A stretch of DNA of 32,000 nt from assembly GCF_001767395.1 (NCBI RefSeq), contig NZ_CP017014.1, positions 3,581,012 to 3,613,011 on the forward strand, written 5' to 3'. A program made the position numbers and the translations under genes. This stretch comes from Rhodococcus sp. WMMA185. Lineage in GTDB: Bacteria > Actinomycetota > Actinomycetes > Mycobacteriales > Mycobacteriaceae. Within the stretch, counting starts at the first letter, position 1, and every line of letters starts with the position of its first letter. The notes under the pieces are model-generated. The model was not told the DNA's origin. It did no database searches and worked only from the letters and a program-made list of their open reading frames with translations. This document shows, in pieces, positions 1 through 32,000 of the stretch.

Positions 1-237
1 CGCCAGCGCATTCAGTGCACACGTCCGAGCCGCGGCCTTGGCGTCCTCGTCCGACACGTCGGCACCGACCTTGCCCACAGCCGTCAAGTTGCCCTGGGTT
101 ATTGGCAGCTGCCCCGACGTGTAGACGTAATTCCCCGTGCGCACAGCCGGCACGTACGCGGCCACCGGCGGAACGACGGGCGGGAGAGTGACGCCCAGTT
201 CGGCCAGGCGGCTCGACCAGTTCTGTGTCTGTGCCAT
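1..237 (-). CDS. RidA/YjgF (L-PSP) family protein, N-terminal 79 codons only; the gene continues left of the window
   Basis: Own reverse-strand translation from ATG 237-235: MAQTQNWSSRLAELGVTLPPVVPPVAAYVPAVRTGNYVYTSGQLPITQGNLTAVGKVGADVSDEDAKAAARTCALNALA. This is a YjgF/RidA-like N-terminus (TGN.VY.SGQ.P). The position matches Rv3678c in the M. tuberculosis block. It is absent from the ORF track because it runs off the edge. Confidence 0.7.
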   Translation of the reverse strand, partial: MAQTQNWSSRLAELGVTLPPVVPPVAAYVPAVRTGNYVYTSGQLPITQGNLTAVGKVGADVSDEDAKAAARTCALNALA

Positions 238-242
238 GGCCA

Positions 243-407
243 TCAGCCCTTCGGGCGCTTCAGGTAGGCGACGTGCTGCTCACCCGTGGGCCCGGGGAGA
301 ACCGACACCAGTTCCCAGCCGTCGGAGCCCCACTGGTCCAGGATTTGTTTGGTCGCATGCGTGAGCAGCGGAACGGTGGCGTACTCCCAGGAAGTCAATT
401 CACTCAT
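243..407 (-). CDS. Small DUF4177-like protein (54 aa)
   Basis: Own translation, ATG 407-405 to TGA 245-243: MSELTSWEYATVPLLTHATKQILDQWGSDGWELVSVLPGPTGEQHVAYLKRPKG. The W.Y....L......L...G..GWELV pattern is typical of DUF4177. It lies 5 nt upstream of the RidA start on the same strand. It is below the ORF-track size cut-off. Confidence 0.7.
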   Translation of the reverse strand: MSELTSWEYATVPLLTHATKQILDQWGSDGWELVSVLPGPTGEQHVAYLKRPKG

Positions 408-462
408 GCCGGTGAGCCTATCCCCCGCACGTCTCCGCTCCCAGACTTATAGGCTCGACCTC

Positions 463-1479
463 GTGGTTGCATCTCCAGACCAGCTCACCGCCGCCTGGCC
501 GCACAAGGCCGCGGCGGCTCGGCTGCACTTCGTTTCCGGAAAGGGCGGCACCGGAAAGACCACCGTGGCCGCAGCGCTGGCCCTCGCTTTGGCCGAGGGT
601 GGCCGTCGTGTACTGCTGGTAGAAGTCGAGGGTAGACAAGGCATCGCTCAACTCTTCGACGTGCCGCCGCTGCCCCCGAAGGAAACGAAGGTCGCGGCCG
701 CCGAAGGAGGCGGCGAGGTGATGGCGCTGGCCATAGACATCGAGACTGCTTTCCTCGAGTACCTCGACATGTTCTACAACCTCGGATTCGCCGGTCGGGC
801 GATGCGCCGGTTCGGCGCCATCGAATTCGCCACCACCATCGCGCCAGGCCTTCGCGACGTACTACTCACCGGCAAGATCAAGGAATGCGTCGTGCGAACC
901 GACAAATCCGGCAATCGCGTGTACGACGCCGTCGTCGTCGACTCCCCGCCTACCGGTCGCATCGGCAACTTCCTCGACGTGACCAAGGCGATGGCCGATC
1001 TCGCGAAGGGCGGACCGGTGCATGCGCAGAGCGAAGGGGTGGTGCGGCTGCTGCACTCGGACGAGACGGTCGTCCACCTGGTGACGCTGCTCGAGGCTCT
1101 TCCGGTGCAGGAAACAGCTGACGCCGCGGGGGATCTGATCCGATCCGATCTGCGATTGGGAACCGTCGTCGTCAATCGCACCAGCCCGCAGTTCCTCTCG
1201 TCCGAGGTGCTCGCCGACGCCGCCAAGGGCCGAATCGATGCCGAGAAGATTCACACCGGGCTGCGGGATGCTGGAATCGACCTGACCGAAGAAGATTTCG
1301 CAGGTCTCCTCACCGAGACGATCGAGCACGCGTCCGTTCTCGAAGCCGAGAAAGAGAGCGCCGTTCAACTCGAGGAAGTGGACGGTGCACGACTGCACCT
1401 GCCGTCGCTGTCCGACGGAGTTGATCTGGGCGGACTCTACGAGCTCGCCGAATATCTGATGGAACAGGGTGTCCGATGA
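463..1479 (+). CDS. ArsA/Get3-like P-loop ATPase (Rv3679-like), first of a coupled pair
   Basis: ORF 286..1479 carries a deviant Walker A (GKGGTGKTT) and is highly similar to Rv3679 as recalled ([53 protein letters not shown]). The part of the ORF before 408 overlaps the DUF4177 gene on the other strand, so the start is taken at GTG 463 (MVASPDQL...). ATG 406 is an alternative. Confidence 0.85.
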
Positions 1480-2618
1480 CCCAGGTAGTTGAACACGAGC
1501 ATCGCCATGTTGCCCCGGCCCTCGATGTGGCGGGTCTGCTCGAAGACCGGGCGACCCGGATCATCGTGTGCTGCGGCGCCGGCGGCGTGGGAAAGACGAC
1601 TACGGCGGCATCACTGGCCCTGCGAGCAGCCGAACAGGGCCGCAAGGTGGTCGTGCTGACCATCGACCCAGCCCGCCGACTCGCGCAGGCTCTCGGCGTC
1701 GCGGAACTCGACAACACCCCTCAACCGGTGGAACTCGGGGCGAGCACCACCGGTGAACTTCACGCCATGATGCTCAACATGCGGCGCACATTCGACGAGA
1801 TGGTGATCGAGCACACCACACCGGAGAAGGCCGAGCAGATTATCGCGAACCCCTTCTATCAGACGGTCGCCACCTCGTTCTCCGGCACGCAGGAGTACAT
1901 GGCAATGGAGAAGCTGGGGCAACTCGCTTCCAACTCCGACTGGGACCTGGTTGTGGTCGACACACCGCCGTCACGCAACGCGCTGGACTTCCTCGACGCA
2001 CCTCAGCGCCTCGGCGCGTTTCTCGATGGTCGCATGATCCGATTGTTCACGGCGCCTGGTCGTGGCCTTACTCGGTTGGTGACTGGGGCAATGGGCCTCG
2101 CGCTGCGCGGGGTGTCGACCATCGTGGGCAGTCAGATGCTCTCGGACGCGTCCAGTTTCGTCCAATCACTGGATTCGATGTTCGGCGGATTTCGCGAACG
2201 AGCACGGGCCACCTATGAATTGCTTCGACAGCCCGGGACGAACTTCTTGGTGATCGCCGCCGCCGAGCCGGACGCACTGCGGGAAGCCGCGTTCTTCGTG
2301 GACCGACTGTTGGGCGACGACATGCCACTTGCTGGGCTCGTGCTGAATCGGACGCATCCCACCCTGGCCTCTCTGTCGGCCGATCACGCGGTTACCGCCG
2401 CTGACCAACTAGAAGACCAGGATCCCCTCACCGCGGCCGTGCTGCAGATTCACGCCCACCGGGCCATGACCGCGAAGCGTGAGGTCCAGCTGTTGAGCCG
2501 ATTCACAGCCGCGCACCCACACGTGCCGATCGTCGGCGTTCCCTCGCTGCCGTTCGAGGTGTCCGACCTCGAAGCATTGAGGGCCGTGGGTGACCAGCTC
2601 ACTCGCAAGACGTCCTGA
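1476..2618 (+). CDS. ArsA/Get3-like P-loop ATPase (Rv3680-like), second of the pair
   Basis: Walker [10 protein letters not shown] and an ArsA-like body ([32 protein letters not shown]). Its ATG 1476 overlaps the upstream TGA (ATGA, 4-nt overlap), indicating translational coupling. Confidence 0.9.
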
Positions 2619-2690
2619 GCTCGCCGGTCATCCGGTCCGCGCTATTCCCCCGGCGCTATATCCCCCGGTTGGAAGTCAGCCCCCCAGGAG

Positions 2691-3014
2691 TCAGACAGCG
2701 GACTGATGCTGCCGCTGCGCTTCGAAGAAGTCAGACCACGACTCGACCTCAGGGTGCTGCTTGAGTAGTGCTCGGCGCTGACGTTCCGTCATGCCGCCCC
2801 ATACGCCGAATTCGACACGATTGTCGAGAGCATCGGCCCCACACTGCATCAAAACCGGGCAATGCCGGCAGATCGTCGCAGCCTTCCGCTGCGCTGCGCC
2901 ACGGACGAAGAGCTGATCGGGATCGACTTCCCGACAACGAGCCTGCGTGACCCAGGCGATTCGAGCTTCTGCTTGCTCGACATCCAAACGGCTAGTTGGG
3001 GTGGTCATGTGCAT
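2691..3014 (-). CDS. whiB4: WhiB-family Fe-S redox transcription factor, WhiB4-like
   Basis: The C-terminal 107 aa of ORF 2691..3461 give MHMTTPTSRLDVEQAEARIAWVTQARCREVDPDQLFVRGAAQRKAATICRHCPVLMQCGADALDNRVEFGVWGGMTERQRRALLKQHPEV. This contains four Cys (C..CxxCxxxxxC) and the GVWGG turn. It is nearly collinear with Mtb WhiB4 and sits next to ponA2 as in Mtb. Start ATG 3014, or 3008. Confidence 0.9.
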   Translation of the reverse strand: MHMTTPTSRLDVEQAEARIAWVTQARCREVDPDQLFVRGAAQRKAATICRHCPVLMQCGADALDNRVEFGVWGGMTERQRRALLKQHPEVESWSDFFEAQRQHQSAV

Positions 3015-3255
3015 TCGGTTCCCCTCTTGTGTCTGCACAGCCCCCCCGCCTATCACGCTGAGACTGCACCAGATAAGTGATGGGCTGTTATCTCCATCAC
3101 ACCGTTCCCATAATTTAGGTAAAGAATCTGCAATGCGCAAGATGGAATCCACGACTTTTTGGTACGTACGTCCATCCCCACTGCTCAGGGCAGTTTCGTA
3201 GCCGACAATCTGCACCCGACCGGGGCACCCGAAGACCCCACGTACCCTGTAGGGC

Positions 3256-5631
3256 GTGTCGATTGCAAAAACAGTGGGGAAGCTCGCGGGATCATCTGCC
3301 CTCGCGGGCGTGCTCCTCGCCGGCGTGATGTTTCCGCTCGCCGGAGGATTCGGATATGCCTCCAACAGGGCGGCGGACACGGTGGATAACGTCTCCGCCG
3401 AACTGGTCGACGGAACGGTTCCCGCCGTCTCGACGATGGTTGACGCCGAGGGCAACCCCATTGCCTGGCTCTACGATCAGCGACGGTTCGAAGTCCCCAG
3501 CGACCAGATCTCCAACGAGATGAAGCTCGCTATCGTCTCGGTCGAAGACCGCCGGTTCCCCGAGCACAAGGGCGTGGACTGGCAGGGAACGATACGGGCG
3601 TTTCTGACCAACACCACGAGCGGCGAGGTCCAGCAGGGCGCATCGACGATCGACCAACAGTATGTAAAGAACTACCAACTGCTCGTCGTGGCCAAGACCG
3701 ATGCCGAACGTCGCGCCGCGATCGAAACGACCCCGGCCCGCAAGATCCGCGAGATCCGGATGGCGCTGACCCTGGACAAGGAACTCACCAAGGACGAGAT
3801 CCTTACCCGGTACCTGAACCTGGTGCCGTTCGGCAACGGCTCGTTCGGCATCCAGGACGCCGCGCAGACCTACTTCGGCATCGACGCGTCCCAACTCAAC
3901 ACTCAGCAGTCCGCGATGCTCGCGGGCATGGTTCAGTCGAGCTCGGCACTGAACCCCTATACGAACCCCGACGGTGTCCTCGCGCGGCGCAACGTCGTGC
4001 TCGACACGATGAGCTCGAGCATTCCCGACCGTGCCGCAGAATTCCAAGGGCTCAAGGAAACCCCGCTCGGGGTGCTGCCCGAACCCAACCGACTGCCCCG
4101 CGGGTGTATCGCGGCCGGAGATGCCGGCTTCTTCTGCGACTACGCCCTGGACTACCTGGCCTCCGCCGGCATCAGCCGCGAGCAGGTCGACAAGGGCGGC
4201 TATCTGATCAAGACGACGCTCGACCCCGAGGTCCAGTCATCGACCAAGGCGGCCCTCGACTCCAAGGCGAGCCCCACGCTCGACGGGATCGCCAATGTCA
4301 TGAACGTGATCCAGCCCGGACAGGACTCGCACCGGATCCTCGCAATGGGCAGCAGCCGCACGTACGGCCTCGACGCGGACGAGCACGAGACCGTCCAGCC
4401 GCAGCCGTACTCGTTGGCCGGCCACGGCGCCGGATCGATCTTCAAAATCTTCACAACGGCGGCCGCCATGGAAAAGGGCCTCGGCACCAGCGCCGTCTTG
4501 GACGTACCCGCTCGATTCGAGGCAAGGGGCATGGGTAGCGGTGGCGCGAGGGGCTGCCCTCCGAACACGTACTGCGTCGAGAACGCGGGCAATTACCCCT
4601 CGGCGCTCTCGGTGACGGACGCGCTCGCGCAGTCGCCCAATACCGCATTCGTCGAGCTGATCCAGGCCACCGGTGTCACACCGACGGTGGATATGGCCGT
4701 ACGTCTGGGCCTGCGCTCCTACGCCGAACCCAACACCTCGGGCTTCGACGACAGAAGCATGGCCGACTTCCAGAAGGAACAGAATCTTGGCTCGTTCACG
4801 CTCGGGCCTACCTGGATCAATCCGCTCGAGTTGTCGAACGTCGCTGCGACGCTCGCGTCACACGGCATGTGGTGCCCACCCACACCGATCGACTCGGTGT
4901 TCGACCGCAACGGTAATCCCGTCAGTCTCAAGGAGCAGGCGTGCGAGCAGGTCGTCGAACCCGGCCTGGCCGACACACTGGCCAATGCCATGAGCAAGGA
5001 CGACGCGCCCGGTGGCACATCCGCCTCAGCCGCGAGGTCCGCCGGCTGGACGCTCCCGATGTCGGGCAAGACCGGCACTACCGAGTCCAACATGTCATCG
5101 GGCTTCCTCGGGTTTACCAACAACTTCGCCGCAGCCGCCTACGTGTTCGGCGACTCACCCACACCGGGCCGGATCTGCTCGTTTCCGCTGCGGCCCTGCA
5201 GCGGCGGAAATCTCTACGGCGGGAACGAGCCCGCCCAGACATGGTTCGCAGCGCTGAACCCGGTCGCCGACAAGTTCGGGCCGACGACGCTGCCGCCGCT
5301 CGACCAGAAGTACGTGCGGGGCTCGCAGAACGGCCAGGTGCCGAGCGTCGCCGGCCTGAGTCAGTCGGCCGCGATCTCGGTCCTGCAGGGTGCAGGTTTC
5401 TCGGTGAACTCGGTCACCACCGACTCTTCGGCGGCGGCGGGAACGGTCACCGGGTCGTCCCCGTCCGGTTCAGCGGTCCCGGGCTCGACCATCACGATCT
5501 ACGTCAGCAGCGGGACAGCGCCGCCCGAGCCGGAGGAGCAGCCGGACGAGGGAACCCCCGTTCCACCTCTCCAGTTGCCATTCCAGATACCCGGCCTCCC
5601 GCCGATCCAGCTGCCACTACCGCCCGGGTGA
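3256..5631 (+). CDS. ponA2: Class A penicillin-binding protein (transglycosylase/transpeptidase) with C-terminal PASTA domain and Pro-rich tail
   Basis: N-terminal TM helix. GT51 motifs are present (SVEDRRF, GASTIDQQYVKN, RKIREIRMAL). The transpeptidase module shows SIFK, SPN and KTGT. A PASTA-like segment (VPSVAGLSQSAAISVLQGAGFSV...GSTITIYVSSG) is followed by a Pro-rich tail. The protein is collinear with Mtb PonA2. GTG 3256 is the first start after an in-frame stop. Confidence 0.92.
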   Translation: MSIAKTVGKLAGSSALAGVLLAGVMFPLAGGFGYASNRAADTVDNVSAELVDGTVPAVSTMVDAEGNPIAWLYDQRRFEVPSDQISNEMKLAIVSVEDRRFPEHKGVDWQGTIRAFLTNTTSGEVQQGASTIDQQYVKNYQLLVVAKTDAERRAAIETTPARKIREIRMALTLDKELTKDEILTRYLNLVPFGNGSFGIQDAAQTYFGIDASQLNTQQSAMLAGMVQSSSALNPYTNPDGVLARRNVVLDTMSSSIPDRAAEFQGLKETPLGVLPEPNRLPRGCIAAGDAGFFCDYALDYLASAGISREQVDKGGYLIKTTLDPEVQSSTKAALDSKASPTLDGIANVMNVIQPGQDSHRILAMGSSRTYGLDADEHETVQPQPYSLAGHGAGSIFKIFTTAAAMEKGLGTSAVLDVPARFEARGMGSGGARGCPPNTYCVENAGNYPSALSVTDALAQSPNTAFVELIQATGVTPTVDMAVRLGLRSYAEPNTSGFDDRSMADFQKEQNLGSFTLGPTWINPLELSNVAATLASHGMWCPPTPIDSVFDRNGNPVSLKEQACEQVVEPGLADTLANAMSKDDAPGGTSASAARSAGWTLPMSGKTGTTESNMSSGFLGFTNNFAAAAYVFGDSPTPGRICSFPLRPCSGGNLYGGNEPAQTWFAALNPVADKFGPTTLPPLDQKYVRGSQNGQVPSVAGLSQSAAISVLQGAGFSVNSVTTDSSAAAGTVTGSSPSGSAVPGSTITIYVSSGTAPPEPEEQPDEGTPVPPLQLPFQIPGLPPIQLPLPPG

Positions 5632-5635
5632 TCGA

Positions 5636-5675
5636 ATGTGGGTGGGACATGCGCCTGTGCAAGTCCCACCCACAT
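5636..5675. terminator. Perfect 13-bp hairpin between the convergent ponA2 and yqeY-like genes (bidirectional terminator candidate)
   Basis: atgtgggtgggac (5636-5648) pairs with gtcccacccacat (5663-5675) across a 14-nt loop. It sits exactly between the two stop codons (5631 and 5677). Confidence 0.7.
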
Positions 5676-5676
5676 G

Positions 5677-6144
5677 TCAGAGGCGGGACTTGACCGCCTC
5701 GGCAAGCCGCTTGCCGTCGGCCTTGTTACCGGCAATTGCCGAAGCAGCCTTCATGACCTGACCCATCTGACGCATACCGGGGCGCTCCCCGATGTCCTCT
5801 GCTACCTGAGCGAGTGCCGTGTCCACGACGTCCACGAGTTCGGCGTCGGTCAATGGCGTCGGTAGATACTCGTCGATGATCCGGGCTTCGGCGTGCTCCT
5901 TCGCCGCCAGTTCGCCTCTCCCGTTCTCGGTGTAGATCTCCGCAGCCTCTCCGCGCTTCTTCGACTCCTTCGCGAGGACCGCCAGAATCTCGTCGTCGGT
6001 GAGTTCGCGGGCTTGCTTGCCGGCGACCTCCTCGGTCTGAACTGAGGCCAGCAGCATGCGGATCGTGGAAGTACGCAACGAGTCCTTTGCCTTCATGGCG
6101 GCCGTCATGTCGGAGCGCAGTCGTGCTTTCAGTGAATCTGACAT
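5677..6144 (-). CDS. GatB/YqeY domain-containing protein (155 aa)
   Basis: C-terminal part of ORF 5677..6513: MSDSLKARLRSDMTAAMKAKDSLRTSTIRMLLASVQTEEVAGK...LTDDEILAVLAKESKKRGEAAEIY, a typical YqeY pattern. Start ATG 6144. The upstream 123 codons of the ORF are Arg/Ser-rich and overlap the neighbouring gene. Confidence 0.88.
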   Translation of the reverse strand: MSDSLKARLRSDMTAAMKAKDSLRTSTIRMLLASVQTEEVAGKQARELTDDEILAVLAKESKKRGEAAEIYTENGRGELAAKEHAEARIIDEYLPTPLTDAELVDVVDTALAQVAEDIGERPGMRQMGQVMKAASAIAGNKADGKRLAEAVKSRL

Positions 6145-6244
6145 GAGCAGAACGCTACGCGGTCGTAATCCGAATGAGCCACCGGAATTCTCCGCAGCCG
6201 ATCTGGCACTGCATCTCAATTGCACGGATCGGTATCCTGAGGGA

Positions 6245-7216
6245 GTGTCTGACGACTTCCGTACCAATCTGACTCGCGCCGCTCTTGGTACCGCAGGTGC
6301 CGCCGCCCTCGGGATCGGATATGCATCGCTCATCGAACGCAACGCTTTCGCACTGCGCGAGGTCACGATGCCGGTCCTCGAGCCGGAGTCGTCGACGCTG
6401 CGAGTCCTCCACATCAGCGACCTGCACATGATGCCCGGGCAACGGCTCAAGCAGAACTGGCTACGTGAACTCGACAGTCTCGACCCCGATCTCGTCGTCA
6501 ACACCGGCGACAACCTGTCGCATCCGCGGGCGGTTCCCGCGGTGGTTCAGGCGTTGGGCAATCTACTGGCCCGGCCCGGGCTGTTCGTCTTCGGCAGCAA
6601 CGACTACTTCGCGCCGAAGCCGAAGAACCCGCTCAAGTACTTCCGCAGGGACCACGGACGAGTGCTGGGTGAGCCGCTGCCATGGGGCGACTTGCGTGCA
6701 GCCTTCACCGAACGCGGCTGGTTCGACATCACCCACACGCGACGCGACTTCGAGGTGGCAGGAGTCAAGGTCGCGTCAGCAGGTATCGACGACCCACACC
6801 TCGGGCGCGACCGGTACGACACCATCGCCGGGCCTGGTAACCCGCATGCCGACCTCCGGCTCGGCCTCACCCACTCCCCCGAGCCCCGGGTGCTCGACCG
6901 TTTCGCCGACGACGGGTACGACCTGGTACTCGCCGGCCACACACACGGCGGTCAACTCTGCCTGCCGATCTACGGTGCGCTGGTCACCAACTGCGGCATC
7001 GACCGTTCGCGAGTCAAGGGCCCGTCCCAGTGGGGCTCCCACACCCAGGTACACGTGTCCGCCGGAATCGGGACATCACCCTGGGCACCTGTACGTTTCT
7101 GCTGCCGCCCCGAGGCGACACTCCTGACTTTGGTTCCCGCACAGCGAGGCGGCTCCGACGCAGGTGCCGGGCGGGGCCGCACCAGTCCGTCGCAGAGTGA
7201 AGTTTTGCGCAATTGA
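6245..7216 (+). CDS. Membrane-anchored calcineurin-like metallophosphoesterase (Rv3683-like)
   Basis: N-terminal TM helix ([22 protein letters not shown]). Metallophosphoesterase motifs are present: [35 protein letters not shown] 6245 is preferred because codons 6143-6244 have low third-position GC. ATG 6143 is the alternative. Confidence 0.85.
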
Positions 7217-7269
7217 CCTGCTGATTTAGTCCTACGATCCCGATCCTGTAGGCTAGCCGAGGTTCAACA

Positions 7270-7346
<77 letters not shown>

Positions 7347-7359
7347 GTGTTAGAGCAGG

Positions 7360-7404
7360 TAGAGGCCCTGTCCGAGAATTTCGGGTAGGGCCTCTATTTC
7401 GTTT
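7360..7404 (+). terminator. Intrinsic terminator downstream of tRNA-Pro
   Basis: tagaggccctgtccga (7360-7375) pairs with tcgggtagggcctcta (7381-7396). This gives a 16-bp stem including two G-U pairs, a 5-nt loop gaatt, and a following tttcgttt tail. Confidence 0.75.
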
Positions 7405-7707
7405 CCGTCCGCAGTGCGTCCGGGACTCGGACGCACGGTCCGAGAATCGCCACAACAGCCTAGCCAGCAACATGAGCGACGCATGGACACCTGCCAGGAA
7501 TGATGAACGGCCATAAAGAAGTTCTGGACACCTTCGCCACTACCGGTGTCGCCAACGTTGTGCTGTCGCTGAGGCGCCGCCAACTCTCCTGACCAAGCGA
7601 TGACCCGATACCTGAGTCACGGAGACGGTGCCGATCGACTCTGGGTTAGGTGTCGACCGTTGCGGAGAGCCTTGACAGGTTTCGCTGTGCGCCATTGACT
7701 CACGTAC

Positions 7708-8589
7708 ATGACCACCGCAGCACTGAGCAAGCAGTACAAGACCGTCAACGGCAAACGAATGGCCTACCACGACGTCGGAACGGGTGATCCCGTCATCTTC
7801 TTGCACGGCAATCCCACATCGTCGTATCTCTGGCGCGATATCCTGCCTCACGTGTCCGGACAGGCCCGGTGCGTCGTGCCCGATCTGATCGGGCACGGAG
7901 ACTCGGACAAACTCGACGACCCGGGTGTCGGCTCCTACACATTCGTCGAGCATCGTGAGTACCTCGACGGTCTTCTCGATCAACTCGAACTCGGCGACAG
8001 CGTCACCTTCGTCGTCCACGACTGGGGCTCGGCGCTCGGTTTCGACTGGGCAAACCGCCACCGCGACCGGGTCGCCGGCATCGCGTACATGGAGGCGATC
8101 GTTCGCCCTGTGACGTGGGAGGAATGGCCGGAATCGGCGCGCGGGATCTTTGAGGCGCTGCGTTCGGAGGCGGGCGAGGAGATGGTGCTGACGAAGAACC
8201 TGTTCGTCGAGGCGATCCTGCCTGCGTCGATCATCCGCAAGCTCAGCGACGAGGAGATGAACGAGTACCGGCGCCCGTTCGCCTCCCCGGGTGAGGACCG
8301 TCGGCCGACGCTGACGTGGCCCCGCCAGATCCCGCTCGATGGTGAACCCGCCGACGTCGTCGAGATCGTGCAGTCATACGCCGACTGGTTGTCGACCTCC
8401 GACGTGCCGAAGCTGTTCATCAATGCCGACCCGGGAACGATCCTGACCGGACCCCAACGCGAGTTCGCCCGTTCCTGGCCGAACCAAACCGAGACGACAG
8501 TCGCCGGAACCCATTTCATCCAAGAGGACAGCCCACACGAGATCGGTAAGGCGATTGCCGAATGGCTGCCGAGCCTCGGTCGGGGTTGA
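7708..8589 (+). CDS. Haloalkane dehalogenase, HLD-II subfamily (DmbA/DhaA-like alpha/beta hydrolase)
   Basis: [11 protein letters not shown] (halide-binding Asn), HDWGSALGF (nucleophile Asp plus Trp), MEAIVRP (catalytic Glu position) and [10 protein letters not shown] (catalytic His). Collinear with Mtb DmbA (Rv2579) as recalled. Confidence 0.9.
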
Positions 8590-8653
8590 GTTCGGTCAAG
8601 AGGCGCCCCTGCCCAACCGATACGGTGGCTCGGATTCCTGGGGGATCAGAAAG

Positions 8654-9550
8654 TTGCGACACGTGCTCGTGGACACCGATTGCGGCGCGGATGACGCACT
8701 CGCACTGGCTTTTCTCGCGAGGACATCTGGCGTCGAGTTGACGAGAGTCACCTCGACCTGGGGGAACTGTACGGCCGATGAGGCGGCAGCGAACGCACAG
8801 TATGTTCTGCGTACGGTAGGCGCGGACCACGTACCGGTAGTTGCTGGGTCATCCAGACCGAATCCTTCATGGCGCCGGGGCACCGCTCATGGCCCGGATG
8901 GGCTCGGGGAAGGCGAGCCGCCGAGACCAACGTGGACCGGTCCCGTGGGAGCCGCGGAGGCGATTGTGCAGTTCGCTCTCGATCACGCGGGGGAAGCAGA
9001 ATTGCTGTGCATCGGCCCGCTGACGAATCTATCCGCGGCCCTTGAACGCGCGCCATGGCTACCAGAGTTGTTCCGGAGCGTGGTCATCATGGCCGGCCAC
9101 GGTGTGAGCGACAGTGAATGGCTGCGGCAGGCCGGGGATACCAACACCCGGCACGATCCTGTTGCCGCGCAGCATGTTGCGGACTCCTTGCTCCCTGCGG
9201 TGTGGGTGGGCATCGATATCACGCGATCCGTGTTGCTGTCGGGAGATGACTTCGGCAACGGGAAGGCCGGCCGAGTTCTTCGCCGCATTCATCAGGAGTA
9301 CGGCCGAAATCGGGCCAGGGATTACGGGTACGCCGAAGTGGGCTGGCACGTTCCAGCGCATGACGGCGTGGCGGCGGTCTGCTTGGCAGACGAGTCGGCG
9401 GCCGGCCTGGCGACCGTGCCGGGAAGAATGGTTGTGCTCGACACCGAGTCGGGGCCGACCTTGCGGTGCAACGGTTCGGGGCACCATCGGGTCGCGACAG
9501 GAATTGATACCGCATCCGTCCTGAGGCTGCTGCGGCGGGTGACTCTCTGA
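8654..9550 (+). CDS. Inosine-uridine-preferring nucleoside hydrolase family protein
   Basis: The N-terminal DTDCGADDALAL matches the DxDxxxDD metal/ribose motif of IU-nucleoside hydrolases, with an MAGHG region later. TTG 8654 is chosen as start (GGGGGA 8 nt upstream); GTG 8663 is equally possible. The ATG 8555 of the ORF track would overlap the dehalogenase by 35 nt. Confidence 0.75.
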   Translation: MRHVLVDTDCGADDALALAFLARTSGVELTRVTSTWGNCTADEAAANAQYVLRTVGADHVPVVAGSSRPNPSWRRGTAHGPDGLGEGEPPRPTWTGPVGAAEAIVQFALDHAGEAELLCIGPLTNLSAALERAPWLPELFRSVVIMAGHGVSDSEWLRQAGDTNTRHDPVAAQHVADSLLPAVWVGIDITRSVLLSGDDFGNGKAGRVLRRIHQEYGRNRARDYGYAEVGWHVPAHDGVAAVCLADESAAGLATVPGRMVVLDTESGPTLRCNGSGHHRVATGIDTASVLRLLRRVTL

Positions 9551-9635
9551 TGAACCTCCGTTGCCGCGTGGGACCGATCGGTTCGGGTTGCCCGTCTGAC
9601 AACTGACAGCAGCTTCGTACGGTGACCAGCCCCGC

Positions 9636-10079
9636 TCAGACCCGTAGTCCAGTGAAGGGCTCGAAGGGGATGTTCCTCACCACGAACCAGGCCACGGTCA
9701 CTGTCAGGGCGACGGCCGGTGCCCAAGGTAGGTGCTGCCAGCCGCGAATCTTGCGCCCGCGCAGCCGTCCCCGAGTCCACGTGAGATACGCGGCGCCGAG
9801 AAGAACGAGCGCTGCCACGCCGACAGCGTTGTAACGCAGCGCATTCGCGATGTCGAGGTGAAGGAGCGAGTAGAGCATGCGGGTGCTGCCGCAGCCTGGG
9901 CAGTTGATCCCCAGAAGCGCTTTGGTCGGGCACACGGGAATGACACCACCAGGCGTCGTCGGGTCGGCCCAAGCGACGAACCCGCACACCGTGAAAATGG
10001 TGGCGGCAACGGCCACGGGCGCGCCGAGACGACGCACTCCCTGCCGGGCCGTTGCCGGGTCCACCTGGGAGTCTTGCAT
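9636..10079 (-). CDS. DUF2752 family membrane protein
   Basis: From the internal ATG 10079: MQDSQVDPATARQ...CPTKALLGINCPGCGSTRMLYSLL. This carries the DUF2752 CP..(x)..CPGCG.TR signature plus 3-4 TM helices. The ATG shares one base with the TGA of the upstream CD225 gene (TGATG). Confidence 0.8.
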   Translation of the reverse strand: MQDSQVDPATARQGVRRLGAPVAVAATIFTVCGFVAWADPTTPGGVIPVCPTKALLGINCPGCGSTRMLYSLLHLDIANALRYNAVGVAALVLLGAAYLTWTRGRLRGRKIRGWQHLPWAPAVALTVTVAWFVVRNIPFEPFTGLRV

Positions 10080-10435
10080 CACATGCCGGCGGTCGCGGAG
10101 AACGCGCTCATCATAAGGATGACGTAGAGCACCGCAAACACGAGACCGGCGGGTATACACCACAGAGCGAACTTCTTGGCGTCCTCGGCGGCCTTGCGGG
10201 CGGCATCGAACTGGCCTTGCGACCACAGCGAGTTCACCCGCGTTGCCTTGACGATCGAGACGATGCCGAGTGGCAGACAGCAGAGGACCGTCGCCAGGAT
10301 CGCCCAGACCAGGTTGTTGTCCGGCGGGGTCATGTACCCCTGCGGGGGCGGAGCCGGGTAACCGTAGTTCGGATGCGGGGGGACGCCCTGCTGTCCGTAG
10401 TTCGGGTCCTGGCTAGGGTACGGATTCTCGGTCAC
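10079..10435 (-). CDS. CD225/dispanin (interferon-induced transmembrane protein-like) family protein with Pro/Tyr-rich N-terminus
   Basis: NNLVWAILATVLCCLPLGIVSIVKATRVNSLWSQGQFDAARKAAEDAKKF is the CD225 core (W.I..T..CC.P.GI..IV.A..V). GTG 10435 is taken as start (MTENPYPSQDPNYGQQG...) because the 29 codons upstream have low GC3. Confidence 0.8.
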   Translation of the reverse strand: MTENPYPSQDPNYGQQGVPPHPNYGYPAPPPQGYMTPPDNNLVWAILATVLCCLPLGIVSIVKATRVNSLWSQGQFDAARKAAEDAKKFALWCIPAGLVFAVLYVILMMSAFSATAGM

Positions 10436-10573
10436 TCGTTGGCCTCGCTTGGTTTGAACGCTGGGATGTGGTCGAAACGAACAGACTGGGCAGTCTAACT
10501 TTGCTTGCACAACTGCTCCCACTCCCTCTAGGAGTGCGGCGAAGGCGGACGCTCAGCAGGACGCTTCCTCGGT

Positions 10574-13500
10574 TCACAGACCCCGATCGATCAGGTCGAG
10601 GATTTCCTCGCTGGTTGCCGAGTGAATCTTGTCTACCGCGTCGGCATGTGCATCGCCCGCGCCGACTTCCGCCAGCAAGAGTCTCAGCCGCTGCGCGATC
10701 GCCGACCGCGCCTCGCCGTCTTCGCCGAGTTGCGCGATGGCCGCGCGCAGCCGATCGAGGTCGGCAAGAGCCACCGAAGCCGGGTCCGGGGCGAGCTCCG
10801 CACGTAGGAACTCCGCGATGGCACGCGAATTCGGATGATCGAACACCACGGTCGGCGGCAACCGTAGCCCGGTAGCGGCACCGAGATAGTTGCGCAGAGC
10901 AACGGCGGCGAGCGAGTCGAAGCCGAGTTCCTTGAACGCCTGATCCGGGTCGACCTTGTCTGCGGCGGCATAACCGAGGACTTCGGCGGCGCCGGTCCGC
11001 ACCAGATCGAGCATCAGGTGCCGCTGCTCTGGAATCGACCGATTGGCAAGGCGCTGCTCCCAATCCGACGGTCCGGACCCCACCGATCCGGGTTCTGCTG
11101 CGCCCGATCCCGACGACCGCGGGCGCGATTCCCGGATCAGGCCACGCAGCGGAGCAGGGACGTAGGGTGCCGCCGTACCGGAGTGGTCGAACCGGGCGGC
11201 CGCCACGGCTGCGACACCTGCTGTCAACGCGGTATCGAGGAGTGTCAGACCGTCGACTGCTGACAGTGGGACCATTCCACTGCGGCGCGCGCGAGCGAGA
11301 TCGATCGCACCGAGGTTGTCGGTCATAGCGCTCGGCGGCGCCCACATCCCCCACGCAATCGAGAGCGCCGGCAGGCCAAGGGCGTGGCGGTGACGGGCGA
11401 GGGCGTCAAGGAACATGTTCGCGGCCGCGTAGTTCGCCTGGCCGGGCGCTCCGAGGACCCCAGCCAGCGACGAGAACATGACGAACGCCTGCAAGTCACA
11501 CTTCTCCGTCAACCGGTGCAGGTGCCAGGCGGCATCGACCTTCGGTCGGAGCACTGCGTCGAGACGGTCGGTGGTGAGCGAAGGCAGGGTGGCGTCATCT
11601 ATCACCCCTGCCGTGTGGATCACCGCCGTCAGTGGGTGCTCGGAAGGTATCTCGGCCAGCAATCCGGAAACTGCCGTCTCGTCGGACGTATCGCAGGCAA
11701 CGATGCTCACCTCGGCGCCCGTGGCGACCAGTTCGCGGCGCAACTCGTCGCAGCCCTCGGCATCGGGTCCGCGCCGGCTGGTCAGCAACAAATGCCGTGC
11801 CCCGTGCTCGGTGACCAAATGACGAGCCACCAACGAACCCAAAGCGCCGGTGCCACCGGTGACCAGAACGGTCCCGCGGGGATCGAATGGCGAAACGGCG
11901 GAATCGTGCACGGGACGCAATCGCCGCAACCGCGGCGCAAGCAAGGTGCCATTCCGCATTGCCGATTGCGGTTCCCCACTTGCCAGAGCCGACGTGATTG
12001 CGGCCGACGCGGTCGCAACTTCCGCGTCCGCCCCTTCGTCGAGGTCGATCAGCACGAATCGATCCGGGTTCTCGTTTTGCGCTGAGCCGACGAGACCCCA
12101 CACTGCAGCAGCGGCGAGGTCGGTTCGATCATCGCGCCGCGAATCGTCATCGGTGGCAATCGCATTCCGGGTCACGATCACCAGGGGGCTGTTTGCGACA
12201 TCGTCTTCCAGCCACTTCTGCAGCAGGTTCAGCACCCGGGCGCACAGTTGGTGGGTCGCCTCGGGACCTTGCTCGCCCTCGGTGCCGCACCCGACCAACA
12301 CAGCCCTAGGCCGCCGGTCATCCTCGTCCGCCATGGATTCCATCGCGGTTCGCAGAGCTTCCACGTCCGGATACCTCGGGAGGTCCGTACCAAATCCCTT
12401 GTCACCAAATCCCTTGTCACCAAATCCCTTGTCACCAAATACGTTGTCGGCGAACCCATCGGCACCGAGCACAACCATCGGACCGATGGTCTGCTCAGAT
12501 GAATCGACCTCGACGCGAACCCACGACAGCCGGTGCAATCGACGAGCGGCGGAACCGCCGGCGCCTTCCCCGTCAGTCACCCTCTGCACGACCCGCAGCG
12601 CGTCGACCGTCAGCACCGGCCTACCCTCCGGGTCGATGGCGGCCAGCCGATAGCGTCCGTCCTCGCCCGCTTCGAACTGCACCGATACCGCCTCTGCGCC
12701 AACGGTGTGCAGACGGACTCCCGCCCAGTCCATCGGCCAGCCATCCCAACCGAGGATCGGCTCGAGTACGTCCTGCAGTAGCGCCGGATGGATGCCGAAC
12801 CCGCTTGTGTCGATGCCTTCTTCGAGGCCCACCTCGATCTCGGTACCTTCTTCGAGGCCTACTTCGGCACCCTCATCAACTTTCGGTACCTCCTTGGCAA
12901 CGCTGACGACGTCGTCGATCGTCGCCGAAGCGTTTCGGACCCAAGCGTCCTCGCTGTCGTCCTCGCCCGGATTCGACGAAATCGTGACGGTGCGATCGCC
13001 GCTACCACCGTCCGGGGACACCAACACGCGAATCGATGCCGACCCCGACGACGACAGGGTCACTGGATGATGAAGAGTGAGTTCCCGGATATGGTCGAAA
13101 CCGACGTGGTGGGCCGCGTGCAATGTGAGTTCGACCAGTACGGACGGCGACACGATCTGCGGGCCATCGGCCGAGGACGAGTCGGCATCATCACGCGGCC
13201 CGGCCGCGGTGTCATCACGCGGCCCAGCCGCGGTGTCATCACGCGGCCCAGCCGCGGTGTCATCGACCGGCGCTGCCACGAGCCACGAATCTCGCCGAAG
13301 CGACAACTGACCGGTGAACAACGTCGAGTCGTCGTCGAGCGTCATGGTCGCCCCGAGCAGCGGATGATTCGCTGCGCTCAACCCCAGCTCCGTCGGATCA
13401 CCGGCATTTCGCATGGGCTCCGACGGCCAGAAGGAACGACGCTGGAATGCGTAGGTGGGCAAGTTCACCCGGCGGCGGCCAGGCAACACCCGATCCCAGT

Positions 13501-16500
13501 CGACCGCTACTCCGCGCACATAGGCGGCAGCAACCGCCTCCATGATCGCGTGTGCCTCGGTTCGACGTTTCGGCAGTGTCGCGATCGTATCCGGGACGAG
13601 TTCGGCAGCGTATGCGGCGAGGGTTGCGCCGGGACCGACTTCGATGAAGCGGGTGACGCCGAGCTCTTCGAGGGCGTGCACGCCGTCATGGAAGCGCACG
13701 GGCTGCCGGATGTGCCTCGTCCAGTATTCCGGAGACGTGAGTTCGTCGGCGGTGGCCAAACGTCCGGTCTCATTGGAAACGACAGGAATCTTCGGCTGCT
13801 GCGCCGACAACCCCGACACAACGGCGGTGAACTCGTCGAGGATGGGTTCCATCAGGGCGGAATGAAAGGCCCGCTCGACCCGCAGGGTCGTGTTCTTGAT
13901 GTCCGCTGCCTTCAACTCGGTTGCGACAGCTTGCACCTCGTCCTCTCCGCCGGAGAGGACCACCGATTCGGTGCCGTTGACCGCTGCCAGATCGACCCGG
14001 CCGTCGATCTGCGCCATGATGTCTTCTGCTCGCGCCCGTACGGCGATCATCAGGCCAGGTTCGGTCGATTGCATCAATCGTCCACGGTTGCCCACCAGCG
14101 CGGCGGCATCGGGCAGGCTGAACACCCCCGCGACATGTGCAGCGGTGATCTCCCCGATCGAATGACCGATCAGGTAGTCGGGGGTAATGCCCCAATCCCG
14201 CAGCAGCCGATAGAGCGCGACCTCGACGGCGAACAGTGCCGGTTGGGTGTAGTCGGTGCTGTCGAGCTTCGCGTCTCCGCCGTCAGCCTCGTCCCAGATC
14301 ACTTTTTGCACCGGGGTTTTCACATGTTCGTCGAGGGCAGCACACACGTCGTCCATCGCGTCGGCGAACACCGGGTAAGAATCGTAGAGGCCGCGGCCCA
14401 TCCCGACCCGCTGTGCTCCTTGGCCGGTGAACATGAATGCCGTCTTCCCACGGGCACTAGTCCCGGTGATGACGTTGCCACCCGGTCGGCCTTCCGCGAT
14501 ACGGGCCAAACCCTCACGGAGTTCGGCCAAGGTTTGTCCGATCACCGCCGCGCGATGCGGGAAGCTGGATCGGGTGGTGGCCAGTGAGTATGCGAGATCG
14601 GCCAGATCCGGTAGGTCTTCCTCATCCTTGTCGAGGAATTCCTCCAAACGAGAGGCTTGCGCACGCAGCGCATCAGCCGACTTCCCGGAGATCACCCAGA
14701 CCAGCGGCGACTCCGGTGGCTGCGGAGCTTGCGGTTCCGGCTCGGCGGGCGGCGCCTCGAGGATCATGTGTGCGTTGGTGCCGCTGATACCGAACGACGA
14801 CACCGCCGCTCGTCGAGGCCGTCCGGTCTCGGGCCACGCGATCGGTTCGGCAAGCAGAGAGACCTCGCCCGCTGTCCAATCAACGTGTCGTGTCGGAGCA
14901 TCGCCGTGCAGGCTCGGCGGCAGCACCCCGTGCCGCATCGCCATCACCATCTTGATCACGCCGGCCACTCCCGCCGCCGCCTGGGAATGCCCGATGTTCG
15001 ACTTGACCGAACCGAGCCATAGCGGCCGACCGGCCCGATCTTGTCCGTAGGTGGCCAATAGTGCCTGCGCCTCGATCGGATCCCCCAGTGTCGTGCCTGT
15101 GCCATGCGCTTCCACTGCGTCGATATCGGTTGGGCCGAGCGAGGCGTTGGCCAGCGCCTGGCGGATCACCCGTTCCTGGGACGGCCCGTTCGGGGCAGTC
15201 AATCCGTTGGAGGCCCCGTCCTGGTTGACCGCCGAACCGCGAATGGTCGCCAGCACCCGATGGCCGTTGCGTCGTGCGTCGCTGAGCCGTTCGAGCACCA
15301 CCATTCCGGAGCCTTCACTCAATCCGGTGCCGTCCGCCCGGTCGGAGAACGGCTTGCACCGTCCATCCGGGGCGAGCCCGCGCTGGCGGCTGAACTCGAC
15401 CAGCACACCGGGCGTGGACATCACCGTCGCTCCCCCGGCCAGCGCGAGGGGACATTCACCGTCGCGCAGGGCCTGTGCCGCAAGGTGCATAGCCACCAGT
15501 GACGACGAGCAGGCCGTGTCGACGGTAACTGCGGGGCCGGTGAAGCCGAGAGAGTAGGAGATCCGGCCGGATGCCACGCTGTCGCTGGTCCCGGTCATCA
15601 GATAGCCCTCGGCATCGACATTTCGCTGCGCCATCAAATGGAAGCCGTAGTCGCCACCCATCAGCCCGATGTACACCCCGGTGCCGGTCAGATCGGGCGA
15701 GTCGGGCTGGATACCCGCCTGCTCCAAGGCTTCCCAGGCACTCTCGAGAAGAAGTCGGTGCTGCGGGTCCATCGCGATCGCTTCACGAGGGCCGACCCCG
15801 AAGAACGCGGCATCGAATTCATCGGCGTCGTAGAGGAATCCCCCCTCTTTCATATACGTGGTGCCACTGCGGTCGGGGTCGGGGTCGTAGACCTCGTCGA
15901 GATCCCAGCCTCGGTTGTCGGGATACGCACCCGCGGCGTTGTGGCCATCGCGTACGAGTCGCCACAGGTCGTCTGCGGAGTACACCTTGCCCGGGTACCT
16001 GCAGGCCATGCCGACGATCACGATCGGGTCGTCGTCCTCGCTGGTACGTGCTGCGCGTGTCGGTTGCGCAGTTGAACTGCTGCCGAGTAGGCGGGCGAGG
16101 AGTTCGCGCGTGAGAGCGTCCGCGGTGGGATGGTCGAAGACCACCGTTGCCGCCAGGCTCACGCCGGTGGCGTTGGCGAGGTTGTTGCGCAGTTGAACGG
16201 CGGTCAGGGAGTCGAAGCCGAGTTGCTTGAAGGCGCGTTCCGGGTCGATCACCTCTTTGCCGTCGTAGCCGAGCACCGCGGCCACGTGCGTGGTGACGAT
16301 GTCGAGTACTCGGCTGTGGCGCTCCCCGGGATCGAGTGCACGCAACTCGTCGGCAAGACCGGTAGGCGACTCGGTGGCTGCGGCGCGCCGTCGACGGATA
16401 CCGAGAACCCGCCGCAGGATCGGCGGCACCGATTCACCCTCGGTTCTCGAGGCGCGCATCGACAGTCGTATCGGGACGACCAACGGTCGGTTCAAGACCA

Positions 16501-19500
16501 ACGCGGCATCGAACAGGTCGGGCCCCGACTCCGGGCTGATGGTATCGATACCGTTGCGCTGCAAGCGGTCGAGATCGGTCGCGCTCAGATGGGACGTCAT
16601 CCCACTCGGACGGTCCCACAAGCCCCACGCCATCGAGATCGCGGGCAATCCGCGGACGCGGCGGTGCTGAGCAAGTGCGTCGAGAAAGACATTCGCGGCG
16701 GCATAGTTTGCCTGACCGGCGCCGCCGAGCACACCAGCCGCAGAGGAGAACAGCACGAAGGCCGACAACTCGCGATCACGGGTTAGTTCGTGCAGATGCC
16801 AGGAGCCGTCCACCTTAGGGCGAAGAACCGCGTGCAACTGCTCCTCACTCAACGTGGCGGCAGTACCATCTTCGAGCACCCCGGCGGCATGGACCACTCC
16901 GGACAGGTCGGGAATGTCTGCAAGCAGGGCAGCGATCGCCGCGCGGTCGGCCACGTCGCAGGCGGCGGCGCTGACCTCCGCCCCAGTGCCGGCGAACTCG
17001 GCCTGAAGTTCGGCCACACTCTCGGCGTCGAGCGCCCGCCGGCCGGTCAACACCACTCGGCGCACCCCGTACCGGTCCACGAGGTGACGCGCGATCAGCC
17101 TCCCGATGGTTCCCGTACCTCCGGTGATCAAGATCGTTCCGGTCGGACCGAAGGGGGGCGGGCTTTCTTCGGATTCAGCCTTGAACGCAGCCGTAGCGAG
17201 TACGGGCGCAAGCAGCGAACCGTCCCGGATCGCCACCTGAGGTTCCTTGCAAGCCAATGCCATTGACAGCAACGCCGGATCTGGCGTTTCTCCGGCCGGC
17301 ACATCGAGGTCCACCAGCGTGATGCGATCAGGATTCTCGTTCTGCACCGCGCTGATCAGGCCCCACGCAGGTGCGGCGGCCACGTCGTCGATCGGTTCGT
17401 CGTCGCGGACCGGGACAGCGAGCCTGGTGGTGACCAACAGGTGGGTCTCGTCCAGGCCGTCTTCGCGGAGCCAGTACTGAATCGCGCGCAAAGCCTCCTG
17501 CGCGGCAGCGTGTGCTCGACTCGGCATGGGCGACTCGTCGCCTGGATGAAGATCCAACCACAGCACGCGATCGGTGTGATCGCCTCCGGCGAGTGCGTCC
17601 TGGAGTGGCATCAAGTCCGCAGCGGCAGTGGTGGCCGCTGTGGTGGGTATCCACTCCACACGGTAGAGGCTGCTGCCTACCCCAGCCGTGGAGACACTCG
17701 TATCCCCGAGAGGCCGCAGCGCCAGCGAGTCCGCTGTCAACACCCGTTTCCCGACCGCGTCGTATGCGGATACCCGGTATCGCTCCGCCCCGGTCATGGT
17801 GATGTGCACACGCAGCGATCTTGCACCCTCAGCGTGCAGTTGTACGTTGTCCCACACAAACGGCAGCCGAACGTCGCGTGCACCAGTTTCCGCGGCCCCG
17901 AACGCAATCACGTGCAACGCCGCGTCCAGCACTGCCGGATGGATCCCGTATCCCGCGACTTCGGGGTCGTCTCCGCCTAGCCGGACCTCGCCATACAGCT
18001 CGTCGCCGCGACGCCACGCTGCCCGCAGCCCTCGGAAGGTCGGGCCGTATCCGTAGCCGACCTCGTCGAGCAGCCCGTAGAGACCGCTGACGTCGATCGG
18101 AGTGGCATCGGCCGGCGGCCACTGCTGCTCGGTAGTGTCATCGACGTCCACCGACGCCGAAAGCGTGCCGCTGGCGTGCCGCGTCCACGGAGCTTCCGGC
18201 GGGGCATCTGCAGACCTCGAGTGCACCGCCACCGTGGCTCGGCCGGCTTCACCGTCGGCGAGCACGCTGACCTGTAGGGCAACTTCACCCTCGACCGGAA
18301 TCGTCAAGGGCACTTCGATGGCGAGTTCCTCGATCCGAGCGCACCCGATGCGGTTCCCCGCGTGCAAGGCGAGCTCGACGAAAGCGGTGCCGGGCAGTAT
18401 CACGGTTCCGTTCACGGCGTGATCGCTGAGCCACGGAAAACGTTCCGGTGAAAGCAGGCCCGTGAACACCGCACCACGGCCGTCACCGAGTTCTACGGAT
18501 GCGGCGAGCATCGGGTGTCCGCCCGCTTCCATGCCGGCCGACGCGAAATCACCCTGCGGCGCAGGACTGTCCAACCAGAAACGGCGGTGCGTGAAGCCGT
18601 ATGTAGGCAGTTCAACCCACGGGTGCCGACCGTCGCGCCGAGCCCAGCCCACGCGGTCCCACTCGATGTCCAATCCGTGTACCCACGCCTCGGCGAGTGC
18701 CGCGGTGAACTGACGCAGCCCTGCACGGTCGCGGCGGATAGTGCCGATTATTCGGCCGGCGACACCCGTAGCGTCAAGGGTTTCTTGCATCGGCACGGTC
18801 AGCACAGGGTGGCTGCACGATTCGATGAACAACCTATACCCGTCCGCGACAAGCGACCTCGTCGCTTCTTCGAACCGAACTGGGTGGCGCAGATTCCTGT
18901 ACCAGTAGCCCGCGTCCAGGGCGGTTCCCTCGAGCTCACCACCCGTGACAGCCGAGTAGAACGGAATCCGCGACCGGCTCGGGGTGATCGAGGCGAGAGC
19001 GTCGAGAATCGGTTGGCGCAGGACCGAGACATCCGCGCAGTGCGAGGCGTATTCCACAGCGATCCGCCTGGCCTGCACGCCCTCGGCCTCCAACTGCCCC
19101 ACCAAGGCATCGAGGGCATCGTCTGCACCGGACACCACCGTCGCGGACGGCCCGTTGATCGCCGCTACCTCGATGGCACCGGACCAGGGTTGAATCCTCT
19201 GCCGTACAGCGTCCGGGGGCAGCGGCACTGAGGCCATACCTCCGCCTCGCCGGGCCGACGTCACAATCACCCTGCTTCGTGCCGCGACGACAAGAGCTGC
19301 GTCGGAAAGGCTCAGAGCGCCGCTGATGTAGGCGGCGGCAATCTCGCCTTGCGAGTGCCCGACCACAGCAGCCGGTTCGACGCCGTGGGAGCGCCACAGC
19401 TCGGCGAGACCGACCATCACTGCGAACAGCGCGGGTTGCACCACATCGGCCCGGTCCAGCGCGGCCGGATCCGGATCACGCAGGACATCGAGTAATGAGA

Positions 19501-21334
19501 ACGACGTGTACGGTGCCAGCGCGTCGGCGCACTCCTGCACGGCATCGGCGAAAGCTGGCGACGAGTCCAGCAATTCCGTGGCCATACCTACCCACTGCGA
19601 ACCCTGACCCGGGAAAACGAAGACCGGCCTGTCCCCGGCCTCCAACGCCGCACCGGTGACCAAGTCGGCGCTGGGCGCACCTCGACTCAGGGCGTCGAGA
19701 CCGGCCAAGAGGCTCTGCGGCTCTGTGCCGATCACCGCCGCGCGATGGTCGAACCTGGTACGTGAGGTCAGCAATGCGCTCGCCACCGCGGCGGGCGGCA
19801 CCTCGGGGTGGTCGGCGGCATACTCACGTAGCCGCTGTGCCTGGGTGCGCAGAGCGTGTTCGGTCTGGCCCGAAACGCACCAGGCCAAGACTTCGGCCGC
19901 GTGGGGGCTCGCCTCCTGAGATGACGGATCATGCTCCTTCGGGGCCGGCAGGAACTGTTCCAGTACGACATGGGCGTTGGTGCCGCTGATGCCGAACGAC
20001 GAGACTGCCGCCCGGCGGGGTCGATCGACCTCCGGCCAATCCCGGTTCTCGGTGAGGAGAGACACCGATCCAGCAGACCAGTCGACGTGCGGGGTCGGCT
20101 GGTCGACGTGCAGCGTCTTCGGTAGGACGCCACGGCGCATCGCCATGATCATTTTGATCACCCCGGCAACACCGGCGGCCGCCTGGGTATGCCCGAGGTT
20201 CGACTTCACCGAGCCCAGCCACAGCGGCCGGTCCGTGGGGCGGTCGCGGCCGTATCCGGCCAACAACGCGGTCGCCTCGATCGGATCGCCCAGCTTGGTC
20301 CCTGTACCGTGCGCCTCGACGGCATCGACGTCGGCCGGATCCAGCCCGGCATTGGCCAGCGCCTGCCGTATCACACGCTCCTGTGCCTGCCTGTTCGGAG
20401 CGGTCAGGCCGTTGCTTGCACCATCCTGGTTCACCGCACTGCCGCGGATTACGGCCAGTACCCGGTGCCCCTTTCGCTCTGCGTCAGAGAGTCGCTCCAA
20501 CGCGATCATCCCAGCACCTTCACCCCAAGCGGTGCCGTCGGCAGACGCGGCGAATGCCTTGCACCTCCCGTCTGGGGCAAGTCCGCGCTGGCGACTGAAC
20601 TCCACGAACACCGCGGGGGTCGCCATAACGGTCGCCCCACCGGCCAGCGCTAGTTCGCACTCACCGGCGCGCAGCGCTTGCATGGCGAGATGGATGGAGA
20701 CCAACGACGACGAGCACGCGGTGTCCACGGTGATCGCCGGACCGGACAGGCCGAAGCTATAGGCCACTCGCCCGGAGGCGACACTCATCGCGTTGCCGGT
20801 GATGAAGTAACCCTCTAGGTCTTCCGGCGGGCGTCCGCCGACACGCGCCGCGTAGTCGATACCGGACAGCCCGGTGAAGACCCCGACCTGGTGGCCGTGC
20901 AACGACCGCGGATCTATCCCGGCATGCTCGAAGGTCTCCCAGCTCGTTTCGAGAAGAAGGCGCTGTTGGGGGTCCATGGCCAGCGCCTCACGCGGGGAGA
21001 TCCCGAAGACCTCGGGATCGAACGCCGCCGGTTCGTCGAGAAAGCTGCCCTGCACCGTGTAGGTTTTGCCCGACTGCTCTGCCTTCGGGTCGTAAAGTTC
21101 GGCCAGACCCCAGCCGCGGTCCTCGGGGAACTTCGTTACGGTTTCCGAACCCGATTCCACCAGACTCCACAGTTCCTGCGGTGATCGCACCCCACCTGGG
21201 AATCTGCAGCCCATCCCGATCACGGCGATCGGTTCGCGGCTCACCCCCTCGGCCTCGCGGAGCTTCTCCCGAGCTTGGTAGAGGTCCGCTGTCACCCGTT
21301 TCAGGTAGTCGAGGAGCTTCGCCTGATCGGCCAT
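10574..21334 (-). CDS. Bimodular type I polyketide synthase: Ndock-KS-AT(mmal)-DH-KR-ACP-KS-AT(mal-like)-DH(degenerate)-KR-ACP-Cdock; no ER, TE or loading module
   Basis: Residue numbers follow the 3627-aa ORF-track translation; nt ranges are approximate. N-dock aa 42-72 ([29 protein letters not shown]). KS1 19958-21235 (DTACSSS C248, [13 protein letters not shown]). AT1 18743-19630 (GHSQGE, YASH 803-806). DH1 17708-18625 (HPML, H1013[18 protein letters not shown]1178AALH). KR1 16598-17146 (GGTGTIG, LED, SSAAG...Y1585AAAN). ACP1 16088-16345 (GFDS1750L). KS2 14756-16033 (C1983). AT2 13583-14449 (GHSIGE, RAFH 2529-2532). DH2* 12578-13474. KR2 11333-11878 (GGTGALG, IDD, Y3343). ACP2 10802-11050 (GFDS3515L). 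C-terminal ~70 aa end in [15 protein letters not shown] 21334 is preferred over 21457, where the 41 upstream codons have lower GC3. Confidence 0.95.
12391..12450 (-). repeat. In-frame 15-nt tandem repeat (3 perfect copies plus 1 degenerate) encoding (GDKGF)3 inside the PKS
   Basis: caaatcccttgtcac occurs at 12391, 12406 and 12421, followed by the degenerate caaatacgttgtcgg. The protein reads [23 protein letters not shown] (aa 3003-3025). It lies in the linker before the structural KR2 subdomain. Confidence 0.95.
12816..12875 (-). repeat. Imperfect 30-nt tandem duplication inside the degenerate DH2 region (encodes EVGLEEG twice)
   Basis: ccttcttcgaggcccacctcg at 12816 and ccttcttcgaggcctacttcg at 12846. 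The protein reads [21 protein letters not shown] (aa 2863-2883). Confidence 0.8.
13187..13261 (-). repeat. In-frame 24-nt tandem repeat (3 copies) encoding (DTAAGPRD)3, inserted at the DH2 active-site motif position
   Basis: Three units of (a/g)tcatcacgcggccc(g/a)gccgcggt start at 13187, 13211 and 13235. The protein reads [32 protein letters not shown] (aa 2731-2760). Confidence 0.95.
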
Positions 21335-21692
21335 TCGAGACCAGCTCCCATCCAAGATCCGCCTTGCCAGCGTAGAAACTTCGATTGTATCCGTGACCAC
21401 GGCCCGGACGCATTGATCCGCAGCGGTGACGGGGGCGCCTAGATCACGATTGGCCACAGTTTCGTGCCCGATTCAGGGCCCGTCGAGAAGCTCGCCACAA
21501 CGCCGTGAAAGCAGGTCAGAACACTTTCCGCCGTTTGCCTCCTCGGAACGAAAGGTGCGGCATACGAAGGTAGTTCGCAATTCGAGCGCGGCACTACCGG
21601 ATACCACGCCGTAGAATTTCGGTGAGGAGGCTATCGCCCTCCCCGGTGCACAATCCCGCAGGCGCGCCCATATCAAGCGGCGGAGAACGACG

Positions 21693-23042
21693 ATGCAATT
21701 TGGAGCCCGATTCGGCAGGTACCGCCTCGACCTTCCAATGTCAGCGGATGCGAACGGCGAGGTCTGGGCAGCATTCGACACGGTCACGAATCAACACGTG
21801 ACCGTGCGCGCGCTACCAGCGGAAACTACCGAGAACGACGAGTACCGCGATCGGTTCGAACGAGTTGCCGGCATTGCGGCGAACATCCACCACCCCTATG
21901 TGCTTCCGGTCCACGACTTCGGGCAGATCGGCGACCGCCTCTTCCTCGCAACCCCGCACATCCAGGGCACCAGCCTGCACACGATGCTCCAGTCCACCGG
22001 CGCGATGGAGGTACCACGCGCGGTCGACATCATCGAACAACTGGCGTCGGCCCTCGAAGCTGTACACGCGGCGGGACTCGCAGAGCAGGTGGTCACGTCG
22101 TCGAACGTTCACATGCAGGAAAACGGGCTGATCTGCCTCACCGACGTCGGGCTCCCCGCTAGTCCGGGCAGGCCGTCGGGGGTCTACGGTCTCGCCTCGG
22201 TGCTGTACGAATGCCTCACCGGCATGCCGTTTCAGCCCTCGGGCGGAAACGAGTTGCCTACACATCCATCGTCGGTCATGCCTACGGTGCCCGCCGGCAT
22301 GGACGCCGTGATCGCGCGGGGCACCGCGGTCGACCCCGCACGACGATACCCGTCCGAAAGCGAATTGGCCGCCGCCGCTCGCGGGGTGGTGGCACCCGCA
22401 CCATCCGTCCCCGAGCCCAGTCCCTCAATCCCTCCGGTCAACTGGAGGCGGCGTGCCATGGTCGCCGGCCTTTCGGTCGTAGCAATCATTGCTGTCGCGA
22501 TCGTCGGCGGCATCGCTATAGGGTCGAGGCCGTCGCCCGACGCGACCGTCCCCGCAGCATCGCCAACGTCTGAACAGGCATCCTCGCCGACCGTGACCAC
22601 TCCGCCGCCTGCCACGACCCATCCGACCCAGGCTGAGCAGGCAGCACCGGAACAGGCACCACAGCAGGCGCAGACCCAGATTGCGGAAACAGCTCCACCT
22701 CAGCAAGCGCCCCAACCCGCACCAGCACCAGCACCAGCACCTGCGCCCCAGGTACTGCCGTGCTACGACGGCTACCAGCACACCCCACCACCGGACGGGC
22801 CGTGCCTCTCGATCGGCTCATCCCCCGAACCGGCACAGGTACCGGCCGCACCCGCGCCACAGGTGCTGCCCTGCTACGACGGCTACCAGCACACCCCACC
22901 ACCGGACGGGCCGTGCCTCCCGATCGGCTCATCCCCCGAACCGGCACAGGTACCGGCCGCACCCGCACCACAGGTGCTGCCCTGCTACGACGGCTACCAG
23001 CACACCCCACCACCGGACGGGCCGTGCCGCAGAATCCCCTGA
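21693..23042 (+). CDS. Single-pass membrane protein: cytoplasmic Ser/Thr-kinase-like pseudokinase domain, TM helix, Pro/Ala/Gln-rich stalk and a tandem Cys-loop repeat ectodomain
   Basis: A Hanks-kinase fold can be aligned by eye to PknB, but key residues are replaced. The G-loop reads SADANG instead of GxGxxG. VAxK becomes VTVR (R39). HRDxKxxN becomes AEQVVTSSN (aa 130-138). DFG becomes DVG (151-153). The activation segment/APE is cut to about 9 aa. TM helix AMVAGLSVVAIIAVAIVGGIAIG (aa 255-277). An (AP)n microsatellite lies at 22719-22742. It is followed by 37-aa repeats QVLPCYDGYQHTPPPDGPC.... Confidence 0.8.
   Translation: MQFGARFGRYRLDLPMSADANGEVWAAFDTVTNQHVTVRALPAETTENDEYRDRFERVAGIAANIHHPYVLPVHDFGQIGDRLFLATPHIQGTSLHTMLQSTGAMEVPRAVDIIEQLASALEAVHAAGLAEQVVTSSNVHMQENGLICLTDVGLPASPGRPSGVYGLASVLYECLTGMPFQPSGGNELPTHPSSVMPTVPAGMDAVIARGTAVDPARRYPSESELAAAARGVVAPAPSVPEPSPSIPPVNWRRRAMVAGLSVVAIIAVAIVGGIAIGSRPSPDATVPAASPTSEQASSPTVTTPPPATTHPTQAEQAAPEQAPQQAQTQIAETAPPQQAPQPAPAPAPAPAPQVLPCYDGYQHTPPPDGPCLSIGSSPEPAQVPAAPAPQVLPCYDGYQHTPPPDGPCLPIGSSPEPAQVPAAPAPQVLPCYDGYQHTPPPDGPCRRIP
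22749..23036 (+). repeat. 111-nt (37-codon) tandem repeat, 2.6 copies, near identical at the DNA level
   Basis: Units start at 22749, 22860 and 22971. Copies 1 and 2 differ at 4 of 111 nt. Copy 3 is identical to copy 2 for 57 nt and then diverges into the stop codon. Confidence 0.95.
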
Positions 23043-23060
23043 GCCGATTAGGATCGGCCC

Positions 23061-23435
23061 GTGATCGACTTCGAAAATGCGTCATTCATCAAACTCACCC
23101 AGTCGGATCCGAATGCCGCCTGGGACGCCCTTCAAGGACTCCTCATCCCTGGCGAGGAGATTCTCATGGCATTCAAAGGCGTGCGAGACTCGGTGACCTT
23201 CACCAACAAGCGCATCGTCGTGCTCAATGCGCAAGGCATCACCGGGAAGAAGAAGGACTACACCTCACTGCCCTACAACCGCATCCAAGCGTTCTCCGTC
23301 GAGACGTCCGGGACCTTCGATTCCGACACCGAACTCCAACTGTGGTTCAGCAGCTTGGGATTGGTGCGCTTCGAATTCGGCCGCGGCACCGACATCCGAT
23401 CCGTGAACTACCTCATCGCGAATCACGTGCTCTGA
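23061..23435 (+). CDS. Bacterial pleckstrin-homology domain protein (bPH_1 / YokE-like)
   Basis: MIDFENASFIKL...GEEILMAFKGVRDSVTFTNKRIVVLNAQGITGKKKDYTSLPYNRIQAFSVETSGTFDSDTELQLWF matches the bPH_1 pattern (RD...FT.KR....D.QG.TGKK....IPY..I..F..ET.G..D.D.EL). GTG start. Confidence 0.75.
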   Translation: MIDFENASFIKLTQSDPNAAWDALQGLLIPGEEILMAFKGVRDSVTFTNKRIVVLNAQGITGKKKDYTSLPYNRIQAFSVETSGTFDSDTELQLWFSSLGLVRFEFGRGTDIRSVNYLIANHVL

Positions 23436-23463
23436 CGGCACGGCCCTACGTCGGATCAGGTGC

Positions 23464-23946
23464 TCAGAGCTTGTAGCCGATCGTGCGGAGCAGGGCCTTG
23501 CGGTCGGCTACATCGGCGCTCGTCTCCACGCCGGCTGGTGGGCCCCCGTCGATCACGCCGACGATGCCCCGGCCGAGCTCGGTCTCCGCGACGATGATCT
23601 CGACGGGGTTGGCCGTCGCACAGAAGATGCCGCACACCTCTGGTACTCGTTTCAACGAGTTCAGGAAGTTCACCGGGTAGCCGTCCTCGACGAACACGAA
23701 GAACGAGTGTCCCGCTCCGACGGCAAGCGCGTTGCGCTTGGCCAACTCGACGAGAAGATCGTCGTTGCCCGAGCAGCGCACCAGACGAGGCCCGGAGGCT
23801 TCGCAGAATGCCACACCGAACCGGAGGTGAGGACTCACCCCGGCCAGTGCTTCGTGCAGGTCCTCGACGGTCTTGATGAAGTGGGACTGCCCGACGACCA
23901 CGTTCATGTCGTCAGGCTTGTCGACCGCTACGCTGTGCAGTTCCAC
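23464..23946 (-). CDS. Adenosine-specific kinase family (PF04008-like) protein
   Basis: VELHSVAVDKPDDMNVVVGQSHFIKTVEDLHEAL...FGVAFCEASGPRLVR..GND...GAGHSFFVFVEDGYPVNFLNSLKRVPEV..IFCATANP...GRGIVGVIDG is the conserved pattern of this family. GTG 23946 lies 5 nt after a GGAGGAGG SD. Confidence 0.75.
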   Translation of the reverse strand: MELHSVAVDKPDDMNVVVGQSHFIKTVEDLHEALAGVSPHLRFGVAFCEASGPRLVRCSGNDDLLVELAKRNALAVGAGHSFFVFVEDGYPVNFLNSLKRVPEVCGIFCATANPVEIIVAETELGRGIVGVIDGGPPAGVETSADVADRKALLRTIGYKL

Positions 23947-24048
23947 GATCGCCTCCTCCGGTGCCTGTGATTGACGGAAGGGTCGACAATCAGTCTGCCT
24001 CGCTTCGGCACGGACTACAACGACGGCCACACTGGCGCTACGCCCGTG

Positions 24049-24852
24049 TCACCCGTGAACAGGCATGAATGCGTCGTAGATCGCCTGTGGCGCACCATCG
24101 ATGGCCCAGATCGCCATCAGACCCACGGCCACGGTGAGTGCGGGGCCGAGCACGACCTTCTCGAAAGGGCCACCCGCCCTGATGGACAGGAAGGATGGCA
24201 ACCGCAATTCGAACCACCGCTCCTTGCCCACCACCAGGAAGGGGGCGAGGAAGGGCACACCGTCCTTCGTGATCGCGTCCCCGAGACAGTGCGTGACGCA
24301 ACCGAGCGCCACCGCTACGCCGAGCCCCGTAGAGCCGGCTTCCGTGGGATACATCTGCCACGTCAGGGCGGACAAGACGGCGGCCACCGCCGAAACCGCC
24401 AGCCAACCCTTTTCTTTGGCAAGCTCACCGGCGAGACCACGAAGTGCGAGCCCCAGGAAGATGAACAGTGTGGCGATGATGGCAGGCTTGCCGAACCGCG
24501 CGACCAGCGCAGTCACCCCCACCCCGATAGCGAACGCGAACAACGCGGTGTGGGTGAGCGTCCGGTGTCCACCGCGCCGCTTTCCGTCGCGTTTTCCCCT
24601 GGTCAGGTTGTAGAACCCCAACGAGAGCGCATCGACGCCCTTGGCGAGGATATTGCTGACCGGACCGAAGGAGCGCGAAACGGTGGACTGACCGGTGTCC
24701 AAGTCAGGGAGCAGCGCCGCCCCCGCACACACAGCGGCGAACGTGAACGCCTCGGCTGCGGAGGTGGCCCCACCCCAGTCGTGCGGAAGCAAATCTGAGG
24801 CCGCCAAGCCGACGGCAGCACCGGACATTGCATGGGTGGGACCCATCACCAT
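24049..24852 (-). CDS. Membrane-bound metal-dependent hydrolase, YdjM/DUF457 family
   Basis: GPTHAMSGAA, LLPDLD, HRTLTHT and HCLGDAITKDGVPFLAPF are the His/Asp motifs of YdjM-type hydrolases. Several TM helices are present. Start ATG 24852, with alternatives at 24846 and TTG 24876. Confidence 0.75.
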   Translation of the reverse strand: MVMGPTHAMSGAAVGLAASDLLPHDWGGATSAAEAFTFAAVCAGAALLPDLDTGQSTVSRSFGPVSNILAKGVDALSLGFYNLTRGKRDGKRRGGHRTLTHTALFAFAIGVGVTALVARFGKPAIIATLFIFLGLALRGLAGELAKEKGWLAVSAVAAVLSALTWQMYPTEAGSTGLGVAVALGCVTHCLGDAITKDGVPFLAPFLVVGKERWFELRLPSFLSIRAGGPFEKVVLGPALTVAVGLMAIWAIDGAPQAIYDAFMPVHG

Positions 24853-24959
24853 GGAAGACAGTACCTTTCGCACCAACCCGGGACACGGTCATCCGAGTCC
24901 TGACACCGCCAAACCTAGCAATGACACCCGACACCGCCACGTCGCACTGTGGATCGGTC

Positions 24960-25433
24960 TCAGGCGACCTGCGCCTGCCACATCCAGTGCAACTGCTCGA
25001 GTCGCGCGGTGATCGAAATCAACAGGTCCTGGGTGACGGGGTCGGCCTTCTCCGTGGCCGTGATGCGATCGCGGAGGCGATCGATGACGGCCGCGAGGTT
25101 TCCGACGATCGACGCAACGATCTCGGAATCCTGGGTCCAGCCTTCCCCGATGCCCTTGCTGCCCGTATCTCTTGCGACAGTGGCCGCTCGACCGTCGGGG
25201 CTGACACCGATAGCCGTGGCCCGTTCGGCCGCCTCGTCGGTGAAATCGCGGGCCGCGGTCACCAGTTCGTCGAGGGCCAGGTGCACTGACCGGAAATTCT
25301 GTCCGATCACGTTCCAGTGGGCTTGCTTCGCGATCAGACTCAGGTCGATGAGGTCGACGACCGTCGCTTGCAGCGCGGCGCCCACGATCTTCTGCTGGTT
25401 GCTGTCGAGTGTGCTCGTGATGGGGTAGCTCAT
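24960..25433 (-). CDS. dps: Dps (DNA protection during starvation, ferritin-like) protein, 157 aa
   Basis: MSYPITSTLDSNQQKIVGAALQATVVDLIDLSLIAKQAHWNVIGQNFRSVHLALDELV... contains the Dps ferroxidase-site pattern (K.AHWNV.G..F...H..LDE). ATG 25433 follows a GGGAGGGA SD. The N-terminal 60 codons of the track ORF are rejected. Confidence 0.92.
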   Translation of the reverse strand: MSYPITSTLDSNQQKIVGAALQATVVDLIDLSLIAKQAHWNVIGQNFRSVHLALDELVTAARDFTDEAAERATAIGVSPDGRAATVARDTGSKGIGEGWTQDSEIVASIVGNLAAVIDRLRDRITATEKADPVTQDLLISITARLEQLHWMWQAQVA

Positions 25434-25715
25434 TGCGAGCTCCCTCCCTTCGGTTCGGCTTTGCGGCGCCGCACATATGACGCGCGACGAGGGTTCATAT
25501 TCACCAACGCCCTTACCAACACCACCCTTCCCGTCGTGACCGTACAGACACTTGAAGAGGACTCTTCTGGATACAACAACTTGGCAAATACGGCAGACCA
25601 GCCGGGCGTTCACCCTGCCCTGAGGAGGATGATGGAGTTGACACCATGACCACGAGTAGTCGTGAAGTGCGCAGTGCGAAAGTGCGCAGTGTGGAGTCGG
25701 GCGAAGGAGGGTGTC

Positions 25716-25775
25716 ATGGAAACCGCGATCGTGTTCGTTCTCGCCTTGCTGTTCTACTGGTGGGGTCTGCTCTGA
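25716..25775 (+). CDS. Candidate 19-aa hydrophobic micro-protein METAIVFVLALLFYWWGLL
   Basis: GAAGGAGG ends 5 nt before ATG 25716. GC3 is 16/19, matching the coding bias of the window. The peptide is a single predicted TM-length hydrophobic stretch. It is on the opposite strand to both flanking genes. No homology could be checked. Confidence 0.4.
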   Translation: METAIVFVLALLFYWWGLL

Positions 25776-25861
25776 TCCTTGTCTGAGTCATCGTCTGAGT
25801 CATCCCAGGGACCTCCCTCGGTCTTGCCTCGAGTGCAGCAGATGAGGTGGGGCGGGACTGG

Positions 25862-26317
25862 TCAGGACCGAGCCCTCGCCTCTGTTCCGTTCCGAGTAGC
25901 GGCCTGGCACTGCAAGCAGAATCCCCAGAAGACGACCTCGGCCTCGTCGATTTCGAATCCGTGTGACTCCGACGGGTCGAGACAAGGGGCCTCTCCAACG
26001 GCGCAGTCAACATCTACGACAGTCCCGCAACCGCGACAGACGAGGTGATGATGGTTGTCTCCGGTACGGGTCTCGAAGCGAGCGGGCGAACCTGCGGGCT
26101 CGATTCGCCGCAGCAATCCAGCGGTGGTGCACGCTCTCAGAACGTCATACACCGCCTGGGTGGAGACCGAACCCAACTCGCTACGTACCGCAGCCGCGAT
26201 TTCGTCGACATCGGAATGTGGCCGTGCGGCAACCGCATTCAACACCGCAACTCGTGGCGCAGTGACACGTAAGCCGACTCCTCGCAACTGCTCTCGGGGA
26301 TCGATGTCGTGCCGCAT
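25862..26317 (-). CDS. furA: Fur-family transcriptional regulator, FurA/PerR-like
   Basis: LRVTAPRVAVLNAV...HSDVDEI...STQAVYDVL...GDNHHHLVCRGCGTVVDVDCAVGEAPCL...GFEIDEAEVVFWGFCLQC has the HHH and CxxC...CxxC metal sites. It is collinear with Mtb FurA as recalled. Confidence 0.88.
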   Translation of the reverse strand: MRHDIDPREQLRGVGLRVTAPRVAVLNAVAARPHSDVDEIAAAVRSELGSVSTQAVYDVLRACTTAGLLRRIEPAGSPARFETRTGDNHHHLVCRGCGTVVDVDCAVGEAPCLDPSESHGFEIDEAEVVFWGFCLQCQAATRNGTEARARS

Positions 26318-26349
26318 GCCCTAAAGCATGACACCTATTTTGGAACTAG

Positions 26350-27855
26350 TCAAGAAAAGGACGGAGTTCTACGGCGGGAGATGTAGTTCTCCTCATCGAA
26401 TTGCTGCATCTGAGTGCGGAACTTCCAAGTGAAGGTCGGCCACTGGACCGAGTTGCGCCCAGTCGAGTCCAGATACCAGCTCGAACATCCTCCCTTGTTC
26501 CACACCGTCGTCTCCAGCGCCGACTGGATCCGGGTGTTGTACCGGCGCTGCGCGTCGTCGGCGACCTCGACGGCCGCTATGTCACTGTTGCGCATCATCT
26601 TCAAAGCGTCGGAGACATAGGCGGACTGCGATTCGAGCATGTAGATGATGGAACTGTGCCCCAGGTTGGTGTTCGGCCCGTACATCAGGAACAGGTTGGG
26701 GAAACCGGCGACCGTCGTACCCTTGTATGCACTCGGGCTGCCGTTCCAGTGTTCGGCGAGCGTGTGACCGTTCGTCCCGCGCAGCATATGCGCAACGGGC
26801 GGTTCGGTCGGCGTGAACCCGGTCGCGAAAATGATCGTGTCGACCTTGTGCTCGTTGCCTGCCGCGTCGACTACGCCGTCCGGCGTGACTGCGGCGAGTC
26901 CGGCATCGACCAACGTGACATCGGGACGGTCGAGTGAGCGGAGCCAATCGTTCGACAGCAGAATTCGCTTGCACCCGATCTTGAAGTCGGGGGTCAGTTT
27001 TCGGCGCAGTTCCCGGTCACGGACCTGCCGGAACAGATGCGCCTTGGCCACAACCTCGAACACCGGCAACAGCCCGGTCGCATGCTGGAGTACGCCGCCG
27101 AGTGCCTCCCGCAAGCTGTACACGAAACCGCGTACTGCCTTCTGCACCCACGGCATCCGGCGATACAGGGACTTCTCGATCCCGAAGAGTTCGCGGTCCA
27201 GGCGCGGAATGACCCAGGCCGGAGTGCGTTGAAGAACGGTGAGATGCTTTGCTACAGGAGCTATCTCGGGGACGAATTGCACTGCGGACGCTCCGGTCCC
27301 GATAACGGCGACCTCCTCACCGCGAAAGTCATGGTCGTGATTCCATGCGGCGGAATGGAACACGGTACCGCCGAAGTTCTCGATACCGGGAACATCCGGA
27401 AAGCTGGGCGTCGACAACGCGCCGGTCGCTACCACCAGTACATCGGCGGTGAGGGTGCCACTACTTGTCCGGACGGACCACAAGGCCCTGCTGTCATCCC
27501 ATCGCGCACCTTGCAGTTCGCATTCGGTCACCACCCTGTCGAGGACTCCGGTGTCGGCTGCGACCTTCCTGAGATACCGGTAGATCTCTGGCTGACGTGC
27601 GAACGTGTGGGTCCATTCGGCACTTGGTGCGAAGGAGAACGAGTACAGCGACGTCGGCACGTCGCAGGCGCAACCGGGATAGGTATTGTCGCGCCAGGTC
27701 CCCCCTACGTCGTTACCGCGTTCGATGATCCGCACATCGGCTCGAGGCTGCTCACGGAGGATCCGGGCCGCGACACCCAAGCCCGCGAAACCCGCGCCCA
27801 CGATCAAGGTGTGTACGTGCGTCGGAATAGTTTCTGCTGCCGCGTCAGGGGCCAC
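26350..27855 (-). CDS. Flavin-dependent monooxygenase, type I Baeyer-Villiger (EthA-like) family
   Basis: The FAD site GAGFAGLG, the BVMO fingerprint FGGTVFHSAAWN (FxGxxxHxxxW) and the NADP site GTGASAVQ are all present. GTG 27855 start. Confidence 0.88.
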   Translation of the reverse strand: MAPDAAAETIPTHVHTLIVGAGFAGLGVAARILREQPRADVRIIERGNDVGGTWRDNTYPGCACDVPTSLYSFSFAPSAEWTHTFARQPEIYRYLRKVAADTGVLDRVVTECELQGARWDDSRALWSVRTSSGTLTADVLVVATGALSTPSFPDVPGIENFGGTVFHSAAWNHDHDFRGEEVAVIGTGASAVQFVPEIAPVAKHLTVLQRTPAWVIPRLDRELFGIEKSLYRRMPWVQKAVRGFVYSLREALGGVLQHATGLLPVFEVVAKAHLFRQVRDRELRRKLTPDFKIGCKRILLSNDWLRSLDRPDVTLVDAGLAAVTPDGVVDAAGNEHKVDTIIFATGFTPTEPPVAHMLRGTNGHTLAEHWNGSPSAYKGTTVAGFPNLFLMYGPNTNLGHSSIIYMLESQSAYVSDALKMMRNSDIAAVEVADDAQRRYNTRIQSALETTVWNKGGCSSWYLDSTGRNSVQWPTFTWKFRTQMQQFDEENYISRRRTPSFS

Positions 27856-27972
27856 ACAAGCACTGTAGGCCGGAACCCGGAAACCAGTCCAGAAAGATCA
27901 ACGGCCCCGGGACCGACAACGACCGCAGTCGTTGCCGGTGTACCCGGGGCCGGATGCCGCTGAAGCGACGGC

Positions 27973-28260
27973 TCAGGCCGGAGGGGCCGGAGGGGTGAGG
28001 TATCCGATGATGGACGACCCGACGTCGGCAATCCCGATCGCGACGGACCCCAGCGCGGCATACCCCAGCACGGACTTCCAGACGTCGGCCTGATCGCTGT
28101 CGGATGACCCGCCATTCGACGACCCGTCATTCGACGACCCGGAAGCGGCGGACGCGGGAGCCGCGGTGGCGGGAGCGGCAGTGGCGGACGTCACCCCGAA
28201 CCCGGCGGTCGCGATGGCGAAAGTAGCTGCGACGGTGGTGATCTTACGGGCGATGCTCAA
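27973..28260 (-). CDS. Small secreted protein of unknown function (95 aa)
   Basis: Sec-type signal peptide MSIARKITTVAATFAIATAGFGVTSATA/AP, a Ser/Gly/Asn-rich linker, and a hydrophobic C-terminal segment VLGYAALGSVAIGIADVGSSIIGYL. TTG start. It is on the same strand as the MCO gene and 137 nt downstream of it. Confidence 0.55.
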   Translation of the reverse strand: MSIARKITTVAATFAIATAGFGVTSATAAPATAAPASAASGSSNDGSSNGGSSDSDQADVWKSVLGYAALGSVAIGIADVGSSIIGYLTPPAPPA

Positions 28261-28397
28261 AATGCGGGCCTCTCACTCGATGACTGTGCGCGGCGGCGTA
28301 GGAATCTGCACCGCGACGCTATGCAGATAGCGGGGACACTATTGCACACAAGAGTGATCGCCGGATGGTCGGGGATGTTACAGCGAAAAGCGTCCTA

Positions 28398-30185
28398 TCA
28401 AGGAACAAGTCGGTATCGCAGCATCATGTCGTGGTCCTCGTGGTCGAGCATGTGGCAGTGCCACACGTAGCCCTGCAGCGGCTGCGGCGGCCCCGCAGCA
28501 TGCCCGCCGCCGGAATGGTCCACCGAGGTCCGCGACATTCCGAACGTCGCGTCGGGGTCGAAGCCGAGTTCATCGGCAGTCGGAAAGCGGACGATCATCC
28601 GGGTGACGGAGTTGGCGTCGGCGATCACGGTGTCTTTGAACCCCGCCTCCCACGGCTGCGGCGGCAGGACTGGACCCACGGTGAACTGATCCGGGGACGG
28701 TGTCCATCTGGTGCCGACGGGCGGGAGTGGATGACTCGACATCAGCGCGTTCGTGTCGATCGCCTGCCTGCCCGCCACCCGGAAGGTCACGAGGTGCAGG
28801 TGGATCGGGTGCGGCTCGGGAGTGACGTTGACGATGTTCCACTGCTCGACTGTTCCCTGCCGCGGCATCTCGATGTCACCACTGGTGTAGAGCAGGTTGT
28901 TCAGCGACATCAGCGGAGTCGGCCGGCCCGGTCCGTTGGCGAGCTGCAGTACCGATACATTGCGAACCACTGTGGGCTGAGCTATGGCTGGAAGCAACGC
29001 GGGCTGCCGACTTCCGCCGCGCAGACTTTGCGGCACCGGCCCCGCGAAACCCGCTGCCGATCCGACCCGAAACCGGCAGAACCGTGGCATGGTCTGCACC
29101 CCACGCTGGGCGACCTGCTCTGGGACGGGTTCGTCATTGAGCAGCTCGACCGTCGTCCCGGGCTCGAGCGTCCCGAAGTCCACGAGCAGATCGATGAGCT
29201 CTCCCGGCCCGAGCCGTACATGGTCAACCGACGCGGGGGCATCGAGAAGCCCCCCTCCCGCACCGATCACCCAGAACCGCATCCGGTTCTCGAAAAAGAG
29301 GTTGTACACACTGAACGACGCCGCGTTCACCATGCGCAGCCGATACAGGCCCCGCGCCACCTCGAGTTCCGGCCACACCTTGCCGTTCACCACGCCGACG
29401 TCGCCGGGCGTAGCCGGTTCCCAGCTGCCCGGTGGATTCAACGTATTCGAGCGCATACTCTGCCGTCCGTCGTTGGTGAAGTTCTTGTCCTGCAAGATCA
29501 ACGGCACTTCGAACTCGCCCGAGGGAAGTCCCAGCGGATTGTCTCCGGTGCCCGCGTCGTACTCGTTCCGCAGTAGGTACATCCCAGCCAGACCGGCGGA
29601 AATGTTGAGACGGGTAATTCCCATGGCATGGTCGTGGTACCAGAGTGTGCTGGCTTCCTGACGATTGGGGAACCGGTGCGCCATCTCCTGCCCCGGTCGG
29701 ATCGTGTGCTCGGGATGGCCATCGAACTCGGGTGGCGTCCGGCCGCCATGCAGGTGCAACGACGTCGGAACCTGGGTGCGGTCCTGCTCGGTGACTCCGT
29801 GCAACCGCGTGTCGACGTCGGCGGCGAAAGGGTTGTCCCGAATGTCGTTGCGGAATGTCAGCGATGTCTGCTCGTCGACGTGCGCCTCGATAACCGGTCC
29901 GAGGTAGCTCGAGCCGCCGTATCCGAGTGCGGGAGACGGCGGAAGGTCGGGATGAAAGACATGCGTCGTGCTGCTGGCATGTAACTCGATGCCGGTACCC
30001 CCCAGGACCGGGAGCGGCGGCAACTGCTCGCGGAACGGCTCGAGGGGCGGAGACGAGAAGACGAACGGGCGCAACGGATCGATGTCGAATGGATAGGCCT
30101 TCGCCGAACCCGCCGCCAAGGCGCCGAGCCCGGCGGTCAACCCCAGTCCCCGAACGAAAGATCTACGCGGAATCCGTCCCGTCAT
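28398..30185 (-). CDS. Tat-exported multicopper oxidase (CotA/bilirubin-oxidase-like, three cupredoxin domains)
   Basis: Twin-arginine signal MTGRIPRRSFVRGLGLTAGLGALAAGSAKA. The four copper-ligand motifs are present: HLHG, WYHDH, HPIHLHL and HCHMLDHEDHDMM. Start at the internal ATG 30185. Confidence 0.9.
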   Translation of the reverse strand: MTGRIPRRSFVRGLGLTAGLGALAAGSAKAYPFDIDPLRPFVFSSPPLEPFREQLPPLPVLGGTGIELHASSTTHVFHPDLPPSPALGYGGSSYLGPVIEAHVDEQTSLTFRNDIRDNPFAADVDTRLHGVTEQDRTQVPTSLHLHGGRTPPEFDGHPEHTIRPGQEMAHRFPNRQEASTLWYHDHAMGITRLNISAGLAGMYLLRNEYDAGTGDNPLGLPSGEFEVPLILQDKNFTNDGRQSMRSNTLNPPGSWEPATPGDVGVVNGKVWPELEVARGLYRLRMVNAASFSVYNLFFENRMRFWVIGAGGGLLDAPASVDHVRLGPGELIDLLVDFGTLEPGTTVELLNDEPVPEQVAQRGVQTMPRFCRFRVGSAAGFAGPVPQSLRGGSRQPALLPAIAQPTVVRNVSVLQLANGPGRPTPLMSLNNLLYTSGDIEMPRQGTVEQWNIVNVTPEPHPIHLHLVTFRVAGRQAIDTNALMSSHPLPPVGTRWTPSPDQFTVGPVLPPQPWEAGFKDTVIADANSVTRMIVRFPTADELGFDPDATFGMSRTSVDHSGGGHAAGPPQPLQGYVWHCHMLDHEDHDMMLRYRLVP

Positions 30186-30380
30186 TCGGGTGCGCCCCCT
30201 GCCCGGTGAGAACGAAGTTGCGACGTCAGTTGCCGACGGTACCGCAGTCCACACCTCGAACACGCTGGATTGGCAATCCCCATCCGACCTTCAGGTGGGT
30301 TGCGCCCCACAGGTATTTACGCCGTCTGCGCTGTGCCGGTCACTGCCGTTGTGAAGCGGATAGCAGCCCCGGCACCGCTC

Positions 30381-30782
30381 TCAAACGTCCTGGACGTTGC
30401 GGCTGCCTGACCGGTCGTCATGCAGGTTCTTCGCGGGGTATCGAGCGACCCGATTGATCCACCGACGGGTTCGTTGATCTTCGACAATGCAGACCGCAAG
30501 GATCGGCGACACAACCACACCGATCACAGCCCGGGTGTAGTCCCCTGAGACCGCATATGCGATTGCCGTTACCGCGACGAACGAGAGATAGGTCATGGCC
30601 AGGAAAACGGCCGGTTCCTGACTCAGGTTGAGCAAGCGCCACACCATGACCGCCAACGCGAACGCGATATACACCAGCAGTGTGACCTTGGTTCCTTGAT
30701 TCGCTGCGTCCGCCAGCGGCTGACCGACCGTTGCTAGGGCTGCGACTACGGCGATTGCGGTGACGGCGAGATTGAACTTCAT
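30381..30782 (-). CDS. Hypothetical integral membrane protein (about 4 TM helices, 133 aa)
   Basis: ORF with four hydrophobic helices and a charged C-terminal tail. No recognisable motif. Confidence 0.55.
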   Translation of the reverse strand: MKFNLAVTAIAVVAALATVGQPLADAANQGTKVTLLVYIAFALAVMVWRLLNLSQEPAVFLAMTYLSFVAVTAIAYAVSGDYTRAVIGVVVSPILAVCIVEDQRTRRWINRVARYPAKNLHDDRSGSRNVQDV

Positions 30783-30873
30783 ATTCCCCTCAATACACCC
30801 GGGACTGATGTGATGATCCCTTTGTCGGCCTCTTTACTCCCACGCGAACCGCTCGACGTGCAAACCTGGTCAA

Positions 30874-31812
30874 ATGACTCGTGCGGCTCCGAAGAACATG
30901 GCGTGGATTCCGGGCGGTACCTTCTGGATGGGCTCGGAGGACTTCTACCCGGAGGAGCGTCCTGTTCATCAGGTGAGCGTGGACGGGTTCTGGATGGATT
31001 CGCATCAGGTGACCGTCGCCGAGTTTCGGCGATTCGTGAAGGACACCGGTCACGTCACGACCGCCGAGATCGCACCCGACCCCGCGCAATACCCGGGGGC
31101 AGACCCCTCACTGCTGGTACCCGGATCCCTGGTGTTCACCCCGACGTCAGGTCCGGTCCCGCTGGACGACTACACCCGCTGGTGGTCGTTTGTTCCGGGG
31201 GCCGATTGGCGCCACCCGGAAGGCCCGGGAAGCAACGTCGGCGGGCGCGAACGCCATCCCGTCACGCACGTGTCGTGGTTCGATGCCCGCGCGTACGCCG
31301 AGTGGGCGGGCAAGGACCTTCCCACCGAGGCGGAATGGGAGTTCGCGGCGCGTGGCGGCCTGGACCGCAAGCCGTTCGTGTGGGGAGACGAGCACGAACC
31401 GGGCGGCAGACCTGGTGGGAATGTCTGGCAGGGCCAATTTCCCTGGGAGAACCTGCTCGAGGACGGCTTTGCGGGAACTTCACCGGTCGGCCGGTTCCGC
31501 CCCAACGGCTACGGGCTCAGCGATATGGCCGGCAACGTGTGGGAGTGGACCACCGACCACTTCACCGCCGACCACTCGGCGAGCGGGAAGAACACCACGC
31601 CGACCAGTTCCTGCTGCATCCCCACGAACCCAAGGTTCGACACCGCCGTGGAGCAAAACCCTGACGAACCCTACGCACGCCGCGTCATCAAGGGCGGCTC
31701 GCACCTCTGTGCACCCAACTACTGCCTGCGCTATCGCCCCTCCGCGAGGCAGGGCGACACCGAGGAGACATCCACCTGCCACATCGGTTTCCGGTGCATC
31801 ATCCGTCCGTGA
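30874..31812 (+). CDS. Formylglycine-generating enzyme (FGE/SUMF1 family, Rv0712-like)
   Basis: WIPGGTFWMGS, HPVTHVSW.DA.AYA.WAGK.LPTEAEWE.AARGG and GNVWEWT are present, as is the catalytic Cys pair GGSHLCAPNYCLRYRPSAR. Alternative start ATG 30898. Confidence 0.9.
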   Translation: MTRAAPKNMAWIPGGTFWMGSEDFYPEERPVHQVSVDGFWMDSHQVTVAEFRRFVKDTGHVTTAEIAPDPAQYPGADPSLLVPGSLVFTPTSGPVPLDDYTRWWSFVPGADWRHPEGPGSNVGGRERHPVTHVSWFDARAYAEWAGKDLPTEAEWEFAARGGLDRKPFVWGDEHEPGGRPGGNVWQGQFPWENLLEDGFAGTSPVGRFRPNGYGLSDMAGNVWEWTTDHFTADHSASGKNTTPTSSCCIPTNPRFDTAVEQNPDEPYARRVIKGGSHLCAPNYCLRYRPSARQGDTEETSTCHIGFRCIIRP

Positions 31813-31892
31813 CCCCCAATGCTGCTGAATACGTGGAGCTGATCGTCCCCGTATTCGCATCTCCACCACATTTCCTGACCGAAGCGGGAATA

Positions 31893-32000
31893 TGAATGCC
31901 CGAACCGCTGACTTCCAGCGCATCGAGTTGGTGCTCACCAAAGTCGATAGCATCTCAGCCATGGGGACGCGCGCGGCACTGATCATCATCGATTTGCAGG
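31893..32000 (+). CDS. Possible isochorismatase/cysteine-hydrolase family protein, first ~36 codons; runs off the right edge
   Basis: Own translation: MNARTADFQRIELVLTKVDSISAMGTRAALIIIDLQ. The A.L.IID.Q strand is typical of isochorismatase-like hydrolases. The fragment is too short to be sure, and the start could be the internal ATG 31962. Confidence 0.35.

What the first reader, a model, noticed from the sequence alone, without database searches (positions are those of the whole stretch)
10574..21334. PKS subunit with head and tail docking domains but no partner, loader or release domain nearby: Pks12-like self-docking (modularly iterative) candidate
Seen: both KS domains keep the active-site Cys (DTACSSS), so neither is a KSQ loader. 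The N-terminus [29 protein letters not shown] has the coiled-coil N-docking pattern of cis-AT assembly-line subunits. About 70 aa follow ACP2 and end in [12 protein letters not shown], a C-docking pattern. No TE/R/C domain, loading module or second PKS lies within 10 kb on either side. AT1 has a methylmalonyl signature and AT2 a malonyl-like one. Established: M. tuberculosis Pks12 is also bimodular with alternating methylmalonyl/malonyl modules. It has been reported to work by intermolecular iterative chain transfer through its terminal linker regions. Inference: this enzyme could dock head-to-tail with itself. Unlike Pks12 it has no ER and a dead DH2. The product would therefore be a repeating 2-methyl-enoyl / 3-hydroxy chain rather than a saturated mycoketide-type lipid.
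Basis: partly seen in the sequence, partly recalled or inferred. Interest (0 to 1): 0.8.

Follow-up and report, generated by a model that had tools for sequence, protein, structure and literature searches.

The report
Stand-alone two-module Rhodococcus polyketide synthase
This is an intact two-module polyketide synthase gene from Rhodococcus sp. WMMA185 that is kept across much of the genus as a lone gene whose head and tail docking helices evolve as slowly as its catalytic sites, which fits (but does not prove) copies of the enzyme docking head-to-tail like M. tuberculosis Pks12.

Summary
A 3586-aa PKS on the minus strand (10574-21334) has the order Ndock-KS-AT(methylmalonyl)-DH-KR-ACP-KS-AT(malonyl-like)-dead DH-KR-ACP-Cdock. 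It has no ER, TE or loader, and no second PKS lies in the 32 kb window.

The window is Rhodococcus sp. WMMA185. Its genome paper reports only two type I PKS clusters; the other is presumably pks13.

Orthologues (60-82% identity) occur in about 30 Rhodococcus/Rhodococcoides species. Among the 28 full-length loci analysed there are about 11 different gene neighbourhoods, often beside tRNA genes. No neighbour is shared by more than 7 of the 28. A conserved promoter-like motif and 5'UTR accompany the gene in every neighbourhood.

Both docking helices are under purifying selection as strong as KS and ACP (dN/dS 0.10 and 0.08). DH2 is dead in every orthologue.

Two unrelated lineages changed head residues 21-22 and the penultimate tail residue in parallel.

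Self-docking, Pks12-like iteration is therefore the best-supported mechanism (confidence about 0.4), but it was not tested directly. The Pks12 analogy was already published for the R. opacus orthologue (Holder 2011), with a 12-domain count that Pfam does not support.

I call it a new variant of a known kind, interest 0.6.

The parts
21245..21334 (-). N-terminal docking domain (coiled coil), aa 1-30: [30 protein letters not shown]
   Evidence: Pfam PF08990, E=6e-8. It matches the N-docks of Lsd14, CalA3 and DEBS in the PDB. Mean identity to the window sequence across the 28-sequence alignment is 92% and dN/dS is 0.10.
19955..21235 (-). KS1, aa 34-460, catalytic Cys-His-His intact
   Evidence: DTACSSS, EAHGTGT and KSNLGHT are invariant in all 28 orthologues.
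18671..19624 (-). AT1, aa 571-888, methylmalonyl signature (RADVVQ, GHSQGE, YASH)
17696..18517 (-). DH1, aa 940-1213, active motifs present (HxxxGxxxxP, YGP, LDAALH)
16595..17695 (-). KR1 with its structural subdomain, aa 1214-1580. L(E/D)D motif (B-type), Ser/Tyr/Asn and TGGTGxxG present. There is no ER between DH and KR.
16100..16309 (-). ACP1, aa 1676-1745, LGFDSL
14747..16024 (-). KS2, aa 1771-2196, catalytic Cys-His-His intact; 67% identical to KS1
13475..14434 (-). AT2, aa about 2301-2620, malonyl-like signature (TDYTQ, GHSIGE, RAFH)
12485..13384 (-). DH2 remnant, aa about 2651-2950. The catalytic His and Asp are missing in all orthologues. It is the least constrained region and carries a window-specific 24-nt x3.2 in-frame repeat at 13188-13264.
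   Evidence: (dN/dS 0.47).
11339..12484 (-). KR2 with its structural subdomain, aa 2951-3332. (I/L/V)DD motif (B-type) and an intact catalytic set. A 15-nt x4 repeat (GFGDK) lies in the linker at 12389-12448.
10820..11029 (-). ACP2, aa 3436-3505, LGFDSL
10577..10819 (-). C-terminal docking domain, aa 3506-3586, aligning over its full length to the solved Lsd14 C-terminal docking domain. The terminal helix is [13 protein letters not shown].
   Evidence: Profile against the PDB: Lsd14 C-dock E=1.6e-7, EryAI E=0.005. The last helix has dN/dS 0.08; the helix 1-2 part has 0.30.
21381..21392 (-). Conserved GGATACAATCGA motif (resembles a -10 promoter element), 47-58 nt upstream of the ATG, followed by a conserved 5'UTR with a GGAG-type ribosome-binding site
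   Evidence: The upstream alignment of 28 orthologues in different neighbourhoods is conserved only here. The motif has a single match in the window. No Rfam family matches. The sigma-70 consensus scan finds nothing.
7270..7346 (+). tRNA-Pro(CGG), which marks the edge of the variable segment that holds the PKS
   Evidence: The same tRNA lies 66 nt beyond the last PKS codon in L029, and about 1.3 kb beyond it in L002.

Best explanation
The gene encodes a self-sufficient, monocistronic, bimodular reducing type I PKS that is conserved through much of Rhodococcus. Per pass, module 1 adds methylmalonate and reduces and dehydrates it to a 2-methyl-2-enoyl unit. Module 2 then adds malonate and stops at the 3-hydroxy stage, because DH2 is dead and there is no ER.

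The enzyme carries a DEBS/Lsd-type N-terminal coiled coil and a C-terminal docking domain. No cognate subunit is evident. The most likely reading is that homodimers dock tail-to-head with one another, so ACP2 of one dimer hands the chain to KS1 of the next. This is the 'modularly iterative' scheme proposed for Pks12.

That would build a chain of repeating C5H8O units, -CH2-CH=C(CH3)-CH(OH)-, on an acyl-CoA primer. Release would be by an unlinked enzyme.

Shown here: domain anatomy, motif states, conservation, selection on the docks, lone-gene status, and the head-tail parallel change. Inferred: self-docking, iteration, primer, product and release.
For: 1. Anatomy and motifs.
2. Both termini are genuine DEBS/Lsd-type docking domains.
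3. The docking helices have dN/dS of 0.10 (head) and 0.08 (tail helix 3). This equals KS (0.10-0.11) and ACP (0.07-0.08) at normal dS of about 0.55-0.6, whereas interdomain linkers have 0.33-0.36 and DH2 has 0.47.
4. No flanking gene family is shared by more than 7 of 28 loci. There are about 11 neighbourhood groups, and only the gene plus its own promoter-like motif and 5'UTR are constant.
5. The source genome (Rhodococcus sp. WMMA185) is reported to have only two type I PKS clusters (PMC5159585). A pks13 cluster is present in all rhodococci studied (PMC5550956). Holder 2011 reports one such gene each in PD630, B4 and RHA1.
6. L009 and L022 are not sister lineages. Both changed head A21R22 to VK and tail G3585 to E or D. 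Only 4 of the 1511 columns that are invariant in the other 26 sequences changed in both lineages (0.5 expected), and 2 of those 4 lie in the roughly 50 docking-helix residues. By residue count, these sites lie next to the Pks12 contact E20-R4147 that was validated by mutagenesis (PMC2443190).
7. In four natural cognate junctions in fetched loci, tails of the ...LID(R/N/Q/H)xLG type pair with heads carrying (D/E)YL(K/R)xVT. This protein has both.
Against: - No interaction or oligomer was modelled or measured.
- Same-subtype head and tail also occur on an ordinary mid-line subunit (L030), so subtype match is necessary but not sufficient (PMC1994986).
- A general test for coincident head and tail changes along the tree was not significant: 7 shared branches against a null mean of 7.1. 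The covariation therefore rests on one post-hoc pair of sites.
- The 'two PKS clusters' figure comes from a genome announcement. I could not rescan the genome, and hybrid NRPS-PKS subunits are not excluded.
- To my knowledge no Rhodococcus lipid with the predicted repeat is known.
- The KS domains are closest to canonical assembly-line PKSs (73% to Sphaerisporangium). This shows ordinary assembly-line ancestry rather than a specialised iterative lineage.
Confidence: 0.4

Rival explanations
1. The enzyme works as a single-pass bimodular elongase. It extends an acyl-CoA or FAAL-delivered fatty acyl primer by exactly two units to a 3-hydroxy-4-methyl-4-enoyl acid, which is handed to an unlinked acyltransferase or hydrolase. 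On this view the docking domains are kept mainly for homodimer stability: the N-terminal coiled coil at the KS dimer and the helix 1-2 bundle after ACP2.
For: The domain logic gives a complete two-step product. Both docking elements contribute to dimerisation in DEBS-type systems (established knowledge; PMC2443190). There is no chain-length-control or release domain that would suggest long products.
Against: The part of the tail dedicated to docking (helix 3) is far more constrained than the dimerising helices 1-2: dN/dS 0.08 against 0.30. Its only described role in DEBS-type docking domains is to bind an N-terminal coiled coil. The parallel head-tail change is also unexplained by dimerisation alone.
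Confidence: 0.28
2. The enzyme is a detached mid-line subunit of a split assembly line. Its true upstream and downstream partners (another PKS, a hybrid NRPS-PKS, or a discrete loading or release protein with a docking helix) are encoded elsewhere in the genome.
For: Both termini resemble those of an ordinary internal subunit: the best PDB matches for both ends are the two ends of Lsd14. The KS domains are up to 73% identical to canonical modular PKSs. WMMA185 has eight NRPS clusters.
Against: Only two type I PKS clusters are reported in this 4.44 Mb genome, and one is expected to be pks13. Holder 2011 found a single gene of this kind in three large genomes. The gene has moved among about 11 neighbourhoods, apparently without any accompanying partner gene. 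That is hard to reconcile with obligate partners unless they are themselves universally conserved.
Confidence: 0.2
3. The gene is a decaying relic of a horizontally acquired cluster with no current function. Its docking domains are leftovers.
For: The gene often lies next to tRNA genes, which are typical island sites. DH2 is dead, and the window copy carries repeat expansions.
Against: The 10.7 kb reading frame is intact in 28 species. Every catalytic motif is invariant. dN/dS is 0.07-0.25 in the catalytic domains and below 0.5 even in DH2.
Confidence: 0.03

Closest known systems
Mycobacterium tuberculosis Pks12 (Rv2048c), mycoketide synthase, the 'modularly iterative' bimodular PKS (Chopra et al. 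2008, PMC2443190)
   Same: Both are single polypeptides with two modules. Module 1 is methylmalonyl-specific and module 2 malonyl-specific. Both have an N-terminal coiled coil and an approximately 81-aa helical C-terminal tail. No thioesterase is mentioned for Pks12 in the paper (0 occurrences). Holder 2011 reports 41% identity and places the Rhodococcus gene on the same tree branch.
   Different: Pks12 has DH-ER-KR in both modules (12 domains, 4151 aa) and makes a saturated chain. This enzyme has no ER and a dead DH2 (10 domains, one of them inactive; 3586 aa), so it would make an unsaturated, hydroxylated chain. Self-docking is shown experimentally for Pks12 only.
Orthologues OPAG_06239 (R. 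opacus PD630) and ABG96022.1/Q0S8W4 (R. jostii RHA1), annotated 'type I polyketide synthase'
   Same: They belong to the same family. The C-terminal third is 60-82% identical, the architecture and termini are identical, and the proteins are 3527 aa.
   Different: They sit in different neighbourhoods and lack the two in-frame repeat expansions of the window copy. No product or experiment was found in the searchable literature.
Internal subunits of canonical cis-AT assembly lines with DEBS-type docking domains (DEBS2, lasalocid Lsd14)
   Same: Head and tail docking domains are homologous. KS identity to canonical modular PKSs reaches 73%.
   Different: Those subunits sit in multi-gene clusters with cognate neighbours, loaders and a terminal TE. 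This one is a lone gene in a genome reported to have no other modular PKS.
Mycobacterial iterative MAS-like synthases (Mas, Pks2)
   Same: They are lipid-building type I PKSs of the Mycobacteriales that extend fatty acyl primers with methylmalonate.
   Different: They have C-terminal tails of 11-13 residues with no helical propensity. By established knowledge they are single-module and fully reducing. Holder's label 'MAS-family type 1b' does not fit the anatomy found here.

Membership tests
DEBS/Lsd-type PKS docking-domain pair | N-terminal coiled-coil docking helix directly before KS | tested here: met
   PF08990 at aa 2-29, E=6e-8 and above the curated cut-off. It aligns to the Lsd14, CalA3 and DEBS N-docks.
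DEBS/Lsd-type PKS docking-domain pair | C-terminal tail of about 80 aa after the last ACP, homologous to solved C-terminal docking domains and ending in an amphipathic docking helix | tested here: met
   The 14-orthologue profile matches the Lsd14 C-dock over all 83 positions (E=1.6e-7) and EryAI (E=0.005). Pfam PF09277 itself did not score on the tail alone at E<=1.
DEBS/Lsd-type PKS docking-domain pair | Head and tail belong to the same compatibility subtype | tested here: inconclusive
   The tail is of the ...LIDRGL type and the head of the LLDYLKRVT type. In 4 of 4 natural junctions in fetched loci this tail type pairs with this head type, and 2 of 2 ...GKEFGI tails pair with other heads. 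The sample is small, and class match is necessary but not sufficient (PMC1994986).
Pks12-type modularly iterative bimodular PKS | Two complete modules on one polypeptide, methylmalonyl AT first and malonyl AT second | tested here: met
   The order matches that reported for Pks12.
Pks12-type modularly iterative bimodular PKS | Full reducing loop (DH-ER-KR) in both modules | tested here: not met
   No ER domain is found in the window protein or in the R. opacus and R. ruber orthologues. DH2 lacks its catalytic His and Asp.
Pks12-type modularly iterative bimodular PKS | No loading module, no TE, and no cognate partner subunit | tested here: met
   This is met within the window and in the roughly 10 kb flanks of 27 orthologous loci. 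Genome-wide it rests on the literature only.
Pks12-type modularly iterative bimodular PKS | Head-to-tail association of dimers and intermolecular ACP2-to-KS1 transfer | not testable with these tools
Indirect support only: selection on both helices and one parallel head-tail change.
Pks12-type modularly iterative bimodular PKS | Phylogenetic orthology to Pks12 | not tested
   No Pks12 termini could be retrieved. Holder 2011 places the Rhodococcus gene on the Pks12 branch at 41% identity, whereas KS1 is 73% identical to a Sphaerisporangium modular PKS.
Rhodococcus lone bimodular PKS orthologous group | About 3400-3590 aa, identical domain order, conserved [15 protein letters not shown] head and [12 protein letters not shown] tail | tested here: met
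   28 full-length members were aligned. Exact-sequence look-up names the window protein AOW93667.1 of Rhodococcus sp. WMMA185.

The most novel reading that the evidence does not exclude
Rhodococcus carries a second natural example of a modularly iterative PKS. Its dimers would polymerise tail-to-head and make, on a fatty acyl primer, a polyprenoid-like chain of repeating -CH2-CH=C(CH3)-CH(OH)- units. This would be an unsaturated, hydroxylated counterpart of mycoketide, made by one mobile gene that needs no cluster.
Probability: 0.3. Interest if true: 0.8.

Novelty: new variant of a known kind. Interest (0 to 1): 0.6.

Why it matters
Among the papers searched here, the 'modularly iterative' mechanism rests on one enzyme (Pks12) and essentially one in vitro study. 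A second, genetically tractable example with a different reducing programme would test whether head-to-tail self-docking is a general way to turn an assembly-line fragment into an iterative synthase.

This family suits that test. It is a single gene with its own promoter-like motif. It is present in model strains (RHA1, R. opacus). The predicted product series is easy to recognise by mass (+84.058 Da steps). Specific residues to mutate are head 21-22 and tail 3585.

It would also assign a function to the only modular PKS of many rhodococci, and might reveal an unknown envelope or signalling lipid in a strain known to induce antibiotic production in co-culture partners.

Tried and rejected
- Full-length and 2400-aa homologue searches timed out.
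- The 111-aa N-terminal search returned only short fragments and no named Rhodococcus or Pks12 entries, so it could not show whether other rhodococcal proteins carry such a head.
- Exact-product contig look-ups for the window protein found nothing.
- Pfam PF09277 did not score on the isolated tail. Homology was shown instead with an orthologue profile against the PDB.
- I first read the Lsd hits as a cognate pair. The same tail sequence sits at the C-terminus of the Lsd14 construct 7s6c, so both matches are the two ends of one subunit. I dropped that argument.
- A tree-wide test for coincident head and tail substitutions was not significant.
- L030 (Solirubrobacteraceae, 3806 aa, both docks) was considered as an independent lone analogue. 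I rejected it because another PKS gene with an N-dock follows it directly.
- No Rfam family and no sigma-70 consensus match was found in the conserved leader.
- Megablast against plasmids gave only partial Streptomyces-type PKS hits.
- The RHA1 genome paper (PMC1622865) is not held.


Full report
**What is there**

The minus strand carries one long ORF, 10574..21457 from the first GTG. Its translation and Pfam scan give this order:
- N-terminal docking domain (PF08990, aa 2-29, E=6e-8)
- KS-AT-DH-KR-ACP
- KS-AT-DH(N-terminal half only)-KR-ACP
- a tail of about 81 residues

There is no ER, TE, reductase or condensation domain. The real start is the ATG at 21334. All 28 full-length orthologues start at the same MADQ/MADD/MADR/MTDQ, and the sequence upstream is conserved only as DNA.

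**Motif states**

- Both KS domains keep Cys-His-His.
- AT1 has RADVVQ, GHSQGE and YASH, the methylmalonyl signature by established AT motifs.
- AT2 has TDYTQ, GHSIGE and RAFH, which is malonyl-like.
- DH1 has HxxxGxxxxP, YGP and LDAALH.
- Both KR domains have the NADPH loop, Ser/Tyr/Asn and an LxD-type B motif.
- Both ACP domains have LGFDSL.
- All of these are conserved across the 28 orthologues; the KS Cys and His1 motifs, KS1 His2 and both ACP motifs are strictly invariant.
- DH2 has lost the catalytic His. The WLV...LPAVxVEL stretch replaces LxDHxVxGxxxxPG. Its Asp is also lost: LLQAALEP replaces LLDAALH. This holds in every orthologue.

**Surroundings**

The other genes in the window are:
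- two ArsA-like ATPases, a WhiB regulator, a class A PBP, YqeY and a metallophosphoesterase
- tRNA-Pro(CGG)
- an alpha/beta hydrolase, a nucleoside hydrolase, and DUF2752 and CD225 membrane proteins
- the PKS
- a divergent kinase-like gene, an adenosine-kinase-like gene, YdjM, ferritin, Fur, a flavin monooxygenase, a multicopper oxidase and an FGE-sulfatase protein

None is a PKS, loader, thioesterase, PPTase or acyl-AMP ligase.

**Whose gene it is**

Exact-sequence look-up identifies the protein as AOW93667.1/WP_070379864.1 of Rhodococcus sp. WMMA185, a sponge isolate. [quoted passage not shown] A pks13 mycolate-condensing cluster is present in all rhodococci examined (PMC5550956). The second cluster is therefore presumably this gene. 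That last step is an inference.

**Distribution**

A scan of one genome per species found orthologues of the C-terminal third at 60-82% identity in about 30 Rhodococcus and Rhodococcoides species. The next-best hits dropped to 36-48% in other actinobacteria. R. equi has only pks13 (PMC2947987), so the gene is widespread in the genus but not universal.

In all 27 loci with a full-length copy the protein is 3384-3573 aa with the same termini. The R. opacus and R. ruber proteins also lack an ER.

**Lone-gene status**

I clustered all ORFs within 6-7 kb on each side of the 28 genes.
- No family is shared by more than 7 loci.
- The loci fall into about 11 neighbourhood groups.
- The window group (WMMA185, R. 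marinonascens, two unnamed strains and both R. kyotonense) sits beside tRNA-Pro(CGG) and the ArsA-WhiB-PBP core.
- R. oryzae and R. maanshanensis have the gene about 180 nt downstream of tRNA-Val, and R. tibetensis about 190 nt downstream of tRNA-Met.
- The only sequence outside the coding region that accompanies the gene in every neighbourhood is a GCGGATACAATCGA motif 47-58 nt upstream of the ATG, plus a conserved leader with a GGAG-type site.

The unit that is inherited and moved is the single gene with its own control region.

**Are the docking domains functional?**

Mean identity to the window sequence across the 28-sequence alignment is 92% for the head, 90% for each KS, 57% for DH2 and 78% overall. 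Pooled pairwise Nei-Gojobori estimates are:

| Region | dN/dS |
|---|---|
| Head (N-dock) | 0.10 |
| KS1 / KS2 | 0.10 / 0.11 |
| ACP1 / ACP2 | 0.07 / 0.08 |
| Tail helix 3 | 0.08 |
| Tail helices 1-2 | 0.30 |
| Interdomain linkers | 0.33-0.36 |
| DH2 | 0.47 |

dS is similar in all regions (0.49-0.66). The terminal helix is [13 protein letters not shown]; in DEBS-type systems this helix is the one that binds the next subunit's coiled coil. It is therefore as constrained as the catalytic cores and more constrained than the dimerising part of the same tail. This argues for a real binding partner and against a purely structural role.

**Homology of the ends**

The head aligns to the N-docks of Lsd14, CalA3 and DEBS modules. 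The tail profile aligns end-to-end with the Lsd14 C-terminal docking domain (E=1.6e-7) and with EryAI (E=0.005).

Six natural junctions in fetched loci give a small empirical rule. Tails ending ...(L/F)ID(R/N/Q/H)xLG are followed by heads with (D/E)YL(K/R)xVT in 4 of 4 cases. Tails ending ...GKEFGI(S/T) are followed by other heads in 2 of 2 cases. This protein has the first kind at both ends.

That meets a necessary condition only. The mid-line subunit in L030 also has both ends of this kind, and class matching is known to be insufficient (PMC1994986).

**Head-tail covariation**

R. daqingensis (L009) and R. zopfii (L022) are not sisters on the PKS tree. Both changed head A21R22 to V21K22, and both changed the penultimate tail residue G3585 to E or D.

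Of the 1511 columns invariant in the other 26 sequences, only four changed in both lineages (0.5 expected by chance). These are positions 22, 140, 977 and 3585. Two of the four thus fall in the roughly 50 docking-helix residues. A rough post-hoc calculation puts the probability of one such column in each helix at a few in a thousand.

By residue count these sites adjoin the Pks12 pair E20-R4147, whose mutation lowered turnover five-fold (PMC2443190). A general test of coincident substitutions on tree branches was not significant. I treat this result as suggestive, not as proof.

**Relation to Pks12 and prior literature**

Chopra et al. 2008 defined the Pks12 features: it is bimodular, has an 81-residue helical C-terminal tail and an N-terminal coiled coil, forms supramolecular assemblies, and transfers the chain between molecules.

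Holder et al. 2011 had already described the R. opacus orthologue OPAG_06239. At 3527 aa it has the length of the L005 protein. They called it a single-copy Pks12 homologue (41% identity) and recalled Pks12's tail-to-head oligomerisation. [quoted passage not shown]

KS1 is 67% identical to KS2 but 73% identical to a KS of a Sphaerisporangium assembly line. The enzyme therefore looks like a captured fragment of a canonical modular PKS rather than a MAS-like synthase. I found no paper reporting a product or a mutant.

**Mechanism and ranking**

Per pass the chemistry is R-CO-S -> R-CH=C(CH3)-CO-S -> R-CH=C(CH3)-CH(OH)-CH2-CO-S.

If dimers dock tail-to-head, repetition adds C5H8O each round. The result would be a skeleton like a hydroxylated polyprenoid. 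Priming (probably acyl-CoA on KS1, as in the Pks12 assays), chain-length control and release are all unknown.

My ranking is:
- self-docking iteration, 0.40
- single-pass elongase whose docks serve dimerisation, 0.28
- partners encoded elsewhere, 0.20
- non-functional relic, 0.03

**Verdict**

The idea is not new for this family, but the comparative evidence gathered here makes it sharper and directly testable. I class it as a new variant of a known kind, with interest 0.6.

Noticed in passing
window 7270-7346 (tRNA-Pro CGG) through about 21500; L029 12625-12699; L017 2019-2091; L020 2042-2114; L028 1986-2061: In several unrelated neighbourhoods the PKS gene lies directly beside a tRNA gene: tRNA-Pro at its 3' side in the window group, and tRNA-Val or tRNA-Met at its 5' side in others. 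The cargo between tRNA-Pro and the PKS varies from none in R. kyotonense, to one hydrolase in R. marinonascens, to four genes here. This suggests island-like insertion or a recombination hot spot.
   Followed up: partly
window 21335-21420 (-), motif at 21381-21392: A GCGGATACAATCGA motif and a following leader (CTCGGAT.GGA..GCTGATCTCG) are conserved upstream of all 28 orthologues, although everything further upstream differs. No Rfam family and no sigma-70 consensus hit was found. It may be a promoter plus an operator or leader element specific to this gene.
   Followed up: partly
window 13188-13264 and 12389-12448 (-): There are two in-frame tandem repeats. The first, 24 nt x3.2, encodes DDTAAGPR x3 inside the DH2 loop that replaces the catalytic His; it is absent from all 27 orthologues. 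The second, 15 nt x4, encodes GFGDK x4 in the DH2-KR2 linker; orthologues were not checked for it. Both lie in the two least constrained regions of the protein.
   Followed up: partly
orthologue alignment positions 22, 140, 977, 3585 (L009 and L022): R. daqingensis and R. zopfii share parallel replacements at four otherwise invariant residues. Besides the two docking sites these are I140L in KS1 and T977A inside the DH1 HxxxGxxxxP motif region. This may be convergent adaptation or short gene-conversion tracts.
   Followed up: partly
L005 2291-12871 (R. opacus orthologue, same length as OPAG_06239): The published statement that the R. opacus protein has the same twelve domains as Pks12 (PMC3169528) conflicts with Pfam. 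Pfam finds no enoylreductase domain in either module.
   Followed up: yes
window 2691-3461 (-) versus 3256-5631 (+): The longest ORFs for the WhiB-like gene (domain at aa 170-232 of 256) and for the PBP overlap by about 200 nt on opposite strands. The mechanical starts are probably too far upstream for one or both genes.
   Followed up: no
window 10079-10522 (-) and 9636-10226 (-): A CD225/interferon-induced-transmembrane-family protein and a DUF2752 protein lie on the PKS strand starting 51 nt after its stop codon. No tblastn match to either appears in the 49 fetched loci, so they are not part of the conserved unit. The CD225 family is uncommon in bacteria.
   Followed up: no

Follow-up and report, generated by a model that had tools for sequence, protein, structure and literature searches.

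Does a dehydratase (DH) domain whose former active site holds a tandem repeat still catalyze dehydration, and how did the repeat come to lie there? The question is raised by the second DH domain (DH2) of a type I polyketide synthase (PKS) encoded in a 32,000-nt stretch of Rhodococcus DNA, here called the window. The two-module PKS gene was placed at 10574–21334 on the minus strand from the ORF list, the translation and the Pfam domains. The longest ORF reaches 21457 (10574–21457, minus strand, 3627 aa), and, judging from the R. kyotonense orthologue, which begins MADRTKLLDYLKKV, the true start is likely M42 at 21334. An exact look-up of the PKS with this start found no record. According to Pfam, the domain order is N-terminal docking, KS-AT-DH-KR-ACP, KS-AT-DH0-KR-ACP and a C-terminal docking-like tail, with no TE; the tail weakly resembles the docking region of Lsd14. 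An antisense ORF of 599 aa (12788–14587, plus strand) has no Pfam match and is regarded as an artefact of high GC content. A look-up of the adjoining alpha/beta-hydrolase returned only a 3.6-kb Logan contig (SRR12829167), which ends in the PKS C-terminus. Our literature search found no specific description of this Rhodococcus PKS.

The first DH domain (DH1, aa 981–1260; 17678–18517, minus strand) matches PF21089 with 100.9 bits and PF14765 with 93.7 bits. Its motifs are canonical: HxxxGxxxxP (H1013), as the first-pass annotation of this DNA had read it, GYGYGPTF and LDAALH. From these motifs DH1 is presumably active, and catalytic motifs are intact in every domain of the PKS other than DH2. 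DH2 (aa 2698–2975; 12533–13366, minus strand) lies between the AT and the KR structural subdomain of a reducing module. It was recognized by PF21089, by alignment with PDB structures, by AF2 and by Foldseek. PF21089, the N-terminal hot dog, scores 48.0 bits on DH2, compared with a gathering cut-off of 27, in two stretches separated by an insertion. When the insertion is deleted, the score is 50.3 bits in one stretch. PF14765, the C-terminal hot dog, gave no match on DH2 even at E≤10.

All three catalytic signatures of the family are missing from DH2. In the hmmalign profile alignment, Ala2729 (codon 13271–13273, minus strand) occupies the catalytic-His column, with WLVAA opposite WLADH of 6k97. 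This column 38 holds H in 341 of 353 DHs. The HxxxGxxxxP motif is further disrupted by Ser at the Pro column and by an insert of 32 residues. The columns of GYxYGPxF are gapped, and the stretch between profile positions 130 and 200 measures 40 residues compared with a median of 72. At the catalytic-Asp column of DxxxQ/H (column 203, D in 335 of 353 DHs), DH2 has Gln2895 (codon 12773–12775, minus strand) and R. marinonascens also has Q; the other three orthologues read LLQAAL at this site. Glu2899 of DH2 falls on the H/Q column of the same motif. The LPFxW region reads WPMDW in DH2 and WPLVW in R. marinonascens, so that Pro and Trp are retained, but Leu and Phe are not. The first-pass annotation had compared the two DH domains of the protein and proposed that the His is replaced by Ala, that GYxYGPxF is absent and that LDAALH has become LQDVLE with loss of the Asp and His positions. 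The profile alignment bears out all three proposals. The annotation had also considered a His/Asp dyad elsewhere in DH2; no such replacement is conserved among the five orthologues, and Asp2896 of DH2, adjacent to the former Asp position, is Ala in the others.

Within the insertion, a 24-nt unit occurs three times and encodes TAAGPRDD each time (aa 2734–2757; 13187–13258, minus strand). TRF reported 24 nt × 3.2 copies at 13188–13264 with 98% matches and a score of 147. The flanks, WLVAAPVDD (aa 2725–2733; 13285–13259) and LVELTLHAA (aa 2774–2782), agree with the earlier reading of the sequence and its coordinates. That reading had called the repeat perfect. This holds for the peptide but not for the DNA: units 1 and 2 are identical, whereas unit 3 carries two synonymous changes (GCT>GCC and GAC>GAT). 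Directly upstream of the array on the coding strand lies a degenerate founder unit, VAAPVDD (aa 2727–2733; 13259–13279, minus strand, 21 nt), which the repeat-family analysis (D1, 81% identity) and the DNA alignment show as a fourth copy. The founder unit and every repeat unit terminate in GATGAC. At the founder site the orthologues read VTPRVDD, VPPTIDD and LAAPQPDD. Downstream of the array, ADSSSADG (aa 2758–2765; 13163–13186, minus strand) was assigned from the hmmalign insert states and the orthologue alignment to an older part of the loop extension, since orthologues have it in diverged form (GDSSSTDD in R. marinonascens). The array and this segment make up the 32 extra residues (aa 2734–2765) that the profile alignment places in the HxxxGxxxxP loop. 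Because the unit is 24 nt long, slippage alters the length of the loop and never the reading frame, and we rejected an on/off (phase-variation) reading of the repeat.

To compare loop lengths and to deepen the alignment for structure prediction, we used 120 canonical partial DHs obtained with a profile query; they served these two uses only. The loop is exactly 14 residues long in 464 of the 475 DH domains surveyed. The 46 residues of DH2 are the largest value, and a loop of this length in such a survey is not due to chance. The four orthologues, from R. marinonascens, R. kyotonense and two metagenomic contigs, have loops of 11, 22, about 23 and 22 residues, that of R. kyotonense being shorter than the canonical loop. 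The TAAGPRDD unit is absent from R. marinonascens and from the orthologues L003, L004/P0017 and L005, and metagenome contigs scanned for exact DNA copies of the unit gave 0 matches. At E≤1e-10, a homologous-protein search started from the unedited 310-aa DH2 gave no match, in an index that seems short of long PKS proteins; once the low-complexity stretches had been cut from the query, it gave five short partial DHs and nothing else.

The His, the YGP motif and the Asp are missing from all four orthologues too. Because orthologues without the repeat have already lost these signatures, the inactivation of DH2 is, on the alignment, ancestral to at least five lineages. The same observation excludes the repeat insertion as the cause of inactivation. 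The first-pass annotation had described the His motif as replaced and split by the repeat. The insertion is real, but the repeat did not remove the motif; it came later. The complete identity of units 1 and 2, with just two synonymous differences in unit 3, points to a recent expansion. Sequence comparison, with one genome of its species, makes these 72 nt specific to this lineage.

The TAAGPRDD array is not the only one. A second in-frame array (EVGLEEG, aa 2865–2884; 12806–12865, minus strand; repeat family D3, 30-nt spacing, 85% identity) stands where the GYxYGPxF region has been lost, so the site of another former catalytic motif likewise holds a length-variable tandem array. Its copy number among orthologues is 1, 1, 1, 2 and 3, and R. 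marinonascens has 30 nt × 2.6 at 97%. A third array, (GFGDK)n, lies in the linker from DH2 to KR2 (12389–12448, minus strand; 15 nt × 4; TRF score 106, repeat family D2). It also varies in length, with a 10-aa indel relative to R. marinonascens and a single unit in L003. When the PKS of the window was compared with that of R. marinonascens, 58 of 69 indel residues fell in DH2 and the DH2-KR2 linker, which together make up about 14% of the protein.

DH2 nevertheless remains under selection. In a single species pair, omega is 0.29 for DH2 (95% CI 0.21–0.41) compared with 0.114 for DH1; in the same pair it is 0.23–0.31 for the linkers, 0.11 for KR2, 0.07 for the KS domains and 0.14 for the whole PKS. 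Purifying selection on DH2 is relaxed but real, at about the level of interdomain linkers. In three genomes the PKS keeps its place on the chromosome as an intact ORF of more than 3300 aa. In R. kyotonense the second hot dog is even further reduced than in DH2.

Solved DH structures align with DH2 on either side of the insertion, with a best E of 1.2e-21. The alignment covers query residues 1–47, up to WLADH, and resumes at residue 79 from the residues before PG...VEL; residues 188–270 are also aligned. An AF2 model built from 7 sequences reached a pLDDT of 49.5 and a Foldseek TM of about 0.36, and was superseded by a model from a 125-sequence alignment. The latter alignment consists of canonical DHs and so leans towards the canonical fold. 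With it, AF2 predicted a double hot-dog core with a pLDDT of 82.6 and a pTM of 0.80. The pLDDT is at least 90 for 180 of 293 residues, and low values are confined to the tail and the two arrays; it falls below 50 at the EVGLEEG array. The second half is modelled as helix plus sheet at a pLDDT above 90. All of the best 50 Foldseek matches are PKS-type DHs or related double hot-dog domains (best E 8e-19), with a TM of 0.65–0.72 to PKS DHs. The second hot dog is about 30 residues short. DH2 is predicted to retain the double hot-dog fold, and the structure prediction proposed in the first-pass annotation came out in favor of its persistence. The 46-residue loop is acidic and rich in Pro and Gly and is probably disordered.

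Taken together, DH2 is probably a naturally inactive dehydratase of a conserved two-module Rhodococcus PKS, kept as a scaffold and tolerating slippage in unconstrained loops. Its scaffold role, slippage as the mechanism, the disorder of the loop and the beta-hydroxy product are what we infer from the data above. In this scheme the His, the YGP motif and the catalytic Asp would have been lost in the ancestor of at least five lineages, and the domain would have been retained because its folded double hot-dog body, lying between AT2 and the structural subdomain of KR2, still belongs to the architecture of the module. Without catalysis to serve, the former active-site loops would no longer be fixed in length or sequence; they would be free to vary because the active site had already been lost. 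Replication slippage between short direct repeats, such as the GATGAC unit ends, could then produce harmless local expansions. In this lineage a 24-nt unit from the neighboring VAAPVDD codons may have been amplified to three near-identical copies. The proposal that DH2 is a non-catalytic relic is supported by the missing catalytic signatures here and in four orthologues, and the suggestion of a structural role agrees with the purifying selection (omega 0.29) and the predicted fold. The annotation had also found a slippage-prone repeat at a former active site unusual. The location is right, but it has an ordinary explanation. Inactive DH domains are well known. His-less inactive DHs occur naturally (PMC7327777).

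We also considered that both acidic elements, the expanded loop and the second array, have gained a function, as a tether, as an ACP or docking surface or as a lid excluding ACP2, with the copy number under selection. Both arrays lie at the former active-site mouth, where they form strongly acidic stretches and preserve the reading frame; purifying selection acts on DH2 as a whole, and in the same loop an unrelated His-less DH from a Catenulispora MAG (P0126) has independently acquired an insert of 20 aa, acidic and of low complexity. However, the unit is not conserved: the orthologues lack TAAGPRDD, and loops vary between 11 and 46 residues. The AF2 confidence of the loop is low. The third array, in a plain linker, fits general tolerance of indels better, and we regard a gained function as improbable. 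It is distinctly improbable that the dead DH2 has been re-used to carry fast-evolving disordered acidic loops at the mouth where the ACP once docked and the active site once opened. If it were so, the repeat number would tune the engagement of ACP2 or a partner protein; the relic domain would then bear a regulatory or docking element of variable length, and the acidic insertion of the Catenulispora PKS would be an independent second instance.

A non-canonical activity of DH2 (isomerase, cyclase, pyran synthase or product-template-like), retained or gained through other residues, is very unlikely. Known isomerase and pyran-synthase variants of DH domains retain the His. The Foldseek matches include the AmbC dehydratase-cyclase, the sorangicin pyran synthase, GphF DH1 and an isomerase-inactive GphF DH1 variant, and DH-like domains whose active site has changed can take on new activities; in such domains, though, the active-site His is kept and the Asp is substituted (PMC7327777). 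DH2 has lost the His, the Asp and the YGP segment together, no replacement is conserved in five orthologues, omega is the same as that of linkers, and in R. kyotonense the second hot dog is further eroded. The whole PKS might instead be decaying as an incipient pseudogene, or the three-unit array might be an artefact of assembly. Docking domains are present at both ends of the PKS, yet it lacks a TE, and within 10 kb there is no PKS to act as its partner. The source assembly is seemingly fragmented, and the L003 orthologue is split into many small ORFs. The frameshifts in L003 look like sequencing noise, since they also strike housekeeping genes (COX1 was called at 147 aa). Decay also agrees poorly with an omega of 0.14 overall and 0.07 for KS, with the intact catalytic motifs outside DH2 and with intact ORFs of over 3300 aa at the same locus in three species. 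An array of 72 nt is below the typical short-read length, and two substitutions distinguish its units. We therefore give decay or artefact a very low probability as well.

Since DH2 is inactive, module 2 should pass on a beta-hydroxy intermediate, the configuration of which would be set by a B-type KR2 (aa 3194–3375; 11333–11878, minus strand; Pfam KR and motif positions). A B-type KR has an LDD-type motif, lacks the Trp at the A-type position and has the catalytic Tyr. KR2 has IDD at aa 3286–3288; its AGVLG stretch has Leu, not Trp, and QANYAAAN holds the catalytic Tyr3340. The sequence thus fits a B-type KR, in agreement with the first-pass annotation, the call relying on published motif rules.

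For annotation and product prediction, module 2 is best read as KS-AT-DH0-KR-ACP, a non-dehydrating module with a predicted beta-hydroxy product from a malonyl extender. For PKS engineering, the HxxxGxxxxP loop accepts an insertion of 32 residues and the YGP region a deletion of about 30 residues under continued purifying selection, which marks both sites as permissive in a DH that serves only as a scaffold. In evolutionary terms, DH2 is a small, clean example of constraint relaxed once catalysis was lost, with indels and tandem arrays gathered at the former active-site loops and the hot-dog core conserved at linker-like rates. The repeat-expanded dead DH2 is a curiosity and adds no new mechanism; the current view of PKS enzymology is unchanged by it.

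Our literature search found nothing specific on “vestigial” DH domains. DH2 can be set beside several known systems. Compared with the solved DHs of cis-AT PKSs (DEBS 3EL6, rifamycin DH10 4LN9, borrelidin/fluvirucin 6OBT and 6OBV, and the fusion 6K97), both hot-dog halves of DH2 are similar. However, the solved domains are active with HxxxGxxxxP, YGP and DxxxQ/H, whereas DH2 is without all three. The enoyl-isomerase, the pyran-synthase and the AmbC dehydratase-cyclase have the double hot-dog fold and an altered active site in common with DH2, but the enoyl-isomerase and pyran-synthase variants keep the His that is absent in all five orthologues. The Catenulispora MAG DH (NUP51644.1, P0126) is like DH2 in having lost the His (Val there), in having no YGP and in carrying an insertion in the same loop (20 aa and acidic there). 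It differs in belonging to an unrelated PKS (36% identity) and in its insert, which has another sequence and no clean tandem repeat. DH2 shares with the DH0 domains of cis-AT modular PKSs the position between AT and KR, the fold, the substituted His and the predicted beta-hydroxyl product. Compared with these, it has lost all three signatures and, in its second hot dog, about 30 residues, and it has gained 32 extra residues in the His loop, the longest among the 475 DHs surveyed, and two in-frame tandem arrays at former motif sites.

The polyketide synthase (PKS) ORF (10574-21457, minus strand) encodes 3627 aa. Pfam gave an N-terminal docking element followed by KS-AT-DH-KR-ACP twice, with no thioesterase. 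The start is likely Met42 (21334), because the Rhodococcoides kyotonense orthologue opens with MADRTKLLDYLKKV. Outside the second dehydratase domain (DH2), all catalytic motifs are intact; the KS Cys/His/His residues, KR Tyr residues and ACP DSL motifs are present. AT1 has the motifs GHSQGE and YASH, and AT2 has GHSIGE and RAFHS. Published motif rules assign methylmalonyl specificity to AT1 and malonyl specificity to AT2, and they class KR2 (IDD, without Trp) as B-type. From the AT2 and KR2 readings, the predicted output of module 2 is an unbranched beta-hydroxyacyl intermediate.

Excised DH1 matched PF21089 (100.9 bits) and PF14765 (93.7 bits) in Pfam. Excised DH2 (aa 2698-2975) matched PF21089 alone, at 48 bits and split in two, and PF14765 gave no match to it even at E<=10. 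Alignments of DH2 with the PKS dehydratases 6K97, 4LN9, 6OBT, 6OBV and 3EL6 in the PDB fall into three pieces, the best at E 1.2e-21. Against these solved DHs, the alignment breaks exactly at the His motif: the match over query residues 1-47 ends with WLVAAPVD paired with WLADHTIA, and it resumes at query 79, paired with the residues just before PG...VEL. The first-pass annotation had proposed that DH2 lost its catalytic His to Ala, its GYxYGPxF motif and its Asp/His positions. Each loss was confirmed with a purpose-built DH profile, whose positions are DH1 residues. Ala2729 falls on the His column and Ser on the Pro column, an insertion of 32 residues spans aa 2734-2765, the YGP columns are gapped, and Gln2895 and Glu2899 fall on the Asp and H/Q columns, respectively. 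No substitute His/Asp dyad was found in the DH profile and orthologue alignments. The remaining His residues of DH2 (in HPLLG, LHA, GIHPAL and LHT) are non-catalytic ones that DH1 has as well. At Asp2896, which adjoins the former Asp site, the orthologues have Ala. DH2 thus fails the tests for an active DH on its His, YGP and Asp motifs.

The peptides named in the first reading were found in place on the minus strand: WLVAAPVDD (aa 2725-2733), TAAGPRDD x3 (aa 2734-2757; 13258-13187) and LVELTLHAA (aa 2774-2782). TRF identified a 24-nt unit at 13188-13264 with 3.2 copies and 98% matches. The repeat had been called perfect; units 1 and 2 are indeed identical, but unit 3 has two synonymous changes, so the DNA is near-perfect. 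Immediately upstream on the coding strand is a degenerate 21-nt unit (VAAPVDD). It ends with GATGAC, like all the other units.

Four PKS orthologues were recovered. That of R. marinonascens NBRC 14363 (L001; 3614 aa) has 85.7% overall identity and the same synteny. That of R. kyotonense (WP_089244107.1) has 65% identity over aa 42-3004. The other two are on metagenomic contigs, one from ENA (L003; ERZ25039511 contig_23325) and one from JGI (L005; 52% identity across the DH2 segment). Their DH2 loops are WLVTPRVDDGDSSSTDDVQTLSP (22 residues) in R. marinonascens, WLVDDDQMLLP (11 residues) in R. kyotonense, WLVPPTIDDGDQPPTGDAKTLLP (about 23 residues) in L003 and SLAAPQPDDGAPPTDAPQTLIP (22 residues) in L005. 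The catalytic His and YGP are absent from DH2 in all four, and all four have Gln on the Asp position (HPxLLQAAL). These shared losses place the inactivation before the divergence of these lineages.

It had also been suggested that the repeat replaced and split the His motif. The replacement and the insertion are real. The repeat as the cause of inactivation is ruled out, since the TAAGPRDD unit is absent from all four orthologues and these already lack the His. The repeat is instead a consequence of lost constraint. At this loop, the DNA of the window differs from that of R. marinonascens by exactly 72 nt. The resemblance of the unit to the ancestral codons at this site (VAAPVDD, LAAPQPDD) suggests that local sequence was duplicated, and slippage may then have produced the three-unit array. 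The array is a late event in the window's lineage only, in a loop already drifted in length.

Two further arrays are found in this part of the minus-strand coding sequence. One, in the EVGLEEG region of DH2 (12806-12865), stands in place of GYxYGPxF; its unit has three copies in R. marinonascens (30 nt x 2.6, 97%) and one copy each in R. kyotonense, L003 and L005. The other, (GFGDK)n (15 nt x 4, 12389-12448), lies in the DH2-KR2 linker and varies in length among orthologues, with a 10-aa indel relative to R. marinonascens and a single unit in L003. The PKS of the window and that of R. marinonascens differ by 69 residues in indels, and 58 of these lie in DH2 and this linker, about 14% of the protein.

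The R. kyotonense PKS (L004:10001-20155) is ~240 aa shorter and has a more strongly eroded DH2, whose His-motif loop does not reach the canonical length and in which 7 residues are left across profile positions 130-200. The same relic domain has thus decayed to different degrees from species to species. In L003 the PKS is broken by frameshifts into more than 12 small ORFs, and the neighbouring housekeeping COX1 is truncated too (called at 147 aa). This probably reflects a noisy long-read assembly, not a pseudogene.

Loop length was surveyed in 353 near-full DHs (taken from the 150 best matches of an exhaustive HMMER search plus the two Rhodococcus proteins) and in 122 further DHs from a second, independent collection of partial PKS proteins. 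The Trp-to-Pro span is exactly 14 residues in 464 of the 475. DH2 of the window has 46, the maximum. The catalytic His is kept in 341/353 and 121/122, respectively, so that ~3% of DHs lack it. His loss is common among DHs; a loop as long as that of DH2 is not.

We calculated dN/dS (Nei-Gojobori) for one pair, the window and R. marinonascens. DH2 has 0.292 (bootstrap 95% CI 0.207-0.411) and DH1 has 0.114 (0.075-0.168). KR2, KS2 and the interdomain linkers have 0.11, 0.075 and 0.23-0.31, and the whole PKS has 0.14, with dS about 0.56. The constraint on DH2 is significantly weaker than that on DH1 and not distinguishable from that on the linkers, yet DH2 is far from neutral. A domain kept for shape, not chemistry, should look like this.

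AlphaFold with a 7-sequence alignment was uninformative (pLDDT 49.5). With 125 sequences, the double hot-dog fold was predicted to persist (mean pLDDT 82.6, pTM 0.80; pLDDT >=90 in 180/293 residues), although this alignment consists of canonical DHs, so that the model is biased in favour of their fold. In each half, the strands come in the expected order and the central helix is long. Low confidence is limited to the repeat insertion (residues ~41-70, pLDDT ~60), the EVGLEEG region (160-176, <50) and the tail. The top 50 Foldseek matches in the PDB are PKS-type DH and related double hot-dog domains only (best E 8e-19, TM 0.65-0.72). The catalytic residues absent here and in the orthologues, the constraint and the predicted fold support the earlier view that DH2 is a non-catalytic relic and may have a structural role.

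Both PKS ends have class-1-type docking elements, PF08990 at the N-terminus and a C-terminal tail weakly like the Lsd14 docking region. The PKS lacks a loading module and a TE, and no partner PKS or tailoring genes were found within about 10 kb. The neighbourhood is a conserved housekeeping block, with two ArsA-like genes, WhiB, PBP, YqeY and metallophosphoesterase on one flank and Fur, ferritin and FMO on the other. The PKS of R. kyotonense shares this chromosomal site, lying between the metallophosphoesterase-YqeY-PBP-WhiB-ArsA and Fur/ferritin/FMO blocks, and R. marinonascens has the same PBP/ArsA-like flank. A CD225/interferon-induced-transmembrane-like gene (118 aa, about 10226-10580, minus strand; called at L002:2765-3121 on an identical Logan contig) lies between a DUF2752 gene and the PKS 3' end. 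Divergent from the PKS, ORF 21693-23042 encodes a Ser/Thr-kinase-like protein. Its C-terminal tail contains a 111-nt tandem repeat (22737-23028, plus strand, 2.6 copies, 96% matches) encoding a Pro-rich 37-aa unit, APAPQVLPCYDGYQHTPPPDGPCLxIGSSPEPAQVPA. This repeat also occurs in R. marinonascens (L001:1-200), with 100% identity among the copies at the locus end.

Several modular PKSs are documented to contain natural DHs that are inactive because the catalytic His is lost (PMC7327777). DH2 is another member of this class and not a new kind of system. The known neofunctionalised DH variants keep the catalytic His (PMC7327777), whereas DH2 lacks it and falls outside that class. A parallel is found in an unrelated PKS fragment from a Catenulispora sp. 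MAG (NUP51644.1, residues ~346-621), whose DH has Val on the His position and lacks YGP; its corresponding loop independently carries an acidic, low-complexity insertion of 20 aa (QSEGPAESRAEGQAEVRAEL). What sets DH2 apart is how far it has eroded, having lost all three signatures and part of the second hot dog, together with its record-length His-motif loop and the tandem arrays that sit on both of the former catalytic motifs. It is a neat evolutionary curiosity and is of some use in annotation and PKS engineering.

Follow-up and report, generated by a model that had tools for sequence, protein, structure and literature searches.

To our knowledge, experimental work on the function of bacterial pseudokinases is essentially limited to MviN, EssB/YukC and a few secreted effectors. 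Such proteins were catalogued only recently, with seven families recognized, and MviN and EssB/YukC have both been described as membrane pseudokinase scaffolds with shortened activation loops, EssB/YukC being a dimeric one (PMC12599244). Among the actinobacterial families, ActPs3 (MviN, Rv3910; PDB 3OTV and 3UQC) is defined by activation-loop deletion and a C-terminal transmembrane (TM) helix, carries the motifs VALT and LSIDHPxR and has lost the DFG Asp in 98% of members; ActPs2 combines a beta3 Arg and an HRD Asp-to-Asn change with a deletion in the DFG motif and insertions of 32 aa (beta3-alphaC) and ~250 aa (activation loop); and ActPs1 has all three catalytic residues substituted, frequently ends in a PQQ domain and lacks the G-helix in ~60% of members (PMC12599244). 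The closest described relatives of the gene analysed here are PknE (Rv1743; PDB 2H34) and the PknE/PknD-like receptor kinases of Nocardia and Mycobacterium (~35 to 38% identity), which have the same layout, a juxtamembrane linker and a single TM helix joining the kinase domain to an ectodomain. Active PknE-like relatives keep GxGxxG, VAxK, HRDVKPxN, DFG and a full loop with APE, whereas the family described here retains the DFG Asp and the Asn alone. One active relative (P0039) bears a thioredoxin-like domain (PF13462), as presumably does M. tuberculosis PknE; this domain is absent from the family. A literature search found no paper that mentions this family, which is an uncharacterized lineage of a known kind, the bacterial pseudokinases.

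The gene lies in a 32,000-nucleotide stretch of the Rhodococcus sp. WMMA185 chromosome (the window; contig NZ_CP017014.1) and is a single ORF of 449 aa (Table 1). The ortholog alignment gave all members a common start, MQxGxxFGRYRL. The sequence-only reading of the window had ended the feature at 22523, which falls at the TM helix; the ORF extends 519 nt beyond that point. Its proposal of a membrane anchor was sound, with RRR preceding the hydrophobic segment AGLSVVAIIAVAIVGGIAI (mean Kyte-Doolittle 2.6), which is helical at residues 254-276 in the AF2 model; the predicted topology is N-in, C-out. Scans of 21300..23600 returned no sigma-70-like promoter and no terminator between the pseudokinase gene and the bPH_1 gene, both results being uninformative in a high-GC actinobacterium.

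Table 1. Positions in the window of the pseudokinase gene and its features, with the basis of each assignment.
Feature	Position	Strand	Basis
Shine-Dalgarno-like GGAG, 8-11 nt 5' of the ATG	21682..21685	+	consensus match only
Complete ORF: pseudokinase domain, TM helix, Pro-rich stalk, three Cys-loop repeats	21693..23042	+	~25 intact orthologues
Cytoplasmic kinase-fold (pseudokinase) domain, residues 1-235	21693..22397	+	Pfam PF00069, PknE 2H34, AF2, Foldseek
Degenerate glycine-rich loop S17-A-D-A-N-G22 (GxGxxG in active kinases)	21741..21758	+	PknE alignment
beta3 V-T-V-R39; ATP-anchoring Lys (PknB K40) is Arg	21798..21809	+	PknE/PknB alignments
Val58 at the alpha-C Glu position (PknB E59)	21864..21866	+	PknB alignment
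Catalytic loop E131-Q-V-V-T-S-S-N138 (vs HRDVKPxN)	22083..22106	+	PknE/PknB alignments
D151-V-G153 for DFG, metal-binding Asp retained	22143..22151	+	PknE/PknB alignments
Nine-residue remnant LPASPGRPS, DVG to alpha-F	22152..22178	+	alignment with PknE and active relatives
alpha-F helix GVYGLASVLYECLT; conserved alpha-F Asp is Gly163	22179..22220	+	AF2 helix at 163-176
Shortened alpha-F to alpha-H connection	22224..22289	+	alignment gap, AF2 secondary structure
Single TM helix, residues ~254-276, RRR before	22452..22520	+	hydropathy maximum 2.64, AF2 helix
Extracytoplasmic Pro/Ala/Gln/Thr-rich stalk	22521..22742	+	ectodomain 27% Pro; dN/dS median 0.45
Tandem array, 2.6 x 111 bp, 96% matches	22737..23028	+	TRF
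Cys loop 1, C357-C371, CYDGYQHTPPPDGPC	22761..22805	+	AF2 small beta-hairpin, pLDDT ~80
Cys loop 2, C394-C408	22872..22916	+	AF2 ectodomain model
Cys loop 3, C431-C445	22983..23027	+	AF2 ectodomain model

The cytoplasmic domain retains the Hanks-kinase fold of the PknE/PknD lineage. It scored 39.6 bits against Pfam Pkinase (PF00069; cutoff 31.7), with only profile positions 12-144 of 263 covered, and its best phmmer match in the PDB was M. tuberculosis PknE (2H34, E = 6.8e-37, in two stretches). The AF2 model (pLDDT 89.2, pTM 0.79) is bilobal, and Foldseek ranked 2H34 first (TM 0.70/0.79) among top matches to PknE, PknI, PknA and PknB (TM 0.70-0.85). By sequence and by model, the homology to kinases is far above chance level. 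The profile and structure-prediction check suggested by the sequence-only reading found the kinase fold, with the fold signatures it had listed (HPYVLPVHDFG, LYECLTG, DPARRY) all present, and the PknE and PknB alignments restored no catalytic Lys or Asp. HDFG(E/Q), LYECLTG and DAVIARG are common to the family and the PknE/PknD-like kinases. Three named NCBIfam kinase equivalogs fell below their cutoffs (StpK7/MSMEG_1200, 154 vs 900; PknB_PASTA, 101 vs 450; PknD, 53 vs 839). In a neighbor-joining tree the pseudokinase family was monophyletic in 99/100 bootstraps, and its sister group consisted of active PknE-like kinases from Nocardia in which K, HRD, DFG and APE are all intact.

Motif registers were taken from a phmmer alignment to PknE and from BLASTP to PknB (the PknB sequence used was 100% identical to 1MRU), and residues were counted across 22 distinct family genes. 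In the glycine-rich loop the second Gly is Asp in 21/22 and the first is Ser or Thr; at the beta3 position Arg is found in 22/22 and Lys never. PknB H136-R137-D138 correspond to E131-Q132-V133 in the window protein, the catalytic Asp being replaced by Val133 and the catalytic-loop Lys (PknB K140) by T135. Both that Asp and that Lys are missing in 22/22, the Asp position holding V, E or G (Glu in 15 of the 22), and Asn138 is kept in 20/22. At DFG, Asp occurs in 18/22 and Val in 21/22. The linker from there to alpha-F is exactly nine residues in 22/22 and stands for ~34-37 residues in PknE and active relatives, so that ~28 residues are missing, which in those kinases make up the activation loop, P+1 loop and APE. 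Gly replaces the alpha-F Asp in 21/22, and the alpha-C position is E or D in 19/22, with Val confined to the window protein. The connection between alpha-F and alpha-H is ~9 residues shorter than in active relatives and differs in length among family members; in the AF2 model the alpha-G site holds merely a four-residue helix (H192-195). Val58, Gly163 and the alpha-G deletion did not feature in the sequence-only reading. What that reading did propose, namely degeneration of the G-loop GxGxxG (GRGGMG in the aligned kinase) to SADANG, replacement of the VAIK Lys by Arg (V36-T-V-R39), exchange of the catalytic-loop Lys for Thr with the Asn retained, DVG for DFG, and a gap of about nine residues between DVG and alpha-F that leaves no activation loop or APE, was borne out by the alignments; it was also right that HRD is lost, although its 'AEQ' was off by one in register.

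The window protein lacks the beta3 Lys, the HRD Asp, the catalytic-loop Lys, GxGxxG and the activation segment together with the P+1 loop and APE; the metal ligands D151 and N138 are present. That the domain would be phosphotransfer-dead, as the sequence-only reading had it, is well supported by sequence and predicted fold, five catalytic elements having been lost and the losses being fixed in a conserved family. The public-database label for the family, 'serine/threonine-protein kinase', is almost certainly wrong.

Both features that define ActPs3, activation-loop deletion and a C-terminal TM helix, are found here, and the DFG-to-alpha-F spacing aligns gap-free with that of an MviN-type protein. 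Membership in the ActPs3/MviN lineage was nevertheless rejected, as VALT and LSIDHPxR are missing, the DFG Asp is kept and there is no MurJ fusion. Identity to an MviN-type protein (P0045) was 24% (42.7 bits, vs ~130 bits to PknE), joint monophyly of the family with the MviN type was recovered in 2/100 bootstraps, and MviN itself ranked 41 in Foldseek and fell outside the best 60 phmmer matches in the PDB. Since the lineages are separate, the MviN-like architecture is convergent or derives from domain swapping. MviN has a juxtamembrane phospho-Thr (T947); the ortholog alignment showed no conserved counterpart, orthologues often having 'TP' there and the window protein Ser. ActPs1, ActPs2 and DYD resemble this family in their actinobacterial origin and in the frequent presence of a TM helix at the C terminus (bioRxiv 10.1101/2025.01.12.632604; PMC12599244), and the beta3 Lys-to-Arg change is common to the family, ActPs2 and DYD. 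ActPs2 shares the beta3 Arg alone, and assignment to it was rejected because the catalytic-Asp position holds V, E or G rather than Asn, D-V-G is present, the insertions are absent and the loop is deleted; assignment to DYD was rejected because the site of the DYD motif lies in the deleted loop, the alpha-C residue is acidic in 19/22 and HRD is lost. The DFG Asp, kept in 18/22 here, is lost in 100% of ActPs1 and ActPs2 members. Alpha-G is shortened here, as the published description has it for many ActPs1 members, but the family lacks a PQQ domain and keeps the DFG Asp. EssB/YukC (T7SSb) resembles the family in being a bitopic membrane pseudokinase whose G-loop and all three catalytic motifs are degraded and whose activation loop is attenuated; it differs in belonging to Firmicutes, in having no detectable close sequence relationship and in being sited in T7SSb clusters, whereas no secretion genes lay beside family members at the loci examined.

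Beyond the TM helix and stalk, the tandem array encodes three copies of APQVLPCYDGYQHTPPPDGPC plus linker; each of these 37-aa repeats contains one C-x13-C loop. The loop motif, C-x2-G-Y-x-H-T-P-P-P-D-G-P-C, occurs one to three times per protein (mostly twice; three times in the window), and its C, G, H, P, D, G, P and C do not vary within the pseudokinase family or in MviN-type carriers. This invariance holds at the protein level despite variable synonymous sites, and the repeat copies are homogenized inside each genome. The ectodomain was modelled by AF2 with moderate confidence (pLDDT 75); each loop is probably closed by a disulfide, which we assume. A degenerate DNA motif scan of genome contigs from 185,579 species genomes located the repeat at 32 loci, 30 of them within Nocardiaceae. 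Carriers were members of this family or MviN-type pseudokinases (Antrihabitans and one Rhodococcus), the Antrihabitans MviN-type proteins having the identical kind of Cys-loop ectodomain. The MviN-type protein P0045 matched 3OTV at E = 3e-63. Among the loci found by the scan, the repeat was never on an ORF with HRDxKP, and no genome was seen to carry both a PknE-derived and an MviN-type repeat pseudokinase. Pfam PF23678 (YqhI-like) was considered for the repeat and rejected as sub-threshold (18.2 bits in the window, vs a gathering cutoff of 27; 25.5 bits over 12 matched residues in the seven-repeat protein P0023). YqhI itself is a small protein of E. coli that reportedly appears in a study of small proteins induced by Mg starvation.

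We favour the reading, at a probability of roughly 0.6, that the gene product is a bitopic receptor-like pseudokinase acting as a non-catalytic scaffold. 'Scaffold or sensor' had already been suggested for the kinase-like domain and still fits best; sensing would most likely fall to the ectodomain, a part beyond the coordinates considered at that time. The catalytic losses would preclude canonical peptide-substrate binding and phosphate transfer, and phosphorylation of an activation loop would be unable to switch the domain. It probably works by protein-protein contacts, since the N-lobe and alpha-C are kept and are the most constrained parts: median dN/dS was 0.29 in the N-lobe, 0.38 in the C-lobe and 0.62 in the juxtamembrane and TM segments, with 25 invariant sites among the first 90 positions and eight among the first 12. 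The constrained parts of the N-lobe include the FGRYRL segment and Asp75. In the family census all 22 genes have R or K at R9 and Asp at D75, and the two residues align to R10 and D76 of the PknB back-to-back dimer interface. This interface is broken in PknB by the mutations D76A and L33D (PMC13434768; PDB titles 3ORM and 3ORO), and PknE dimerizes through the same N-lobe interface (PMC3601408). The third interface residue, PknB L33, is Thr32 here (T in 19/22), so the interface is only partly retained, with two of its three residues in line with a putative dimer; Leu41 as a counterpart of L33 was excluded by alignment to the verified PknB. As candidate contacts, the domain might homodimerize, pair through its N-lobe with an active kinase of the PknE type, or recruit a partner from the cytoplasm in the manner of MviN-FhaA or EssB/YukC. 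The ectodomain loops probably engage a cell-envelope ligand or partner and govern clustering or localization.

A broader idea, which we advance only tentatively, is that a Nocardiaceae-specific Cys-loop ectodomain became joined, on two or more occasions, to dead, loop-less kinase domains of separate origin. It is possible, if somewhat doubtful, that this twofold coupling, PknE-derived in Rhodococcus, Aldersonia and Skermania and MviN-type in Antrihabitans, marks a phosphorylation-independent device for transmembrane signalling or scaffolding. The kinase fold would then serve as a dimerizing or ligand-gated module only, and the Arg39/Asn138/Asp151 pocket could be a nucleotide or metal switch.

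Such a switch can also be considered in its own right, with a pocket that binds nucleotide and/or a divalent cation without transfer and whose occupancy sets conformation and partners, as in KSR1 and EphB6 and as proposed for ActPs2 and DYD. Because the Asn, the DFG Asp, the alpha-C acidic residue and the Glu at the catalytic-Asp position are mostly kept (20, 18, 19 and 15 of the 22, respectively), the pocket may bind a ligand or metal, the first two being canonical Mg ligands; Arg39 is likewise found in 22/22 to the exclusion of any other residue, and K-to-R pseudokinases can still bind ATP (PMC12599244). However, the Asp (21/22) and Ser/Thr of the G-loop should clash with or repel phosphates, and in the window protein the site is further degraded by Val at both the alpha-C Glu and the catalytic Asp. 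We consider ligand switching rather unlikely as the main function; it overlaps the scaffold model and does not exclude it.

The same Glu, which takes the place of the catalytic Asp in 15/22 relatives, together with the Asn and DFG Asp kept in most members, could be read as an atypical active kinase with relocated residues (Glu for Asp, Arg for Lys), maybe with a non-protein substrate, for which WNK and POMK offer precedents of relocation (PMC12599244). The window protein has Val rather than Glu there, however; it has lost its catalytic-loop Lys, its G-loop glycines and its alpha-F Asp, no member has an activation segment, P+1 loop or APE, and the Pfam match is limited to profile positions 12-144, all of which makes residual catalysis highly improbable.

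The sequence-only reading had taken the gene as divergently paired with a PKS gene (10574..21457, minus strand), which starts 236 bp upstream on the opposite strand, and a dedicated regulator or sensor of that PKS might be arranged in this way, as it also is in R. marinonascens. Among the loci compared, PKS adjacency was confined to these two; the orthologue loci of R. aetherivorans, R. jostii, Aldersonia and Skermania had no PKS and unrelated neighbours. An all-against-all ORF comparison of the family-bearing loci and the window, in which the pseudokinase cluster was present in 26, gave no family-wide conserved neighbour gene. Neighbours were clade specific only, such as the gamma-PGA hydrolase and nucleoside hydrolase that adjoin the gene in the R. 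opacus/jostii clade instead. The neighbouring PKS is not a conserved partner, synteny largely refutes the functional pairing, and a PKS-dedicated role is very unlikely. As no neighbour is kept family-wide, genomic context hints at no partner.

Purifying selection maintains the gene in one group of Nocardiaceae, with ~25 intact orthologues in Rhodococcus, Aldersonia and Skermania and a domain dN/dS of 0.25-0.39. Ongoing decay of a non-functional kinase remnant into a pseudogene, toward which the loss of many catalytic motifs, a dN/dS of ~0.3 that is relaxed relative to typical core genes and exceeds that of typical housekeeping genes, and two additional degenerative changes in the window copy (E58V and V133) might point, is ruled out by this conservation, because the ORFs are intact and of similar length with the same fixed indels across the three genera, dN/dS is well under 1 in every pair, the first 90 positions include the invariant sites noted above, and the ectodomain motif is fixed although synonymous sites vary.

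Rhodococcus is important for biodegradation and lipid biotechnology, and the present label of this family would distort counts of signalling kinases in the genus. The family is also a compact natural experiment: the pseudokinase clade is young and its active sister group can still be recognized, with a loop deletion that parallels MviN and an ectodomain motif common to an unrelated pseudokinase lineage. If the fold serves as a phosphorylation-independent dimerization module, it could reveal what non-catalytic signalling requires of the Hanks fold, part by part. In practice the gain would be modest, namely improved annotation and a tractable target in the genetically accessible R. jostii and R. 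opacus.

The kinase homology of the window domain is unambiguous. Pfam Pkinase matched the protein at 39.6 bits (cutoff 31.7; only positions 12-144 of the 263 in the profile covered), and a phmmer search of PDB sequences recovered M. tuberculosis PknE (2H34; E 6.8e-37) as two aligned blocks, with the activation segment skipped. An AlphaFold2 model of the domain (45 homologues as input; mean pLDDT 89.2, pTM 0.79) adopted a kinase fold, with PknE, PknI, PknA and PknB as top Foldseek matches (TM 0.70-0.85). The start codon is sound because the same N-terminus, MQxGxxFGRYRL, opens every orthologue. The sequence-only reading, which had called 21693-22523 a membrane-anchored pseudokinase, stopped at the end of the transmembrane (TM) helix; the gene extends beyond it, into a Pro-rich stalk and Cys-loop repeats.

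Motifs were placed in register by alignment to the PknB sequence identical to 1MRU (see table). That reading had reported a SADANG G-loop, Arg for the VAIK Lys, Thr for the catalytic-loop Lys with the Asn kept, DVG for DFG and about nine residues from DVG to alpha-F, without activation loop or APE, and each of these was borne out by alignment. HRD is indeed lost, but its proposed replacement, AEQ, lay one residue out of register, the one register correction. The DVG-to-alpha-F link reads LPASPGRPS where PknE has ~34 residues, and therefore ~28 residues (activation loop, P+1 loop and APE) have been lost. Lesions absent from the sequence-only reading were found at the alpha-C Glu, at the alpha-F Asp and at the alpha-G site, where the alignment has a ~9-residue gap and the AlphaFold2 model a helix of only 4 residues. 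By sequence and modeled structure, the domain is a kinase fold without the residues and loop for canonical substrate binding and phosphotransfer, and we infer that it works non-catalytically. The earlier interpretation of a dead kinase acting as scaffold or sensor is to that extent supported by these data; its functional pairing with the divergent polyketide synthase (PKS) is not.

Features of the window and motif states of the window protein, with a residue census of 22 distinct pseudokinase-family genes taken from genome loci
Feature	Position	Strand	Detail	Family genes
Two ArsA-like ATPases, WhiB-family gene, class A PBP with PASTA, YqeY, metallophosphoesterase	286-7216		left end of window	
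Type I PKS, two-module	10574..21457	-	3627 aa; divergent neighbour of pseudokinase	
GGAG	8-11 nt 5' of pseudokinase ATG	+		
Pseudokinase ORF	21693..23042	+	single, 449 aa	
Kinase-like domain	residues 1 to ~235			
G-loop GxGxxG	S17-A-D-A-N-G22		PknB/PknE register	second Gly: Asp 21/22
beta3 Lys	R39		PknB K40	Arg 22/22
alpha-C Glu	V58		PknB E59	
HRD	E131-Q132-V133		PknB H136-R137-D138	catalytic Asp: Asp 0/22 (Glu 15, Gly 3, Tyr 2, Val 1, Ala 1)
Catalytic-loop Lys	T135		PknB K140	Lys 0/22
Catalytic-loop Asn	N138		PknB N143; kept	present 20/22
DFG	D151-V-G153			Asp present 18/22; Phe position Val 21/22
DFG-to-alpha-F linker			9 residues	exactly 9 residues, 22/22
alpha-F Asp	Gly163			Gly 21/22
Single hydrophobic helix	residues ~254-276		after short linker; RRR just before	
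Stalk			27% proline	
Three tandem 37-aa repeats	22737-23028		each holds CYDGYQHTPPPDGPC; DNA form a 111-bp array, 96% matches	
bPH_1 gene	23061-23435	+	bacterial PH domain, 128 bits; 19 nt past pseudokinase stop	
Dps/ferritin-like and Fur-family genes	24960-26317		~250 bp apart, catalase absent between	

A search of 5.8 billion proteins returned ~20 full-length orthologues (42-71% identity) from Rhodococcus (marinonascens, aetherivorans, jostii, koreensis, opacus and others), Aldersonia and Skermania, all labeled serine/threonine kinase in the databases. Pairwise Nei-Gojobori dN/dS of the kinase-like domain was 0.25-0.39. By region, the median was lowest in the N-lobe (0.29), followed by the C-lobe (0.38), the stalk (0.45) and the juxtamembrane and TM segment (0.62). 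Purifying selection therefore acts on the kinase-like domain, and most strongly on its N-lobe. The pseudokinase is thus a conserved family rather than a product of decay. Degradation has gone somewhat further in the window copy than in the family consensus: it alone among the 22 genes carries Val at the alpha-C Glu position, and it alone at the catalytic Asp position. Copies or fragments that look frameshifted were seen in R. opacus DSM 44188 (VSSE01; L018, L022, L035) and in proteins P0017 and P0022, among them a 647-aa product whose C-terminus is out of frame and short ORFs with one repeat; either errors of long-read assembly or real additional decayed copies may explain them.

In a neighbor-joining tree of the domain, the family formed one clade in 99 of 100 bootstraps, with active Nocardia kinases (K, HRD, DFG and APE intact) as sister group and both nested within a PknE-like group. 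Apart from one frameshifted copy, P0002 and P0019 were the only end-to-end matches in a profile search of 1.84 billion representatives clustered at 50% identity; this is a small, lineage-restricted family. Two other proteins from that search have lost the activation segment: P0115, in which a loop-less PknD/E-like domain (Lys kept, HGD, DFG) precedes, as a tandem fusion, an active kinase, a TM helix and apparent NHL-type repeats (judged by eye), and P0193, a PknD/E-like domain without activation loop and with HRA and DFA motifs. These are independent deletions, and activation-loop loss therefore seems to be recurrent in the PknD/E-like lineage.

Throughout the family, the ectodomain motif C-x2-G-[YF]-x-H-x-P-x-P-D-G-P-C is invariant, while its synonymous sites differ among genera and the repeat, below threshold of every Pfam family scanned, varies from 1 to 3 copies by species. 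AlphaFold2 rendered each unit as a small beta-hairpin (pLDDT ~81-87 in the best blocks, ~60-70 in linkers). Repeat DNA identity (window array and L001-L005) was 0.94-1.00 within a genome versus 0.71-0.92 between genomes, and two window-specific changes, P to D (CYPGY to CYDGY) and E to Q (YEH to YQH), occur in all three copies, which indicates homogenization; concerted evolution or recent re-duplication would account for the pattern. When one genome from each of 185,579 species was scanned with a degenerate DNA motif, the repeat was located at 32 loci, 30 of them in Nocardiaceae (Rhodococcus, Aldersonia, Skermania and Antrihabitans). The others, in Salinicola and an Acidimicrobiia MAG, were one match each in very short open frames (32 and 66 aa) and are probably chance. 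In the four Antrihabitans genomes and one Rhodococcus, the repeat, VLPCYPGYxHTPPPDGPC, is joined to a stand-alone MviN-type pseudokinase (L019, L021, L027, L028, L034; P0045, P0050, P0066, P0093) that resembles family ActPs3 and bears the motif SIDHPDR; P0045 matched 3OTV at E 3e-63 and shared 24% identity with the window domain. Among the scan matches, no repeat-bearing ORF carried HRDxKP and no genome held both PknE-derived and MviN-type carriers. In the metagenomic protein P0023 (419 aa), seven repeats follow a short N-terminal tail and one TM helix, and there is no kinase-like domain; the repeat can therefore stand as an independent surface module.

The window's genomic context (PKS, bPH_1) was found again only in R. 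marinonascens, so the divergent PKS pairing is positional, not functional. The bPH_1 gene may be co-transcribed with the pseudokinase in the window; R. marinonascens alone has the two side by side as well, with 275 nt between them. Neighbors are unrelated in R. aetherivorans, R. jostii, Aldersonia and Skermania, and all-against-all comparison of flanking ORFs at the family loci and window (pseudokinase cluster in 26) recovered no family-wide conserved neighbor, conservation being confined to sub-clades. The PKS itself opens with a docking domain, followed by two KS-AT-(DH)-KR-ACP modules, with dehydratase domains detected by Pfam in module 1 only; module 2 has DDTAAGPR three times in tandem at the expected site of the DH active-site His motif, a threefold GFGDK repeat occurs further on, and the second DH may be degenerate. 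In R. marinonascens (L001, 13627-16486), the Dps/ferritin-like and Fur-family genes are separated by a catalase gene (PF00199). The gene set at the left end of the window resembles the M. tuberculosis Rv3679-Rv3683 (whiB4-ponA2) neighborhood.

Constraint on the pseudokinase is greatest in the N-lobe, with the N-terminal FGRYRL segment and Asp75 among the constrained elements. The counterparts of PknB R10 and D76 are R9 (R/K in 22/22 genes) and D75 (D in 22/22). The back-to-back dimer of PknB is broken by the established mutations D76A and L33D (PMC13434768; PDB titles 3ORM, 3ORO), and PknE forms the same N-lobe dimer (PMC3601408). PknB L33 aligns with Thr32, so the interface is retained only partially. 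The front-to-front contact for trans-phosphorylation has two elements, the activation loop, here missing, and the alpha-G region, here reduced. This combination of a constrained N-lobe, partly kept dimer residues and missing or reduced front-to-front elements favors a receptor-like scaffold, in which the Cys loops would engage an envelope ligand or partner and the cytoplasmic fold would dimerize or bind a partner, for example an active PknE-like kinase or an FHA protein, by analogy with MviN-FhaA and EssB/YukC (PMC12599244). It is also possible that the pocket binds a ligand or metal, given the conservation of Arg39, Asn138 and Asp151 and the acidic residues at the alpha-C and catalytic positions of most members; K-to-R pseudokinases such as KSR1 and EphB6 are able to bind ATP (PMC12599244), although G-loop Asp19 argues for phosphate exclusion.

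Seven pseudokinase families are defined by a 2025 bacterial Ser/Thr kinase atlas and review (bioRxiv 10.1101/2025.01.12.632604; PMC12599244). ActPs3 (MviN) shares the activation-loop deletion and C-terminal TM helix with the scaffold candidate described here but differs in sequence, phylogeny and motifs. By published description, ActPs2 and DYD share the beta3 Arg, but the insertions and HRN of ActPs2 are not found here and the defining DYD motif falls in the deleted loop; ActPs1 shares a reduced G-helix, but its members lack a DFG Asp and often carry a PQQ domain. The review also lists a Nocardia "Act1" pseudokinase with VVVR, HQRLRADS and EIG (PMC12599244); scattered pseudokinases within canonical actinobacterial families are thus already recognized. 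Our literature search found no paper on the present family. The window protein belongs to a lineage-restricted, PknE-derived and uncharacterized pseudokinase clade with an undescribed Cys-loop ectodomain. Its most notable aspect is that one ectodomain, never seen on an active kinase in the 185,579-species scan, is carried by two independently derived loop-less pseudokinase domains.
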